NCBI GenBank assembly: GCA_963732485.1
Contig: CAVSZS010000003.1
Coordinates: forward strand, 278,087 to 342,086
Source of the DNA: Candidatus Aminicenantes bacterium
GTDB lineage: Bacteria > Acidobacteriota > Aminicenantia > UBA2199
Direction: 5' to 3'
Length of the DNA stretch: 64,000 bases
The number at the start of each line of letters is the position of its first letter. The stretch's first letter is position 1. The position numbers were made by a program, and so were the translations under genes. Positions 1 to 64,000 of this stretch are shown here, in pieces. The notes under the pieces were generated by a model. That model searched no databases, was not told the origin of the DNA, and saw only the letters and a list, made by a program, of their open reading frames with translations.

Positions 1-243
1 CGTGTCACGGAGCGGAGTTCAAACGGCCAGCGGCGGCCCAACGCCGATCTCCCCAGAATTCTGATCAATACCAGGCGCAAGGCCAGCAGGGGATTTTTCC
101 GGGGACGAACGGGCAGGACGATGACGCTCGCGCACAGTCTGCTGGCTTCGCCGGGCGAGGCCGACCGCAAACCGGTCGGAATGACGAGCAAGGTGACGTC
201 ATACGCCGCAGCGAGGCATTCCAGGTTGCGGAACGCCCTCATG
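1..243 (-). CDS. partial CDS (first 81 codons only; gene continues beyond window start): putative glycosyltransferase N-terminus (GT-B fold)
   Basis: Minus-strand ATG at 241-243 with GGAGG upstream. Translation MRAFRNLECLAAAYDVTLLVIPTGLRSASPG... looks like a GT1/GT4 N-terminal Rossmann start. Truncated by the window edge. Confidence 0.3.
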
Positions 244-301
244 GCCAAACCGCCTCCGGTCGGACACGGCGTGATCGGACTCAAATAAAGGGCCCGCGGT
301 T

Positions 302-2128
302 TCAAGGCCGGATTCCCCCTGCCGCCTTGTTCTGCAAGGCGGTGATCAGGCGCTGCCGGCGGCTCACTTTTTTAAGTTGGACGAGCAGGTACCAGCAGCC
401 ATACAGCAAGATCATGCTGGGAGAACGGAGCAGGAAACGAAGGTGGCGGAAGGCGGAACGGTCATGCAGCTGCAGGCCAAGCTGCATGAGCCGGGCATGG
501 CAGATGAAGCGGTCGTGCCCCTTCACCGCCAAGCGCAAATCGAGCAGCGCGGTCAGGTAGCGGATGGATTCCGCGGCGGCTCCGGGCTGGCGCTGGGCAT
601 TTCCGGAGTGGATGCGGACCAATGAGAGAATACGCGGATGGAAGACGAACCGGCATCCCCGCTGGGCGAGCTCGAGCAGCAAAAGCCTTTCTTCGCCCAT
701 GCACAGGTCCGCTTGGAAGGGGGATTCCCCCAGGCAGGCTCTGCGGAACATGACGGAATTGATGGGAATGGCGAAGCGCAGGATCTCGCGGAAGGGATTC
801 TTTTCCAGGCGCTTGCCGTCAAACAGGTCGATCAGCCAGAATTTGGCCCGGACGGAGGCTTCCGGGCTTTGTTCCGAACGCGTCAGGACGGAGGGCACTG
901 AGGCAAAGCACATGCGGCTGCGGCAGACTACTATATCGGCGCCGGGATGGTCGTCGAGGAAATCCATGTTCAGTTCCAGAGCGCGGGCGTGGAGGAGATC
1001 GTCATCGTCGAGAAAAACCACCAAATCGCCTGTGGCTTTGGCCAGGCCGAAATTTCGAGCCGCGCTTACGCCCATGTTCTTTTTGAGGTGGAAAATGGAG
1101 ATGGATGGGTCCCAGTCGCCGATTTTCGCCATTTCCCTGCGGTTTTCCTCTGTTGAGCCGTCGTCGACGATGATGATTTCCGCCGCCGAGTGGCTTTGCC
1201 GGAGCAGTGAGCGGACGGCCATGCGCAGCAGCACGGGACGGTCGCAAGTGGGGACGATGACCGAGATGCGGGCGCCCGGGCGCCGCCGTAAGGGTTCCGG
1301 CGGCAGGAACTTCCTGGCGATGACATTGTAGGTGGTGTCGATCTCGCGGATGAATTTTTCGCTGATCATGGCGGCATGGAATGCCGAAAAATCGCGCCTA
1401 TTCTCCGACCACCAGAGATGTGCCCACAGGTGCATGCTGTAAATGCCGTGAAAATCACGGTCGCATCCCTGGAGCAACAGGTGGAGCCCGTGCGGCGTCC
1501 AAAGATGCCTGTAGAAACTCCGCGCCGGTTCAATGTGGATCAGTCCCGGATACCGCTGGCTGAGTTCGAACGGCAGCAGGGTCGAATGATTGCTCCATGT
1601 CCCGTTAAAAGCGGGGTGCATGCGCTCCAGCCAAATGCGTCCGAAAGCGGCGTCCTTTTTGGCCATGATCAAGGCGTTGCACAAGGATTGCCGTTTTTCG
1701 CCGGTGTCAGCGCAGACGATATCGCCCTCCTGTCCCAGGACGAAGTCGTGCTTCCAGAGTTCTTCCGGGAACGGCTGGACGAAAAGGGTATCGATATCGG
1801 CATAGACCCCGCCGTACTCGAGCAGTTTTTCCAGGCGGATGAAATCGGACTGGTGGGCGTAGCGGTACTTCCAGCAGGCGCGGTTTTTCAGCCCATAACG
1901 GGAAAAAGATATACGGTGTTTGCTGGCGATGCGCAGGGGGACCACTCTCCGCTTAGCGAGTTCCCAATAGGGCCCATAAGGTTCATGGTGATAAAAAAAG
2001 AGGATGCGATCGGGTTCATGGACCTGGAAACAGCTCTCGATGCAGAGAAAATGGCAGAGGTGGAAGGGTTGCCTCTGCCTTTTCATCCCGTAGATGAAAA
2101 TGAACTGCTTGGGGATCGTCGCGGTCAT
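302..2128 (-). CDS. two-domain glycosyltransferase: N-terminal DXD sugar-binding (GT32-like) domain fused to C-terminal GT2 domain
   Basis: 608-aa ORF. The N-terminal ~250 aa carries the Gly_transf_sug-type region (YADIDTLFVQPF, DXD). The C-terminal part has GT2 hallmarks ISVIVPTCDRP...IIIVDDGSTE...VVFLDDDD. Lies in the same operon as the other glycan genes. Confidence 0.7.
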   Translation of the reverse strand: MTATIPKQFIFIYGMKRQRQPFHLCHFLCIESCFQVHEPDRILFFYHHEPYGPYWELAKRRVVPLRIASKHRISFSRYGLKNRACWKYRYAHQSDFIRLEKLLEYGGVYADIDTLFVQPFPEELWKHDFVLGQEGDIVCADTGEKRQSLCNALIMAKKDAAFGRIWLERMHPAFNGTWSNHSTLLPFELSQRYPGLIHIEPARSFYRHLWTPHGLHLLLQGCDRDFHGIYSMHLWAHLWWSENRRDFSAFHAAMISEKFIREIDTTYNVIARKFLPPEPLRRRPGARISVIVPTCDRPVLLRMAVRSLLRQSHSAAEIIIVDDGSTEENRREMAKIGDWDPSISIFHLKKNMGVSAARNFGLAKATGDLVVFLDDDDLLHARALELNMDFLDDHPGADIVVCRSRMCFASVPSVLTRSEQSPEASVRAKFWLIDLFDGKRLEKNPFREILRFAIPINSVMFRRACLGESPFQADLCMGEERLLLLELAQRGCRFVFHPRILSLVRIHSGNAQRQPGAAAESIRYLTALLDLRLAVKGHDRFICHARLMQLGLQLHDRSAFRHLRFLLRSPSMILLYGCWYLLVQLKKVSRRQRLITALQNKAAGGIRP

Positions 2129-3267
2129 CGATCGACCTTGTTGCAGGCCGTGATCAATTTGCCGGTGATGGCGGTTGGATCGAATCGGGCTGCGATATGG
2201 GCTCCCAGCAATAGCCCCTTGTGACGGGCTTCTTCGCGATGGTCAAACACATGGCGCATCAGTTTCGCGGCGTGATCCAGGTCGGGCTCGGCCCAGCGCT
2301 GCTCGGCGGTGTAAGAAGGCCAGCCGTTCGGGTCATTCACCGCTGTCAATTGGAAATCGACCAGGTAGGCCAGCTCCGGGGGGAGGTAGTCCAACTGCCC
2401 GCCGTACCCGGTGATGATCACCGGCTTGGCCGCGGCCGCCGCCTGGAACGCCCCCAGACCCCAGCCTTCGGAATGGCAGAGCGAAACGAAGCAGTCGCCC
2501 CGTGCCTGCACTGCGGCCAGGTTGGCGGCATCGAACTCGCGGTCCAACAGCAGCACTGGTGCCAGGCCTTTTTTCCCACGCCCGAGCCGCCGCAAGGCGG
2601 CCCGGCTGCTTGCGCCCCGTCTGCATATGCCTGTTGCCGTAAGATCACGGCGGCTGGTCTTGATCACGAGCCGTACAGGTTCATTTGCCCGGAACGCCCG
2701 CCAATAACTCTGGATGGTGTACCCAATGGCTTTGCGGTTCGTCCAAGAACCGATGGTATAGAATACGAAGTCATCCGCCGGAAACTCCCAGGGGAACGGT
2801 GGCGGGTTCGTGCCGGGAGGATCGGGGATGTGCGGGACGACATCCATGGGGACGGCTACGCCCGAGCTCTGGAACACTTCCCGGTTCCAGCGGCAAGGGA
2901 CCAGCAGGCGGTCAAGCCGATTGAGCAGCGGCGGCCAGTGAACGGGCAGGCGGTCTGTCTCCCAGACGCAATAGCCGATCATCCGCTTCCCGGGTTCCGC
3001 CCGGAACGAGTTCGGGAAATATTCGGGTGGGACATGCAGGAGTACCGTGTCGTATTCCAGTGGCCGGTTGCAGAGCGGATCGAGCGCCGGGTCGCCTACG
3101 CTTCTTCCACCGCAGGGACGGTGGTGCGGGAAGCGGCGGAATCCCGGCCGCAGCGGCGTCCAGGTGACGGGGAAATCCGCAGCATGCAATCCCAGAAGAT
3201 AATTCCGGGCGGCATTGCCGTATCCGCTCGGGCCGAGGAACGAGATATAGCGGATTCCGCGTGCCAT
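2125..3267 (-). CDS. glycosyltransferase family 1 (GT4-like)
   Basis: ORF 2125..3510 trimmed to the ATG at 3265-3267 (MARGIRYISFLGPSGYG...), 1 nt after the upstream stop. C-terminal GT-B motif EGWGLGAFQAAAAAKPVIITGYGGQLDYL. Paralog of the next gene. Confidence 0.65.
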   Translation of the reverse strand: MARGIRYISFLGPSGYGNAARNYLLGLHAADFPVTWTPLRPGFRRFPHHRPCGGRSVGDPALDPLCNRPLEYDTVLLHVPPEYFPNSFRAEPGKRMIGYCVWETDRLPVHWPPLLNRLDRLLVPCRWNREVFQSSGVAVPMDVVPHIPDPPGTNPPPFPWEFPADDFVFYTIGSWTNRKAIGYTIQSYWRAFRANEPVRLVIKTSRRDLTATGICRRGASSRAALRRLGRGKKGLAPVLLLDREFDAANLAAVQARGDCFVSLCHSEGWGLGAFQAAAAAKPVIITGYGGQLDYLPPELAYLVDFQLTAVNDPNGWPSYTAEQRWAEPDLDHAAKLMRHVFDHREEARHKGLLLGAHIAARFDPTAITGKLITACNKVDR

Positions 3268-3268
3268 T

Positions 3269-4474
3269 TCAATCCGCTTCCAGGACCGCCAGGAGGCGGC
3301 CGATGATTTTATCGGCGGCGTATTCGCTGCGGATCCGGTTCTGCAGGATCTTCGCCTTGGCTCGGGCCGCGACAGGGTCGTTGAAGACCCGGTGCATGGA
3401 TGAGACGGCTTCGGCGAACCGCGGTTCCGCCCAGAGTTGGCTTGGATCGAAAAAGCGGCGGTTGTCGTCGTCCCTGGCCGAAACCAAGTCGCAGCCAACA
3501 AGGTGGGCATGGTCCGGGTCGAGGTAATCCAGCTGCCCGCCCCAGTCCGTGACGATCACCGGATTGCCGAATGATGCGGCGTCAAAGACGCCCATGCCCC
3601 ATCCTTCGCCGTGGGTCAGGGAAAGGTAGCAATCGCCCCGCAGATGCAGGGCTGTGATTTCGTTTTCAGCCAATTCCGCGGTGATCAATTCGATCCGTCC
3701 GCCGTTCGGACGGCGGGCAACGATGCTCCTGAGCTGTCCGTCCGCGTCGGGGCGGAAGGTGACCTGCGGCGGGACGTGCAGGTTATTGCGCAGGCGGACG
3801 TAAAGGCTTTTAAAAAAAACGTGACGGGTCATCCGGGTATGGCGGTAGGCCTGGGGGAATGTCTTGATAACGAACAGGACCGGGTCTTCCCGGCGGAACG
3901 CTTCCAGGTAGCAGCGGATGGCCAGGTCCAGGTTCTTGCGCGCTGTCCAGGTTTCGATGGCATAGAAGACGAAAGGCCGGCCGCCTTGCCGCCGCAGCGG
4001 AGCGCTGGTTGCGGCAGTGGAAGCGATATGGGGGATGACCGTTGTCGGGATCGTGATGCCGCAGCGGACCAGCGTCTCCCGGTTCCAGCGCGATGGCACG
4101 AGCAAGTGGTCGATTCCCTCCAGGCAAGATGGCCAGAAAGACGGGATGCGGTCCGTTTCCCAGGCCGTGTAGCCGAAGATCCGCCGGCCCTTTTCCAAAG
4201 CTGCCCAGCGGGGAAAAAGTTCGGGAGGCGTGTGAATGATTACCGTGTCGTACTCCAGTGGGCGGTTGCAGGACGGGTCCAGCTCGGGGTCACCGATGGC
4301 CCTTCCGGTGAAGGGCTCCAGCCCCAGACCCCAGGAACTCCCCGGGACCATCGGGGTCCAGGTGAAGGGGATGCCGCGCTGGCGCAAGCCAAGCATGTAG
4401 CGCTTGGCGGCGGCAAAGAAGCCAAGCGCCCCATATAGGGAGATGTACTTGATGCCCCTGAGCACATCAGCCAC
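3269..4474 (-). CDS. glycosyltransferase family 1 (tandem paralog of 2125..3267)
   Basis: 401 aa: MADVLRGIKYISLYGALGFF ... EGWGMGVFDAASFGNPVIVTDWGGQLDYLDPD. Collinear similarity to its neighbour indicates tandem duplication. Confidence 0.65.
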   Translation of the reverse strand: MADVLRGIKYISLYGALGFFAAAKRYMLGLRQRGIPFTWTPMVPGSSWGLGLEPFTGRAIGDPELDPSCNRPLEYDTVIIHTPPELFPRWAALEKGRRIFGYTAWETDRIPSFWPSCLEGIDHLLVPSRWNRETLVRCGITIPTTVIPHIASTAATSAPLRRQGGRPFVFYAIETWTARKNLDLAIRCYLEAFRREDPVLFVIKTFPQAYRHTRMTRHVFFKSLYVRLRNNLHVPPQVTFRPDADGQLRSIVARRPNGGRIELITAELAENEITALHLRGDCYLSLTHGEGWGMGVFDAASFGNPVIVTDWGGQLDYLDPDHAHLVGCDLVSARDDDNRRFFDPSQLWAEPRFAEAVSSMHRVFNDPVAARAKAKILQNRIRSEYAADKIIGRLLAVLEAD

Positions 4475-6281
4475 GGATCGCTCCGTCCAGTTTGAAGACC
4501 CGCTCGACCCCCCGCAGGATGCCCGGCTTATGGGAGACGATGATGGTCGTGCACCGTCCCGACAACTCGCCGAGAATGTCGGCCAGGACCGCTTCCGCCT
4601 CGCGGTCCAGGTTGGCCGATGCCTCGTCCAGGATCAACAGCGCCGGGCGTCGTAAGAAAGCCCTTGCCAGCGCCAACCTTTGCTTTTCCCCAGAGGAGAG
4701 CCCTTCCTCATTCTCCTGGATCAGATAATCGCAGCCGCCGGGCAGGCCGCTGACCAATTTCTCCAGGCGAACCAGGCGCAAGGCGTCCCAAATCTCCGAC
4801 TCGCTGGCCTGCCGTGCCGCTCCATAGAGCATGTTATCTCGTATCGATCCCTGAATCAGAAAATGGTCTTCGCTGACATAGCCGACTGTGATGTCGCGGC
4901 GGCCGATGACGCCGCCGGGGACGCCGTCGATGAGGATCTCCCCGCCGCCGGGCGTCAGTATCCCCAGGATCAGTCCCAGCAGCGTGCTTTTTCCGCACCC
5001 GTTCGCCCCGGTAATGCCGAAGCGGGCGCCTGGCGGGATGCTCAAGGAAAGATTGTCGATGACCGGTTGCGTCTGCTCCGGCCAGGAGAATGTCAGGCGT
5101 TCCAGGACGATTCCCGGCGGCCGCCGCGCCATGGCCGGGGGCGGTCCGTCCGGCAGCATGGGCATGCCCGATGTAGTCGCGCTGCCTCGTTTCGCTTCAA
5201 ACAGGCTGAAACGCTTTTCGGGTCTGACCGCAACGGCCAACTCTTCCGCCGGCATGCCGTTGAAAATACGCACAGCCATGTCGAACTGCGGTCGATATAG
5301 GCTCAGCAGGCCGATCTTCTCAAAGATCGGCATCAGGTTGCGTGAAAATGCCTGGAAGAGGTAGACGAAGCCCACGAGTTCCACCGCCGGAGTATGGAAA
5401 TAGCCCATATTCATGCCCACGATCAATGCCAGGCAAAGGATGCCGAAGAATGGCGGCATGACGACGGCCAGGTTGCGATAATAAAAAGTCCGCTTGCTGT
5501 GGCGGAAATAGCTCAGGCTGGAATCGACGAAACTCCGGTATTCCCGGTCCTCGATGCGCATGACGCGGATGAGGAACCAATTGCGGCAGATGCGGATCAG
5601 TGAGCGCTCCAGCACGATCCGCTCCCGGGGAACGTGCGCCGCTTCGCGCTTGATGGCGCGGTTCACCTTGTGCAGCAGCAGGCTGAAACCGCCCAGGCAG
5701 CCGATGCCCAGCAGGGTTTCCTTCCAGGCCAGGAACAGCATGCCCAGCAGGAGAAGGAAGGACAAGCAAAGGTTGGACGCCAGTTCGACGGCGCAATAAA
5801 CGTAATCGGAAGCCTTGGGGATGTACTCATTCATGACCATGTTGATCTGGCTCTGCGATACCGGGTGCTCGCCTTTCCAGAGCAGCATGCGGTACCCCTG
5901 GACGATCTTCAAGCGGCCGCGCACCAATTCCAGCATGGCGTGCAGGGCATGGCGCGAGGACAACTGGAACAGGGCCCGGAATCCGCCGACCGCAACCAGG
6001 ATGAAGAGAACCGTCACCGGGCTGGTGGTGCGGATGTCCATGATGACCCAGCGCGGGAACTTGGCGGCCGGTACCAGCTTCAGCAGGTTCAGGAACAGGA
6101 TCAGGATCAGTGTGAGCATGTATTCGCTCGCGGCCAGGAAAAAAGTGGACCCCAAGCCGATCCCGGCCCAGGCCACCCCCTTGCCGGCCAGCAGCCGGAG
6201 TACGTTGCGTATCCCGGCGGCCATCCCGGCGCCATGGTCCCCGGAAGGCGGATGGGCGCGACTGCATGGCCTTTTTTTCAT
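4467..6281 (-). CDS. ABC exporter, fused permease + ATP-binding half-transporter (MsbA/type-I exporter class)
   Basis: 604 aa. N-terminal multi-TM domain. C-terminal NBD with Walker A GANGCGKST, signature LSSGEKQRLALARAF and Walker B LLILDEAS. Start overlaps the Stealth gene stop (ATGA). Confidence 0.8.
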   Translation of the reverse strand: MKKRPCSRAHPPSGDHGAGMAAGIRNVLRLLAGKGVAWAGIGLGSTFFLAASEYMLTLILILFLNLLKLVPAAKFPRWVIMDIRTTSPVTVLFILVAVGGFRALFQLSSRHALHAMLELVRGRLKIVQGYRMLLWKGEHPVSQSQINMVMNEYIPKASDYVYCAVELASNLCLSFLLLLGMLFLAWKETLLGIGCLGGFSLLLHKVNRAIKREAAHVPRERIVLERSLIRICRNWFLIRVMRIEDREYRSFVDSSLSYFRHSKRTFYYRNLAVVMPPFFGILCLALIVGMNMGYFHTPAVELVGFVYLFQAFSRNLMPIFEKIGLLSLYRPQFDMAVRIFNGMPAEELAVAVRPEKRFSLFEAKRGSATTSGMPMLPDGPPPAMARRPPGIVLERLTFSWPEQTQPVIDNLSLSIPPGARFGITGANGCGKSTLLGLILGILTPGGGEILIDGVPGGVIGRRDITVGYVSEDHFLIQGSIRDNMLYGAARQASESEIWDALRLVRLEKLVSGLPGGCDYLIQENEEGLSSGEKQRLALARAFLRRPALLILDEASANLDREAEAVLADILGELSGRCTTIIVSHKPGILRGVERVFKLDGAIRG

Positions 6282-7336
6282 GAACGTCTTGCCTGTTTTT
6301 CGAAGCGAACCGGGTCGGGGAAAAACTCCTGCAGGAAGTCGTGCAGACGGTGCAGTAGCGGATGGTCGGCCGGTGCCTCCTCCAGGTCGTCATTGATGCA
6401 GAAGAATTTCGGCCTCAGACGGCCTATGCGGGTCAGCTTTTCGTTGACGCGTGGGAGGTCGTCCTCCAGCATCAGAAAAAAGTTGTCTTCGGATTCCCAA
6501 TCCAGCGCCACGGCCGACACGCGGCCGGCATAGCGGTCCGATTCCAGCAGTGAGTAGAAATAGGCCAGCCGCAGGACCAGGTCGTCATGGGATCGGAAGC
6601 GGTGGCTCCGGGTCGCGCGGAATTCGTCGGCGAGCAGAAACTCCAAATCCGCAAGCATTTCACGGTCATAAAGTTGCGGCGTGTGGGCTGGAAGCTTCCG
6701 CTGCGGCCGGCGGTGCAGGCAGCGGTCCTTCCAGGTGCAACGATACGCCGGCGACGCCTTTTTCCGCCTCGGCCGCCATAAACCGTCCAGCACCCTGACG
6801 GTGTGCAGGTAGGCTCGGTCGTGGACGGGGCCACGGGCAAAATGGCGGTTGACGGTGGTCGGCTCCACGAAAAAGCGGTATCCGCCGTCCTCGGGGAGAA
6901 AATCTTCACGCCGCGTTGCCCGGCCCAGGTACACATCGTCGTTCATATAAAGGAAACGGCGGGACAGGCCGGGGATGCGGTGCAGATTGAGCTCGATGGC
7001 GCAGGAATTGAATGTGGGCAGGCAGGAAGGGTCGGGAAAGACCGTTTCATGAAAGACCAGGCGGATGCGCCGGTCGTGACGGTTCAACCATTTCGGCGCC
7101 TGGCCGTTGGTGACGATGTGGATGTTCCCGGTCCAGGGAGCGAAAGATTCCAGCGAGCGCAGCGAATAGCGCAATTCATCGTTGTCGCGGAAACGATGGT
7201 CGCCGGTGGCTTCACCGGTCACTATGCCGCCATGACGGGCGGCGTGAAAGGCGAGTTGCCGCTGAAAACAGGGGTCGGCGCCGTCCACCCAAAGATAGAC
7301 CACATCGATTTTTTCCGTGTCGGAGCGTGCGTCCAT
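6278..7336 (-). CDS. Stealth-family sugar-1-phosphotransferase (capsule/EPS phosphotransferase)
   Basis: Stealth conserved regions read directly: CR1 DVVYLWVDGADP, CR2 DNDELRYSLRSLESFAPW, CR3 YMNDDVYLG. The start is either ATG 7334-7336 (1 nt after the methyltransferase stop) or the upstream in-frame ATG at 7420, which would overlap the preceding gene. Confidence 0.8.
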   Translation of the reverse strand: MDARSDTEKIDVVYLWVDGADPCFQRQLAFHAARHGGIVTGEATGDHRFRDNDELRYSLRSLESFAPWTGNIHIVTNGQAPKWLNRHDRRIRLVFHETVFPDPSCLPTFNSCAIELNLHRIPGLSRRFLYMNDDVYLGRATRREDFLPEDGGYRFFVEPTTVNRHFARGPVHDRAYLHTVRVLDGLWRPRRKKASPAYRCTWKDRCLHRRPQRKLPAHTPQLYDREMLADLEFLLADEFRATRSHRFRSHDDLVLRLAYFYSLLESDRYAGRVSAVALDWESEDNFFLMLEDDLPRVNEKLTRIGRLRPKFFCINDDLEEAPADHPLLHRLHDFLQEFFPDPVRFEKQARRS

Positions 7337-7337
7337 C

Positions 7338-8030
7338 TCAATTGCCACGGCGCGTACCCGGATTCCCGGCAGCGACGCGCTCGAAGAACGAGATGCGGAA
7401 AGGGCGTTCGGGATCGCCATGCAGCTTGGTCCCGAGCAGTCGCAGCCGGATGTCTTCCTGCAGAAAAGCGTCCCAGTCCTGCTCGAGCCGGAACCCCCCC
7501 CAGACGAGTGCCAGAGTGCCGCCGTCGGCCAGCAGCGCTGTCAACTTGTTTCGCACGGCCAAGCGCATGCGCAGCGGCCGCCAAAAGAAATAAAGGATCT
7601 CGGCGGCGATGATCAGGTCGTATGAACCTTTTTCCCGCAGGCGGAGGAAGTCGATGTGACGGATGCTCACCTGGCCAAGATGACCGCAGCGGCGGGAAGC
7701 CAGAGCCGCGGCCTTTTCAGAAATATCCACGCCGGTCACCTGTTTCCCCCGCCGGGCCAACATTTCGGTGAAGACGCCGATGCTGCAGCCGATCTCGAGA
7801 ATATGGTCATAGGAAGGTCGTGGCAGTTCGGCAAGGAGGGCGTTGTATTTCCTTTTTTCGTACGGACTGGATTCGTAGTTCCATGGATCGCGGTGGCGAT
7901 AAACGTGGGCGAAATAGGATTGTCCGAACTCTCGCAGCCCCAGGCGGCGGCAGAACGATCCCCAGATGCCAAGCGCCGCGGCACGGAACCCGATTTCGCC
8001 CCGGCCCAGCCGGCGCAGATTCAGGAGCAT
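7338..8030 (-). CDS. class I SAM-dependent methyltransferase
   Basis: 230 aa. Motif I ILEIGCSIGVFT, then VTGVDIS and the acidic post-II/III region DLIIAAEILYF. NodS/TPMT-like fold. Confidence 0.65.
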   Translation of the reverse strand: MLLNLRRLGRGEIGFRAAALGIWGSFCRRLGLREFGQSYFAHVYRHRDPWNYESSPYEKRKYNALLAELPRPSYDHILEIGCSIGVFTEMLARRGKQVTGVDISEKAAALASRRCGHLGQVSIRHIDFLRLREKGSYDLIIAAEILYFFWRPLRMRLAVRNKLTALLADGGTLALVWGGFRLEQDWDAFLQEDIRLRLLGTKLHGDPERPFRISFFERVAAGNPGTRRGN

Positions 8031-8935
8031 GAGTGCGCCTCGCTGCCCGAACCCTGCGCCGGCGTTTTTTCAGGCATCGTCCAGCCGCGCCAGCGCAAGG
8101 CGTTGACCCCGACATGAAGATGTTTTTTAACTTGCATGCTGTCGTCGCTCATGGCTGCCAAGTGGTCGAGCGGGGCAGCCGCGAAAACTTCGACCGCGCG
8201 GCAGGCGCGGCCAAGCAGGACCCCCTGGCAACACTGCACGTGCAGGGCGAGGTCGAAGATGAATTGCGATTGCGTGCGGTAACCCCTGAGCAGCGCCCGC
8301 TTGGAATCAAGAAAATTGCTGATATCCAGTACCATGTCGATCTCCTCCAGGGGGATCGGTGCGCGGAGCTGGAAAAAATAGGGGGCGATGCCGTCGGCCT
8401 TTGACAGCAGCAGGGCTTTGGCGGCCAGGAAAGCCGTGGTCCTGTGATCGGGATGGGGATCGCGCGGGTAAGGCATCAGCAGGAGCTCGGGCTTCTCTTT
8501 GTCCAGGATCGCCACAATTTTTTCGATCAGGACCGGATTTTCCCGCAAACGGCCGTCGGGTTGGTTAAAGAAGTAGGTCTGTCGGATGCCGAGGGCGCTT
8601 CCGGCCGCCTTGGTTTCGCGCAGGCGCGAGGAAATGTAGGCGAGCCGCTCGATGCCGGTGCGGTCGGCGGAACTGTCGGTCAAGTAAATGCAGGTGATCC
8701 GGGCGCCCAGACGATGATAGTGCGCTATCAGGCCAGCGCAGCCGATGATCTCGTCGTCCATATGCGGGACCAGCAGTACGATCCTTTGCCGGGACGGCAC
8801 GCCCTGCTGAAAGGGTTTGTTTTGCACCAGCGCCTGATAGCGCTGGCTTTGCCAGTAACATATCGTCCGGTTGATCCCTTTCAATATCTGCAATGCGGAG
8901 TGATGCAGCGGACCGTTTAGTAACTGGTCAACCAT
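8021..8935 (-). CDS. PIG-L/LmbE family N-acetylglucosaminyl deacetylase
   Basis: LLVPHMDDEIIGCAG (the HxDDE motif of the PIG-L family) and a downstream HPDH metal-binding signature (DPHPDHRTT). First gene of the 8935->302 operon. Confidence 0.7.
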   Translation of the reverse strand: MVDQLLNGPLHHSALQILKGINRTICYWQSQRYQALVQNKPFQQGVPSRQRIVLLVPHMDDEIIGCAGLIAHYHRLGARITCIYLTDSSADRTGIERLAYISSRLRETKAAGSALGIRQTYFFNQPDGRLRENPVLIEKIVAILDKEKPELLLMPYPRDPHPDHRTTAFLAAKALLLSKADGIAPYFFQLRAPIPLEEIDMVLDISNFLDSKRALLRGYRTQSQFIFDLALHVQCCQGVLLGRACRAVEVFAAAPLDHLAAMSDDSMQVKKHLHVGVNALRWRGWTMPEKTPAQGSGSEAHSCS

Positions 8936-9084
8936 GGGTCATGCACAATACCGATTTTTCGGTTTTTCATGAAGGCGCTTGGGGGAAAAAATAAAATACG
9001 GTTTCGGTCCATGCAAAAAGGATTTTAGAAAGTATTGACGAAAATTGCAAGATGCGCGTCGCCCGGCGCAGGCCTAGCGCCTTA

Positions 9085-9195
9085 GCTTTACTTTTGCCTT
9101 TTGCCTTCGTTTCTTCAATCGCCGTAAATTCTGGTGCTCTTCTCTAACTTTTGTCTTTTCTTGCCGTACACCGTCTAGCGTGTACCGTCTACGCT
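9085..9195. repeat. intergenic heptamer-repeat element, copy a (CTTTACTTTTGCCTTTTGCC ... CTTTTCTTGCCGTACACCGTCTAGCGTGTACCGTCTACG)
   Basis: Shares the CTTTTGCC heptad run and the CTTGCCGT(A/C)..ACCGTCTACCG core with the elements at 52968-53046 and 57148-57220. Contains the small palindrome GTACAC-N8-GTGTAC. Lies between the atpK stop and the glycan operon start. Confidence 0.5.
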
Positions 9196-9199
9196 CGCC

Positions 9200-9631
9200 T
9201 TAGCCGATGACTCCCAGCATGAAGACCATGATGAACAGCGCCACGGTCTCGATCAGGCCGATGACCATGATGAAGTTGCCGAAGCCCTTGCCGGTCTCGG
9301 CGAAGGCGTCGGCGGCGCAGGCGCCGGCCTTGCCCTGGTACCAGGCCGAAACGCCCATGGCCAGGCCGCCGAAGACGCCGATGCCCAGGAGCATGCCCGG
9401 GTCCAGTTTGCCGACGGCCGACTTGAGGGCGTTCATGAGGATGAAGCCGTAAACGGTCTGCGTCAGGGGCGCGCCGACAAAAGCCACCAGCATGAAGGGG
9501 GCGGGCTTGTTGAGGGCGAAGCACTTTTTCCAGGCGCCGATGGCGGCCATGCCGGCCACGCCGGCGCCGATGCCGGAGCCGACGGCGGCCAGGGCCATGG
9601 TGGCCGCGATTCCGATCAGTCCAAAGTTCAT
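9200..9631 (-). CDS. atpK: V-type ATP synthase subunit K (proteolipid c, 4-TM duplicated 16-kDa type)
   Basis: 143 aa, glycine-rich TM hairpins (GSGIGAGVAGMAAIGA) and the conserved GLIETVALF carboxylate helix. Last gene of the V-ATPase operon. Confidence 0.85.
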   Translation of the reverse strand: MNFGLIGIAATMALAAVGSGIGAGVAGMAAIGAWKKCFALNKPAPFMLVAFVGAPLTQTVYGFILMNALKSAVGKLDPGMLLGIGVFGGLAMGVSAWYQGKAGACAADAFAETGKGFGNFIMVIGLIETVALFIMVFMLGVIG

Positions 9632-9634
9632 GTT

Positions 9635-11467
9635 CTACTCCTTAAAGGGTTTGTAGGGCTTTCCCGACCATTCCATGCCCAGGTGCCCGGAAAACTCCAG
9701 CATGTTCAAACGCACGCCGTGAACGACGACCGACAGGGCGCCCATGGCCATGTTCAGCGAGTGCCCCAGCAGCAGGATGAGGAAGCCGACGACGATGCCG
9801 GGCGCGCCGCTGCCGAAGCCGGCAGCGATGGCGTTGAAGCTCTTGGAGATTTCGATCCCGGCCAGGCCGACGGCAAAGAGGCGGATATAGGAGATGATGT
9901 CCGAAAAAGCGCTGATGCTGCTCAAGAAGGTGGTCAGCAGGTTGGCGGCGCCCATGGCCGCGCCGCGCCAGAAACGCCCCTCCTGCTGGGAGAACAGGAC
10001 AACGGCCAAAAAGCCGCAGGCGATCATCCACTTGGCGTGCAGCGGGACGGGGAAGCGCTCGCCGCTGATCACCAGGCTCAACACCAGGTAGTACAGGCCC
10101 AGGACCATGGACAGCCATCCCAGCTGGGCGAGCGAGCGGATGAAAGGTTTGGCGCGGGCCTGGCGCAGGAAGCTCCAGAAATGGGCGATCGAAATGTGGG
10201 CGGCGCCGACGGTGAAGAAGATGATCTTGAACGTCTCGCCGCTCCTGGGGTTGAAGGCCGAGAGCGCCGGCACGATCATCCAGGACAGTCCGGGCAGGGC
10301 GGCCAGCTTTTGCGAGCCGAACCAGGTGCCGGTCAGGGCCCCCCAGAGGATGGTCGCGAGGCTCAACAGCAGCAGCAGGGAGAGAAACGGCGGCGGCGTT
10401 TCGCCCCGGCGCCGCGAGCGGCGGGACAGGAAAGCGGCGGCGCAAAAAAAGATGAGCCCGTATCCGGCGTCGCCGATGATAGCCGCGAAAAAGAAGGTGA
10501 AGAACAGCAGGAAAAAAAAGCTGATGTCGAATTCGCGATAGCCGGGGATGGTCCCCAGCAGCTGGAATACGGGGCTGATGATGTCGATCCATTTGTGGTT
10601 GCGGACAACCGTCGGCACGTCGTCTGCGGCGGCGGGGTCCTGCAGCAGCAGGGCCCAGCCATTGTCCCGGCAGCAATCCCTCAGCTTCTGGGTTTGGTCG
10701 GCCGGCAGGAAGCCGCCCAGGTAGGAGAGCGCGTCGGTATGGCCCATGGCCGCTGTCGCTTCAGCGAACTCGACCTCGCGGCCGGAGGCCACGACGGCGC
10801 GCTGAAGATCGCCGGCCGCGGCAGCGAGCCGCTCCATGTCCAGGTGCAGCCGCTCGCGGGCGGAACGGTTCGCGGCCCGAAGCTCCTCCAGCCGGGCGGC
10901 GTCAAGACGGGGCGGCTCGAGCGCCTTGAACTCGCAAGCGAACGCGGTCCCCGCTTTCAGGACCACGGCGACCCAGAGCAGTGCCTTGCCGCGCTTGACG
11001 ACGAAGGCGTCGCCGCCTTGCGGCAGCAGGCCGAGCTGGGCGGGCGGGACCTCGTAGAACCTGACCTCGAGGCCCGCGTCGCGGATGGCCTGCAATTCAG
11101 CGAGCGCCACGCCCTGCCATTCGCGGAGGCGGTCCTCCTCCCGCGCGAGGGCTCCCTGTTCTTCATCGAGCCGGCGCAGGCCCTCCTGCGTGTCCATGAT
11201 GGCGCGCGCCGTGGCCAGGGCGGTTTCGAGGCCGCCTTCCGCCAGCTGCGTATCCTGCGCGGACCCTGAAGCTCCGTGCCGGGGGGGAGCGATCACGGCC
11301 AGGGCTTTTTCGAGAAGCCCCGTCTTTTCCCGCCACTCCTGGGCCGGCAGGACCTGGGCGGGGACATCGCTGAGGTGCAGAACGCCGAGCTGGCGCAGCC
11401 GCTGCAGCGCCTGCGCCTTGCTCTCGCGGCGGGCGATCACCGTCGCTTTCTTCATGGCGACGATCAT
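9635..11467 (-). CDS. atpI: V-type ATP synthase subunit I (a subunit)
   Basis: ORF 9635..11884 trimmed to ATG 11465-11467 (MIVAMKKATVIARRESKAQALQRLRQLGVLHL...), which overlaps the atpD stop (ATGA). Soluble coiled-coil N-domain plus multi-TM C-domain. The upstream ORF extension is Arg/Pro-rich junk. Confidence 0.75.
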   Translation of the reverse strand: MIVAMKKATVIARRESKAQALQRLRQLGVLHLSDVPAQVLPAQEWREKTGLLEKALAVIAPPRHGASGSAQDTQLAEGGLETALATARAIMDTQEGLRRLDEEQGALAREEDRLREWQGVALAELQAIRDAGLEVRFYEVPPAQLGLLPQGGDAFVVKRGKALLWVAVVLKAGTAFACEFKALEPPRLDAARLEELRAANRSARERLHLDMERLAAAAGDLQRAVVASGREVEFAEATAAMGHTDALSYLGGFLPADQTQKLRDCCRDNGWALLLQDPAAADDVPTVVRNHKWIDIISPVFQLLGTIPGYREFDISFFFLLFFTFFFAAIIGDAGYGLIFFCAAAFLSRRSRRRGETPPPFLSLLLLLSLATILWGALTGTWFGSQKLAALPGLSWMIVPALSAFNPRSGETFKIIFFTVGAAHISIAHFWSFLRQARAKPFIRSLAQLGWLSMVLGLYYLVLSLVISGERFPVPLHAKWMIACGFLAVVLFSQQEGRFWRGAAMGAANLLTTFLSSISAFSDIISYIRLFAVGLAGIEISKSFNAIAAGFGSGAPGIVVGFLILLLGHSLNMAMGALSVVVHGVRLNMLEFSGHLGMEWSGKPYKPFKE

Positions 11468-12069
11468 GCCGCCCCCTCCCTGTGCAACAGGTTCTTCTTG
11501 GCGATCTTGCCCCTGACCACTGCGGCGGTCTGCTGGTCGCCCAGGTATATATTGATCTTGCGGATGCTTTCGATCGCCTCGGGGATCTTGACCTTCTCGA
11601 ACAGGTTCACCCGCTGGCTCGTCACCCGCAATTCGGCCGCCAGCAGTTCGACCTGCCGCCGCCGCAGGCCGATCTCGACGTCCAGACGGGCGAGCCCGGC
11701 GAAAAGGTCGAGGGCGGCGTCCACCCAGGGGGGGGTCAGGAACAGGTCGTGGCCCGCGGTCGTGAAGGCGATGGACGTGAACATCGGGATCTCCACGCCG
11801 GCGATATTGGCCGGCTCGGTCTCCACGCGTGCGACGCGCAGCCAGTCCGAGAAGGGGAACGGCTCGGCAAAGAGCTCCAGCCACGGCGCCGCGCCGTCGG
11901 CCAGCTCCCGGCGTTTCCGGGTTTCGTCGGCCAGCCGGCCTTCGAGCTGCCGGATGACCATCTGCAGCTGCTGCTTTTTGAGGAGCAGCGTCGGCAGGTA
12001 GCGGCGGTAGCGCCGCAGGGCGTCCTTGCGCCTCTTCAGCTCGGTCTTGGTCAGCTTGACGGCGGCCAT
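11464..12069 (-). CDS. atpD: V-type ATP synthase subunit D
   Basis: 201 aa, MAAVKLTKTELKRRKDALRRYRRYLPTLLLKKQQLQ..., basic coiled-coil central stalk subunit. Synteny B-D-I. Confidence 0.85.
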   Translation of the reverse strand: MAAVKLTKTELKRRKDALRRYRRYLPTLLLKKQQLQMVIRQLEGRLADETRKRRELADGAAPWLELFAEPFPFSDWLRVARVETEPANIAGVEIPMFTSIAFTTAGHDLFLTPPWVDAALDLFAGLARLDVEIGLRRRQVELLAAELRVTSQRVNLFEKVKIPEAIESIRKINIYLGDQQTAAVVRGKIAKKNLLHREGAA

Positions 12070-12071
12070 GC

Positions 12072-13381
<1,310 letters not shown>

Positions 13382-13385
<4 letters not shown>

Positions 13386-15169
13386 GAGCGGTCCCCTTGC
13401 TGCCGTTTGTCGAGCGTGTCCAGGATGCGGCCGCCTTTTTCGTCGCGGCCGGCCTGCTTGCCGGCCACAAACGCCGTGATTTCGTTTTCGAGCCTGCGGA
13501 ATTCGTCGCCCTGCCATTCGCAGACGTTGTAGTCGAGAAACTTCTGGCGCAGGCCGTTAAAAAAGGTGCGGGCCGCCTCCTTGCCGTCGAACTGGAAGCG
13601 GGAGACCAGGACCGAGAACAGCAGGCGGAAGAGATGCTGCTGGCGCTCGGTGGAGACGGCGGCGTCGACGGGATCGTAGGTGTCCTGCTGCAGGTAGACG
13701 GCGTCGAGGAACTCGCCCTTGAGAAACAGCTCGTAATCCTCCAGCGAGGTGCCTTCCTCGCCGACGACCTTCATCATCTGGCTGACCTCGTTGCCGCGGA
13801 AAAGCAGGTCGCGGGCGTAGGCGGTGCCAACGGCGTCGATCGACCCCTTGTACTTGCTCCAGCTCTCCAGGGGGTGAATGGCGGGATACTTGCGGGCGTC
13901 GGAGCGCTCGCGGGAGAGGCCGTGGAAGGCGCCGACCACCTTCAGCGTCGATTGGGTCACCGGCTCGTCGAAGTTGCCGCCGGCCGGGCTGACCGTGCCG
14001 CCGATGGTGATCGACCCGGTGCTGTTGTCGCGCAGGCGTACCAGCCCCGCGCGCTCATAGAATCCGGCGATGACCGACTCGAGGTAGGCGGGAAACGCCT
14101 CCTCGCCGGGGATCTCTTCCAGGCGGCCCGACATTTCGCGCAGCGCCTGCGCCCAGCGCGAGGTCGAATCGGCCAGCAGCAGGACGTGCAGCCCCATTTG
14201 CCGGTAGTACTCGGCCAGGGTGACGGCGGTGTAGACCGACGCCTCGCGGGCGGCGACCGGCATGGAGCTGGTGTTGCAGATGATGATGGTGCGCTCCATC
14301 AGCGTGCGGCCCGTCCTGGGGTCGGGAAGCAGGGGAAACTCCCGCAGCGTCTCGACGACCTCGCCGGCGCGTTCGCCGCAGGCGGCGATGATGACGATGT
14401 CGATCTCGGCGTTGCGGCTCGTGGCCTGCTGCAAAACGGTCTTGCCGGCTCCGAACGGCCCGGGGATGCAGTAGGTGCCGCCGCGGGCGACGGGGATGAA
14501 CGTGTCGATGATGCGGATCTTGGTGACCATCGGTTCGCTGGGCCGCAGCCGTTCGCGGTAGCAGGTGACCGGGCGCTTGACCGGCCAGTAAAAGCTCATG
14601 GAGACCGGGAAGCGGCCGCCCTTGTCGTCCTCGAGCTCGGCGATCGTTTCGTTGATGGTGTACTCTCCCGCCGGGACGATCGTGACGACCTTCATGACCC
14701 CGCTCATGTGGAAGGGGACCATGATGCGGTGGCTGAAGATGCCTTCCGGCACGGTCGCGAGCGTGTCGCCGGCCGTGACCGCGTCGCCGGGCCTGGCCGC
14801 CGGCGTGAAGCGCCACTTCTTGTTGTCGTCGAGAGGGCTGAGGTAGACGCCGCGCTCGAGAAAAAAGCCGCACTGGGCGGCCAGCTCCGGAAGCGGGTTC
14901 TGCAGCCCGTCGTAGATCTGCGCCAGCAGGCCGGGACCCAGGCGCACGGAGAGGAGCTCGGAGGTGAACTCGACCTCGTCGCCGATGCCGATGCCGCGCG
15001 ACATCTCAAAAACCTGCATCTCGGCCAGGCTGCCGCGGATGCGGATGACTTCCGACTTCAGCTTTTTCCCGGCGCAGTCCACGTAGGCGACCTCGTTCAT
15101 CGAGATATCGCCCGCGACCTGGACGGTGACCATGTTGCCGTTGACGCCGATGACCTTTCCTTTCGTCAT
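13382..15169 (-). CDS. atpA: V-type ATP synthase catalytic subunit A
   Basis: 595 aa. P-loop GPFGAGKT, N-terminal beta-barrel [18 protein letters not shown] and the non-homologous insert region typical of A subunits. Confidence 0.9.
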
Positions 15170-15170
15170 G

Positions 15171-15713
15171 TCAGTACTCCGTGTTGATCAGGATGCGGGC
15201 GTATTCTGCCGCGAACGCTTTACGGCCGGGCTCGGGCCGCCAGCGGCTCCGGCGTTCCAGAAGCAGCAGCTTCAGGCGATAGACGATCAGGCGGTCCAGG
15301 CCGAACTGGGTCCCCGTCTCGAGTTCCTCAAGGCAAGACCAGCGCCTGCGATCCAGCGCGGTTTCGCTTGCCAGGGGCGAGCCGGAAGCCAGAGCTTCCT
15401 TGACGACCAGGGGCAGGCCGGCGCGGAACGGGGCCGGGCGCAGGAACGGCTCCGGGTCGAGACCCAGCCGCTGGGCGCGCTGCCGGGCCAGCTCGTTGCG
15501 CAATGCAGTTTCCCACCCGGAATAGTCGCGCCAAACGCCGGGATCGCCGGGGCGCACGTCGAGCTCAGCCAACGTGATGCGGGAGAGCAGGGCGAAGTCG
15601 GCGGCAACGACATGCTCATGGCAGAGCCGGAGCAAGGCCGGGCTGTCCAGCGGCGGCGGACCGTCGGCCATGAGCATGGGCAGCGACGCCACGAGGTAGT
15701 AATACTGGGTCAA
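15171..15713 (-). CDS. hypothetical protein in the V-ATPase operon (occupies the slot of the small conserved hypothetical, possibly C/d-like, of chlamydial/spirochaete/Bacteroidetes-type operons)
   Basis: 180 aa with no readable catalytic motif. Assignment is by synteny only (between atpE and atpA). Confidence 0.35.
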   Translation of the reverse strand: MTQYYYLVASLPMLMADGPPPLDSPALLRLCHEHVVAADFALLSRITLAELDVRPGDPGVWRDYSGWETALRNELARQRAQRLGLDPEPFLRPAPFRAGLPLVVKEALASGSPLASETALDRRRWSCLEELETGTQFGLDRLIVYRLKLLLLERRSRWRPEPGRKAFAAEYARILINTEY

Positions 15714-15714
15714 G

Positions 15715-16350
15715 TTATGAATCCTGTTTCAGCGCGTCGGCGACGATCCCGGCCATGACCGGGTTCAGGAATACGGCGAGGCTCTCGGCAATGCTAGCGG
15801 CGGAAAAGTCATAATAGGACTGCCCGTCTTTTTCGGAGACGCGAAAGCCGTCGCTGACATCCGCGGAGGCGCGGATCTCGATTCCGGCCGCGATCGTTGC
15901 GGCCAGGGCCTGGCGCAGCGCCTTGGCCAGCGCTTCAAGGCGGTCAGGGGGCAGGAGCAGCTCGATCCGCTCCTGGCGTTCGGGCGTCCAGTTGGCGACC
16001 AAAGCGACGATGGCGGCGGTGATCTCCTTGTCATGGAGGGCGGCGGCGGTCTTCTCCTTCAGCAGCGCGGCGAACAGGACCTCAAGCTGCTTCCTGACCT
16101 GCAGCAGCAGGTCACGGGACGCCTGCTTGAGGGACTCGCGGCCGGAGTGCTCCAACCGCTCCTGTTCCTGCCGGGCCTTGGCCAGCAGCGCGTCGGCCTG
16201 CTCCCGGGCGGCGGCCACGATGCCGTCGGCCTTCTCCCTGGCTTGCCGGAGCAGGGCGTCGCTTTCCCGGCGGGACTTGTCCACGCCGTCGCGATGGATG
16301 GTATCGATGAGTTCCTTCAGTTGCACGTCGGGGATGTCTTTGGCTTCCAT
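15715..16350 (-). CDS. atpE: V-type ATP synthase subunit E (peripheral stalk)
   Basis: 211 aa, highly charged Ala/Glu/Arg-rich coiled coil (LLRQAREKADGIVAAAREQADALLAKARQEQERLE). First gene of the operon. Confidence 0.65.
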   Translation of the reverse strand: MEAKDIPDVQLKELIDTIHRDGVDKSRRESDALLRQAREKADGIVAAAREQADALLAKARQEQERLEHSGRESLKQASRDLLLQVRKQLEVLFAALLKEKTAAALHDKEITAAIVALVANWTPERQERIELLLPPDRLEALAKALRQALAATIAAGIEIRASADVSDGFRVSEKDGQSYYDFSAASIAESLAVFLNPVMAGIVADALKQDS

Positions 16351-16407
16351 GACTGAATTTTAGGGGAAGCGGCGATTCCTGTCAACCCTGAGCTCGATGC
16401 CAAGATT

Positions 16408-16503
16408 GTGAAAAGTGATCAGTGAAAAGTGAAAGGTGAAGGCAATGGAACGAACGATCGCTTTACTGCTGTTTCATTTCACTTTTTACTTTTCACTATT
16501 CAC
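16408..16503. repeat. inverted heptamer-repeat element (GTGAAAA x5 arm / TTTTCAC arm around a ~30-nt core)
   Basis: Left arm GTGAAAAGTGATCAGTGAAAAGTGAAAGGTGAAGG (16408-16442). Right arm TCATTTCACTTTTTACTTTTCACTATTCAC (16474-16503) is its imperfect reverse complement. The right arm overlaps the last 5 codons and stop of the Fe-S gene, and the element sits upstream of atpE. Confidence 0.6.
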
Positions 16504-17634
16504 TTGTCTTTTAAAGATATCACTAATGAAATAAACAGACACGTCGAGGTTTTCTTTCAGTTGCATGTAACATCCCGGGCAGGAGGTGACCACGGCGGCG
16601 GCGCCCAGTTCGTCGAGCCGCGCCGATTTTTTATTCAGGATCTTTTTCGAAGTCGATGGGAAGCCCACCTTGAAGATGCCGCCGAAGCCGCAGCACAAGG
16701 CGGAGTCGTCGTCGCGAAAGCGCTCGCCGAACTGCTCCAGGAAATGGCGCGCCTCTTTTTGCAGCTTCAGCGATTTCAGGTTGTGGCAGGGGTCGTGATA
16801 CGTGAACGCTCCCTGGAAGCGATCGGCGAAGCGCGGGTCGATCGCGGCCGAGGAGCAGTGGCGGAACATGAAGTCGCCCAGCTCGAATACCTCGATCCCG
16901 GGCAGATCGTAGTATTTTCGGAAAGCCAGCACGCCGGTGGAGCATGGCGCGACGATGCGCTTGAAGCGGAATTTCCTGAACACGGCCGCGTTTTTCTTTT
17001 TCAGCGCGGCGAACTTCTCGCCCCAGCCCTGCGAGAGATAGGGGAAGCCGCAGCATTGCAGCCCCGGCGGGTAGAGGACGCTGAAGCCCTGCTTTTCCAG
17101 GAGCGTCTTGATGTCGATCGTGCGCTGCGGGTAGAAGTAGGTGAAGACGCAGCCCGGGAAGAGCAGAATGTCGTATTCCTTGCCCGGGTCGCCGCCGCTG
17201 ATCTTTTTCAGGTCGGCTTTTTGCATCGCGGGCAGGGAAAGCCTTCTCTTCAGCGGCGTGCGCGCCAGGAGGCGCGGCAGCCAGAGGACCCGGCGCAGGA
17301 TGAACTCCTGGTAGAAAAACAGGGCGGTCTTCTTCAGCCAGGGGATGCGCTTTCCCGCCGCGGCGTGGTTGCGCTGCTCGATCATCATGCGGGTGAACTC
17401 GACCCCCTGCGGGCAGGCGTGCTCGCAGCCGCCGCAGACCAGGCACTGGTAGAGCAGGGAGCGGTTGCGCGCGTTGGGCGCCAGGCGGCCGTCGGCCAGG
17501 GCCTTGGCCAGGTTGACCTTGCCGCGCGGCGAGTTCGGTTCCGTGAGCTCGGCCTGGTAGACCGGGCAGGCCGACTGGCAGGTGCCGCAGTCGGCGCAGA
17601 GCTTGGCGATCTCGCTGATGGTTTTTTCAGCCAT
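16486..17634 (-). CDS. (Fe-S)-binding oxidoreductase subunit with two 4Fe-4S ferredoxin motifs and two CCG domains (GlcF/GlpC/LutA-like)
   Basis: CADCGTCQSACPV and CLVCGGCEHACPQG clusters, then two CCG(F) cysteine-rich domains (LQCCGFPYL, LCCGFGGI ... TSCPGC). Confidence 0.7.
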   Translation of the reverse strand: MAEKTISEIAKLCADCGTCQSACPVYQAELTEPNSPRGKVNLAKALADGRLAPNARNRSLLYQCLVCGGCEHACPQGVEFTRMMIEQRNHAAAGKRIPWLKKTALFFYQEFILRRVLWLPRLLARTPLKRRLSLPAMQKADLKKISGGDPGKEYDILLFPGCVFTYFYPQRTIDIKTLLEKQGFSVLYPPGLQCCGFPYLSQGWGEKFAALKKKNAAVFRKFRFKRIVAPCSTGVLAFRKYYDLPGIEVFELGDFMFRHCSSAAIDPRFADRFQGAFTYHDPCHNLKSLKLQKEARHFLEQFGERFRDDDSALCCGFGGIFKVGFPSTSKKILNKKSARLDELGAAAVVTSCPGCYMQLKENLDVSVYFISDIFKRQVNSEK

Positions 17635-17767
17635 TGCCAGCCATTATAGCAGAAGCGGCCAGGGAGCCCAATTTCCGTTCTGCTTGCGCTGTGGGAAATT
17701 TTGGCTTACACTCGGTTCTGCGACGGAAATAAAAATCGCGATGGGACTCTGACGCGAGGATCGAGCC

Positions 17768-18875
17768 ATGGGAAAAGAATTCTGCCCGCGCTGCGGAAAA
17801 AAAATGGAGAAGCGCCGCCTGGAGGACCGGGACCGGGACTACTGCCCGGCCTGCCGCGCCGTGGCGCTACGAGAACCCGGTGCCGGCGACGGCGGTCGTG
17901 GTGCTCAACGAACGCCATGAGCTGCTGCTCGTGCGGCGCGCCGTGGAGCCGGCGCTGGGCAAGTGGTGCCTGCCCGGCGGCTTCCAGGAGACGGGCGAGA
18001 CCCCCGAACAGTGCGCCCTGCGCGAGCTGCGCGAGGAGACCGGGCTCAGTGGCCGCGTGGAGGAGTGGCTGGGCATGGAGATGAGCCTGAACCCCTTGGC
18101 TGGCGAGGTGCTGGTCGTCGGCTACCGCGTCCGCGCCGGCGGCGAAACGCCGCAAGCGGGCGATGACGCGTTGGCCGCGGCCTATTTCCCCCTGGGCGGA
18201 CTTCCCGAGCTGGCCTTCCGGAGCCACGCGCGCATCATCGAGCGCGCCGGCAGGCCGCTCCTGGCGCGGCTGGGTTTCCGCGACCTGCCGGGCGGCGCCT
18301 ACGTTGTCACCAGCAACGATCACGAGCGCGTGGCCCGCGAAGCCTGCCGCGGCGGCGCCCGTGTCGTCCAGTACCGCGAAAAAGACGCGCCCGCCGTGCG
18401 GCGGCTGGAGACGGCCCGCCGCATCCGCGGCTTCTGCCGCGAGAGCGGCACGCTGTTCATTGTCAACGACCAGCTCGACATCGCCATGCTCAGCGAAGCC
18501 GACGGCGTGCACCTTGGTCAGGACGACGTCGCCATCGCCGATGCCCGCCGGCTGCTGGGACCGGGGATGATCATCGGCATCTCCTGCTCGTCGCTGGCGG
18601 AAGCCGAAGACGCCGAGCGCCGCGGGGCCGATTACCTGGGGGTGGGCGCCGTCATCGCCACGCCGACCAAGGAAGGCTACCCGCTGGTGGGCCTGGACGG
18701 CCTGAGCCGCATCGCCGCCGCCGCCGCCGTCCCCGTCGTGGCCATCGGCGGCGTCAACCTGGGCAACATGGCCGCCATGAAAGCGGCCGGGGCGAAGTAC
18801 CCGGCCATGGTGCGCGAGTTCCAGGAAGATACGGCGGCGCGGGTGGTGGCGGTAAATCAGATTTACAAATCGTAG
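17768..18875 (+). CDS. thiE: Zn-ribbon NUDIX hydrolase domain fused to thiamine-phosphate synthase (ThiE); apparent +1 frameshift near 17855-17866
   Basis: ATG 17768 encodes MGKEFCPRCGKKMEKRRLEDRDRDYCPACRAV (a CxxC...CxxC ribbon). The reading frame then switches into the ORF encoding RYENPVPATAVVVLNERHELLLVRRAVEPALGKWCLPGGFQETGETPEQCALRELREETG (Nudix box), followed by a complete ThiE domain (HLGQDD..., GISCSSLAEAEDAERRGADYLGVGAVIATPTK). The downstream frame has no ATG before the Nudix fold. Confidence 0.55.
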
Positions 18876-18907
18876 GGGCGATCCGCTGGATCGTCCTGCC
18901 CAATTCC

Positions 18908-19723
18908 TTATGAAATCTTCAACCTCTTTTCAATCTCGCTGCCGTCCAGGTTGTACAGCGCATCCAGGAACTGCACCTGCAGGCTGCCGGGCCCGGACGA
19001 TTTTTCGGCGGCGATCTCGCCGGCAATGCCCATCACGGCCATGGCGGCGGCAGTGGCCCTGAAAAAGTCGGGCTCGACGGCGGCGAAGGCGCCGCACAGC
19101 GCCGTGGCCGTGCAGCCCAGTCCGGTGACCTTCGGCATCAGCGCGTGGCCGTTCCTGATCAAAACCATTTTATCCTTGTGAATGATGGTATCGGTTTCGC
19201 CGCTGACGCATACCACGCCGCCCAGCTGCTGGCTCAGGTGACGGGCGCTGTCCATGGCGGCTTCGGTGGCGGAAGCGCTGTCAACGCCCCTGGTTTTTGC
19301 CGAATCGTCAACCATGGCCATGATCTCCGAGGCGTTGCCGCGCACGATGGCCGGTGGCACGGTTTGGATCAGCTCGCGGACCGTTCGCGTGCGGTAGGGG
19401 GTGGCGCCGGCGCCGACGGGGTCGAGCACGATGGGGATGCCTTTGTTTTTGGCCCGGCGTGCGGCCTTGAACATCGCTTCCACCCAGTGGCCGCTCAAGG
19501 TGCCGATGTTGATGACCAGCGCCGTGGCGATGCCGACCATGTCCTCGACCTCCTCGCCGGCGTGGGCCATGACCGGCGAGGCGCCGACGGCCAGCAGGGC
19601 ATTGGCCGTCGAGTTCATGACCACGTAGTTGGTGATGTTGTGCACCAGGGGGGACTTGGTGCGCACGAGTTCCAGGTCTTCAATGATTTCCTTTGCGGTC
19701 AGCTTCATGATTCGCTCACTCAT
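18908..19723 (-). CDS. thiM: hydroxyethylthiazole kinase
   Basis: 271 aa, strong family match ([27 protein letters not shown] ... GTLS ... [13 protein letters not shown]). Convergent with thiE. Confidence 0.85.
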
Positions 19724-19730
19724 TACCTAA

Positions 19731-19821
19731 GTGAAAAGTGAAAAGTAAAAAGTAAAAAGTTAAAACCCGAGGAGTATTGCTCCGGGTTCTTACCTTTCAC
19801 TTTTCACTACTCACTTTTCAC
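19731..19821. repeat. inverted heptamer-repeat element (GTGAAAA-type) enclosing an intrinsic-terminator-like hairpin
   Basis: Left arm GTGAAAAGTGAAAAGTAAAAAGTAAAAAGTTAAAA. Core hairpin AACCCGAGGAGTATTGCTCCGGGTT. Right arm CTTACCTTTCACTTTTCACTACTCACTTTTCAC is the reverse complement of the left arm. On the minus strand the hairpin is followed by a T-rich run, giving a terminator for the upstream transporter gene. The element also abuts the thiM start. Confidence 0.6.
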
Positions 19822-19829
19822 AAAGGGCG

Positions 19830-20546
19830 TTATAGTCCTAAAAACTGAACTGCCAGCCCTGAAAGGAATATGGTGGCGCCGGCCATGGCGTGGGCGTAGC
19901 GCTCCAGGCGCCCCAGGCGCACGAAGCTCAGGCCCCAGGAGGAGAGGGAGATGATGGCCAGCATGGTGGCGATGGTGGCTACGGCGAAGACCGCGGCGAC
20001 GAGGACGACGCCGGCCATGCTGTGCTTGGCCGCCGGGTACATGATCAGCGGGATCAGCGGCTCGCAGGGGCCGAAAACGAAGAGGGTGAAGAGTATCCAG
20101 GGCGTGATGTTGGCTTTCGCCTTGCGTTCGTGAACATGAACGTGTTCGCTCTCGTGCTGGTGCAGGTGGTCGTGGACCGCGCCGTCGGCATGGGCGTGGG
20201 CGTGATTATGGGGGCGGTTCTTGAAGGCCCGGTGCAGCCCCCAGATGAGATAGGCGAAGCCGAAGCCGATGAACAGCCAGGCGGCGGCGTTGCCGCGCCA
20301 GGATTCGCTGGCCTCGAGCCGGTTGACGGCCAGGCCCAGGGCCAGGCCGATGAAGCCCAGCAGCACGGAGCTCATGACGTGGCCCAGGCCTGAGAAAAAA
20401 GCGATGGTCAGGGTTTTTCGCAGCGGCCATTGCCGGGCCTTGGCCATGGCGATGAAGGGCAGGTAGTGGTCGGGGCCGATCAGGGTGTGAAAGAAGCCCA
20501 GCGCCATCGCCGTCCCGGCCAGTATCCAGATTTCGTTGCTGATCAT
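19830..20546 (-). CDS. metal (Ni/Co-type) transporter with His-rich loop (NicO/RcnA-like membrane protein)
   Basis: 238 aa, about 6 TM segments, conserved HTLIGPDH in TM1 and a central loop HNHAHAHADGAVHDHLHQHESEHVHVHE. Family guess from these motifs only. Confidence 0.5.
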   Translation of the reverse strand: MISNEIWILAGTAMALGFFHTLIGPDHYLPFIAMAKARQWPLRKTLTIAFFSGLGHVMSSVLLGFIGLALGLAVNRLEASESWRGNAAAWLFIGFGFAYLIWGLHRAFKNRPHNHAHAHADGAVHDHLHQHESEHVHVHERKAKANITPWILFTLFVFGPCEPLIPLIMYPAAKHSMAGVVLVAAVFAVATIATMLAIISLSSWGLSFVRLGRLERYAHAMAGATIFLSGLAVQFLGL

Positions 20547-20614
20547 GGGCTGTCAGTTCTCCGTTGTATTTGCAGTCCGCATTATAGCATAAAATCCCGG
20601 GTCGCCGCAGCGGG

Positions 20615-21375
20615 CTATTGCTTCAGCGCCGCCTTGGAGAAAACGGCGTCGGGAATGGCGGCGTCGAACTCGATCTCATGGATGACGAATTCGGTCCCCC
20701 GGCCTTCCTTCATCGCGTCCTTGAAGCGGGCGCGATCGGGCACCCAGCGGCCGTCGAAGCGGCGCACGCTCTCCACCGTGGTGGTCTTGAGCAGCTTGCC
20801 GCCGCGGGCGAACAGCTCCTCCTTCAGGACGGTGAAGCGCTCGCGGTCCACCCACAGCCGCCGCCTGGGATAGGCGGCGTCGGCTTTCTTCGCCTCCAGG
20901 TCGAGGATGCGGCACGGCCGGCCCAGGAGCGTCTCCTCGCCGCTGAGCGCGGCCGCGTGGTTGCCCAGCAGGGTCGGGTCCTCCATCATGTCCTCGTAGG
21001 AGAGGTCGGAGCCCATGACCGACTGGCGCAGCATGTGGCCGGCGATGAGGATGATGCGATCACTGCCGGGGTAATAGGTCCATAACTGGTCGCCCAGCTT
21101 CAGCATCTTCGTTCCCCGTTCGCGTGGCGGGATCGAGGTACTCGGAGAACGACTTCTCCGTCCCGCGGATCCAGGACCTGATACGGACAGTGCGGCTGCC
21201 GCGGCGGCCGTGGATGATCATCTCCGAGAGAATCACCTTGCTGCCGGCGGCCCGGTTCTCGTCGATCTTTCTCAGGATGTCGTCGGGGCTTTCCACGGCG
21301 GCCCCGGCCGAGAGTCCGCCGCCGGCCAGGACCAAGACCATGAACGGGATGACGAACGCTGCCTGTTGCTTCATG
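20615..21375 (-). CDS. LolA-like outer-membrane lipoprotein-sorting fold protein (signal peptide), apparently split by a frameshift near 21118
   Basis: ATG at 21373-21375 with a GGAG RBS. Encodes signal peptide MKQQAAFVIPFMVLVLAGGGLSAGAA plus ...SEMIIHGRRGSRTVRIRSWIRGTEKSFSEYLDPA, then reads a stop. The +1 frame continues REREGTKMLKLGDQLWTYYPGSDRIILIAGHMLRQSVMGSDLSYEDMMED... to 20615. Together these reconstitute a typical ~250-aa LolA-like protein. Confidence 0.5.
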
Positions 21376-22646
21376 TTTCCAACTCCTTGAGCAGCCGCGA
21401 CGTCTGCCGCTTGAAGATGGCCCGGCCCGCCGTAGCCGCGCCGAGCACGGTGGCGGCCAGGCCCGGCAGGAACCCGATGACGTAGGTCGCTGCCGGTCAC
21501 CCGGGCGTGAAATCGCGTCGACATCAGCATGGAGGCGTTCCTCATCATGGCGCTGAAGTCCAGGCCGTGCTCCTGCACATAGAAGGCCAGGGCCAGCCCC
21601 AGGACCGTGCCGACAAAGGAGCCGACCAGGCCGATGACCGCCGCCTCGGCGATCAGCGAGCGGTATACCTGCCCCTTGGTTTCGCCCATGGCCAGGCGCA
21701 CGCCGATCTCGCCGTAGCGGCGGATGTTGCCCATGAGGCCGGCGTTCCACAGCACGATGAACATGGCGACTAGAAAAACGACCACGATGATGCCCAGCAT
21801 GGCATCCACCCAGCCCAGCATCTGGCCCATGCCGCTCATGGCGATCAGGGTCTCCATGCGCGGTGCGAAGGGATCCTCCACTGCCGCGAAAAGACCGTTG
21901 AAGCGCCGCGCCTCGGCTTCGGCCATTTCGCGATCGTAAAAGCCGGCACGAAAGAAGCCGACGATCTCGGCGGCGGCGTCGTCCATGTCCAGCGCGGCGC
22001 GGGCGTCGGCGAGGTCCACGATCATCATGCCGCGGTCCATGGCCGGCGCGCCGAAACGGAAGGTGCCGGCGACGATGAAGTTCTTCGTGGCCATGCCGCC
22101 ATGCATGGTGCTGGCGATCAGGGTGGCAGTGGCGCCGGGCCCGATCCCCAGGTTGGCGGCGAACTCGTCCGCCAGCAGGACCTCCCCCGGCTTGCGCGGC
22201 AGGGCGCCCCTGACCAGCGCCGGCTCCAGGTCGAGGATGCCCGGTTCCGGCGAAGCGCCGGAAAACAGGTCGACGGCCAGGCCGCCCACCGGGCCCTGGG
22301 CCCGGGTCTCGCCGTTCGCGTCGGGCACGTCGAGCAGTCCGGCGAAGCGGATGCGCGGCGTCCATGAGAAGGCGGGAAAATCCCGGCGCAGGCGCTCCAT
22401 GAGTTCGGCGGTCCCGGTCAGGGCCGCGTCGTTTGGCAGCTGGTCTCGCTCGTCCGCGTAGGCCCTGCTCATGACCGCCACGTGCCCCGAGCCCAGGCGG
22501 GCGCTGGTTCCCAGGAAGCCGACCGCGAAGCCCTTGATCCAGGCGAACATGACCACTGTCAGCATGACGCCGAACACGACCGTGAGCAGCGGGAACAGGC
22601 TGCGCGAGCGGTCGCGCCATAATCCCAGGCAGAGGAAGCGGATCAT
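21372..22646 (-). CDS. ABC transporter permease, FtsX/MacB/LolE family; C-terminal frameshift near 21495
   Basis: ORF 21060..22856 trimmed to ATG 22644-22646 (MIRFLCLGLWRDRSRSL...), which overlaps the upstream stop (ATGA). After ...ASMLMSTRFHARVTGSD the frame becomes Arg/Gly/Pro junk. The +1 frame reads YVIGFLPGLAATVLGAATAGRAIFKRQTSRLLKELET* (a plausible final TM plus tail) and ends by overlapping the next ATG. Confidence 0.55.
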
Positions 22647-23815
22647 GACAGCCTCCCGCGCAGGGCGTCGGTGGGCTTGAGGCGGGCAATACGCCGCGTG
22701 GGCAGCAGGCTGACCAAGGTCGTCACCAGCATGGAGACCAGGACGATGCCCAGGATGAGCCCGACACTGTAGGCCGGGTAGATCCTTTCGCCGATGGAAA
22801 TTCCCATGTCCTCGGTGCCGGCGGGTACGGGGAATCCGACCCGGGCCTGCAGCCACAGCAGCGGCAGGCCGTACAGCATCCCCAGGATGACGGCCAGGAC
22901 CCCGTGCAGGGCGCCTTCCAGGGTAAAGAGCCGGACAACCTGTCCGCGGGTGAAGCCCAGGGCGACCAGGGTGCCGATCTCGCGGCGGCGGCGAAAGATG
23001 GCCAGTACCTGGGTGTCGAAGATAGCCAGCATGCCCAGCGAAAGGAAAATGATCAGGAAGACCGTGCGGCCATAGCTCTTGGCCTTGACCAGTTCGCGCA
23101 GATCGCGCAGCAGGTAGTCGACGTCGCGGAAAGTCCAGCCCGGCAGCGCTCCCGGGGGCTTCGTGCCGCGGGCCAGGACCACCAAGGTGGCTTCGTGCGG
23201 CAAGCGCGCCATGGCCTGCAGCCGGTCCAGCGGCAGCCAGGCCTGGTTGCTGTCGATGGCGGCGACCGTCGTCTTCATGACGTGGGCGACTCGGGCATCC
23301 TGGGCGTTGAACGCCCCGCCCGGCTCGCGCCAGCGCAGCGTGATCGCGTCACCTGTGGCGAGCCCGGCTGCCTTGGCGAAACGGCCGCCGATGAGGGCCG
23401 GCAGATCGTTGCCGGCAGCGGCCATTTCCGCGGTCGGGAAATCCAGGACGCGCTGCCCGGGGTCGATGCCCTTGAGCAGGATGGAGCGCATGCGGCCGCG
23501 CGGGTAGATGCTCCCCTGCAGGATCAGCACGGCAGCGGCCCGGCTGTTGGCGACCATTGTCTGCAGGGCCGGGGGCAGCGGCGCGTGAGCCTCCTCCAGG
23601 GTCAACGGGTCGTAGGGGTCGTATTTTTCCTGCCAATACTGGCCGCCGCCGAACTCGATGGCCTGGGCGGCCCGGGCGGCCTGCTCGTCCATGCCTGAGA
23701 CCAGCCCCTGGTTCCAGGTCGCGACCACCAGGGCGATGGAGATGATAAGGGCGTTGAGCCAGGCGCGGATGCCGGTGCCCAGCACGTTGCGCAGGGCCAG
23801 GCGCAGGGTCAGCAT
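22643..23815 (-). CDS. ABC transporter permease, FtsX/MacB/LolC family
   Basis: 390 aa with an N-terminal TM, a large periplasmic domain and a C-terminal FtsX 3-TM bundle (...FLSLGMLAIFDTQVLAIFRRRREIGTLVALGFTRGQV...). Confidence 0.7.
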   Translation of the reverse strand: MLTLRLALRNVLGTGIRAWLNALIISIALVVATWNQGLVSGMDEQAARAAQAIEFGGGQYWQEKYDPYDPLTLEEAHAPLPPALQTMVANSRAAAVLILQGSIYPRGRMRSILLKGIDPGQRVLDFPTAEMAAAGNDLPALIGGRFAKAAGLATGDAITLRWREPGGAFNAQDARVAHVMKTTVAAIDSNQAWLPLDRLQAMARLPHEATLVVLARGTKPPGALPGWTFRDVDYLLRDLRELVKAKSYGRTVFLIIFLSLGMLAIFDTQVLAIFRRRREIGTLVALGFTRGQVVRLFTLEGALHGVLAVILGMLYGLPLLWLQARVGFPVPAGTEDMGISIGERIYPAYSVGLILGIVLVSMLVTTLVSLLPTRRIARLKPTDALRGRLS

Positions 23816-24534
23816 GGCTCCGTCCCCGGCTTGTTCTGCGGGCCGCAGCTCTCGTCCCGGGCGACCCGGCCGTCGACCAGGGTGATCTTGCGCCGCAGGT
23901 AGCCGATCACTTTTTCGTCGTGGGTGGCGAACAGGAAAGAGGTGGCCAACTGGCGGTTCAACTTTTCCATGGTCTTGAGGATATGGTGGGAGTTCTCGGC
24001 GTCCAGGTTGGCGGTGGGCTCATCGGCCAGCAGCAGCGGCGGGCGCTTGACCATGGCCCGGGCGATGGCCACGCGCTGGCTTTCGCCGCCCGACAGCTGC
24101 GACGGCCGCGAATTGGCCCGGTCAGCCAGTCCCACCCATTCCAGGGCGTCCATGACCATTTTCTTGCGCTGCGGCGCGGATGTTTTCAGCAGCAACAGCG
24201 GGAACTCAACGTTCTCGTAGGCGGTATAGACCGGCAGCAGGTTGAAGGTCTGGAATATGAAGCCGATGGAGCGGTTGCGCAGCCAGGCGGACTCGCGGTG
24301 CGAGAGGGTCTCCACCTTGCGGCCCAGCACGTCGGCGCTGCCCGAGGTGGGAACGTCCAGGGTGCCGACGATGTTCAAGAAGGTGGTCTTGCCCGAGCCG
24401 CTGGGACCGACCAGCCCGGCAAATTCCCCGGTCTTGAAGCTCAGGGTCACCTGGTTCAGCGCCGTGACCTGCGCTGAGCCCATGGGGAAGATCTTGACCA
24501 GATTTTCGGTTCGGATCAGTTGTTCAGCGGCCAT
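23809..24534 (-). CDS. ABC transporter ATP-binding protein (LolD/MacB-type)
   Basis: Walker A GPSGSGKTT, Q-loop, signature LSGGESQRVAIARAM, Walker B LLLADEPTANLD, H-loop. Confidence 0.85.
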   Translation of the reverse strand: MAAEQLIRTENLVKIFPMGSAQVTALNQVTLSFKTGEFAGLVGPSGSGKTTFLNIVGTLDVPTSGSADVLGRKVETLSHRESAWLRNRSIGFIFQTFNLLPVYTAYENVEFPLLLLKTSAPQRKKMVMDALEWVGLADRANSRPSQLSGGESQRVAIARAMVKRPPLLLADEPTANLDAENSHHILKTMEKLNRQLATSFLFATHDEKVIGYLRRKITLVDGRVARDESCGPQNKPGTEPC

Positions 24535-24555
24535 TTTCGCCTCCGTTGCCTTGTA

Positions 24556-25710
24556 TCATAAGTTCCATACCGCCAGCAGCTGCACGCCCCTGCCGACGAA
24601 CATGCCGGCGGTGGACAGGTTCTGCGGACCGGCGGCCTGTCCGGGGTTCCAGAAAACCATCACGTGGAACTGCCAGTGATCGGTGGTCCGCTGCCAGCTG
24701 ACGAAATTATATGCCTTTTGGCCGCGCCAGTCGAAATAAACGATCGCGCTGAGGCTGTCCAGCAGCCCCAGCGGGTAGCGGGCGAGCAGGCCTGAGAAAG
24801 TGAGGCCGCCGCCCGCTGTCGCCAGCGGCGTCGCGACCGCCTGGGAAAAGAACTGCTCCGCCAGCAGGTAAAGGCCGTTGCCCAGGGCAAAGGTATAATC
24901 GACTCCCGCGGCCAGCGAGCGCTGCCAGGACAAGGGCGAGGTGCCCGCGAGGGGAACATTAAGGATCGGGCGGTCCTGATGGACGAATGCGCCCTCGACC
25001 CAGAGCCCGACGCCGACGTCCCATTTGCCGTCCAGGGCGAAGCGGCTCTCTCCGGCCGCCGGGCCGGCTGGATCGCCCGTGATGGCAATGCGGCGGAAGT
25101 GGACCGTGGCCGCCGCTTCCCCGGAGAAAATGGGCACCTGGAAGCGGCCGCCGAATTCAGGGGTGCGCCGCGCCGTGGGCAGCGTCTCCCAACCCTTGCG
25201 ATCGTTGTTGCCGTACAGCCCCCACAGCCAGGCGTTGGCGTTGTTTCTGAAATAATAGCGCAGCAGCAGCCCCCAGGCGCCGTCGGTGAGTTGCAGCGGG
25301 TCGCGCGGGTCGATGCTGTCGAACCACATCAGGGGGCGAAAGACCGTTGCCGAGCCGAAGTTGAGCTTCTGCAGTCCCAGGCGCGCTTCAAAGCGCTGCG
25401 TGGAGAGGCGCAGCCACAGCCGGTAGGGCCGGAACTCGCCGTCGAGGGCCGGGTCGCTCCAGGCGGGGGCCGATCCGGACGCGGCGGCGGCCAGGGAAAA
25501 TTCGCTGTCGAGCTTCCAGCCGCTGCCGATCTCCCTGGCCAGCGACACGGCCGGCTGCCAGCGCAGGCCGAAGCGGGGCGTCGAAGGCAAGCCATCGTTC
25601 AGCGACAGCCAGCCGCTCCATTGGCTGCTGAATTCCGTCTCCACTCCCGGCAGGGGAGCGCGCAGACCGGCGGCCAGTATCAGGGCGGCGAGCAGCAGGC
25701 GTCGTTTCAT
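24556..25710 (-). CDS. hypothetical exported protein, probable outer-membrane beta-barrel
   Basis: ORF trimmed to MKRRLLLAALILAAGLRAPLPG (signal peptide) at 25708-25710. Has alternating amphipathic beta-strand patterns rich in aromatics. First gene of the ABC operon. No motif recognised. Confidence 0.4.
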   Translation of the reverse strand: MKRRLLLAALILAAGLRAPLPGVETEFSSQWSGWLSLNDGLPSTPRFGLRWQPAVSLAREIGSGWKLDSEFSLAAAASGSAPAWSDPALDGEFRPYRLWLRLSTQRFEARLGLQKLNFGSATVFRPLMWFDSIDPRDPLQLTDGAWGLLLRYYFRNNANAWLWGLYGNNDRKGWETLPTARRTPEFGGRFQVPIFSGEAAATVHFRRIAITGDPAGPAAGESRFALDGKWDVGVGLWVEGAFVHQDRPILNVPLAGTSPLSWQRSLAAGVDYTFALGNGLYLLAEQFFSQAVATPLATAGGGLTFSGLLARYPLGLLDSLSAIVYFDWRGQKAYNFVSWQRTTDHWQFHVMVFWNPGQAAGPQNLSTAGMFVGRGVQLLAVWNL

Positions 25711-26501
25711 TTTTTGCTTACTCCGCTGGCCGGGCGCGCCGCCTGCCATAGCGCGACGAAGCGTTCCGGCGCCAGCTGCTCGGCGCGGGCGCTGACGGGC
25801 AATCCGCAGGCGGCAAACGCGGCGGCCAGGGCGTCTTTGGCGATGTGGGGCGCCAGGTTGTTGCCCAGGGTCTTGCGGCGCTCGGCGAAGCACCATTTTA
25901 CGAACCGGTAGAATTCATCCGCCGCGGACGCGTGCGAGAAGTCCGCGGGCCGCGCGGCGATCACGGTGGACATGATGCGCGGTGCCGGAGTGAAGGCGCC
26001 GGCCGAGACATGAAAGCAGCGGCGCACCTGAAAAAGCAGCTGGAACAGCACCGACTGGGCGTTGTATTTTTTGCCCCCCGGCACGGCGAGGATCTTGTCG
26101 ACGAAATCCTTCTGCAGCATCAGCACCGCGGCGCTGATCCGGCCGTGCTGGGCGATCGACCAGTCGATCAGTTCCTTGGAGATGTGGTAGGGCAGGTTGC
26201 CGATCACGGCGACACGTTCTGCGCCGTAGAGCGCCGCCAGGTCGATCTCCAGGATGTTTTCCTGGATGATCCGCGGACCGTCGCCAAAGCGCTCGCGCAG
26301 CGCATTGGCGAGGAAGCGGTCGATCTCCACCAATGTAACCCGCTCGTCGGGGACATTCTGCAGCAGCAACGCGCTGAGGATCCCCGGGCCGGACCCAATC
26401 TCTAAAACCAATCCCGTCTGCGGCAGAAAGGCGTTGATGATTTTGGCGGCGATGTTCTTGTCGTGCAGGAAGTTCTGGCCGAGTTTTGCTGACGCTGGCA
26501 T
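25707..26501 (-). CDS. rsmA: 16S rRNA (adenine1518/1519-N6)-dimethyltransferase
   Basis: MPASAKLGQNFLHDKNIAAKII...VLEIGSGPGILS...IGNLPYHIS are classic KsgA motifs. Start trimmed to ATG 26499-26501. Confidence 0.8.
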   Translation of the reverse strand: MPASAKLGQNFLHDKNIAAKIINAFLPQTGLVLEIGSGPGILSALLLQNVPDERVTLVEIDRFLANALRERFGDGPRIIQENILEIDLAALYGAERVAVIGNLPYHISKELIDWSIAQHGRISAAVLMLQKDFVDKILAVPGGKKYNAQSVLFQLLFQVRRCFHVSAGAFTPAPRIMSTVIAARPADFSHASAADEFYRFVKWCFAERRKTLGNNLAPHIAKDALAAAFAACGLPVSARAEQLAPERFVALWQAARPASGVSKK

Positions 26502-26644
26502 GCGAGGATTATAGGCGCTGCCGGGGAAATTTCCAACTGCCCGGCTTTTGCTTGACTTCCCGGCCATTCAACCCTAGAATCGATCCGGGAAAAAACGTTT
26601 TTCCCCGTGAGAAAATCCACCATTTCCGGCTTCAGCGAGGGGGC

Positions 26645-27562
26645 ATGGCTACAGCCGTTTGCATACGTGACCGCGACGATTGGGGAGCGAACACGGACAA
26701 CATGGTCGTGGTTGCCCCGGCCAGTCGGCCTGACAGGGTCCTGGTTGCGATTTTGCGCAGGCTGCGCGACTGGCTGCTTGGCACTGTTCTGGCGATTCCT
26801 TCGGGGAGCGGCATGCCCGGCGCGCGCTGCGTGCGGCTGCTCGCGGTGGTCGCGGTGCATAACGAGATGGCCTTCCTGCCGGGATTCCTGGCCAACGTGG
26901 CTCCGCATGTCGACGGCATCGTGGCCCTTGATGACGGCTCGACCGACGGCAGCCCCGACCTGCTGCAGGCGAACCCATCCGTCCTGGAAGTGCTGCGCGT
27001 CCCTGCCGGCAGGCCGTTCTGGGATGAAGTGGGTAATTTCAAGAATCTGCACAAGACCGCGCTGCGCCACGGGGCCGAATGGATCATCGCCCTGGATGCC
27101 GACGAGCGATTGGAGTGCCAATTCCGCGAGCGTGCCGAGCGGGTCATCCGCCGCGGGCGGCGGTTCGGTCTGGCCGCCTTCACCGTGAAACTGCGCGAAC
27201 TCTGGGATGCGGTCGACATGTACCGCTGTGACGGCTTGTGGGGCCGGAAACGAGTGCCGCGGCTGTTCGCTGCCCTGGCCGACCACCGCTTCGATTGCCG
27301 GCCGCTGCATGCCGAGAAGGCGCCGCTGCAGGCCCGCGTTGCCGGACATTACATCGGCGCCGACCTGGAGATCTATCACCTGCGCTCCCAGCGCCCCGAG
27401 GATCGCGCGGCCCGGCGCGACCGCTACAAGGCACTGGATCCCGACGCCATCTGGCAGCCGGGCATCGGTTACGACTATCTCACGGACGAGCGCCGACTGC
27501 GCCGGTGTCGCATCGCCGCCCGGCGCATGTACCTGGAGACCGCAAGTGGCCGCCGGGATTGA
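26645..27562 (+). CDS. glycosyltransferase family 2
   Basis: RLLAVVAVHNEMAFLPGFLANVAPHVDGIVALDDGSTDGS ... IIALDADERL. Start chosen at ATG 26645 by alignment with the paralog 28806..29603, so the start is uncertain. Confidence 0.6.
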   Translation: MATAVCIRDRDDWGANTDNMVVVAPASRPDRVLVAILRRLRDWLLGTVLAIPSGSGMPGARCVRLLAVVAVHNEMAFLPGFLANVAPHVDGIVALDDGSTDGSPDLLQANPSVLEVLRVPAGRPFWDEVGNFKNLHKTALRHGAEWIIALDADERLECQFRERAERVIRRGRRFGLAAFTVKLRELWDAVDMYRCDGLWGRKRVPRLFAALADHRFDCRPLHAEKAPLQARVAGHYIGADLEIYHLRSQRPEDRAARRDRYKALDPDAIWQPGIGYDYLTDERRLRRCRIAARRMYLETASGRRD

Positions 27563-27593
27563 TTCCGGCCCGCCCATGCCCTGTCCCGGCGCC

Positions 27594-28766
27594 ATGAACG
27601 TCCTGGTGATCGGCAACTATTTTGACCGCGACGGCCTGACGTCCAAGGTGCTGAGCGAAGGCAGGTATCTCGCCCCCCTGGGCGTGCGCCTGGTGATCGT
27701 CGTGCCCAAGAACCCCTTCGCCAGAGCGGGCGCCGCTGCCAAGCTCCGGGCGCTGGGCTACACGTTCTATTGCGCCCTGACCCATTTCCGTGTCATCTAC
27801 TTTTTCTTCCCGTTCACCGTCCTGCGCCTGAACCGCATCATGCGCCGGGAAAAGATCGACCTGCTGCACGTGAACCACGGAAAGACCTTGTTGCTGGGGG
27901 CGATCCTGAGCTGGCTGCGCAAGGTCCCGCTGGTTTACACCATCCACGGCGTAAGCCGTCGCGAGCTGCCGCGGGTGGGGAAGAACCTGCTGTTCCGCCG
28001 CGTCTCCCGCGTGCTTCCGGTCTCCGAGGAGAGCGCCGCTTTCTTTGCCAGCCGGGTGCGCTTCCCGGCGGAGCGCGTCGTCGTCCTGCGCAACGCCATC
28101 GATTTTTCGCATTTCGCCCCCGGGGCGGGGAGCCCAGGCAACGGGCTCGACCTTCTCTACCTCTCGCGTCTTGACCAGGACAAGCGCGCGGCGGTGGAAG
28201 CCGCCATGGGCGCCATGGCTCTGATCGCTTCCGACCGGTCGCAGCCCCGGTTGCGTATCCTGGGCGACGGCCGCCAATGCGCCGCGGTCATGAAGAAAGC
28301 GCGGATGATCAATGATCGCCTGGGCCGGGAGGCGATCGTCGTCGAGGGCTGGGCGGAAGATCCGGCGCCGCACATGCGCAAGGCCGCTGCCGTGCTGGGG
28401 GTGGGGCGCTGCGTGCTGGAGGCCATCGCCGCCGGCCGGCCGGTCCTGGTCTTGGGCAATGAGGAGATTGGGGGGCTGGTCACGGAGTCGAATTTCTTCA
28501 GCCTGCAAAAAGCGAATTTTTCAGGGCGCGGGGCTGGTGTGGTCACTTCCAGCGACAACCTGCTGCGGGAACTGCGGCGGCTGTCCGCAACGGCAGCGGG
28601 CAGCGCGGCACTCCGCACACTGGCCCGCGCTGATCATGACGCTGCCAGGATAGCGCCTGCCATCAAGGATATCTTTCAGCAGGCGATCCTGTCTTCATCG
28701 CGGCACCCCGATGCCGGGGCGGCCTTGCCGGGATCCAATGTTCCTTCCGGGCATGAAAACCCGTGA
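27594..28766 (+). CDS. glycosyltransferase family 1 (GT4-like)
   Basis: ORF 27207..28766 trimmed to MNVLVIGNYFDRDGLTSKVL at ATG 27594. GT-B fold with an EX7E-region analogue (AVLGVGRCVLEAIAAGRPVLVLGNEEIGGLV). Confidence 0.65.
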   Translation: MNVLVIGNYFDRDGLTSKVLSEGRYLAPLGVRLVIVVPKNPFARAGAAAKLRALGYTFYCALTHFRVIYFFFPFTVLRLNRIMRREKIDLLHVNHGKTLLLGAILSWLRKVPLVYTIHGVSRRELPRVGKNLLFRRVSRVLPVSEESAAFFASRVRFPAERVVVLRNAIDFSHFAPGAGSPGNGLDLLYLSRLDQDKRAAVEAAMGAMALIASDRSQPRLRILGDGRQCAAVMKKARMINDRLGREAIVVEGWAEDPAPHMRKAAAVLGVGRCVLEAIAAGRPVLVLGNEEIGGLVTESNFFSLQKANFSGRGAGVVTSSDNLLRELRRLSATAAGSAALRTLARADHDAARIAPAIKDIFQQAILSSSRHPDAGAALPGSNVPSGHENP

Positions 28767-28805
28767 GGCGGGCGCCGGAAGCAGAGCGTACGCTCAGGCC
28801 TCCGT

Positions 28806-29603
28806 TCACTCCTCGTATCCCCGTTTCCGGGGAACGGGACACAGGCGCAGACCCGTCTCGTCTGTGAGATAGGCATAGCCTATTCCAGGTTGGTAACGGG
28901 CCTGGGGATCGAACTGCTCATTGCGCCGGCGGCGGGCTTCCCGATCCTGGCGCTGAACCATGCGCAAATGGTAGACGATGAGATCGGCGATGGGGAAGGA
29001 GCCGCGGAATTTCCCCTGCAACGGGGCCTTGGCGCCATGGATAGGGCGTTCATCGAACTGGTGGTCGGCCAGTGCCCGGAAGAAGCGCGGCTGGGTTTTC
29101 CGCCCCCAGATGCCGTCGACGCGGAAGGCGTGCGGCGAATCCCACAGTTCGCGAAAATGGATCCCGAAAGCCGTCAGGCCGATCGAGGAGCCTCTGCGGA
29201 TCACCCGCTCGGCCCGGGTCCTGAATTCGCGCTCCAGCCGCTCGTCGGCGTCAACGGCGATGATCCATTCGGCTCCGTGGCGCAATGCGGCTTCGACCAG
29301 ACGGCGGTGATTGCCCGGTTGATCCCAGTGGGGACGTTCCGCCGGGTTGCGCAGCAGCTCCAGCACCATGGGCGACGCGGCCAGCAGGAGATCGCTGCCA
29401 TCGCTGGAGCCGTCGTCCAGGGCGATGATGCCGTCGACGTGGGGCGCCACATTGCGCAGCAGCCCGGGAAGGAAGCGGATCTCGTTGCGGACCATCAGCG
29501 TTGCCAGAATCCGGGTGCGCCGGCGCGGTCCCGCGCCCGGGACCAGTTTTCGCGAAGGCACGTGCCGCCGGCAGCCCAGCCAGGTTTTCCAGAAGGTTTT
29601 CAT
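28806..29603 (-). CDS. glycosyltransferase family 2 (paralog of 26645..27562, convergent)
   Basis: ILATLMVRNEIRFLPGLLRNVAPHVDGIIALDDGSSDGS ... IIAVDADERLE. Roughly half identical to the plus-strand GT2 along its whole length. Confidence 0.6.
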   Translation of the reverse strand: MKTFWKTWLGCRRHVPSRKLVPGAGPRRRTRILATLMVRNEIRFLPGLLRNVAPHVDGIIALDDGSSDGSDLLLAASPMVLELLRNPAERPHWDQPGNHRRLVEAALRHGAEWIIAVDADERLEREFRTRAERVIRRGSSIGLTAFGIHFRELWDSPHAFRVDGIWGRKTQPRFFRALADHQFDERPIHGAKAPLQGKFRGSFPIADLIVYHLRMVQRQDREARRRRNEQFDPQARYQPGIGYAYLTDETGLRLCPVPRKRGYEE

Positions 29604-29634
29604 CGCGCGCTCGCGCTCTCGTCGGGCCAAGGGG

Positions 29635-30366
29635 CTACTTCCCGTCGCAGTAGGCATCGATCACTTCGGCAGCGGGCCCGTCCATGCGGATGCGCCCTTT
29701 TTCCAGCCAGATGGCCCGTCCGCAGTATTTCTTGAGAAACGCGTGGTCGTGCGAGGTCATGATCATGGTGCGCGGCGATTCCGCCAGGCGGATGAAATAG
29801 GCGTTGCACTCGCGGAAGAACGCCTGGTCCACGTGGACGAACGTCTCGTCGAAAACGAGAAATTCGGCGGGCGCCTGGAACACGATGCTGAGGGCCAGGC
29901 GCTGGCGCTGGCCCAGGGAAAGGTCGCGCAGCGGGGCATACCCCAGGGCCGTGATGTCGGCGGCATCCAGTATCTTCGCCACCAGCGGTTTCGTCTGCTT
30001 GCGCTTCATGCCGCAGACGGCGCCGAAGAGGTAGATGTTGTCGATCACCGGCAGGTCCGCGTTCTGGCCGATCCAGAATTTGAACAATGCCAGCGGCTCC
30101 ATCGCCACCTTCATGCTGCCGGCGCTGGGAGAGATGATGCCGGCCACCAGGCGCAGCAGGGTGGTCTTTCCCGAGCCGTTGCCGCCGATGACCGCGACCT
30201 TTTCCCCGCGCCGGATGGCGAAGGAAACGTCGCGCAGCGCCCACATCTCCATGAAGAGCTTTTCCGGCCCCCAGAGCGCCTTCAGCGCCCGCAGGGTGGA
30301 GCGCTGGCGCTTCAGCACCCGGTAGCGCTTGGCGGCATGGTCGGCATGTACCATCGGCTCGTTCAT
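29635..30366 (-). CDS. wzt: ABC transporter ATP-binding protein, Wzt/TagH-type (polysaccharide export)
   Basis: ORF 29635..31446 trimmed to MNEPMVHADHAAKRYRV at ATG 30364-30366, overlapping the wzm stop. Walker A GGNGSGKTT, signature LSLGQRQRLALS, Walker B LVFDE. Confidence 0.8.
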   Translation of the reverse strand: MNEPMVHADHAAKRYRVLKRQRSTLRALKALWGPEKLFMEMWALRDVSFAIRRGEKVAVIGGNGSGKTTLLRLVAGIISPSAGSMKVAMEPLALFKFWIGQNADLPVIDNIYLFGAVCGMKRKQTKPLVAKILDAADITALGYAPLRDLSLGQRQRLALSIVFQAPAEFLVFDETFVHVDQAFFRECNAYFIRLAESPRTMIMTSHDHAFLKKYCGRAIWLEKGRIRMDGPAAEVIDAYCDGK

Positions 30367-31178
30367 GTGCGGTCCAGTGCCTCCCCTTCCCAGCGCAGAA
30401 AAATGAGGTACGACGCGCACAGCGTGACGGCGCCCGAAATGAGGCAATGGGCGAGCAGCGGCGCCGCGAGCGCACCTCCCTCCATGAATATGGCGCGGAA
30501 GGCCTTCAGGAACGGAGCCAGCGGGTTCAGCCAGGAGATGAGCGAGCGCATGGCGGGGGAGAGGCTTTCCAGCGCGTAGAAAACCGGCGTAACGAAAAGG
30601 AACAGGCGCGCCATGATGGCCCAGACATGCTCCACGTCGCGCGCGAAGCAAAAGGCGAGCGACAGGGCCAGCCCGACCCCCAGCACCAGGGCGAGGAATG
30701 ACAGCAGGATCGGGACGAACAGCAGTGCGGATTTCCATGAGTAAAATCCGTACGCCAGGCTGATCACGGTGCAGATCGCCAGTTCGATGGCGAATTTCCA
30801 GGCGTTGATCGAGATGGTGGCCAGCACGAGGTTTTCGCGCGGGATGGTGGAGTTCAGGGCGATGTCGCGGTTGTAGCTGATGACCTTGAGCAGGTACGAA
30901 GTGGCGGTGATGAAAAAATTCACCATGATGATGCCCGTCAGCAGGTAGAGCGGATAGCCCGGGATGCCGCGCCCGAAATGGCGGCTGAACACGAAGTACA
31001 TGGAGGCCAGCATGGCCGCGGTGCCGATCAGGCTCCACAAACCGCCCAGCAGCGAATGATAGTCGCTGGCCTTGATGTTGGCCCGCACCATTTCCAGCAG
31101 GATGGTGCGGTTGGCCGGACGGGCCAGCCGCCTGGCGCGGTTTGCGAGACGGGCGCGGAAGGAGAGCCCCGGGATCAT
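30363..31178 (-). CDS. wzm: ABC-2 type transporter permease, Wzm-type
   Basis: ORF trimmed to MIPGLSFRARLANRARRLARPANRTILLEMVRANIKASDY (ATG 31176-31178), followed by 6 TM helices. Canonical ABC-2 N-terminus. Confidence 0.75.
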   Translation of the reverse strand: MIPGLSFRARLANRARRLARPANRTILLEMVRANIKASDYHSLLGGLWSLIGTAAMLASMYFVFSRHFGRGIPGYPLYLLTGIIMVNFFITATSYLLKVISYNRDIALNSTIPRENLVLATISINAWKFAIELAICTVISLAYGFYSWKSALLFVPILLSFLALVLGVGLALSLAFCFARDVEHVWAIMARLFLFVTPVFYALESLSPAMRSLISWLNPLAPFLKAFRAIFMEGGALAAPLLAHCLISGAVTLCASYLIFLRWEGEALDRT

Positions 31179-32215
31179 GGCCCGGCCCCGCTGAAACCGG
31201 CGCGCGGTTTTTTTCGCGATCCCAGGCCGGCGCAGAAAAATCCCGCCCGCGAAGACGTTTCCAGGAGCAGCAAAACGGGCCAGTAGGCCAGGAAGCGGGC
31301 CGGCCAGCCGGTTTGCCAGGCGCGCCAGCACGACCAGTAGAGCGCGGCCGCCACGGAGCGCAGCGCCAGCCGCGCCAGGCCGGGGATGCTCGCCGCCTTC
31401 GGCTCCGGAGCGGCGCTGAGGCGCCAGGAGGCCTGGCCGCTGGCAAAGGCGATTTTTAGCGCCGCTCCCAGGCGGGGATCGTTGCGGTGGCGGATGCGCA
31501 CACCGGGCGCGTAATGGACCGCAATGCCGACGGCGCGCAGGCGGCGGGTGAACTCCGTGTCCTCGCCGCGGGCGAACGATTCGTCGAAGCCGCCGATCTG
31601 CCCGAACACGTCGCTGCGGAAGGCGGCGCCTCCCGCCGCTTCCAGGTCATGGTCGGTGCGGACCGCGGTGCCGGGCCGGGTGCGGCGCCACGAGACGCGG
31701 CGGCCCGTCGCCTCCCCGCGTGGGAGCAGGCGGCGGATCACGCTCGCCTCCTGGTAGGCGTGAAGCGCCCGGCCGAGGAAACCGCCGCCGGCCAGGACGA
31801 CGTGAAAGCGCAACACCCGGGCCTGCGGCTGCTCCGTGAAAAAGCCGCAGATCGCGCGCGCGTAGCCCGGCGGCAGCAGGTAGTCGTCGGCGACTATGGC
31901 CGTCAGCGCCGTGCAGCTGTGGCGGATGCCGGTGTTCCGTGCCGCCGCGATGCCCCGCTGCGGCTGGAAAACGTAGCGCCACCCCGGCCGCGAAGCGGTC
32001 AGCGAGCGCACCATCTCCGCCGTGCCGTCGGAGGATCCGTCGTCGACCACCACGAAATGCAGGGGCATTCCCGGGTCATCCAGGGCGAAAAGCGATTCCA
32101 GGCAGCCGCGCAGCAGTTCGCGGCGATCGCGGGTGAGCACGATGATGGTGAGCCCCCTGGAGGCACCATTCGTGTCGTGCGTGAAATCCTGGCCTGGCAG
32201 CGCCGATTTTGACAT
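31175..32215 (-). CDS. glycosyltransferase family 2
   Basis: LTIIVLTRDRRELLRGCLESLFALDD ... HFVVVDDGSSDGT ... and the DXD region IVADDYLL. Start trimmed to MSKSALPGQDF. Confidence 0.65.
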   Translation of the reverse strand: MSKSALPGQDFTHDTNGASRGLTIIVLTRDRRELLRGCLESLFALDDPGMPLHFVVVDDGSSDGTAEMVRSLTASRPGWRYVFQPQRGIAAARNTGIRHSCTALTAIVADDYLLPPGYARAICGFFTEQPQARVLRFHVVLAGGGFLGRALHAYQEASVIRRLLPRGEATGRRVSWRRTRPGTAVRTDHDLEAAGGAAFRSDVFGQIGGFDESFARGEDTEFTRRLRAVGIAVHYAPGVRIRHRNDPRLGAALKIAFASGQASWRLSAAPEPKAASIPGLARLALRSVAAALYWSCWRAWQTGWPARFLAYWPVLLLLETSSRAGFFCAGLGSRKKPRAGFSGAGP

Positions 32216-32346
32216 GGAGGGATTATAAGCCCAAGGCCGGTGATTTTCCAGCGCGGTCAACAGAAAGTGTTAGTGTTTTGGATTCGTGAGGTTTGAAACT
32301 TTAGATTTATTCGGAATCTGGGAATAGCGTCTTTTCGCGCCACATG

Positions 32347-33345
32347 TCACTCGTTACGCGTCACGAAGCTCTTTCTATTTCTTAATTTCTCTTTCCACTC
32401 GGGTATGAGATGCCGGGGCCGCTTGCCGGCCAGCGCCTGGCGCACGGCCTCGACGGTCATCAGCGCCATCTGCCGCCGCGTTTGCCGGGTGGCGCTGCCC
32501 AGGTGCGGCAGGAGCACCACGTTCGCCAGGCTGCGCAATTTTTCGCTGACGGCCGGCTCGTTCTCGTAGACGTCAAGGCCGGCGCCGAAGAGCTCGCGCT
32601 TCTCGAGGGCCGCGGCCAGGGCTTCCTCGTCCATCAGCGGTCCGCGGGCGGTGTTGATGAAGATGGCGTCCTTTTTCATCAGGGCGAAGACGTCGCGGCC
32701 GAACAGGTGGCGCACGCTCGGCGAATAGGGCAGGTGCAGCGAGACGACGTCGGCGCTGCGGATCAGCTCCAGGAATGTGACGCGGGCGAAGCCGTACTTT
32801 TCCTCGATGCCCGGCTTGGCGCCGCGCGAATAAAAGAAGACCTTCATGCCGTGGGCGCGAGCGCGCAGGGCCACGGCCAGGCCGATACGCCCCATGCCCA
32901 CGATGCCCAGGATGGCGCCGTTCAGCTCCTTGCCCAGCAGCAGGCCGGCCTGCCAGCCGCTGAAGCCGCCGGAGCGGACCAAGGCGTCGCCCTCGACCAG
33001 GCGCCGCGCCACGGCGAGAATCAGGGCCATGGCCAGGTCGGCGGTGGCGTTGGTCAGGACGTCTGGAGTGTGGGTGACCAGCACGTTGCGCTCCAGGGCA
33101 CGGCCGACGTCGATGTTGTTGTAGCCGACGGCGAAATTGGCGATGACCTTCAGCTTGGGCATGGCGTTGATGGCCGCGGCGTCAATGGGGTCGGAGAGAA
33201 AGCTGATCAGGGCGGCGGCGTCGGGGTGGCGCCGGCAGCAGGAGGCCAGGCCGCCCTCGTCGTCGGCGATCAGCAGCTGGAATTCGCGGCGCAGGCGCTC
33301 AACGGCGTCGTCGTGGTAGCGGTGGGCGAGAATGACTTTTTTCAT
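32347..33345 (-). CDS. D-isomer-specific 2-hydroxyacid dehydrogenase (glyoxylate/hydroxypyruvate reductase-like)
   Basis: ORF trimmed to MKKVILAHRY. NAD motif GIVGMGRIGLAVA and the catalytic region NTARGPLMDEEAL...LDVYENEP. Confidence 0.8.
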   Translation of the reverse strand: MKKVILAHRYHDDAVERLRREFQLLIADDEGGLASCCRRHPDAAALISFLSDPIDAAAINAMPKLKVIANFAVGYNNIDVGRALERNVLVTHTPDVLTNATADLAMALILAVARRLVEGDALVRSGGFSGWQAGLLLGKELNGAILGIVGMGRIGLAVALRARAHGMKVFFYSRGAKPGIEEKYGFARVTFLELIRSADVVSLHLPYSPSVRHLFGRDVFALMKKDAIFINTARGPLMDEEALAAALEKRELFGAGLDVYENEPAVSEKLRSLANVVLLPHLGSATRQTRRQMALMTVEAVRQALAGKRPRHLIPEWKEKLRNRKSFVTRNE

Positions 33346-33986
33346 TTTGCGATATGCTTCGCGATGGCCTGGAAGGCGCGGTGGAACTCGGCGGCGAATT
33401 TTTCCCTGGCAGCGAAGGGGCGGATCCCCGTCGCCTCGACGCGGTCGCTGAGCACGACCAGGGCGTGGAACGGGCGGCCCAGGAACCAGCGCAGCGGGAA
33501 CAGCTCCATCTCCACGATGTCGGCGCGGCGGGCGCGCTGCGCCGCCAGCCACGCCGGCGTCTCGCGCTGGATCACATCCACGCTCACGCCGCGCACGGCG
33601 GGGAAGGAGCGGTCGGCGAAGGTCTTGAGCGGCAGGGTGGAGCGGGAAAAGCGCTTGAAGATCGAACTGGGGATGACGTCCCTGACCTGCACCGCCGCGG
33701 GGGCGCGGAAGCGCGGGGCCAGCGCCCCGGCCGACCCCAGGAAAAAGATTTCCTTTTCCTCCAGGCTGCCGACCAGCCCCAGCAAGGTGAACAGGTGCGG
33801 GTAGCCGAGAAAGCCGCTGATGACGGCATGGTCGGCGAAAACCAGCAGCGAGGAATGGAGCAGGGAGTGCCGGCGCTCGGCCCGCTGCTGCAGCTCGGCG
33901 AGCAGGGGGCCTTGCGAAAAATGCGGCACCAGGACCAGGGAGGGGGGCAGGGCGAACTGCCGTGGGTGAAAAAGAGATGGCTTCAT
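33342..33986 (-). CDS. purine-nucleoside phosphorylase/MTA-SAH nucleosidase family protein (possibly futalosine hydrolase-like)
   Basis: 214 aa with phosphorylase-family-1 fold features (GSAGALAP ... RADIVEMELFPL). Subfamily cannot be fixed from sequence alone. Confidence 0.45.
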   Translation of the reverse strand: MKPSLFHPRQFALPPSLVLVPHFSQGPLLAELQQRAERRHSLLHSSLLVFADHAVISGFLGYPHLFTLLGLVGSLEEKEIFFLGSAGALAPRFRAPAAVQVRDVIPSSIFKRFSRSTLPLKTFADRSFPAVRGVSVDVIQRETPAWLAAQRARRADIVEMELFPLRWFLGRPFHALVVLSDRVEATGIRPFAAREKFAAEFHRAFQAIAKHIAK

Positions 33987-33997
33987 GATGGAAACAA

Positions 33998-34070
33998 TGG
34001 GCGATGCAGGATTCGAACCTGCGACTCCTACCGTGTGAAGGTAATACTCTAGCCGCTGAGTTAATCGCCC
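33998..34070 (-). tRNA. tRNA-Val (anticodon CAC)
   Basis: 73 nt: GGGCGAT-TA-ACTC-AGCGGCTAG-AGT-A-TTACC-TTCACAC-GGTAG-GAGTC-GCAGG-TTCGAAT-CCTGC-ATCGCCC-A. Acceptor, D, anticodon and T stems all pair. Anticodon loop TTCACAC, T-loop TTCGAAT, no encoded CCA. Confidence 0.85.
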
Positions 34071-34181
34071 AGAGCCGATATTATAAGATGAAAAGCGCTT
34101 GCGGTCAAGAGTTTCGCCGAGGCCGAACTATCCGCCGGAGCAAAGAGGTTCGGGGAGAAGCCTGCTCCGCCCCGGCGCCGG

Positions 34182-34210
34182 TTGGCAAGCCGGGCATTTT
34201 TATGTATAAT
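34182..34210 (+). promoter_or_regulatory. sigma70-like promoter TTGGCA-17bp-TATAAT upstream of the ClC gene
   Basis: TTGGCA at 34182-34187, a 17-nt spacer, TATAAT at 34205-34210, about 65 nt before the CDS start. Confidence 0.5.
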
Positions 34211-34275
34211 CAATTCTACTCAACGCGAGAATCGATCCCTTCTCCCGCGAAATCTACAAGGCAGGGGCAGATGTA

Positions 34276-36003
34276 TTGAAGAATGCAGTAAAGAAGTTTA
34301 TCAGCGGCCATTTTCCGAGAAAAGTTCCCGATAATATCGGCATTGCCATCCAGACGGGAACGCTGGGCCTGCTGGCCGGGCTCTCCTCCGTCCTGTTCAT
34401 GTGGATGGTCAACCTTGTGTATTCGCGGACCTTCCTGAGCTTCGCCGCGGGCTCGCCGCGGGCCTTCATTCTTTCCAGCCTGCTGACCATCGTCGTCACT
34501 TCCGCTGCCGTGGGATTCCTGCTCAACGTATTCAGCCCCGAGGCGGCCGGCAGCGGCATCCCCCAGGTCAAATCGGCCTACTGGAAGGATCTCGGCTACA
34601 TGAAGATCCGGCCGGTCCTGGTGAAGTTCGTGGCCGGCGTATTAAGCATCGGCGGCGGCAACAGCCTCGGCCGCGAAGGCCCCTCGGTGTTCATCGGCAG
34701 CGGCGTCGCCGCCAATGCCGACGCCATGTTCGGCACGCCCCTGCGGGGACGGAGGGGTGCGGCGGTCATCGGCGCCTCGGCCGGGCTGGCCGCAGCCTTC
34801 AACGCCCCGCTTGCCGCCATCGCCTTCGTAATCGAGGAGATTGTCGGCGACCTGAACAACCGCTATCTCGGCCGCGTCGTCCTCTCCTCGGTGATCGGTG
34901 CCTTCGTCGTTTATGCCCTGATCGGCCGCCAACCTGCATTCGTCCTCCCCCCCATCGAGAACATTTCCTGGCTTCATTACCTAATCGTTCCCGTGGTCGC
35001 CCTGGCCGCCGCCCTGGCCGGCGTCGTCTTTCAGCGCGCTACCCTGCGCTGGCGCCTGCGCCTGCGCAAGCAGAAGCGCATCCCCGCCTGGTTGATGCCC
35101 GTCCTGGGCGGCCTGCTGACCTGGGTCATCGGCTGCACGGTGTTCCTCGCCGTAGGCAAGATCGGCGTCTTCGGGCTGGGCTACCAGGATCTTTCCAGCG
35201 CCCTGGGCAATCACTTCGAATGGAAGGTCGCCGGCGTTATGGTCGTGGCCAAGCTGCTGGCCATGATTATTGGCTACAGTTTCGGCGGCTGCGGCGGCAT
35301 CTTCGCCCCCCTGCTGTTCGTCGGCGGCATGGCCGGCTATTTCCTGGGTGGGCTGGCACGGCTATGGATTCCCCTCACCCCCGCCGACCAGATCGTGCTG
35401 GGTGTCGTGGGTATGAGCGCCTGCCTGGGGGCAGCCGTCCGGGCGCCGCTGACCTCGATGCTGATCGTCTTCGAGATGACGCACCAGTTCACCCTGGTGC
35501 CCAGCCTGCTGCTGGGAACGATCATCAGCCAGTGGGCGGCGCGCTATGCGGGCAAGCTTAATTTCTACGATGCCCTGCTGGTGCAGGATGGCCACGAGCT
35601 GCACAAGATCCATCCCCCGGTCGATTTGCAGGGCTGGCAGAACCTGCCGGTCTCGGCCATCGCCAACCCGGCTCCGGTCATGCTGGGCAGCCTCGGCGGG
35701 GACGAGATGCGCGAGAAGCTGGACCACTTTCCCTTTAACAGCTTTCCGCTGCTGGAGAAGGGCAAGGTAAGGGGAATCGTGACCCGGCAGGCCATGGAGA
35801 AGGCCGGGCTCAGCGGCGGCCCTCCCGAGGTCCTGAAGGCCGCCTTTTGCTATCCCGAGCAGACGGTGCGCGAGATCGGCAAGAAATTTCTGGAATCCTC
35901 CGCCTATGTGCTGATCGTCGTGGATAGGGATACGAAGGCCGTTAGGGGAATCGTCACGCTCCACGACCTGATCCGCGCCCAGGCCGCGATTTTAAATGGC
36001 TGA
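34276..36003 (+). CDS. ClC family chloride channel / H+-Cl- antiporter with C-terminal CBS domains
   Basis: 575 aa. ClC motifs GSGIP, GREGP and GIFAP/GxFxP. C-terminal tandem CBS-like region (PLLEKGKVRGIVTRQ...VRGIVTLHDLI). The 5' end may use a TTG/GTG start. Confidence 0.85.
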   Translation: MKNAVKKFISGHFPRKVPDNIGIAIQTGTLGLLAGLSSVLFMWMVNLVYSRTFLSFAAGSPRAFILSSLLTIVVTSAAVGFLLNVFSPEAAGSGIPQVKSAYWKDLGYMKIRPVLVKFVAGVLSIGGGNSLGREGPSVFIGSGVAANADAMFGTPLRGRRGAAVIGASAGLAAAFNAPLAAIAFVIEEIVGDLNNRYLGRVVLSSVIGAFVVYALIGRQPAFVLPPIENISWLHYLIVPVVALAAALAGVVFQRATLRWRLRLRKQKRIPAWLMPVLGGLLTWVIGCTVFLAVGKIGVFGLGYQDLSSALGNHFEWKVAGVMVVAKLLAMIIGYSFGGCGGIFAPLLFVGGMAGYFLGGLARLWIPLTPADQIVLGVVGMSACLGAAVRAPLTSMLIVFEMTHQFTLVPSLLLGTIISQWAARYAGKLNFYDALLVQDGHELHKIHPPVDLQGWQNLPVSAIANPAPVMLGSLGGDEMREKLDHFPFNSFPLLEKGKVRGIVTRQAMEKAGLSGGPPEVLKAAFCYPEQTVREIGKKFLESSAYVLIVVDRDTKAVRGIVTLHDLIRAQAAILNG

Positions 36004-36312
36004 ATATTGCTGAGCGCTGATCGCCGCCAGGGTTCGGCCACGAACAGCTCGGGTTGACTTTTTTTTCGTGGCAAGTATCATGATAGCCAGCATCGGAAAA
36101 TGGGTGCGGTGGCATGGACTTTTGCTGCCGCAGGGCACGTCGGGGTGGTCGGGCCGCCATCCGTTAATACGCTGATCATGCCATGCGCATGATTTTGGCG
36201 TAATCATGGAGGTGGTGATGAATGGTTTGCTTGGTCTGGGAAAAGAACGTTGCCCGGAGATCGGATGTGGGATGGCGATTTTTCCATTATTCCCCGGCAA
36301 AAAGAAAAATTC

Positions 36313-37782
36313 ATGAACTGGAACAAGGAGATTCTGAAGAATTTCACCAAGAAAATGATCGCCAACCATCATTTTGTCGTGGTGTCATCCCGTGAACCCT
36401 ATATCCACTCCTATTCCAACCAGGGAATCGAATATATCACGCCGGCCAGCGGCATGGCAACCGCCATCATGCCCATCATGACCGCTTGCGGCGGCGTCTG
36501 GATCGCCCACGGCTCCGGCGAGGCCGATCGGGACGTCGTGGATGAGCAAGATCATATTGCTGTTCCCCCCGCTGACCCGAAATACACACTGCGCCGGATT
36601 TGGCTTTCCAAGGAGGAAGAGGAAGGCTTCTATTACGGATATGCCAATGAAGGGCTATGGCCTCTTAGCCATATAGTATATTCCCGGCCGACGTTCCGGG
36701 AAAAAGACTGGGAGATGTACTGCCACGTCAATGAAAAATTCTGCGAAGCCGTGCTCCAGGAGCTGCACGGAAAACCCGGGTTTGTTTTCATTCAGGATTA
36801 TCATTTTGCTATGCTCCCCCGCATGATCAAAGCAAAGCGTCCCGATGTCGTGGTGGCCCAATTCTGGCACATCCCCTGGCCCAACCGTGAGGCATTCCGC
36901 GTTTGCCCCCACGGTAACGAGATCCTGGACGGCCTTCTGGGAAATGATATCCTGGGCTTCCATCTGCGCTACCATTGCCTGAATTTCCTGGACACCATCA
37001 ATCATAACATCGAGGCCATTGTCAACCATGAAAGGTTCTCGGTAACACGGCATGGGCGGGAAAGCCTGATCAGAGCCTTTCCTATCAGCATTGATTTTGA
37101 TGCGATTACAGAGATCGCCCGCAGCAAGGAAACCGATCGGCGAGTGGCTGAAATCCGCAGCGATTTTCATGTGCGCGGCAAGTTGCTTGGCGTGGGTGTC
37201 GACCGCATCGACTATACCAAGGGCATCATCGAGCGGTTCGCCGCCATCGACCGCTTTTTGGAAAAATGTCCTGCCTACATCGGAAAATTCGTTTTTATGC
37301 AGTTGGGCCCGATCTCACGGATCCATATTCCCAGATACCGGGAATACAATGATGCCGTCTATCATGTCATGCTCGAGATCAATGACAAATGGAGGATCAA
37401 GGACTGGCAGCCGATCATCATGAAAAAGATCCATTTGTCGCTGGGCGAGGTGGTGGCGTATTTCCGGGCAGCTGAGCTGTGCATCGTGAGTTCGATCCAT
37501 GACGGGATGAACCTGGTGGCCAAGGAGTTCGTCGCGGCGCGGGTCGACCATGACGGCGTTTTGCTGCTCAGCCAGTTTACCGGGGCAGCCAGAGAGTTGC
37601 CCGAAGCGTTGATGGTCAATCCGCTGGCAGTCGATCAGTTCGCCGATCAAATCCGCAACGGCCTGGAAATGCCAGCCGCTGAAAGAAAACGTTGTATGAT
37701 CGCCATGCGCAACAATGTCGAGCGCAACAATGTCTTTCGCTGGGCGGGGCATATTCTCGAAGAGATGAAAAAAAGGAGGTAA
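36313..37782 (+). CDS. GT20-family alpha-glucosyl-phosphate synthase (OtsA/GgpS-like paralog)
   Basis: ORF trimmed to MNWNKEILKNF. HFVVVSSREPY...GLWPLSHIV...FIQDYHFAMLP...FWHIPWP...GVDRIDYTKGI are GT20 retaining-GT motifs. N-terminal region resembles GgpS (HREPY) more than canonical OtsA. Confidence 0.65.
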   Translation: MNWNKEILKNFTKKMIANHHFVVVSSREPYIHSYSNQGIEYITPASGMATAIMPIMTACGGVWIAHGSGEADRDVVDEQDHIAVPPADPKYTLRRIWLSKEEEEGFYYGYANEGLWPLSHIVYSRPTFREKDWEMYCHVNEKFCEAVLQELHGKPGFVFIQDYHFAMLPRMIKAKRPDVVVAQFWHIPWPNREAFRVCPHGNEILDGLLGNDILGFHLRYHCLNFLDTINHNIEAIVNHERFSVTRHGRESLIRAFPISIDFDAITEIARSKETDRRVAEIRSDFHVRGKLLGVGVDRIDYTKGIIERFAAIDRFLEKCPAYIGKFVFMQLGPISRIHIPRYREYNDAVYHVMLEINDKWRIKDWQPIIMKKIHLSLGEVVAYFRAAELCIVSSIHDGMNLVAKEFVAARVDHDGVLLLSQFTGAARELPEALMVNPLAVDQFADQIRNGLEMPAAERKRCMIAMRNNVERNNVFRWAGHILEEMKKRR

Positions 37783-37785
37783 GGC

Positions 37786-38430
37786 GTGTCCCTGTTTTAC
37801 TTTAAAACGCGTTTAAACCTGGTGGAAATTCTGGGAATCAGGGTGAGCAATGTGCCCGACCTGCTCGAGCAGATCCGCCAGGTGCCGGGCTCTTCCATCT
37901 ATCACCATACGCACCGCTTTCTGCAGCAGCACAATTATCTTTGCCCCGAGCCGCCCAATGATTTCGCTTTCTGGATCAGCAATACCCTGAGGCTGAATGA
38001 CCTGGGCGAGCAGCTGGCCAGCGTCGATACGATCCGGTTTGTCAGGATCAACGACTTGCGCGATGCCTTAAGCGGCATCATCGAAAAGTACTTGCAGCGA
38101 AAATCCGATAAGATGGCCTTTTGCCAGGAAGGCGAAGAATTCCACTTTATGTCCTGCCGGACCTTTGTTTTTGCGACCGACCATCAGGCGGCCGACACTG
38201 CGGAATTCATCCAAGCGCTACGCACCATCAGCACCAACTCGCTGTACTACCATATATTCGAGTCCCGGCTGCGACTGGGCCAGGTAGGCAATGATTTTTC
38301 CCTCTGGTTCGAAGCCAACGGCCGCCGCCAGCTCGCCGCCGAGATCGCCAAGCTGGACCCGTATACCATCACCCTCGAGGGCCTGCGAAAAAAAATCATC
38401 CAAATCGTGGAGAAACATGCTGCAAATTAA
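37786..38430 (+). CDS. hypothetical protein (unknown function, embedded in trehalose/glucoside synthesis cluster)
   Basis: 214 aa, GTG start 4 nt after the GT20 stop. No recognisable motif. Soluble, lower-GC codon usage like its neighbours. Confidence 0.4.
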   Translation: MSLFYFKTRLNLVEILGIRVSNVPDLLEQIRQVPGSSIYHHTHRFLQQHNYLCPEPPNDFAFWISNTLRLNDLGEQLASVDTIRFVRINDLRDALSGIIEKYLQRKSDKMAFCQEGEEFHFMSCRTFVFATDHQAADTAEFIQALRTISTNSLYYHIFESRLRLGQVGNDFSLWFEANGRRQLAAEIAKLDPYTITLEGLRKKIIQIVEKHAAN

Positions 38431-39640
38431 AGATTATACCGATATCATCGGGCAAAGCGTGATTGATGAGCTCTTGGTTCTGTCCAAGCACCTGCAGGGG
38501 AAAAGGATCCAGAACATCAATTCCACCGCGGTCGGCGGCGGCGTGGCGGAGATCCTGAACCGTATGCTGCCCCTGCTGCAGGAATTGGGTGTCGACGCCC
38601 GCTGGGACGTGATCCGCGGCGACGAACGGTTCTTCGCCATTACCAAGAAAATGCACAATGCCCTGCACGGGGTGAACGAAACCATCACTGCCGAGGACCT
38701 GGAATATTTTTTGGAGACCAATGAACGGAATGTCGCGGCCATGGATTTGAACTACGATATCCATTTCATCCATGACCCGCAGCCCATCGGCTTGATCCGC
38801 GAAAGACCCCGGGTCGGAGGCAAATGGATCTGGCGCTGCCACATCGATTTCACCGCTCCGGATCAAAAGCTGTGGGAGTTTTTAAAAGGATTTATTGAAA
38901 TGTATGATGCGGCCGTGTTTTCAGCTCCTGCGTTCGCCAGAAGCTTGCCCATTCGCCAGGCCTTAATCTCGCCTTCGATCGATCCGCTCAGCGACAAGAA
39001 CAAGGACCTGCCCCAGGAATTTATTGATTCGGTTTTTCAAAAGTACGGGATCGACCAGAATAGGCCGATCGTCTGCCAGATCTCGAGGTTCGACTACCTG
39101 AAGGATCCGCTGGGCGTAATCGAAGCGTACAAGCTTGCCAAGGAGCATGTGGACTGTCAACTGGTGCTGGCCGGGGGCGGGGCGGTGGATGACCCGGAGG
39201 GTATGCGCGTGCTCGCCGACGTCCGCCAGGCCGCGGAAAATGACCCGGATATTTTTGTCCTGTTCCTGCCGCCTGCCGCCGATCTGGAAATCAACGCCTT
39301 GCAGCGGGGATCGAGCATCGTTTTACAGAAGTCGCTGAAGGAGGGCTTCGGACTGACCGTGGCCGAGGCGCTATGGAAATCCAAGCCCGTGATCGCGACG
39401 GCGGTGGGTGGCATCCAGCTGCAGATCGCCCACAAGTATTCCGGCATCCTGACCCATTCCATCGAGGGTACCGGCTTCTGGATCAAGCAGCTTCTGAACG
39501 AACCGGAATACGCCACGAAATTGGGCGTGAACGGCCGTGAACACATCAAGAACAATTACCTGATCTTCAGGCATTTGCGCGATTACCTGCTGCTTTTCCT
39601 TTCCGTTTTCGAAACCAAGGATGTCGTTTATTATGGATGA
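38417..39640 (+). CDS. treT: trehalose glycosyltransferring synthase TreT (GT4)
   Basis: 407 aa. INSTAVGGGVAEIL, WRCHIDFTAPD, SPSIDPLSDKN and KEGFGLTVAEALWKSKPVIATAVGGI are collinear with remembered archaeal TreT sequences (VNSTSFGGGVAEIL / WRCHIDLS / PPSIDPLSEKN / REGFGLTVTEAMWKGKPVIGRAVGGI). Recognised from memory, not searched. Confidence 0.7.
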   Translation: MLQIKDYTDIIGQSVIDELLVLSKHLQGKRIQNINSTAVGGGVAEILNRMLPLLQELGVDARWDVIRGDERFFAITKKMHNALHGVNETITAEDLEYFLETNERNVAAMDLNYDIHFIHDPQPIGLIRERPRVGGKWIWRCHIDFTAPDQKLWEFLKGFIEMYDAAVFSAPAFARSLPIRQALISPSIDPLSDKNKDLPQEFIDSVFQKYGIDQNRPIVCQISRFDYLKDPLGVIEAYKLAKEHVDCQLVLAGGGAVDDPEGMRVLADVRQAAENDPDIFVLFLPPAADLEINALQRGSSIVLQKSLKEGFGLTVAEALWKSKPVIATAVGGIQLQIAHKYSGILTHSIEGTGFWIKQLLNEPEYATKLGVNGREHIKNNYLIFRHLRDYLLLFLSVFETKDVVYYG

Positions 39641-39738
39641 ATGCCTGCGGAATAGTACTGCCGCCAGGGTCGCCCGGGAGCAAGGGGCTCCATCCTCCAT
39701 CCTGAAGAAGATTCTGCACCAGGGATTGGCGAAATAAG

Positions 39739-41949
39739 ATGGCCAGACTGCTGATCGTTTCCAATCGCCTGCCCGTGACCATTTCCCGGGAGACTGGTGA
39801 ATATCATCTTCAGCAGAGCGCCGGAGGGCTGGCCACGGGATTGAGATCCTTCCTGAAGCGCCAGGAAAAACTCCCGGAATTCAATCTGAAATATCTCTGG
39901 GTCGGCTGGCCCGGCATCTCCATCCATGCCCGGGAAGCAAAAGAAACGGAAGTCCTGAAGAAGAAGCTGCACAAGCTGAATTGCTGGCCCGTTTTCCTTT
40001 CCGAGAGCGAAATGGAAAATTTTTATTACGGTTTTTGCAACAAGACCATCTGGCCCCTCTTCCACTATTTTCCGTCCTATGTCGAATATGAAAAAGACTT
40101 TTGGCTCGATTTCATCAAGGTAAACCGCATCTTTTGCGACGCCCTGTTGGAGTTCGTCCGCGAAGACGATGTCATCTGGATCCATGACTATCACCTGATG
40201 CTGCTGCCGCAGATGATTCGTGCAAAATTCCCCGGGATCAAGATCGGTTTCTTCCTGCATATCCCCTTCCCCACCTTCGAGATCTTCCGCCTGCTGCCGG
40301 GTAAATGGCGCCGGGAGATCCTGTACGGCATCCTGGGCGCGGATCTGGTCGGGTTTCACACCAACGACTATACCCAATACTTTTTGCGCTGCGCGCTGCG
40401 CATCCTGGGATTGGAACACGAGATGGGCAGGATCATGCTCGAGGACCGTCTGGTCATGGTCGACACCTTCCCCATGGGCATCGATTTCCAATCCTTCCAT
40501 CGGGCCGTGAGGGAAAAAGCGGTGAAAAAAGAGAGGGCCCGGCTCAAGAAGGAATTGAAAAAAACAAAGACCATCCTCTCGATCGACCGGCTGGATTACT
40601 CCAAAGGCATCCTCAACCGCCTGCAGGGCTTCGAACTTTTCCTGGAGCAGAACCCCGGCTGGCTGGAAAAGGCGCAGCTGGTCATGGTCGTGGTCCCTTC
40701 GCGGGTCGGGGTCACCCACTATGCGCGCACCAAGAAACAGATCGACGAGGCGGTTGGCAAGATCAACGGCAAATACGCCACGTTGACCTGGACGCCGATC
40801 TTATACCAGTTCAGGTCTTTGGCTTTCCCGTTGCTGGCCGCGCTTTACTCCCTGTGCGACGTCGCCCTGGTCACGCCCCTGCGCGACGGCATGAACCTGG
40901 TCGCCAAGGAATATGTCGCCAGCAAGTCCGTGGGCGCCGGTGTCCTGATCCTGAGCGAGAATGCCGGCGCCGTCGAGGAGCTGGGAGAAGCCATCGTCAT
41001 CAACCCCTTCTATGTCGAAGAGATCGCCCGGGCCATCCAGGAGGCACTGACCATTCCGGAGGATGAGCAGCTGAAGCGGCTGAAAGCCATGCAGTTCAGG
41101 CTGCAGCGCTACGATGTGTTCCGCTGGGCGGCAGATTTCCTGCACCACCTGGACTCCAGCCGCGAGGTTCAGAAAAAAGTGGAAGTGCGCATGCTTGGCG
41201 GCAGCCGGGAACGGCTGCTGGCGGAGTTTCGCCAGGCTGGCAAGCGGCTGGTCTTCCTGGATTATGACGGGACGTTGGTTCCGATCGTGAAGCACTATTC
41301 CCAGGCCGCCCCGGATCAGGAAATTTTACGACTCCTCGGGATTCTGGCCGCCGACAGGCGCAACCAGCTCGTGATCGTCACCGGCCGTGACCGCAAAACC
41401 ATTTCCGAGTGGCTTTGGATTGAGAACTGCGGCTTCATCGCCGAGCACGGAGCCTGGATCAAGGAAAGCGGCGGAGATTGGACCCGGATGAAGGCCTTGG
41501 ACGCGGAATGGAAAGGACAGATCCTGCCCGCGCTGGAGATTTATACCGATCGGCTTCCCGGATCCTTTGTCGAGGAAAAGGAATTTTCCCTGACCTGGCA
41601 TTTTCGCAACGCCGACCCGGAATTAGGAATATTGCGAGCCAAGGAGCTGATGGATTATCTCATCAGCTTCACCGCCAATCAGGATCTTCAGGTACTGCAA
41701 GGAAAAAAAGTGGTCGAAATCCGCAACGCCGGGATCAACAAGGGGCTGGCGGCGGCACACTGGCTGGCAAAAGAAGAGTTCGAATTCATCCTGGCGGCCG
41801 GCGATGACTGGACGGATGAGGACCTCTTCAAGGTCCTGCCGGAAACGGCGTACTCTATCAAAGTCGGTATCTCGTCTTCTTTGGCCAGGTTCAATGTGAT
41901 CAACTATAATGAGATCCGGAAGCTGTTGGAGCAGTTGAACAAAAAATAA
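39739..41949 (+). CDS. otsAB: bifunctional trehalose-6-phosphate synthase / trehalose-6-phosphate phosphatase (OtsA-OtsB fusion)
   Basis: 736 aa. N-terminal GT20 domain [13 protein letters not shown]...SAGGLATGL...IWPLFHY...[12 protein letters not shown]-terminal HAD phosphatase [14 protein letters not shown]...[10 protein letters not shown]. Confidence 0.85.
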
Positions 41950-41950
41950 C

Positions 41951-43003
41951 ATGTGGAAAAATTATTCGCCCTTGTTCGCGCCGTTGGCCTTTGTGGCCGG
42001 TTCTTTGATCCTTGGCTTGCTGGGCAAAAGGTTCATCCTGAAAAAAATCGAGAAATTCACCCGCAGGACCAGCTGGCGGGGCGATGACATCCTGGTCGCC
42101 GCCCTGGAGAGGTGGATCGTCTGGTGGTTCCTCTTTGCCGGCGCTTACCTGGCCACCATGAGCATCCCCGTGAAAGCGAATCTTCTGAAGCTGATCCACC
42201 ACGTCATCCTGATCCTGATCCTCTTGAGCCTGACGGTTTTTGCTGCCAATATGAGCGTGAATTTCGTCAATCTGTATTCTGAAAACCTGAAGGAGTCCAT
42301 CCCCAGGACGACCATCTTCGCCAACCTGACCCGGGTATTCGTTTTTTTGATCGGCATTTTGATCATCTTCAATACCTTGGGGATCTCCATCGCCCCCATT
42401 CTCACGGGTCTGGGAATCGGGGGGCTGGCCGTCGCCCTGGCCATGCAGGAAACCCTGGCCAACCTTTTTTCCGGCCTGCAGATCATTGCTTCGAAGCAGG
42501 TCCGGCCGGGGGACTATATTCGCCTGGAAAGCGGTGAAGAGGGATTCATCGTCGATATCAACTGGCGCAACACGACGGTGCGCGAGCTCGGCAATAACGT
42601 GAACATTATCCCCAACTCCCGCATTGCCAAGACCATCGTCAAGAATTATTCCCTTCCGGAAAAGGCCATGTCCGTGCTGATCCAGGTGGGGGTCGACTAT
42701 GACAGCGATCTGGAAAAGGTCGAATCGGCGACCCGGGAGGTGGCACGAGAGGTGATGCGCGAGATCCCGGGCGGTGTGGGCGATTTCGAGCCTTTCATCC
42801 GCTACCACACCTTCGGCGACTCCTCCATTGATTTTACGGTCATCCTGCGTGTGAACGAATTCGTGGACCAATATGTTGTCAAACACGAATTCATCAAGCG
42901 CTTGCACAAGCGCTATCAATCCGCGGGGATCACCATACCGTTCCCCATCCGCACGGTCCATTTCGCTGGCGGCATGCCGTCGCCATTTCCCAAAGCGAAA
43001 TGA
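41951..43003 (+). CDS. mechanosensitive ion channel, MscS family
   Basis: 350 aa. 3 TM helices, then pore helix GIGGLAVALAMQETLANLFSGLQI and the MscS beta domain GDYIRLESGEEGFIVDINWRNTTVRELGNNVNIIPNSRI. Confidence 0.8.
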   Translation: MWKNYSPLFAPLAFVAGSLILGLLGKRFILKKIEKFTRRTSWRGDDILVAALERWIVWWFLFAGAYLATMSIPVKANLLKLIHHVILILILLSLTVFAANMSVNFVNLYSENLKESIPRTTIFANLTRVFVFLIGILIIFNTLGISIAPILTGLGIGGLAVALAMQETLANLFSGLQIIASKQVRPGDYIRLESGEEGFIVDINWRNTTVRELGNNVNIIPNSRIAKTIVKNYSLPEKAMSVLIQVGVDYDSDLEKVESATREVAREVMREIPGGVGDFEPFIRYHTFGDSSIDFTVILRVNEFVDQYVVKHEFIKRLHKRYQSAGITIPFPIRTVHFAGGMPSPFPKAK

Positions 43004-43065
43004 AGTGGGGTTCGTCCCGACGGGACTTGACTTCGCGCGATTCTTTGGCATAGAATGCGCCCATC

Positions 43066-43596
43066 ATGGCAGAATCAAGGTTCAAGCACTTCTTCAAATA
43101 CGTAGTCATCGACATCCTGCTGGCGGCGCTGATCTCGTTCTTCCTCATCAACTACGTCGTCTCGGCCTTCCGCATCGACGGCGATTCCATGGAGCCCCTG
43201 CTGCGCGCCGGTGAGCGGGTCCTGATCTCCAAGCTGGCCGTGCGCCACGGCAACCTGCGCCGCTTCGACATCGTGGTCACGTACAAGCCCGACGAACCCG
43301 ACAAGTCGTTGATCAAGCGCATCATCGGCCTGCCCGGGGAGATTATCGAGGTGCGCGGCGGCCAGGTGCTGGTCAATGACAAACTGCTGAAGCAGCCCAT
43401 GGTCGACGGCGCCGTCAGCCGCTCGCCCGAGGACATGAAGGCGCTGCTCATCCCGCGCGGCATGTACTTCGTCATGGGCGACAACCGCGGTGTCAGCTTC
43501 GATTCGCGCCTGTTCGGCCCGGTGCCCGAGAAGTACGTTTTCGGCAAGGCTTTTTTCCGTTACTGGCCCCCGGCGACCATGGGCAAGATCGAGTAA
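43066..43596 (+). CDS. lepB: signal peptidase I
   Basis: 176 aa. Catalytic Ser box IDGDSMEP, Lys box KRIIGLPGE and the GDNR box YFVMGDNRGVSFDSR. Confidence 0.85.
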   Translation: MAESRFKHFFKYVVIDILLAALISFFLINYVVSAFRIDGDSMEPLLRAGERVLISKLAVRHGNLRRFDIVVTYKPDEPDKSLIKRIIGLPGEIIEVRGGQVLVNDKLLKQPMVDGAVSRSPEDMKALLIPRGMYFVMGDNRGVSFDSRLFGPVPEKYVFGKAFFRYWPPATMGKIE

Positions 43597-43709
43597 GACC
43601 GGCGCGGTCCCGGTGCCGGGAGCGGCGCCGTAATATTTTATCCTTTGTTATCGGCTGCTTGCGGCAGCCAATATTTACGCCGCGGCAGGAATATGGTATA
43701 AATACAGCG

Positions 43710-44930
43710 ATGAAACTCCGGAAAACCCTTTTGACGCTGGTTGTTTTTCTCTGCCTTGCCTCCGGACCGGGGTTCTCTGCCGACATCGAGGAGCTGAAGC
43801 GCTCGGTGGTGGAGATCGGCCGCCTGGAATTCCGCCGCGACGTGCCGGTGCGCTACCTGGACCGCGCCGCTCTGAAAACCTATATCGAGCGCCTTTTCGA
43901 AGAGGATTATCCCGACGAGCTGGCGAACCGGGAAGAGGAGTTCCTCTACTGGATGGGCTTCACCCGCGAAAAGATCGCGCTCAAGCCCCTGCGCCGCGCC
44001 ATCATCCTGGAAAACGTCGGCGGCATGTACAACGAGAAAACCAAGGAGTTGCTGGCCGTCGAGGAGTTCCGCAGCGTGGACATGCTCAACGCGCCGGCGC
44101 TGGCCCACGAGCTGCGCCATGCCGTCCAGGACCAGCACTTCCCGCTGGCCGCTCTGCTCGGCGACCTCTCCGATTTTGACGACCGCAAGCTGGCGGCGCT
44201 GGCCGCCGTCGAAGGCGACGCCACCCTGGTGATGGTCGAGCAGATGGGCTTCGACCCCGACCTGCTCAGCGGCGCCTTCAGCCCCGAGAACGTCCTCTCC
44301 TTTTCCGCCCTGGCCGGCGCCACCACGCTGGCCTCTGCTCCCGACGTCGTCAAGTTCCAGCTGCTCATGCCCTACCTGGAGGGATTGAAGTTCAGCCGGG
44401 CGATCGTCAAGGAGCGGAAATGGAAAGGGTTGAACCGGGTGCTGGGGCAAAAGCCGCTTTCCTCGGAGCAGATCCTGCATCCGCGCAAATACAGCAGCGG
44501 CGAAAAGCCGCAGGCCGTGTTCACCCGTTTCCGCCCCGGCCGCGGCGAGCAGCTGCATTCGGGAGTGATCGGGGAATACTACCTGAACGTCCTGCTGAAG
44601 CAGGGGCTGGAGGTCCAGGACGCTGCCGCCGGCTGGGGCGGCGACCTCTTCACCCTCTACCGCGACGGCGATTCCCGCCTGCTGCTCTGGGAGTCCCATT
44701 GGGACACTCCCGGCGACGGTGTCCGCTTCCACGCCGACTTCCGCCGCTTTCTGGAGCGTGAGTTCCGGGTGAATTTCAAGGACGGCCGCGAGCAGGGCCG
44801 CCCGTTCATCGCCGGCAATTCCGTTGCCGGTTATTTTTTCCTGCTGCGCGACGGCGCCCGCCTGTTCTACGCCCGCAGCAACGACCGAGAACGCATCAAC
44901 GAGCTAATCAGCGGAGGTATATATGATTAA
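43710..44930 (+). CDS. hypothetical secreted protein with HExxH motif (putative zinc-dependent peptidase-like)
   Basis: Signal peptide MKLRKTLLTLVVFLCLASGPGFSA, then HELRH at about residue 125 and a Glu-rich downstream region. No further family assignment possible. Confidence 0.4.
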   Translation: MKLRKTLLTLVVFLCLASGPGFSADIEELKRSVVEIGRLEFRRDVPVRYLDRAALKTYIERLFEEDYPDELANREEEFLYWMGFTREKIALKPLRRAIILENVGGMYNEKTKELLAVEEFRSVDMLNAPALAHELRHAVQDQHFPLAALLGDLSDFDDRKLAALAAVEGDATLVMVEQMGFDPDLLSGAFSPENVLSFSALAGATTLASAPDVVKFQLLMPYLEGLKFSRAIVKERKWKGLNRVLGQKPLSSEQILHPRKYSSGEKPQAVFTRFRPGRGEQLHSGVIGEYYLNVLLKQGLEVQDAAAGWGGDLFTLYRDGDSRLLLWESHWDTPGDGVRFHADFRRFLEREFRVNFKDGREQGRPFIAGNSVAGYFFLLRDGARLFYARSNDRERINELISGGIYD

Positions 44931-45486
44931 CGCCACCCAGATCCGCAGGGGAATGATCATCCTGATGGATAACAAGTTGTACCGCGTCGAGGAGATGGAC
45001 CATGTCACTCCCGGACGCTATAAGTCGACCATCCACGTCAAGATGCGCGACCTGGAGAGCAATGTCCGCTCCCCGTTCCGTTTCGGCTCTTCCGACCGCG
45101 TGGAGAAGGTCACCCTCGACACCAAGGAGGTCACCTACTCCTACCACGACGGCACCAACTACATCTTCATGGACACCGCCACCTACGACCAGGTCAGCCT
45201 GGACGAGGAGTTCATCGGCGACAACTCCTTCTACCTGAAGGAGAACGAGGTTTACCAGATGGAGTTCTTCCAGGGCAAGCCGATCAACATTGTGCCGCCG
45301 CTCTCCATGGAGTTCGTGGTGGTCGAGACCGAAAAGAACATGAAAGGCTCCATGGTGCAGGCTTCCTACAAGCCGGCCAAGCTCGAGGGCGGCCTCGAGG
45401 TGACGGTGCCGCCGTTCATCGAGGTGGGCACGATCATCAAGATCGATACCCGCGACGGTTCCTATATCGAGCGCGTCAGCAAGTAA
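44923..45486 (+). CDS. efp: elongation factor P
   Basis: 187 aa, MINATQIRRGMIILMDNKLYRVEEMDHVTPGRYKSTIHVKMR..., three OB/KOW-like domains. The loop-tip residue at the E. coli K34 position is Arg (R32). Confidence 0.85.
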   Translation: MINATQIRRGMIILMDNKLYRVEEMDHVTPGRYKSTIHVKMRDLESNVRSPFRFGSSDRVEKVTLDTKEVTYSYHDGTNYIFMDTATYDQVSLDEEFIGDNSFYLKENEVYQMEFFQGKPINIVPPLSMEFVVVETEKNMKGSMVQASYKPAKLEGGLEVTVPPFIEVGTIIKIDTRDGSYIERVSK

Positions 45487-45495
45487 GCGTCTGCT

Positions 45496-45527
45496 GGGGC
45501 GCCCCGGTCGGCCCCGTTTTTTTATTT
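45496..45527 (+). terminator. rho-independent terminator after efp
   Basis: GGGGC-GCCCCGGTCG-GCCCC stem-loop followed by GTTTTTTTATTTG. Confidence 0.55.
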
Positions 45528-47324
45528 GTCGGCCAGCAGGTACGCCGCCAGGTAGATCAGGCGGCTCATGCTCTCCATCACCGTGCCGTCGAATTTTTCC
45601 ATACTGTCCGCCGGCGTGTGGTAGACATCGCTCATGCCGCTGAGAAAAAAGGCCCACGGCCGGCCGGCCGCGGCGAACGAGGCGTGGTCGCTGCCTCCCG
45701 ACATGCGGTCCATGTTGCGCGGCGTTTCGCGGAACAGGATGTCGAGGCCGATGCTGCGGTTGGCTTCCTCGAGCGCGCTCCGCAGCTCCGCGGCTTCGGC
45801 GTCGAGCGACAGGGGCAAAAACTTCTCCGCCTTGATCTTTTTCAGCAGGGCCGCGGAATCCTTGACGTCGAGCATGCGCAGCATGCGCTGCAGGCCCGCC
45901 TCGCTCCAGGGCATGGCGATCATGTCCAGGTTGAGGTAGGCCGCGGTGTGCTCCATGGCGAACAGGGGATGCTCCACGTACCAGCGCGACCCCAGCAGCC
46001 CCTCCTCCTCGCCGGTCCACAAACAGAAGACTACGCTGCGCTTGGGTTTCTGCGGGTTCAGCGCCATGGCGCGGGCGATGGCCAGGACGCCGCAGGCGCC
46101 CGAGGCGTTGTCCTCGGCGCCGTTGAAGATGTAGTCGCCCTGGCGGCCCAGGTGGTCGAGGTGGCCGCCGATGACGACGGCCTGCTCCTTGAGCTGCGGG
46201 TCGCTGCCCTCGATGAAGGCGACGACGTTGGCGCTCCTGACCAGCCCGTAACGCACGGCGTTGTTCAGGCGCAGGCGTGCGCCCTGCAGCGTGAAGGATT
46301 GCGGCTTGTACCGGACCGTGATCTTTTTCTGCAGCCCTTCGACCGTCTCGCCGGCTGCGGCCAGCACGGCGTCGGCCAGCTCGCGCGAGACGCGGACCAG
46401 GCTGCGGCCTTCCCAGGGCATGCCCTTGCTGCCGGGGATGAGGAGTTTCTTGCGGCTGTCGGACAGCATGGGCTTGTCGTCGCGCACCTGCTGCTGGCCG
46501 AGGATCTCCCAATGGATGTCGCCGCCGGCAGTGACGTCGTTCTTGACGACCAGCACGGCCAGGGCGCCGCGCTTGAACAGCGCCGCGGCCTTGGTGAAAT
46601 CGACGCCGCCGCGGCGCATGCTGGGCATGGCCGGGAAATACTTTTCCTTGACCTCTTTTTTCTGGAAAGGCGAGGCGGGATCGTCCCTGCCCGGGGCGTC
46701 GGAGAGGATCAGGACGATCTTGTCCCTGACGTCGATGCCGGCCAGGTCGTCGTAGCCGACGATCTTGTCGCTGATCCCGTAGCCGGCGAATACCACCGGC
46801 GCGCTGATGTCCAGCGGCAGGGAGGAAGCGAAGGTAAAGTCGACCTGCGGGGCGAAGGCGCGTGTGCGCCGGGCCTCGTTGACGCCCGACTCGAGGACGA
46901 TGCTGGCCGTGGATTCCAGCGCCTCCTTCATGGCGAACTCCTGCAGGAAGGAGCGCTCGGGTTTGGCGGCCGGTTGCGCCGGGCCGGGGCGAAAAGAGGC
47001 GATCATGGTTTTGGGCAGGTCGCCGCCCGGCTTCAGCCCCCAGAGGGTGAACAGGCTCTGGGCGTAGGCGGCGGCGGTGTCGTAGCCCTGCGTGCCGGTC
47101 TCGCGGCCCTCGAGCACGTCGTGGGAGAGGAAGGCCATCATGGCCATCAGGTCCTTGCCGGTGATCCCCTCGAAGCCGGTTAGCGCCGGCGCCGGCACGG
47201 CGATCGTTTTCTCTATGAGCTGCAGGTTCTTCATCATGTCGGCGGCCGGGTCCTTTTTTTCCTGAGCGGCGGACAGGGTGAGGAAAATTGCGAAGATGAC
47301 GATGGCAAAGAGCAGTTTTTTCAT
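45522..47324 (-). CDS. M28-family zinc aminopeptidase with PA domain (signal peptide)
   Basis: 600 aa. Signal peptide MKKLLFAIVIFAIFLTLSAAQ. M28 metal-ligand motifs HLDHLG and GAEDNASGACGVLAIARAM. Confidence 0.75.
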   Translation of the reverse strand: MKKLLFAIVIFAIFLTLSAAQEKKDPAADMMKNLQLIEKTIAVPAPALTGFEGITGKDLMAMMAFLSHDVLEGRETGTQGYDTAAAYAQSLFTLWGLKPGGDLPKTMIASFRPGPAQPAAKPERSFLQEFAMKEALESTASIVLESGVNEARRTRAFAPQVDFTFASSLPLDISAPVVFAGYGISDKIVGYDDLAGIDVRDKIVLILSDAPGRDDPASPFQKKEVKEKYFPAMPSMRRGGVDFTKAAALFKRGALAVLVVKNDVTAGGDIHWEILGQQQVRDDKPMLSDSRKKLLIPGSKGMPWEGRSLVRVSRELADAVLAAAGETVEGLQKKITVRYKPQSFTLQGARLRLNNAVRYGLVRSANVVAFIEGSDPQLKEQAVVIGGHLDHLGRQGDYIFNGAEDNASGACGVLAIARAMALNPQKPKRSVVFCLWTGEEEGLLGSRWYVEHPLFAMEHTAAYLNLDMIAMPWSEAGLQRMLRMLDVKDSAALLKKIKAEKFLPLSLDAEAAELRSALEEANRSIGLDILFRETPRNMDRMSGGSDHASFAAAGRPWAFFLSGMSDVYHTPADSMEKFDGTVMESMSRLIYLAAYLLADK

Positions 47325-47386
47325 GATTTCTCCTTGAGTAGAGTTCTACGAAAAAACAGGGGGAAAGTTACGGCGGGGAACCGGGC

Positions 47387-48208
47387 CTAGAATTCCACTC
47401 CGAAACGATTTTTCAGCGCCAGGGCGATGATCATGGTCAGGACCAGGTACCAGACCAGCCAGTGGGTCTCGAAGCCCAGCAACGAGATGCCGCGGGCCGG
47501 ATACTGGATGGAGATGGATGTGAGGGGCGCGCGCGGCGCCAGCAGCTTTTCAACCGGGTAGATGAAATGCGCCAGCGAAGAAGCGGCCATTTTTTTGTTG
47601 GAGAGCGCCAAAAGGCCGTTGCCGACGACCAGGTCCTTGCGGAAGGTGACGCCGTCGACGCTGATCGCGATGTCCGTCTTGCCCTTCTGCAGGGCCCGCA
47701 GCTTCCAGTCGACCTCGCCGAGCGCGTCGACATATACCGGGTTCATGACCGCCTGGTAGCCGGCGTTCGGGGCGAGGACGGCCTCCGCCGCGCCGATAGC
47801 GCCGGCAAAGTTCGCCTTGACCGTGATGCTCTCGCCGGGGCGGAAGGGGCGCATGCCGTAGCGGATGTCCATCTGCACGAAAAGCAGGAACATCAGCGGC
47901 AGCACCACCAGCAGCGGCAACAGGTTCAGCACGAAGTACTTGCCGGTATAGAACAGGCTCTTGAAGAACGAGCTGACGATGGTCTGCCAGAAGTCGCGGT
48001 AGAGGCGGATGGCCAGGATGTTGGCCTTGATCCGGTTCTTGGTATCCTTGACCCGGTTGGGGTTGGAGATGGCGCGGTAGACCGCCAGCACGAACAGCGA
48101 CGTGAGCAGGCTGAGGAACAGGATGCCCCAGAAGGGGGGCAGCTTGGCAAACGGCAGCAGCAGCAGGTCGCAGCCGCGCGTCAGGAAATGGTTGAGCTTC
48201 TGCGCCAT
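47387..48208 (-). CDS. hypothetical membrane protein
   Basis: 273 aa with about 3 TM helices in the N-terminal half and a soluble C-terminal region. Stop directly abuts the start of the small ORF 48209..48397. No motif recognised. Confidence 0.4.
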   Translation of the reverse strand: MAQKLNHFLTRGCDLLLLPFAKLPPFWGILFLSLLTSLFVLAVYRAISNPNRVKDTKNRIKANILAIRLYRDFWQTIVSSFFKSLFYTGKYFVLNLLPLLVVLPLMFLLFVQMDIRYGMRPFRPGESITVKANFAGAIGAAEAVLAPNAGYQAVMNPVYVDALGEVDWKLRALQKGKTDIAISVDGVTFRKDLVVGNGLLALSNKKMAASSLAHFIYPVEKLLAPRAPLTSISIQYPARGISLLGFETHWLVWYLVLTMIIALALKNRFGVEF

Positions 48209-48397
48209 CTAGGAGATGTAGCCCAGGCCGCTCAGCTTGTTGGCCAGCTCTTCCTTGTTGTCGCCGCTCTTGATCTTGTCGTATTCCTTGCCGATCAGGT
48301 CCTCGACCATCTCTTCCAGAGACGAATAACCGTGATGGGCGATGATGGCCTCGGCCTTCTGGTCGGCTTCCTTGCTGAGTTTGACTTTGCTGGACAT
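48209..48397 (-). CDS. small hypothetical protein (62 aa), possibly ribbon-helix-helix-like
   Basis: MSSKVKLSKEADQKAEAIIAHHGYSSLEEMVEDLIGK... shows an N-terminal beta-strand followed by two helices. Sits 10 nt downstream of the AlkP-family gene and immediately upstream of the membrane protein. Coding status is uncertain. Confidence 0.35.
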   Translation of the reverse strand: MSSKVKLSKEADQKAEAIIAHHGYSSLEEMVEDLIGKEYDKIKSGDNKEELANKLSGLGYIS

Positions 48398-48406
48398 GTG
48401 TTCCTC

Positions 48407-50374
48407 CTAGATGAGCGCCTTGCCGGTCATCGGCGCCGGCGTGGCAATGCCGAAATATTTCAAAATCGTGGGTGCGACGTCCTGCATGTTCGGTACCGGT
48501 TTCTGGATCTTGAAGCTGGAAATGAACGATGCCGGCACCTTCAGGGGATCGACGCAGTGGTCGCCTGACCACCAGCCCAGGTTGTCCATGATCATCTCGC
48601 GGCTGAAGGTGCCCAGGGCCGACTGGTCGCTGATGCGGTAGCCGCGGTCAAAGCCCAGGATGATGTCCGGGGCACGGTCGATATGGGCCTTGGAAAAATT
48701 GTCCTCGGAGATGTAAGCGCTGGAGATGACCTTCTGGCCGTTCTTGGGGTCGACGATGGCCTCCAGGCCGGCCTTGATCTTTTCCAGCAGGCGGCGCCGG
48801 TCGCCGGCGCTGACGCTGCCTTCGCGTTCCCGGCCCTTCATGTTCAGGTAGAGGCCGTTCAGGCCCATGGCGTAGGCCTTGCTGGCCGGCCAGTCGGCGT
48901 ATTCCAGGATCGAGACCTCGTCGGCCGCCTGCCCCGTCGTCAGCTTCAGGTAGCCTTCCTGGGCCAGCCAGTTGTTGACGTTGACCTCGCGGCGGAAGGG
49001 GCCGAAGCCGTGGTCGGACATGACCAGCACCGGCACGTCGGGACCGACGCCCTGCAGCGCCTTGCCCAGGACGCGGTCGAACTTGCGGTACATCTCCTCG
49101 GTGATGAAGCCGAACCTGCGGCTCTCCTCGGGGTGGTAGAACGGGTGCTCCTTGTCGTTGAGCGCCCAGAACATGTGCTGCCCCTGGTCCAGGGAGGAGA
49201 AATAAAAGAACAGCAGCCCCTCGCTCTGGCGCTGGAAGCGCTGCAGCTCGTAGGCGAACAGGCGCCGGCTCTCCTCGAACACCGACAGCGACTGCACGAT
49301 GTAGTTCTCCATGGAGAAGGTGCCGTTGCTCAGGGCCTTGGTGTCGGCCGGCAGGCCGATGGTGTGGTAGAGGCCGACCTTGTCGACCAGCTCGCGGCTG
49401 TAGCCGGCGGGCGTGCTGATGGGCACGGCGGGCTTGCGCGGGCTGAGATGGGTGGGGGAGATGTAGAGGCGGAAGCGCTCGCCCATTTCCATCAGGTAGA
49501 ACTTGACCATGCCGGTGATGCTGGCGAGGCCCGAGATTAGGGAGAACTCGATCTCCACCCAGTCGGAGTATTCCTTTTCGGCGACCAGGATCTCCTTGCC
49601 CTGGATGTCGATGCGCGCCGTGCGGTGGCGGTTGTCGACGTAGACCTTGAACGGCACCACGATGGGCTCGCCTTCCTTGAGCAGGTCGTTCTTCGGGCCC
49701 TCGATCTGCCCCTCCATGACGTTGTTCTCGTCGATGTAGGCGTAGTAGACCATGGCGGCGGAAAGCTCTGCCTGCGACTCGTGCTCGTCGGAGGTGTAGA
49801 GCGAGTAGACGCCGTAGGTGCCCTGGATGTCGGGCGTGCCCATGCCGGCCAGGGTGCGCTGCTTGCTGTCCGAGGGCGGGTAGTTGGTCGGCACCTTGAC
49901 GATGGTGGCGGGAATGCCGCGCTCCTCGAGATGGTCCCAGAATGCCGGGCCTTCGCGCTTGAGCACGACCTTGCCGGGCTTGAGCGGGATGCGGTACTTG
50001 CCCAGGTTGACCATCATGCGCGAGGGCAGGGTGTCGCTCTGGGCGAATATGGGAATGTAGGTTTCGGGATCGCGGTGCAGGAAGTCGAAGATGCCGAAGA
50101 CGCCGGGGTCGGCGCCGGTGATGAAGCTGCCCCAGGCCACCGGGCTCTGCGGCGGGATGGTCGAGCGCATCATGGTGAAGGTGCCGCGCTCGCCCAGGCG
50201 CTGCATGTTGGGCAGCTCGCCGCGCTGCATCAGGCGGTTGACGATGCCCGGGTCCATGCCGTCGAAGCCCAGCACCAGCATTTTTTTGCCCAGGGGCGCG
50301 CCGGCGCCGAAATTCATCATCGGGGCCGCGGCCGCCAGGACGCCGCCGCTTTTTATAAAATCCCTTCTTTTCAT
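48407..50374 (-). CDS. Tat-secreted alkaline-phosphatase-superfamily protein (type I phosphodiesterase/nucleotide pyrophosphatase-like)
   Basis: 655 aa. Twin-arginine signal MKRRDFIKSGGVLAAAAPMM. Metal/nucleophile region LVLGFDGMDPG and later SDHGFGP. Confidence 0.7.
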   Translation of the reverse strand: MKRRDFIKSGGVLAAAAPMMNFGAGAPLGKKMLVLGFDGMDPGIVNRLMQRGELPNMQRLGERGTFTMMRSTIPPQSPVAWGSFITGADPGVFGIFDFLHRDPETYIPIFAQSDTLPSRMMVNLGKYRIPLKPGKVVLKREGPAFWDHLEERGIPATIVKVPTNYPPSDSKQRTLAGMGTPDIQGTYGVYSLYTSDEHESQAELSAAMVYYAYIDENNVMEGQIEGPKNDLLKEGEPIVVPFKVYVDNRHRTARIDIQGKEILVAEKEYSDWVEIEFSLISGLASITGMVKFYLMEMGERFRLYISPTHLSPRKPAVPISTPAGYSRELVDKVGLYHTIGLPADTKALSNGTFSMENYIVQSLSVFEESRRLFAYELQRFQRQSEGLLFFYFSSLDQGQHMFWALNDKEHPFYHPEESRRFGFITEEMYRKFDRVLGKALQGVGPDVPVLVMSDHGFGPFRREVNVNNWLAQEGYLKLTTGQAADEVSILEYADWPASKAYAMGLNGLYLNMKGREREGSVSAGDRRRLLEKIKAGLEAIVDPKNGQKVISSAYISEDNFSKAHIDRAPDIILGFDRGYRISDQSALGTFSREMIMDNLGWWSGDHCVDPLKVPASFISSFKIQKPVPNMQDVAPTILKYFGIATPAPMTGKALI

Positions 50375-50504
50375 TTTTCCTCGGTTCGAACGGTCTTGCG
50401 GAGCCCCTTAATCATAACCCAAAACCGTCACGATTTCAACGGCCAATGGGTTTTTGCACCGGCGCCGGTTTGCTTTCCGCAGCGGCCTTCATGTACTATC
50501 GGGC

Positions 50505-52848
50505 ATGCGCGATATTTTCACCCCCGTCTTTCTCCTGGCGCTGGCCGCGCTTTTCCTGGCCGACGGCTGCGGGGCGGCGCCGTTCCTGGCGCGGCCGCTG
50601 GCGCTGCTGGCCTTCGCCCTGTTCCTGGCCCTATTCTTCCTGAAAAAATACCGCGCCGCCTATCCGGCAATCGCCGCCTGCGCCGCCCTGCTGCTCGTTG
50701 GCTCCTTCCTGGGCGCCAAAAGCGATTTTGCCGACGGTCCGGGCTTCGAAGTCGCGCCCGGCGAGTACGTCACCATCAGCGGTCGGCTTCTCGCTTTTCC
50801 GGAAATCGGCAACGGCCGCTCGCTGCTGCTGCTCCGCGCTTCCGCCTTCGCCTGGCCGGGGCGCCGCGTCGAGCGCGCGCTGAATGTCCGCGTGGTGGTG
50901 AGCGGCGACTGCCGCGAATTCCGCCGCGGCGACCGGGTCGAGATCGCTGCCCGCCTCGACCCGCGGCAGGTGAACCGCAATTTTTTCCCCAACCCGTACG
51001 AGAACTACCTGCTCTACAAGAACATCCGTTTGTCGGCCTACAGCAAGTCGGCGCAACTGGCGCATGTGGTGCAGCGGGGGAATGTCTTCTGGAGCGTCAT
51101 CGGCGCCTGGCGCGGCCGCGTGCGCCGGGCCATCGAGGGGCGCTACCTGGAAGGCGGCGTGCTGCGGCCGCCGGGAGTGTTTCTTGAAGCCACGCTGCTC
51201 GGCGACCGCGGCCGCCTGGAAAACGGGGAACAGGAGGTGCTGATCGGCAGCGGCGTCTTCCACCTGCTGGCCATCTCCGGGGCCAACATTGCCATCCTGG
51301 CCATGGTGTCGCTGCTGCTGTGCCGCTGGCTGCGCTTCTCCATCAGGCTGCGCTATGCCGTCACGGCGCTGCTGCTCCTCCTCTTCCTGGCGCTGTCCGG
51401 ATTCGATATCTCGGCCGAGCGCGCCGTGCTCATGGCGCTGCTGGTCTTTGCCGGGCGCGTCTGGTTCCTGGACGTGGAGCCCGCCAACATCATCTCATTC
51501 TGCGGCTTGCTGCTGCTGGCCCTCAACCCGGCGCAGTTCCTCGATCCCGGCTTCGCCCTGACCTTCGCCCTCACCGCCGCCATTCTCGCCGGCCGCCGCC
51601 TCTTCCTGCCCGGTCTGCGCCGGCTGCCGCGCTGGGCGGCCGAGCTGTTGTCGGCGAACCTGTCGGCGGCGCTCATGGCGCTGCCCCTGTCGCTGTACTA
51701 CTTCCAGCGCTACGCCTTTTCCGGCTTCTTCAGCGGCCTGCTGCTGGCGCCGCTGGCCGCCGTGGTCACCGTCTGCGGCGTTGTCCTGCTGCTGCTGGCC
51801 TGGCTGCCGGCAGCGGTCGCCACCCTGGCGTTGCTGCCCGCCGGCATCTGCCTCGACGCGTTCTTCGCCGCCAGCCGCTGGATATACGACCATGCCGCCC
51901 TGGGCGTCTTCCGTCCCGCGCCGCCGCTATGGCTGCTGGCAGTGATCGGCGTGTCGTTCTTCACCGTTTCCCGCCCCTGGCTGAAATGGCGCGCGCGGGC
52001 GGCAACGGCGCTGCTGCTGGCGGCGCTGCTCTGTTATATCTCGTTCTCCGCCGCCTTTGTACCGGCCCGGCCGCCTCGAGGTCTACTTCCTCGACGTCGG
52101 TCACGGCGACGCGGTGGTGGCGGTCTTTGCCAACGGCGACGCCCTGCTGGTCGACGGCGGTGGCGCCAGTTTTTCCGATTTTCAGGTCGGCCGGCGCCTG
52201 GTACTGCCTTTCCTGCTGCAAAAAAGGATCCGCGTGCGCTGGGCGGCCGCGACCCACTACCACCCCGACCACGCCCGGGGGCTGGCGGAGATCCTCGCCA
52301 TCCTGAAGCCCGAGGAACTGTGGCTCGCTTCCGCCGCCAAAGACGATGAGCATTACCGGCGCCTGCTGGCCGCCAGGCCGGAGAAGACGCGGCTGAGAGA
52401 GATCCGGCGGGGCTTCGTCACGCATGTCGGCGCCGGTTCGATCGCCTGTCTTTCTCCCCGGCATTTCATTCATGCTGCCAAATCCGGGAACAACCACTCC
52501 CTGGTCCTGCGCGTTGCCGACGGCCAGGCTTCTTTCCTGCTCCCCGGCGATATCGAGAAGGAGAGCGAATCCGAACTCGTCGGCGAGACCGCTTCCGGGC
52601 TGGCGGCTTCTGTTTTAAAACTTCCCCACCACGGCTCACGCACTTCCTCGTCGGCTCCTTTCCTTGACGCGGTCCGGCCCCGGGTGGCGGCGATCTCCCT
52701 GGCGGCGCAGAACGCCTACGGCTTTCCCCATCGCGAGGTCATCGAGCGCCTCAAGGAGCGCGGCATCAGATGGCTGAGCACGGACAGAAGAGGCGGCATC
52801 ATGATCGCGTCAGCGCCCGCGGGGCTTGAAATCGAAGTGTCGAAGTAA
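50505..52848 (+). CDS. comEC: DNA internalization competence protein ComEC/Rec2; apparent frameshift near 52060-52075
   Basis: Frame A (50505-) encodes the DUF4131 and Competence multi-TM domains (...VFHLLAISGANIAILA...), then turns into Arg/Gly junk after ...AAFVPARPP. Frame B from 52057 encodes the metallo-beta-lactamase domain YRPGRLEVYFLDVGHGDA...HYHPDHARG...LKLPHHGSRTS. Joined they give about 780 aa of standard ComEC architecture. Confidence 0.7.
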
Positions 52849-52869
52849 AAAAAATATTATCGAACTTAA

Positions 52870-53046
52870 GTGACAAGTGACGAGTGACGAGTGACAAGCG
52901 GCAAGCATTAGTCGATCTTGGATCCAGATCTTCTTTCCTGCTCAATAACATTCGCCAAGTGTTTTTTCTTCACTTTTGCCTTTTTACTTTTGCCTTTTGC
53001 CTTTTCTTGCCGTCTACCGTCTACCGTACACCGAGTGCTGTTTTCT
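52870..53046. repeat. composite heptamer-repeat element, copy b (GTGACAA/GTGACGA x5, spacer, then CTTCACTTTTGCC-heptads-CTTGCCGTCTACCGTCTACCGTACACCGAGTGCTGTTTTC)
   Basis: Left GTGACAAGTGACGAGTGACGAGTGACAAGCGGCAAGC (52870-52906). Right 52968-53046 matches 57148-57220 almost exactly at both ends, with extra internal heptads TTTTTAC/TTTTGCC and a duplicated GTCTACC. Confidence 0.6.
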
Positions 53047-53104
53047 TACTTTTTCCTTTCAAACTCCTCTTGACTCCTCCCCTCTCCCTCCATACAATCG
53101 ACGG

Positions 53105-54331
53105 ATGATGAAAAGCAAATTCTTTTTACTGGCCGTAATCCTGGCTTCGGCGGCAAGGCTGCCGGCCGCGGACAAGGCCTATCAGATCACCGAACTGCGC
53201 CCTGTCGTTGGCAACGGTGTGCAGTTGATCCTGCGCGACCTGGAAATCGAAGGCAAGCAGCTGCAGCTGGTCGTCTACGACCGCGACCGCCTGATCGACC
53301 TGGCCGCGGCCGAGGAAATCCCGGCGACCCGCGCCCGTAAGGGTGATATCCTTTTCCTCGGCAAGAGCAACGGTTCGGCCACGCAGATGATCATCACCCC
53401 GGGGCGCTCCGTACACCCCAAGCTGGCCAATGGCCAGCCCGGGGAGGCGAAGACCATCAACGAGCTCAGCCGCCGGCTGGCGGCCGAGACGGGCGCGAAC
53501 GCGCCGGTTGCGGCCGGGCGTGAAGCGGCCCCAACAACCGCTTTGAGCGCCGAACTGGATCGCGTGCGCCGCTCCTTTCTCTTCGTCCTCGAGTTCGCCC
53601 TGGGCGCGCCGTTCACCGCGTCCCAGGAGCGACTTATCCTCGACCAATTCAGTTCCGGCTGGTGGGCGGCCAAGAGCGCCGCTGAAAGGAAGACCTTCGG
53701 CCAGTATCCGCAGGTCGTGGCCTGGATCATGAAGGCGGGGCAGCGCGATCTTGAAGAGATGCGCCGGACCCTCGAGGAGACGACTCGCCAATGGTTGAAG
53801 GAGTCGCCCGCCTCCGACCCGGTGGTCGCCATGATCCGCGCCCGGCTTGCCGAACGCGGGCGGACGATCATCGCCGGCGAGCCGCCGCTCTCCGAGATGG
53901 CCGCCGCCGCCTTCTGCGAGCTCTATGCCTTCTCCCGCCTCCTGCGCCGAAACGGGGCGGCGCTGCCGGCGCAGCTTGAGGGCGCCGACGTGGCCGCGGC
54001 GCGCCGCGAGCTGCTGCGCGCCTGGCCCGGATTTTCCATTGCCGAGCGCGGCCAGGTGGCCACGGCGCCGGGGTTGTGGCTGGTGCTGCGCGCCCTGGTC
54101 GTCCACGGCGACCCCGGAGAGCGCGAAACGGCTCGCCGCCGGCTTCTTGCCGTTTCGGAAGCGGATGCCCGGACCGGCCAGGCCCGCGCGGCTTCGGGTG
54201 GCAAAGGCGACGATGCCGTGTCGGCCATGCTGAAGCACAACGTGCTGATGAACATCCGCCAGCAGACCTTCAACACCTACATGTGGAGCCGCGGCTTCAA
54301 TTACCAGCCGGCAACCGGCAAGATGTGGTGA
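53105..54331 (+). CDS. hypothetical secreted protein
   Basis: ORF trimmed to MMKSKFFLLAVILASAARLPAADKA (signal peptide), 408 aa. Ala/Arg/Glu-rich and helical, with no recognised motif. Confidence 0.4.
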   Translation: MMKSKFFLLAVILASAARLPAADKAYQITELRPVVGNGVQLILRDLEIEGKQLQLVVYDRDRLIDLAAAEEIPATRARKGDILFLGKSNGSATQMIITPGRSVHPKLANGQPGEAKTINELSRRLAAETGANAPVAAGREAAPTTALSAELDRVRRSFLFVLEFALGAPFTASQERLILDQFSSGWWAAKSAAERKTFGQYPQVVAWIMKAGQRDLEEMRRTLEETTRQWLKESPASDPVVAMIRARLAERGRTIIAGEPPLSEMAAAAFCELYAFSRLLRRNGAALPAQLEGADVAAARRELLRAWPGFSIAERGQVATAPGLWLVLRALVVHGDPGERETARRRLLAVSEADARTGQARAASGGKGDDAVSAMLKHNVLMNIRQQTFNTYMWSRGFNYQPATGKMW

Positions 54332-54463
54332 GCGCTGCCATGAAAAAAAGATGGTAGACGCCAGGGGTCAGATGTCAGCAAGAAGGGCGCTGGATTGGCA
54401 TTTCGCGGTCTTCCTTGCAAAATGGTGCCTGGCGAGAAAGGACAAAACCGGAGGAAAACAATC

Positions 54464-55537
54464 ATGCTGGTCTTTGTAGCTGTCGTTGTGCTGCTCGTTG
54501 TCGCGCGCTTCGCCATTCCAGCCGGAACGCCGCGCATCCGCCTGCGGGCCAAAGGCGGGCCGGCGCGGAGCATCGCCGCGCTGGAGAAACTGAGGATCGG
54601 CGGCAGCGATCAATGGCTGTTGCTGCGGTCCGAGAATACGGACAACCCGGTCATCCTCTTTCTCCACGGCGGGCCCGGCACATCGCAGCTGACGGCCAAC
54701 CGACGGAATACGCGCCTGCTCGAAAAACATTTTATCGTGGTGAATTGGGACCAGCGCGGAGCGGGCAAATCGTACGCGGCGATCGCCGCTGCCGACAAGA
54801 TGACCATCGAACAGTTCGTCGAGGATACGCGGGAACTGACAACCTGGCTCATGAAGCGGTTCGGCAAGGAGCGCATCGTCCTGGCCGGGCACTCGTGGGG
54901 CAGCGCCATCGGCGCGCTGACGGTAGCGAAATACCCCGAACTCTATCACGCCTATGTCGGCATCGGCCAGGTCGCCAACATGGAAGAGGGCGAAGCCGCG
55001 TCCTATCAGTGGACGCTGGAGCAGGCCAAAAAGCGAGGGCGGCGACGCGCCGTCAGGGCCCTGGAAAAAATAGGGCCGCCGCCGTACCAGGGTGACTGGC
55101 GGGCCAAGATGATCAGGGAAAGGAGCTACGTGGGGCGCTTTGGCGGCGAGGTGCATGGCAGTTCGATCGGGGCAACCGGCCTGGTGCTCGGCGGCCTGCT
55201 GTTCTCGCGCGAGTACGGCCTGGTTGACCGCATCTGTTATTTCAGAGGAATATTGGGCTCGATCGCGCTTCTTTGGCCGCAGTTGCTCAAGGTGGACCTG
55301 TTCAAGAGCGTGCCGGAACTCAAGGTCCCGGTCTTTTTCATGGCAGGGCGGCACGACCACGAGGTCCCCGCTGAAATCGCCGCCAGGTATTTTGCCGCGC
55401 TCCGGGCGCCGGCAAAGGAGCTGGTCTGGTTTGAGAATTCGGCGCACATGGTCAATTCCGAAGAAAGAGACGCATTCAACAAATTTCTTGTGGAGAACGT
55501 GCGGCCCCTCGCCGTCGATCGGAGCGCCTCTCGCTAG
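54464..55537 (+). CDS. alpha/beta-hydrolase fold protein (prolyl aminopeptidase/epoxide hydrolase-like)
   Basis: N-terminal TM/signal MLVFVAVVVLLVV. Oxyanion HGGPG, nucleophile elbow GHSWGS, C-terminal His (ENSAHM). RBS GGAGGA. Confidence 0.7.
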   Translation: MLVFVAVVVLLVVARFAIPAGTPRIRLRAKGGPARSIAALEKLRIGGSDQWLLLRSENTDNPVILFLHGGPGTSQLTANRRNTRLLEKHFIVVNWDQRGAGKSYAAIAAADKMTIEQFVEDTRELTTWLMKRFGKERIVLAGHSWGSAIGALTVAKYPELYHAYVGIGQVANMEEGEAASYQWTLEQAKKRGRRRAVRALEKIGPPPYQGDWRAKMIRERSYVGRFGGEVHGSSIGATGLVLGGLLFSREYGLVDRICYFRGILGSIALLWPQLLKVDLFKSVPELKVPVFFMAGRHDHEVPAEIAARYFAALRAPAKELVWFENSAHMVNSEERDAFNKFLVENVRPLAVDRSASR

Positions 55538-55643
55538 CGGCTGGTCATAAGCCCCGGCGCCAACGAACGTAGAGGGCAATGAAGGTTAAAAATAGAGTGG
55601 GGCGGGTCTTCCCGTTCGCAAAGCGTATCCGAACCCTGCGCCC

Positions 55644-56267
55644 TCAGGCCAGCACGATTTCCACAAAATCGTGATAGTGGTGGTGGTGAATGGTCGTGTT
55701 AAGGACCGGAATGACGGCATTGAGTGAAACGAAAAGATCGTGGTATTCCTTTTTGGACATCCAATGGGTGATTTCATTGAATCCGTCCGAATCCACACGG
55801 GTCATTGCTTTTCCCAGCAGATGGGAGAAGGTGCTTTTTTTGGCGGCAAGGGCAACGAACGTGGGCTCAATGATGACAATTTTTTTGGCGAATTTTCCCG
55901 CAATTTGAAACAGGCGATGTATTTCGGGCATTTGCAGGTGATGCAAAATGTCGCAGAGCAGAATGATATCCGCCGGGCCATAGTTTTCTTCCTTAAGGAT
56001 ATCCCCCACGCGGATGTTGCGGTTTTTTTTTTGCCCAAAGCTGACAAATTTATCGTTCAGGTCAATGCCCGAATACGCACAATCCGCGTGGAGATATTTC
56101 TTCATGCGGCCGAACCCGCAGGCCGGTTCAAAAACACTCATGCCATGGCCCACGATTTCTTTCAGGATCTTCAGCTTGTTTAAATAGAGAAAATGGATGC
56201 CGAGTTCGTACAGCAGGGGGTGGCGGTAGAAAATGGATTGCCGACGGGGCGGTTGTACCATGGACAT
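55644..56267 (-). CDS. class I SAM-dependent methyltransferase (low-GC gene)
   Basis: 207 aa. Motif I VFEPACGFGRM and the post-I acidic residue region SGIDLND. About 47% GC versus ~65% for neighbours. Confidence 0.55.
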   Translation of the reverse strand: MSMVQPPRRQSIFYRHPLLYELGIHFLYLNKLKILKEIVGHGMSVFEPACGFGRMKKYLHADCAYSGIDLNDKFVSFGQKKNRNIRVGDILKEENYGPADIILLCDILHHLQMPEIHRLFQIAGKFAKKIVIIEPTFVALAAKKSTFSHLLGKAMTRVDSDGFNEITHWMSKKEYHDLFVSLNAVIPVLNTTIHHHHYHDFVEIVLA

Positions 56268-56463
56268 GCTTGACTATCCCGTAATCCGAATTTGGGGAAT
56301 TCGTATTTGCGCGTATGTGCCTGTCAAAAGAATGGTACCAGTTAAAAGGATGTTTTTCAAGTAGGGGCGGGGTTATCCCGCCCTTACGGATGGTCCGGAC
56401 CCTGAACATCCATGAAATCAGTCTGCCTTTTCGCTTTTCACATGTGCTATATTTATCATTAGC

Positions 56464-57114
56464 ATGAAGCCACGGATCAAGATCTGCTGCATTGCCTCTG
56501 AAGAAGAAGCCAGGCTGGCCATTTCCTTCGGCGCCGCGGCCGTCGGGCTGGTCGCGGCCATGCCCAGCGGCCCGGGCCCGATCGCCGACTACCGCATCCG
56601 GCGCATCGCCGAGTCGGTGCCGCCGCCAGTGGCCACTTTCCTGCTGACCTGCGAGACCCGCGGCGGGGCCATCATCGCCCACCACCTGCGCACCCTGACC
56701 AGCACCATCCAGCTCGTGGACACGCCCGAGCCGGACGCGATCGCCACCATGCGCGCCATCCTGCCGGCCGTCAAGATCGTCCAGGTCATCCATGTCTGCG
56801 GCGAGGCCCAAATCGACGAGGCGCTGCAGGCCGCGGCGCATGTGGACGCGTTGCTTCTGGACTCAGGCAATCCCGCCCTGGCCGTGAAGGAGCTCGGCGG
56901 CACCGGCCGCATCCACGACTGGCGCCTCAGCCGCCGCATCGTCGAGTTGTCCCCGGTGCCCGTTTTTCTGGCCGGCGGCCTGCATGCCAACAACGTTCGC
57001 GCCGCCATCGACGCGGTGCAGCCCTTCGGCGTCGATTTGTGCAGCGGCGTGCGCAGCAACGGCCGCCTGGATCCGAAAAAGTTGGAAGCATTCTTCAACG
57101 CCGCCTGGAATTAG
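56464..57114 (+). CDS. trpF: phosphoribosylanthranilate isomerase
   Basis: 216 aa with the PRAI (beta/alpha)8 pattern: IKICCIASEEEARLA..., VDTPEP ... LLDSG ... GGTGRIHDW ... VFLAGGL. Not adjacent to other trp genes. Confidence 0.75.
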   Translation: MKPRIKICCIASEEEARLAISFGAAAVGLVAAMPSGPGPIADYRIRRIAESVPPPVATFLLTCETRGGAIIAHHLRTLTSTIQLVDTPEPDAIATMRAILPAVKIVQVIHVCGEAQIDEALQAAAHVDALLLDSGNPALAVKELGGTGRIHDWRLSRRIVELSPVPVFLAGGLHANNVRAAIDAVQPFGVDLCSGVRSNGRLDPKKLEAFFNAAWN

Positions 57115-57147
57115 GTCAAGGATCTTTCCCGAGTCCGGAGATCGCAA

Positions 57148-57220
57148 GTGCTTTTTCTTCACTTTTGCCTTTTCTTGCCGTAAGCCGTCAACCGTCTACC
57201 GTACACCGAGTTCTGTTTTC
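57148..57220. repeat. heptamer-repeat element, copy c (GTGCTTTTTCTTCACTTTTGCCTTTTCTTGCCGTAAGCCGTCAACCGTCTACCGTACACCGAGTTCTGTTTTC)
   Basis: Shares a 25-nt 5' block and a 29-nt 3' block with copy b (1 mismatch each). Lies between trpF and a small Cys-rich ORF. Confidence 0.6.
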
Positions 57221-57285
57221 CGCAAAGCTGCTTGAATTATTTGTCAGGGCAGGGTAAAGTTGGGTAATTGCGAGGGGGGGGGACA

Positions 57286-57480
57286 ATGAAGAGAAAAACG
57301 TACCAATGTGAAAAATGCCGAAAAGAAAAAACGATTCGGCAAGGCGAAAAAATACCCGGTTGCTGCGGCTTACCCATGACGCTCAAACTGGAAAGTTGCA
57401 CCAAGCCATTTGACGCCGAGACGGCGCGCGCCAATGCCGCTGACGAACCCTGCGACGACGGGACGGACCGGAACCAGTAG
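57286..57480 (+). CDS. small Cys-rich hypothetical protein (64 aa, zinc-ribbon-like)
   Basis: GAGGGGGGGG RBS, then MKRKTYQCEKCRKEKTIRQGEKIPGCCGLPM... with a CxxC and a CC pair. Sits 90 nt upstream of korA. Confidence 0.35.
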   Translation: MKRKTYQCEKCRKEKTIRQGEKIPGCCGLPMTLKLESCTKPFDAETARANAADEPCDDGTDRNQ

Positions 57481-57566
57481 CCCGGCCGGACGGCGATGGC
57501 TTACCCTTACGCGTTGAAAAAATATCGCGGTGGGCTTCAACAGGCCGACCTGATGATGGGGGCAGC

Positions 57567-59255
57567 ATGGCAAGAATCCTAGCGGATGACCTGGTTATCG
57601 TCCTGGCCGGGGAAGCCGGGCAGGGCATACAGTCCATCGAAAGCATCCTGGCGCAATTGCTGAAAATGAGCGGCTACAATTTTTTCTCGACTTCCGAGTT
57701 CATGTCGCGGGTCAGGGGCGGCGCCAACTCGACCGCCATCCGCGTCTCCGGCAAAAGGGCCGCCGGGTTTCTGGAGCGCATTGACATCCTGCTGCCGCTG
57801 CACAAGGAAGCGATTGCGCATCTTGGAAAAAGGATCACGCCGGACACGATCGTGATCGGCGAAAAGGACAAGATCGATCACCCAGGCATGATCGACATCC
57901 AGTTCACCGGGATGGCGGCGGAAATAGGCGCTGCCGTTTATGCCAACACGATTGCCGCGGGGTGCATTTGCGGACTCCTGAAAGTCGATGAAAAAGAGTG
58001 TGAAGACTTCATCCGTGGCTATTTTTCCGGAAAAAGCGAAGAAGTCAGGAGCAGGAATGTCGCGGCAATAAAGAAAGGCTACGCGGCCGGCAAAGGGCTG
58101 GTTGACATCAGCGTTGCCATTGAAAAAGATGTTGCCGTGAAAACCGAGCTGCTGCTCACGGGGTCCGATGCGATCGCCCTGGGCGCACTGGCGGGGGGCT
58201 GCGATTACGTTTGCGGTTATCCGATGTCGCCGGCGACCGGCGTCCTCGAAAAAATGGCCGCCTACGGCAAAAAATTCGCTATCATCGTCGAGCAGGTCGA
58301 GGACGAGATCGGCGTGGTCAACATGGCGCTTGGCGCCTGGTACGCGGGCGCCAGGGCGCTGGTCACGACCTCCGGCGGCGGCTTCGCCCTTATGAGCGAA
58401 GGCATCAGCCTGTGCGGCATGATCGAGTCGCCGTTGGTACTCCACCTGGCGCAGCGTCCGGGGCCGGCGACCGGGCTTCCCACCCGCAGCGAACAGGGAG
58501 ACCTGGACCTGGTCCTGCATGCCGGACACGGCGATTTCCCCCGCATCATTCTGGCGCCGGGAACGCTGGCGGAGGGATTCGCCCTGACCCGGAAGGCCTT
58601 CAACATGGCCGCCGCCTTCCAGGTCCCGGTTTTCATTTTGACGGACCAGTTTTTTGTCGACAGCCGGGGCAATACCCCGGTCTTCGCTGCCGGGGAGCTC
58701 GGAGTCGAGAAGCATGTCGTCAAAACGGCCATGGATTACAAAAGATTTTCCCTGACCGAAAACGGCATCTCTCCCCGCGGCATACCGGGTTACGGTTCCG
58801 GCCGTGTCTGCGCCGACAGCGACGAGCACGATGAAAGCGGGCATATCACCGAGGATCTCGACCTGCGGGTCAGGATGGTCGACAAGCGGCTTAAAAAAAT
58901 CGCGGCGATCCGGCCGGATATCATCGCGCCCAAATTGGTCGGCAGCAGCGAGTACAGGACGCTGGTCGTCTGCTGGGGGTCCACCTTCGCTACCGTATGC
59001 GAAGCGGTTGCAGCCTTGGGAAAAACGGATGTCGCCGTCCTGCATTTTTCCTGGCTGTTCCCCTTTCCGGAAGAAGCCGGTGCCTATTTGCAGAGAGCGG
59101 CCAGGCTGATTGTCGTGGAAGGCAATTCGTCGGCGCAGTTCGCAGGGCTGATCAAGCAGGCGACCGGGGTGGCCAGCGCTCACAACATCTTGAAATACAA
59201 CGGGCTGCCCTTCGCGGTGGAAGAAATCAAAAAAGAGATTCAAAAGTTCATTTGA
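57567..59255 (+). CDS. korA: 2-oxoacid:ferredoxin oxidoreductase alpha subunit (fused gamma+alpha type, KorA/OorA-like)
   Basis: 562 aa. N-terminal POR/KOR gamma domain ([13 protein letters not shown]) and alpha domain GYPMSPAT...GGGFALM. Pairs with the beta subunit downstream. Confidence 0.8.
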
Positions 59256-59268
59256 GCCGGAGGACGTC

Positions 59269-60129
59269 ATGAAAAATGTTTTTGATTTCGCGGACAAACC
59301 CGATATCGCCTGGTGTCCCGGCTGCGGCAACTATGCCGTTCGCCAGGAATTGCTGGCGGCGCTCAAGGAATTGCAACTCGACCCGGAGAACGTGGTGCTG
59401 GTTTCGGGGATCGGCCAGGCCGCCAAGATGCCGCATTACATCAACACCAGCTTTTTCAACGGGCTGCACGGACGCGCTCTGCCCGCGGCCACCGCCATCA
59501 AGGCCTGCAATCCGCAATTGACGGTCATTGCCGTCGGTGGCGACGGCGACATGTATGGCGAAGGCGGGAACCATTTTTTGCACGCCAGCAGGCGCAATCC
59601 CGATATCGCCCTGTTCGTGCACGACAACATGGTTTACGGGCTCACCAAGGGCCAGGCCGCGCCCACTTCCAGGCCGGGCATGGAAACCCCGGTCCAGGTT
59701 TTCGGCGTGTTTGAAAAGCCGCTCAATCCCATGGCCCTGGCGATTGCCCTGGATGTGACGTTCGTGGCCAGGGTTTTTTGCGCCGACATGGAGCAGACGA
59801 AAGAAGTGATGAAAAAGGCAATCGTGCACAAAGGGTTCGCCTTGGTGGACATATTCCAGCCGTGCGTTTCGTTCAACAAGGCCAACACCTTCAAATGGTT
59901 CAAGGACAATACCGCTTATTTGCCGGCCGGTTATGACCCTGCCGACCGGGCCGTTGCCTTTAAAAAATCCCTGGAAGAGGAACCGTTCCCGCTGGGAATC
60001 ATTTACCAAAGCGATCAGCGCACCACATTCGAGGATAACCTTGAAGTCTACAAAACGGACAAAACCCCGCTTTATGGAAGGGATGTCGACATGAAAATGG
60101 TCGACGCCGAGATCATGGCCAAAGTATAG
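59269..60129 (+). CDS. korB: 2-oxoacid:ferredoxin oxidoreductase beta subunit (TPP-binding)
   Basis: 286 aa. [10 protein letters not shown], and the TPP-binding region [44 protein letters not shown]. Confidence 0.85.
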
Positions 60130-60164
60130 GGGCAGGGGATGAGCGCATCCCTATTGCCGGCCTG

Positions 60165-60542
60165 CTATTCCCGCACCCCTGCTACGGCAATGGTCCAGGA
60201 GAAGGGGGGATGGGGGGCCACGATCTCAAGGTTGCCTTCGATGCGGTCTTCCGAGACAAAGACGCCGAGGAAATCGCAGCTCTTGCCGCCGATGAGCGTG
60301 GACACGAACTGGAATGCCACCTCACCTTCGCTGACCGTGTACGTGCCCGCGCCCTTGTTGCCGTCGATGGGGATCAGCATCCCTTTTTCGCTGCTGCCCT
60401 GGAACGTGAAGGCGAACTGCTCCTCGCTGTCGAAGAGGAATGACCAGTCGCCCGCGATGTTGTACGTTTCGCCTTTGCGGCATCCCGCCTGGAGCAGGAG
60501 CAGTAGGAGCAGAAACGGCAGCGCCGCTTTTTTCAGCTTCAT
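60165..60542 (-). CDS. hypothetical lipoprotein
   Basis: MKLKKAALPFLLLLLLLQAGC is a lipobox (LQAGC). 125 aa, beta-rich. Confidence 0.45.
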   Translation of the reverse strand: MKLKKAALPFLLLLLLLQAGCRKGETYNIAGDWSFLFDSEEQFAFTFQGSSEKGMLIPIDGNKGAGTYTVSEGEVAFQFVSTLIGGKSCDFLGVFVSEDRIEGNLEIVAPHPPFSWTIAVAGVRE

Positions 60543-60652
60543 CCTTCACCTCCCTGAAACAATGAATGAATTCTAGCATATTCGCTGGCAAAAATGCGGG
60601 GCAAGGGAAAACAATTCAAGGGGTGAATACGTTCAATGCACAAGGAGACAGG

Positions 60653-60916
60653 ATGGACACCCCAAAAAGATCATTCAACAAGCGGGCATTCACCGCCATA
60701 ATGTCCGGGCTCACGGCCCTGACCCTGCCCTTCACCGGCCTGATCCTGCATGGGTATTCGGAAGGCCGCATCAGCGGCGACGGGCATGCCTGGTTCACGC
60801 TGCATGTCGGTCTCGGTATTCTTTTCGTTGTTTTTGCCGCATGGCATGCCTTGATCAACCGCCGCGCCCTGCTGAACTACATCAAGGCAAGCGTGACGGG
60901 TTCGCAGGACAGGTAA
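60653..60916 (+). CDS. hypothetical small membrane protein
   Basis: AAGGAGA RBS 5 nt upstream. 87 aa with two TM helices, each with a conserved His (LILHGY ... AAWHALINRR). Confidence 0.3.
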   Translation: MDTPKRSFNKRAFTAIMSGLTALTLPFTGLILHGYSEGRISGDGHAWFTLHVGLGILFVVFAAWHALINRRALLNYIKASVTGSQDR

Positions 60917-60939
60917 TTAATCCTTAAATGGAGGTTAAA

Positions 60940-61641
60940 ATGAGCGGAATGGCGAAAAAAAGAGCGGTATTGGCTGCGGGGTTTATTCTCCTGGCGCTGG
61001 CCTGGGCTCAGGCGCAGGAGGTGCCGGGGCTCACGGCGGAACAGAAATTCTTTTTCGAGACTGTGGCGGCGCGGCGCTCGGTGCGCAGCTTCAAGGCCGA
61101 CGCGGTCAGCGACGCCCACCTGGCGATGATCCTCGACGCGGCGCGCATGGCGGCGTCGTCGGGCAACCAGCAGCCCTGGAAATTCCTCGTGGTCCGCGAC
61201 CGGCAAAAGATGGCTGCCTTGAAGCAGGCCTGCCTGGAAGCGGGGATGCTGCGCATCGCGGCCAGCGCCGGGACTGCCGCGGCGCCCGACCCGGACGCGG
61301 AGCAGGTCAAAAAGCTCCAGAAGTATTACGACACCATCTTCACGGCGCCGCTCTTTGTGGTCGTCCTGGTTGACAAGCAGTCCAAGTATCCCGACTACAA
61401 CCGCTTCGACGGCCCGATGGCCGTGGCCAACCTGATGCTCGCGGCCCGGGCGCTGGGCTACGGCACGGTCTTCTACACCGATACCATCGCCCCTGACGTG
61501 GCGCGTCGGGTCTTTCGCATCCCCGAGCGCTACGAGCAGGTCTGCATCACACCGATCGGGATTCCCAGCGAGTGGCCCACGTCCCCGGCCAAAAAGGAGT
61601 TGTCCGACTTTATCGTCAGCGAAAGCTTTTCAGGGGAATAG
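60940..61641 (+). CDS. nitroreductase-family flavoprotein with N-terminal signal peptide
   Basis: GGAGG RBS with a 5-nt spacer. Signal MSGMAKKRAVLAAGFILLALAWAQA, then the nitroreductase fold RRSVRSF...ASSGNQQPWKFLVV...LGYGTV. Confidence 0.6.
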   Translation: MSGMAKKRAVLAAGFILLALAWAQAQEVPGLTAEQKFFFETVAARRSVRSFKADAVSDAHLAMILDAARMAASSGNQQPWKFLVVRDRQKMAALKQACLEAGMLRIAASAGTAAAPDPDAEQVKKLQKYYDTIFTAPLFVVVLVDKQSKYPDYNRFDGPMAVANLMLAARALGYGTVFYTDTIAPDVARRVFRIPERYEQVCITPIGIPSEWPTSPAKKELSDFIVSESFSGE

Positions 61642-61688
61642 TACCGGCGGGCACGGCTCCCTGTCCCCGCTGCCCCGTGGAACAAGAG

Positions 61689-61708
61689 AAATTCAATTTA
61701 TTGAATTT
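61689..61708. promoter_or_regulatory. 20-bp perfect palindrome AAATTCAATTTATTGAATTT overlapping a putative -35 (TTGAAT) in an AT-rich promoter; candidate repressor operator
   Basis: Its reverse complement is identical to itself. A TATATC -10-like hexamer follows 16 nt after TTGAAT. About 100 nt upstream of the redoxin gene. Confidence 0.45.
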
Positions 61709-61807
61709 AGTTAAAATTTAATTATATCTTGATTTTATATTTCCGGGAACATACAATTAATTCGCGATTATTTTTGAGGCAAAAAATTATTCTCTTTTGG
61801 AGGCAAC

Positions 61808-62521
61808 ATGACGATCAGGTCTTTGAAAACAGGTTTCGCGATCCTGGTGCTGCTCGGCCTGCTGGCCGCGCCGCTGGCCGCCCAGGCCGCGGTGATCAAG
61901 AAGGCTTACCTGGGGCAGCCGATGTCGGACTTCGAGCTGTCGACTCTCGACGGCAAGCTGGTCAAGCTCTCGGCGCTGAAAGGCAGGAACGTGATGCTCG
62001 TCTTCCCGCGCGTCTTCTACGCCGCCGGCGGCGACTGCTCGATCTGCGGCTACCAGTATGCCGAGCTGGCCGACTGGTACCAGGCGGGGAAGTGGCAGGA
62101 GAAGTTCAACCTGGAAGTGCTCTACGTCTTTCCCTTCTCCCCTGATGTGATCCGCAGCTGGATCGCGCGCATCCCGGTGATGCTGGAAGCGGTCGAGGGC
62201 TGGAAGAACCCCAAGGAAGAGGACCTGAAGAACGAGGCGGTCGGGAAGTGGCGGGACCTGGCGCGCCAGACGTATCCCAAAAAGTACGTGTTCGCGACCG
62301 TCCCCATGCCCTTCCCGATCCTCGTCGATGAGAAGCGGGAGCTTTCCAGCGGGCTCGATCTTTTCCGCGAGGAGTGGAGCGGCGGCAAGGGTGAGCAAAA
62401 CATCCCCGCGATCTTCATCCTCGACAAGGACGGCGTCGTCCGCTTCAAGTTCATCAGCCAGCATACGGTCGACCGTCCCGGTGCGGACTATCTGGAGAAA
62501 ATGATGCGGGCGGTATTGTAA
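61808..62521 (+). CDS. periplasmic thioredoxin-fold redoxin (AhpC/TSA-like or thiol-disulfide oxidoreductase)
   Basis: Signal peptide MTIRSLKTGFAILVLLGLLAAPLAAQA. CSICGYQ active-site region in the thioredoxin-fold context VMLVFPRVFYAAGGDCSICG. Confidence 0.55.
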   Translation: MTIRSLKTGFAILVLLGLLAAPLAAQAAVIKKAYLGQPMSDFELSTLDGKLVKLSALKGRNVMLVFPRVFYAAGGDCSICGYQYAELADWYQAGKWQEKFNLEVLYVFPFSPDVIRSWIARIPVMLEAVEGWKNPKEEDLKNEAVGKWRDLARQTYPKKYVFATVPMPFPILVDEKRELSSGLDLFREEWSGGKGEQNIPAIFILDKDGVVRFKFISQHTVDRPGADYLEKMMRAVL

Positions 62522-62584
62522 AAATTCTGGCAGCGAAAAAATCCGCCCCCGGCGAACGGCACATTGCCGAAATCAAGGGCGGTT

Positions 62585-62790
62585 CTGTTGGGCACGGCAC
62601 GCCGTGCCCCTACGATCGGAATGGAATTCAATTGCGCGAACCAAGGGCACCCTGAAGGGGACGGACAAATCGATACGCTAAGGAGGGCGGATGATTTGTG
62701 CGGCGAGGGGTGCCCCTACACGCGAAAAATCGAAATCGCGGGCGGGTCACAGACCACGCCCCTACGAACGGAAATTGCCGGGAACGGCCT
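62585..62790. repeat. intergenic region with three copies of a degenerate ~30-nt direct repeat (TGCCCCTACG..CGGAAAT.GAAATYGCGSG) and a GGCACGGC-A-CGCCGTGCC hairpin
   Basis: Copies start at 62605 (TGCCCCTACGATCGGAATGGAATTCAATTGCGCG), 62711 (TGCCCCTACACGCGAAAAATCGAAATCGCGGG) and 62757 (CGCCCCTACGAACGGAAATTGCCGGG). Lies between convergent genes. Confidence 0.45.
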
Positions 62791-62840
62791 TGAATGTCTA
62801 AGGTCGAGATCTGACCCCGGAGTTAATGCCATCCCTTCTG

Positions 62841-63341
62841 CTACCTGTTGAATATTCGCAACGGGAAATCGAAGCTGGCGCAGACGCCGTGGAAGTTGTG
62901 CGCCTTGTTGAAATTCGAGAAAACGGTCAATCCCAGGACGCCGTGCTTCAACCGCACTTCGCACGGCCAGCCATGCGGGGCTCTGTACAGAGACGTTTTG
63001 CTGATGCCCAGGCCAAAGTTGAGCCGGTTGCGGCCGGAGCCGGAGCCCAGGGGGAGGGTTAGTCCCGCCAGGAGCGCCGCTTCCCGCGGATTGGGGCGCG
63101 AATTGCAATCCTGCGCCACCCAGCTTCCCCTGTAGGCGACATATACCCGCCGGCGACGGAATTCCACGCGATATTGAAACGCGGCGATTTCGCTGCCGGA
63201 CTTGTCCACGAAGCCCTTGCCGAGGGCGAAACCGATGGTCAATTGATTGTCCCGTTGCCACGCCGGCGTTCCGTCCGCCCGAACCGCGGTCGCCGCCAGG
63301 AAAACCAGCAGTGTCCCTGAAATCAGCGCTTTGATTTTCAT
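62841..63341 (-). CDS. small outer-membrane beta-barrel-like protein (signal peptide)
   Basis: Start trimmed to MKIKALISGTLLVFLAATAVRADG. About 165 aa of alternating beta-strand pattern with a C-terminal aromatic. Confidence 0.4.
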   Translation of the reverse strand: MKIKALISGTLLVFLAATAVRADGTPAWQRDNQLTIGFALGKGFVDKSGSEIAAFQYRVEFRRRRVYVAYRGSWVAQDCNSRPNPREAALLAGLTLPLGSGSGRNRLNFGLGISKTSLYRAPHGWPCEVRLKHGVLGLTVFSNFNKAHNFHGVCASFDFPLRIFNR

Positions 63342-63514
63342 CGCTCCCTCCTTCTTGAAAACGCACGTTTCTCGATCGTTGAACACCGGGGATTGCCGTA
63401 CGCGTTACCGGGCGCGAAAGAAAATCTTTTTTGGTCCGCGCTAGGGAACGCAAATTTGCGTTCCCTGCGTTGCGCATGTATATTATGGTTTTTTGTTTAT
63501 ACAGGAGATTTGGA

Positions 63515-63823
63515 ATGCCGGCTGAAAGAGTTGTGATCGTCGCGAATTTTCTCCAGGGCTGCGTGCCGCTGTTGGGATTGTTCGCCTATTTTCCGCAATG
63601 GAAAAAAATAGTGGCCAACAGGTCCAGCAAGGACATTTCCCTGACTTCCTGGCTGGTCTGGCTGCTCTCTTCGATAATCGCCATCTTCTATGCGGTCATT
63701 CAATACAGGATCACCGGCAAGGGCACGGCGCTGATCTTTTCCTCCGTGCTGGCGCTTGTATTTGTGTTCATAACCGTATGTTTGATCGCGCTATACAGAA
63801 AAGGCGATAGGTCAAGGACTTGA
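63515..63823 (+). CDS. SemiSWEET / PQ-loop sugar transporter (3-TM)
   Basis: MPAERVVIVANFLQGCVPLLGLFAYFPQWKKIVANRSSKDIS has a PQ motif in TM1 followed by the basic/DIS loop, as in bacterial SemiSWEETs. About 100 aa, 3 TM. Confidence 0.5.
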   Translation: MPAERVVIVANFLQGCVPLLGLFAYFPQWKKIVANRSSKDISLTSWLVWLLSSIIAIFYAVIQYRITGKGTALIFSSVLALVFVFITVCLIALYRKGDRSRT

Positions 63824-64000
63824 TCAGACAGGGCGAGCCGCTTTCCGTGATCGAGTTGAAGCCATACCCGCAATAATTCCCTTATACCGCCGGCCTTTTT
63901 CCTGCTATTGGACCGTAAAATCTTTGCTCAGCCATTGGCTGCAGATGAACTGGCCCTGGTCTTTGAACATGATATGGTAGTGCCCGGGGGGGACGGCAGG

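Follow-up and report, generated by a model that had tools for sequence, protein, structure and literature searches.

Dispersed intergenic palindromes built of heptad arrays in Aminicenantes-like Acidobacteriota genomes, and their arms in a 64-kb stretch of DNA

The stretch of DNA analysed here (64 kb, hereafter the window) contains five intergenic repeat elements, namely three copies designated a, b and c and two sister palindromes, all of which begin no more than about 35 nt from a stop codon. Copy b lies between the genes for ComEC and an unknown secreted protein, copy c between those for TrpF and a small Zn-ribbon protein, and copy a abuts the stop codon (9200-9202) of the minus-strand gene for ATP-synthase subunit c/K (atpK). 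Homologues of the window's own gene carry the names Acidobacteria or Acidobacteriota, and the Rfam search found no rRNA in the window. The features are as follows.

9085-9199, plus strand: copy a, two tandem right-arm units (nhmmer E 2e-12)
16408-16508, no strand assigned: sister element 1, intact, (GTGAAAA)x4.7, 34-nt spacer, (TTTCACT)x4.1 (TRF; inverted repeats I2, I4 and I11)
19726-19826, no strand assigned: sister element 2, intact, (AAGTGAAA/AAGTAAA)x5.3, central GC hairpin CCCGAGGAGTATTGCTCCGGG, (TTTCACT)x3.9 (TRF)
52868-52906, plus strand: copy b, purine ('left') arm, (AAGTGAC)x4.4 followed by AAGCGGCAAGC
52907-52956, plus strand: copy b, spacer, small near-palindrome GATCTTGGATCCAGATC followed by TTCTTTCC
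52957-53045, plus strand: copy b, pyrimidine ('right') arm, the core of what the preliminary description had reported (nhmmer E 2e-13)
53046-53066, plus strand: copy b, possible decayed start of a second tandem unit, TTACTTTTTCCTTTCAAACTCC (by-eye comparison, weak)
57146-57220, plus strand: copy c, solo right arm (nhmmer E 2e-15)

The purine arm of copy b begins 20 nt past the comEC stop codon (52846-52848) and was found by TRF with period 7, 4.4 copies and 91% matches. With its sequence (ACGAGTG)n ... GCGGCAAGC, it is the canonical (NNNACGG)n-ACGGCAAGAAAAG arm in diverged form. Homologous GTGACG arrays with the end GAGGAGCAAGCA occur in L003, L009 and L044 (labels from L003 to L047 denote related contigs carrying loci of the family), and the reverse-complement array, (TTGTCAC)n, forms the right arm in L028. 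The near-palindrome of the spacer gave no terminator call in a simple scan. The pyrimidine arm is composed of the linker AAGTGTTTTTTCTTCAC, the T-rich heptads TTTTGCC TTTTTAC TTTTGCC TTTTGCC and the junction TTTTCTTGCCGT, followed by the CCGT heptads CTACCGT CTACCGT ACACCGAG and the tail TGCTGTTTTC. The entire right part of the copy keeps to a single 7-nt register, TTCTTCA CTTTTGC CTTTTTA CTTTTGC CTTTTGC CTTTTCT TGCCGTC TACCGTC TACCGTA CACCGAG, and an orthologous right arm is present in L003. The positions that follow (53046-53066) resemble the ...GCTTTTCTTACCGT... unit that starts after CCGAG in L016, a weak likeness seen by eye. The heptad period was confirmed by TRF (period-7 intervals 52868-52898, 52972-53005, 53010-53027 and 9091-9107) as well as by autocorrelation.

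Copy c begins 32 nt past the trpF stop and consists, in this order, of AAGTGCTTTTTCTTCAC, one TTTTGCC, TTTTCTTGCCGT, AAGCCGT CAACCGT CTACCGT ACACCGAG and TTCTGTTTTC; no purine arm was found upstream of it. Copy a starts with GCTTTACTTTTGCC and finishes with ...GTACCGTCTACGCTCGCC. Its first unit is degenerate (CTTTACTTTTGCCTTTTGCC...TTTCTTCAATCGCCGT...), its second reads CTTTTGTCTTTTCTTGCCGT ACACCGT CTAGCGT GTACCGT CTACGCTCGCC, and no second (partner) arm was found for it. The window thus holds a decayed pair (b), a solo arm (c) and two tandem solo arms (a).

The preliminary description had proposed a repeat family with blocks common to these three loci. The family is real for all three: b and c have exact 17- and 21-nt blocks in common, beyond chance, with CTTCACTTTTGCCTTTT present in both without mismatch (seven matches at up to three mismatches against 0.08 expected) and ACCGTCTACCGTACACCGAGT likewise (two exact matches against 0.00 expected), and they keep the same order of heptad variants and the same non-repetitive linkers over about 65 nt. 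When the window was searched with an nhmmer profile of 34 arms from related contigs, a, b and c were the only matches (E 2e-12 to 2e-15). Copy a, however, has in common with b and c only the inner blocks, i.e., the CTTTTGCC heptads, CTTTTCTTGCCGT and the CCGT heptads, and lacks the two terminal blocks. The greater length of b had been ascribed to extra heptads and a duplicated GTCTACC; b does carry three additional T-rich heptads (21 nt), but the supposed duplication falls away, as c has one CCGT heptad more (four against three), leaving a net difference of 14 nt. The GTGACAA/GTGACGA array in front of b (GTGACRA x4-5) is the purine arm of the same element; it is complementary, weakly, to the CCGT heptads and not to the CTTTTGC heptads. 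The flanking genes of b and c are indeed unrelated. The intergenic placement also holds, although a position next to the starts of operons is half the picture, each copy starting no more than about 35 nt from the stop of the gene that is read towards it. Beyond that description, the copies proved to be arms of palindromes, the arms abut stop codons, and two intact sister palindromes are present.

Both sister elements belong to a heptad family different from the CCGT arms. The first (16408-16508) overlaps the stop of a minus-strand HdrD-like gene, immediately precedes a TTGACA-17-TAAAAT promoter when read in the minus direction, and folds with z -7.8 on the plus and -6.7 on the minus strand. 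The second (19726-19826) separates two minus-strand genes, lying between the DsbD_2 stop and the thiM start. It contains inverted repeat I1, with 44-nt arms that are 80% complementary, and its fold reaches -56 kcal/mol, with z -10.9 on the minus and -6.6 on the plus strand.

A family of mosaic palindromes is dispersed between genes in Acidobacteriota (Aminicenantes-like) genomes, with copies a, b and c as pyrimidine-strand arms. The left half of the canonical element, the purine-rich arm, reads 5'-CTCGG-(NNNACGG)3-7-[T/C]AAGAAAAG, and the right half, the pyrimidine arm, reads CTTTTCTT[G/A]CCGT-(NNNCCGT)3-7-NNNCCGAG-3'. In short, the right arm runs from the junction CTTTTCTTGCCGT through (NNNCCGT)n to CCGAG-3', and the inner end of the purine arm may also be written (ACGGNNN)n ... 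ACGGCAAGAAAAG. Intact palindromes are intergenic, imperfect and 100-350 nt long, with a gap of about 6 to about 280 nt between the arms and arrays of typically 3-7 units (3-8 across loci). The heptad unit is CCGT plus MYR, with four of seven positions fixed and the other three biased. Both the core and the bias are retained across contigs of 51-77% GC, which counts against a purely structural element, since structure would not need a fixed core. The junction CTTTTCTTGCCGT, which was also a search pattern, was found again in contigs from 51 to 77% GC. Other array families, namely TTGGAAT/CCAAATT, GTGTTA/TAACAC, GTGAAAA/TTTTCAC and GGGAAGA/TCTTCCC (the last with an 11-nt period), nest concentrically in or around the element, and such nested modules are present in L045, L047, L028 and L043.

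A genome scan recovered the family from Acidobacteria MAGs, including the orthologous b locus; three of its six matches (Paenibacillus, Moraniibacteriota, Pararcticibacter) fall in coding or unrelated sequence and were treated as chance hits. Thirty-seven loci were obtained from metagenomes, about 30 of them convincing and about seven discounted on the same grounds, and a scan of viral contigs with the family pattern gave 0 matches. The element-richest contig, L035, is Aminicenantes-like and has 4-5 elements in 7.4 kb. The linker AAGTGYTTTTTCTTCAC is common to b, c, L009 and L003, and GTCAGCCGARTTCGTCAC to two of the L035 elements; being non-repetitive, these linkers argue for common descent of the copies.

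ACGG arrays are situated upstream of CCGT arrays in L005, L010, L013, L018, L019, L025, L035 (three times), L041, L042, L043 and L047. Seven purine-first pairs less than 400 nt apart were counted against one in reverse, and the latter is the junction of two neighbouring elements; the purine arm is always 5', whichever strand is read. On at least one strand, 14 of the 16 regions tested fold with z of -2.9 or lower, most of them between -3 and -11. Copy b folds no better than shuffled sequences on either strand (z -0.5 and -0.8). The variable NNN triplets often differ between left and right arm, with no compensatory pattern in paired arms. Neither a consistent strand asymmetry of fold energy (the G-U pair sign of RNA) among the 16 regions nor an excess of fold stability on the transcribed strand was seen.

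The elements fill the stretch from the stop codon of one gene to the next gene's promoter, start or stop. For 25 of the 34 right arms, a convergent ORF has its stop within -12 to +45 nt, against 16% of random positions (crude ORF calls, ORFs of at least 80 codons), i.e., about 4-5 times the random frequency. Many arrays are found inside operons or at convergent gene ends, without a nearby promoter; one element (L047, 14828-15379) is in a region called divergent. In b, L003, c, L039, L042, L047 and L008 a good -35 box follows 17-35 nt after the end of the arrays, the distance being variable (18, 21, 34 nt). The promoter predicted for the gene at the b locus is downstream of the element, its -10 box 6 nt from the ATG, which puts the element outside the leader of that transcript. 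The simple terminator scan made no call in b, c, either intact palindrome or elsewhere among the elements, nor after comEC in the array-free L046, and no bracketing promoter/terminator pair appeared around the copies.

Relatives at 94-98% nucleotide identity in the flanks differ by whole heptads or by the exchange of entire modules. Over 9.7 kb L045 matches the window at 93.6% identity, yet at the b locus its homology breaks off 3 nt past the comEC stop codon and returns at the -10 box, the intervening 237 nt being replaced by unrelated arrays. In L028 (95.7% identical) the interior of element a has been replaced by a CCAAAT/TTTGG module carrying AAATCCCAAATTCCAATGTCCAAAAC, the same string as at the b locus of L045; this module stands at two loci in relatives and at neither in the window. 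The variation in heptad copy number that had been proposed earlier was confirmed across strains: the c orthologue in L037 (94.3% identical over 3.4 kb) is 21 nt longer by the same three T-rich heptads that copy b of the window has. L026 differs from copy a by heptad indels, and an array of 2-5 heptads persists next to that stop codon in all three a orthologues (L026, L028, L034). Wherever orthologues differ in length, they do so by whole heptads, in register. In L046 the arrays are absent from the b locus and the promoter is kept, so the element is dispensable for the promoter. In L003, where identity is 75% overall, the right arm of b is preserved about as well as the adjacent gene, or better, which could reflect a sequence-specific constraint rather than junk.

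The swapped modules, together with the recurrence of one module at different loci, show that the family spreads or is homogenised by copying, on top of replication slippage; the copying may proceed by gene conversion or by some copy-paste process. A clean pair of filled and empty sites was not found for the a, b and c loci in relatives. In L045 and L047 the b locus is occupied by other arrays, and in L046 it has been rearranged; the c locus in L045 coincides with an indel of the oorAB block, and the a locus in L028 with a rearrangement. Module replacement between such close genomes implies that the elements mark recombination and rearrangement breakpoints.

The only recurrent cargo of the loci is a 120-aa four-helix-bundle protein (PF05635), which is not known as a transposase. 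The ORF in a loop of L035 matches this family at E 8e-28. All seven PF05635 (23S-rRNA-IVS / four-helix-bundle) genes examined in related genomes, at seven different loci, are among arrays, six of them between the purine and the pyrimidine arm; the window has no PF05635 gene. When the protein sequences (n=7) were compared with the heptad cores for co-variation, the two CCTT-associated proteins did not cluster together. A far-reaching reading, which we regard as rather a long shot, is that heptad palindromes and PF05635 (S23p / Avd-like) genes form one genetic system, an IVS-type selfish element residing between protein-coding genes as well as in rRNA. A pentameric ring protein would read about 4-5 heptads on single-stranded RNA or DNA, in a TRAP-like manner, and drive copying or processing; its non-autonomous relics would be the palindromes without an ORF and the solo arms, a, b and c among them. 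If true beyond this lineage, the reading would offer a common explanation for the heptamer repeats of Xanthomonas, cyanobacteria (STRR), Geobacter and Beggiatoaceae and assign a role to a very large family of orphan proteins.

Overall, the best explanation, to which we give about even chances, is that the family is a dispersed, fast-evolving mosaic palindrome, REP/BIME- and IVS-like, with a putative hairpin role at transcripts. It would be a largely selfish element of the IVS or REP/BIME kind, tolerated and perhaps used by the host. An intact copy, transcribed from either side, would form an imperfect hairpin of 40-50 bp right behind the stop codon, which may form 3' ends, stabilise mRNA or be processed by RNase III and may insulate neighbouring transcription units. 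Copies a, b and c, like other solo or decayed arms, would be left over from such elements and do little or nothing by themselves. Against the hairpin role stands the fact that these three copies themselves form no hairpin (b with z about -0.5, a and c without a partner arm). The loci examined yielded neither target-site duplications nor fixed termini, and neither a transposase nor a RAYT gene.

An alternative that we hold to be unlikely, but worth weighing, is that the elements are protein-binding arrays, in which a protein reads a short core (CCGT/ACGG, GTGA, TTGG and others) every 7 bp. Candidates would be a nucleoid-associated or global regulator (IHF/HU), an RHH protein like the omega repressor of pSM19035, which coats adjoining heptads, or a ring-shaped binder of single-stranded nucleic acid, and a symmetric complex loaded on two convergent arrays would shape the DNA or block or activate adjacent promoters. 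The unit, with its four fixed and three MYR-biased positions at many loci and GC contents, has the look of a recognition core, arm complementarity is not maintained, and arrays of 3-7 units often stop 17-35 nt upstream of a good -35 box; that distance is not fixed, however, and many arrays are in operons or at convergent gene ends with no promoter nearby. Deletion of heptamer repeats altered the behaviour of the recO promoter in Nostoc/E. coli reporters (bioRxiv 10.1101/2022.06.06.494920), and the authors of the G. metallireducens genome proposed the same reading (PMC2700814). A regulon, on the other hand, would not survive the swapping-in of unrelated array families between genomes 94-96% identical with promoter and gene retained, and L046 has the same promoter and no arrays. 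No candidate binding protein was found in the window, nor was an IHF consensus evident by eye in the spacers.

Among the likenesses suggested in the preliminary description, the STRR-like one stands, the arrays being tandem heptanucleotides in intergenic DNA, like the Xanthomonas/Nostoc arrays and the paired sites of G. metallireducens. The MITE-like one has loose support in the dispersal, the module exchange and the CTCGG...CCGAG ends of canonical copies; target-site duplication, fixed ends and transposase were not found. Classical MITEs, i.e., non-autonomous derivatives of DDE transposons moved by cut-and-paste, with terminal inverted repeats and subterminal binding sites, appear improbable to us. 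Canonical copies do combine inverted ends with repeated subterminal motifs, are intergenic, 100-350 nt long and in part nested, related copies occupy unrelated loci of one genome (b and c; three within 7.4 kb of L035), and one module occurs at two loci in relatives and at neither in the window. Yet neither b nor c has a flanking target-site duplication (the CGC to either side of c is too short to qualify), ends and lengths vary along with an arm spacing of about 6 to about 280 nt, and no transposase is encoded in or near some 50 loci. Only one end is present in a and c, the arms of b are barely complementary, and there is neither a clean filled-versus-empty pair nor a match in viral contigs. 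Still less probable is neutral slippage, in which heptanucleotide SSRs drift in AT-richer intergenic DNA and the likeness of b and c is a favoured motif or a local conversion. Heptamers are the most over-represented class of long SSRs in many bacteria, attributed to polymerase slippage (PMC4679880, PMC4692102), the arrays here are short and imperfect, and orthologues change length by whole heptads in register. Slippage would not account for the linkers and variant order common to b and c over about 65 nt, the invariant purine-first polarity, convergent pairs folding far beyond shuffles, a stop-codon adjacency about 4-5 times random, or the recurrence of CTTTTCTTGCCGT (also the search pattern) in contigs from 51 to 77% GC. 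A small-RNA gene family, which had been suggested earlier, a cis-regulatory leader or a phase-variable promoter element tuned by heptad number we consider very improbable. Such tuning is known from the hmw promoters of H. influenzae, where the number of 7-bp repeats sets expression; here b and c are 60-70 nt upstream of plus-strand genes and the heptad number at the c locus differs between strains. The repeats are not placed between -35 and -10 boxes, though, their 3-5 imperfect units would be poorly mutable, the promoter of the b locus is downstream of the element, and a and most members are at 3' ends of housekeeping genes. As for small RNAs, Rfam gave nothing at the copies (gathering threshold over the whole window, E<=1 over 52700-57400), no promoter/terminator pair brackets them, b has no stable fold, and turnover is rapid at 94-98% identity. 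A sigma-54 or sigma-70 promoter within the arm and a peptide-coding reading of the heptads were dropped as unsupported, and a Rho rut site because of inconsistent orientation, the a locus being reversed.

Separate reports describe heptamer arrays at stop codons, often in convergent pairs, from Xanthomonas, cyanobacteria, Geobacter and giant sulfur bacteria, none with a mechanism. The window adds a family from an uncultured Acidobacteriota lineage. New for such elements are the concentric mosaics with fixed purine-first polarity, the replacement of modules between genomes 94-98% identical, and orphan four-helix-bundle (23S-rRNA-IVS) genes in or next to the loops in Aminicenantes-like genomes. 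The link to PF05635 makes the purpose of IVS elements, S23p proteins and bacterial heptamer repeats testable. For annotation, such regions should not be labelled small RNAs or regulator sites by default.

Several known systems invite comparison. The heptad operators (parS) of the RHH protein omega of pSM19035 consist of contiguous 7-bp units in direct and inverted orientation beside promoters, with the unit WATCACW and one dimer per heptad. The period of 7 is the same here, and the TCAC/GTGA core of WATCACW is common only to the GTGAAAA and GTGACRA arrays, the CCGT family having no such core. Omega operators are part of a plasmid partition and regulation system with an adjacent cognate RHH gene; no RHH gene was identified among ten flanking proteins, and the turnover of arrays between strains counts against a fixed omega-like operator. 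REP/BIME sequences are known as stabilisers of mRNA 3' ends, partial terminators and protein-binding sites. They are extragenic, mostly 3' of genes or between cistrons, dispersed, hot spots of rearrangement, and mosaics of palindromic modules in alternating orientation and variable copy number (PMC2817692, PMC8266576), much like the elements here. REP/BIME exceed 100 copies per genome; five elements were counted in the 64 kb of the window. Unlike our tandem heptads, the REP unit is a single imperfect palindrome of 20-40 nt with a conserved 5' tetranucleotide, and REPs are tied to RAYT/TnpA-REP genes; no Y1-transposase (RAYT) gene was seen adjoining the loci examined. In the IVS of 23S rRNA (e.g., in Coxiella and Leptospira), held to be selfish elements, terminal inverted repeats pair into a stem that RNase III cuts, and the loop holds an S23p ORF (PMC4990558). 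The long inverted-repeat stem, the optional loop ORF of about 120 aa (PF05635) and the existence of ORF-less versions are common to both (PMC4990558), whereas IVS occupy helix 25 or 45 of 23S rRNA and the elements here stand between protein-coding genes and have heptad-built stems.

Among heptamer repeats, the TAACTGA sets of Beggiatoaceae and Bacteroidetes and the cyanobacterial STRR are tandem heptanucleotides with 2-6 copies per set, intergenic, numbering hundreds per genome and phylogenetically patchy (MacGregor 2015, PMC4679880). TAACTGA sets are mostly found a few nt upstream of start codons and hardly ever form inverted pairs (169 direct sets, one indirect), whereas convergent pairs at stops dominate here. 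The Xanthomonas GGGAATC and Nostoc GGGGAYT arrays have about 4 units each and are about 90% intergenic (Rehm et al. 2015, PMC4692102). They include 70-75 convergent pairs on opposite strands, show a strong bias towards positions at or overlapping the stop of the upstream ORF, are transcribed, and keep their location between species while varying in length and sequence (PMC4692102). Our family is like them in having at least about three tandem 7-nt units, in its intergenic position, in its placement at stop codons and in conserved loci of variable length (c/L037; a/L026, L028, L034; b/L003, L045, L047). Convergent pairs, too, occur in the family and the sister elements; of the three copies themselves, b alone has a partner arm, and that one is diverged. 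It differs in that CTACCGT, CTTTTGC, GTGACGA and GTGAAAA lack the GGG runs of the G-quadruplex G-tracts, and in its four fixed positions of seven, the inner lead-in AAGAAAAG/CTTTTCTT, the nested families and the phylum.

The 'putative global regulator binding sites' of Geobacter metallireducens (classes 1-3, Gmet_I1xx-I3xx), described in one genome and interpreted as putative IHF/HU sites, are opposite-strand pairs at variable distance, each with 3-5 tandem repeats of 7-9 nt, and in nearly every case their gene context is 3'/5' or 3'/3', as it is for the elements here (Aklujkar et al. 2009, PMC2700814). Nesting, strain turnover and PF05635 cargo are not reported for them, and the supplementary tables of that paper make no mention of 'S23' or 'four helix' next to the paired sites (PMC2700814). 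The units there are MTYCTGA, TCTCCGTS(Y) and GTTGCTYN, and here CCGT plus MYR, the sole overlap being the CCGT contained in the class 2 unit TCTCCGTS. In both, the pyrimidine-rich strand reads outward from the centre after a T-rich lead-in, which is GCCTTTCTCCTGAAT... and TGCTTTTCTTCTGAAT... in G. metallireducens and GCCTTTTCTTGCCGT... in the present elements. The CCGT palindromes are a new family, in a new phylum, of a kind already described in Xanthomonas (GGGAATC) and in G. metallireducens (paired heptad sites).

The heptad repeats of the window belong to a family of elements built of two arms, a purine-rich left arm on the 5' side and a pyrimidine-rich right arm on the 3' side; the three intergenic loci described initially (copies a, b and c) are solo or decayed arms. 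Two palindromes of a sister type, both intact, were identified in a period-7 scan of the same window.

9085-9199: copy a, ending exactly at the stop codon of a minus-strand ATP-synthase c/K gene
52957-53045: right arm of copy b, flanked by a ComEC C-terminal metallo-beta-lactamase domain and an uncharacterised secreted protein
57146-57220: copy c, flanked by TrpF and a 64-aa Zn-ribbon-like protein
16408-16508: sister element 1, (GTGAAAA)n, spacer, (TTTCACT)n
19726-19826: sister element 2, (AAGTGAAA/AAGTAAA)n, GC hairpin, (TTTCACT)n

Copies b and c share two blocks in numbers far over chance: CTTCACTTTTGCCTTTT, identical in both, has seven matches in the window at ≤3 mismatches (0.08 expected), and ACCGTCTACCGTACACCGAGT, a ACGGTCTACCGTACACCGAGT-type block, occurs in two exact copies, one in each (0.00 expected). 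The preliminary description was thus right that b and c are near-identical at both ends, and right that their flanking genes (ComEC/secreted protein and TrpF/Zn-ribbon-like protein) are unrelated. Its placing of copy a in the same family holds for the CTTTTGCC heptads, the junction CTTTTCTTGCCGT and the CCGT heptads, but a lacks the two terminal blocks of b and c. Copy b does owe its greater length to three extra T-rich heptads, but c has one CCGT heptad more, leaving a net difference of 14 nt. The heptad structure is supported by TRF and period-7 autocorrelation, b keeps one uninterrupted 7-nt register over 52966-53035, and an nhmmer profile built from 34 related arms found exactly a, b and c in the window (E 2e-12 to 2e-15). 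By comparison with the canonical element, the GTGACRA repeats preceding b form a diverged purine arm, (ACGAGTG)n...GCGGCAAGC, and its reverse complement, (TTGTCAC)n, is the right arm to an ACGG left arm in L028 (L numbers denote related Acidobacteriota/Aminicenantes-like or metagenome contigs). Copy c is a solo right arm, and copy a consists of two right arms in tandem. Folded together with its upstream GTGACRA array, copy b was no better than shuffles (z -0.5 and -0.8). The proposed small-RNA family found no backing in Rfam, which gave no matches at the copies or the sister palindromes, even at E≤1 for b and c; the original observation is real, though incomplete. At the gathering threshold, Rfam reported an nhaA-I RNA (36102-36162, plus strand, 50.8 bits) and a tRNA (33998-34070, minus strand), both unrelated to the repeats.

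The two (GTGAAAA)n/(TTTTCAC)n palindromes are the top two inverted repeats of the entire window, and their folds have z of -6.6 to -10.9 against shuffles. Each falls between two genes, with the stop of a minus-strand gene on one side and the start or promoter of the following gene on the other. The element at 19726-19826, with its central GC hairpin between A-rich and U-rich heptads, resembles a bidirectional terminator in extended form.

Species-representative genomes scanned with CTTTTGYCTTTTCTTGCCGT gave matches in three contigs of two Acidobacteria MAGs, among them the orthologous b locus (L003); three further matches, outside the Acidobacteria MAGs, were put down to chance. A metagenome scan with CTTTTCTTGCCGTNNNCCGTNNNCC yielded 37 loci, about 30 of them convincing. 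The canonical purine-rich arm is CTCGG(NNNACGG)n[T/C]AAGAAAAG, followed, after a spacer of about 6 to 280 nt, by the pyrimidine-rich arm CTTTTCTT[G/A]CCGT(NNNCCGT)nNNNCCGAG. This purine-first polarity is fixed: seven purine-first pairs within 400 nt were found against one reverse pair, which is the junction of two adjoining elements. The three variable positions of the heptad draw on a small vocabulary, roughly M-Y-R, and complementarity of these triplets is not maintained between left and right arms. Folds reached z ≤ -2.9 on at least one strand in 14 of the 16 regions tested (most -3 to -11), with no consistent strand bias. Other array families, TTGGAAT/CCAAATT, GTGTTA/TAACAC and GGGAAGA/TCTTCCC (11-nt unit), are concentric with the CCGT arms, either inside or outside them. 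The most perfect member occupies positions 225-325 of a 1-kb contig, L019: its arms are complementary at 33 of 44 positions without gaps, and its loop is 6 nt long; as the GC content of this contig (77%) is far above that of the window (62%) or of L035 (51%), a wide host range or horizontal spread of the family is suggested.

For each of the five elements of the window, a gene reading towards it ends with its stop codon no more than about 35 nt from the element's start, and the neighbours on both sides share one strand. The stop of a convergent ORF (≥80 codons) falls within -12 to +45 nt of the outer end in 25 of the 34 right arms, whereas this holds for 16% of positions picked at random; calling was crude and some ORFs are spurious, yet the excess is large. 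The pair in L047 takes up all the space separating two convergent genes: the left arm starts 14 nt past one stop and the right arm ends at the other. L035 carries three pairs within 7.4 kb, between plus-strand genes. One of the L035 right arms ends 16 nt ahead of the next start codon with a Shine-Dalgarno alone in between, and that element must therefore lie inside a transcription unit. Of about 20 elements with usable gene calls, one is located in a region called as divergent.

For the b-locus gene, a promoter scan identified TTGACT-17-TACAAT at 53070-53098 (10/12), and the ATG at 53105 stands 6 nt past the -10 box. Since this layout (-35, 17 nt, -10, 6 nt, ATG) is also found in L003, L045, L047 and L046, the mRNA is probably leaderless, and element b is neither within its leader nor required for the promoter. 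A second strong sigma-70-like promoter, TTGACA-17-TAAAAT-6-ATG, is present at 16385-16348 (minus strand); here, as at 53070-53105, the -10 box ends exactly 6 nt before the ATG, implying leaderless mRNAs.

We compared the contigs of relatives with the window by blastn. The arrays change by in-register slippage and by replacement or copying of entire modules, which move between loci. L045 is 93.6% identical to the window over 9.7 kb, ending 3 nt past the comEC stop, and homology returns at the -10 box of the next gene; in between, 306 nt of CCAAATT, GTGTTA, TAACAC and TTGGAAT arrays and a GC hairpin take the place of the 237 nt of element b. L028 (95.7%) follows the window through atpK into the CCGT heptads of element a and then continues with a CCAAAT/TTTGG module, which shares AAATCCCAAATTCCAATGTCCAAAAC with the b locus of L045; this module is absent from both the a and b loci in the window. 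Element c of L037 (94.3%) is longer by 21 nt, exactly the three T-rich heptads of b in the window, and L026 (97.6%) differs from element a at the level of heptads. The b locus of L047 (flanks ~78% identical) has an ACGG/CCGT pair enclosing a GGGAAGA/TCTTCCC pair; that of L046 (~80%) is devoid of arrays and has two inserted genes, with the promoter immediately after. Non-repetitive linkers common to several copies (AAGTGYTTTTTCTTCAC; GTCAGCCGARTTCGTCAC in two L035 elements) speak for a shared origin of the copies rather than for independent slippage. Three rearrangement breakpoints among close relatives lie at elements or immediately beside them.

The block of element c, the Zn-ribbon gene and oorA/oorB (57115-60150) is present in the window and L037 and absent from L045, in which TrpF is followed by 109 nt with a short TTGGAAT-type array (L045:12739-12847) and then by the 125-aa minus-strand gene that occupies 60153-60530 in the window; element c lies at the breakpoint of this rearrangement. 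An alpha/beta-hydrolase gene (54395-55537) with its flanks (54332-55570) is missing in L037 and L045, where window position 54331 is joined directly to about 55571, a strain-specific indel near the b/c region. A low-GC island at about 55600-56450 (~46-52% against ~65% in adjoining genes), containing a 207-aa minus-strand gene (55644-56267), may be a recent acquisition. Nine consecutive G at 57274-57282, which presumably serve the 64-aa Zn-ribbon-like gene (ATG 57286) as ribosome-binding site, could be prone to slippage; L037 has GGGAGGGG at this position.

In L035, one arm pair surrounds a 119-aa ORF matching PF05635, the four-helix-bundle/23S rRNA intervening-sequence protein family (E 8e-28; the two PF05635 genes of this contig are at 4766-5122 and 5909-6268). 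The second, a distant homologue in the same 7.4 kb, stands after a GGGAAGA/TCTTCCC pair and before another TCTTCCC arm. Five more homologues, 73-96% identical, were found on long contigs (L048-L052, gene at about 801-1169 in each), all in intergenic regions of tail-to-head orientation with unrelated housekeeping genes on either side. Each of the five has arms of purine type on its upstream side and of pyrimidine type on its downstream side; the combination is ACGG/CCGT at three of the genes and AAGG/CCTT at the other two, at times with several copies nested or in tandem. Thus, seven of seven PF05635 genes examined in Aminicenantes-like genomes lie among tandem-repeat arms, a count drawn from close homologues in genomes very dense in arrays. 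No co-variation of the protein sequence with the heptad core was visible among the seven, and the window contains no PF05635 gene. Many PF05635 homologues reside on very short contigs, typical of multi-copy sequences.

The element is a palindromic tandem-array mosaic, purine-first and stop-adjacent, with fast modular turnover and, in relatives, a PF05635 cargo. Considering this anatomy and the analogy with known systems, we see about an even chance that it is largely selfish and carries a transcript hairpin, which would act in 3'-end formation, stabilisation or RNase III processing. The main rival, a sequence-specific protein that would bind and read the arrays, retains this standing because the 4-nt heptad core is conserved while the arms are not kept complementary; the distance from arm end to -35 box, 34, 34, 18 and 21 nt at different loci, counts against a fixed activator site.

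Overall, elements of this kind were known before, though unexplained; the family here is new in sequence and extends them to a new phylum. Our literature search found no account of such elements in Acidobacteriota or Aminicenantes. The closest published descriptions are of three kinds, all without demonstrated function. The GGGAATC arrays of Xanthomonas and GGGGAYT arrays of Nostoc are intergenic, of ~4 units, include 70-75 convergent pairs, are transcribed and lie at or over stop codons, the locus being kept and the length variable (PMC4692102). The paired 'global regulator sites' of G. metallireducens have the same polarity, T-rich lead-in and gene context as the elements here, nearly all being 3'/5' or 3'/3' of genes and one 5'/5' (PMC2700814). 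The third are the TAACTGA repeats and STRR (PMC4679880). A preprint reports altered recO reporter behaviour in Nostoc once heptamer repeats are deleted (bioRxiv 10.1101/2022.06.06.494920). REP/BIME, extragenic mosaics that act as 3' hairpins, are the best functional analogue, although neither the unit that defines REPs nor a RAYT gene was seen at the loci examined here. The intervening sequences of rRNA, which RNase III cuts and which have long been suspected of being selfish although no mechanism of mobility is known, have the same layout: their terminal inverted repeats make up a stem, and the loop may hold an S23p ORF (PMC4990558).
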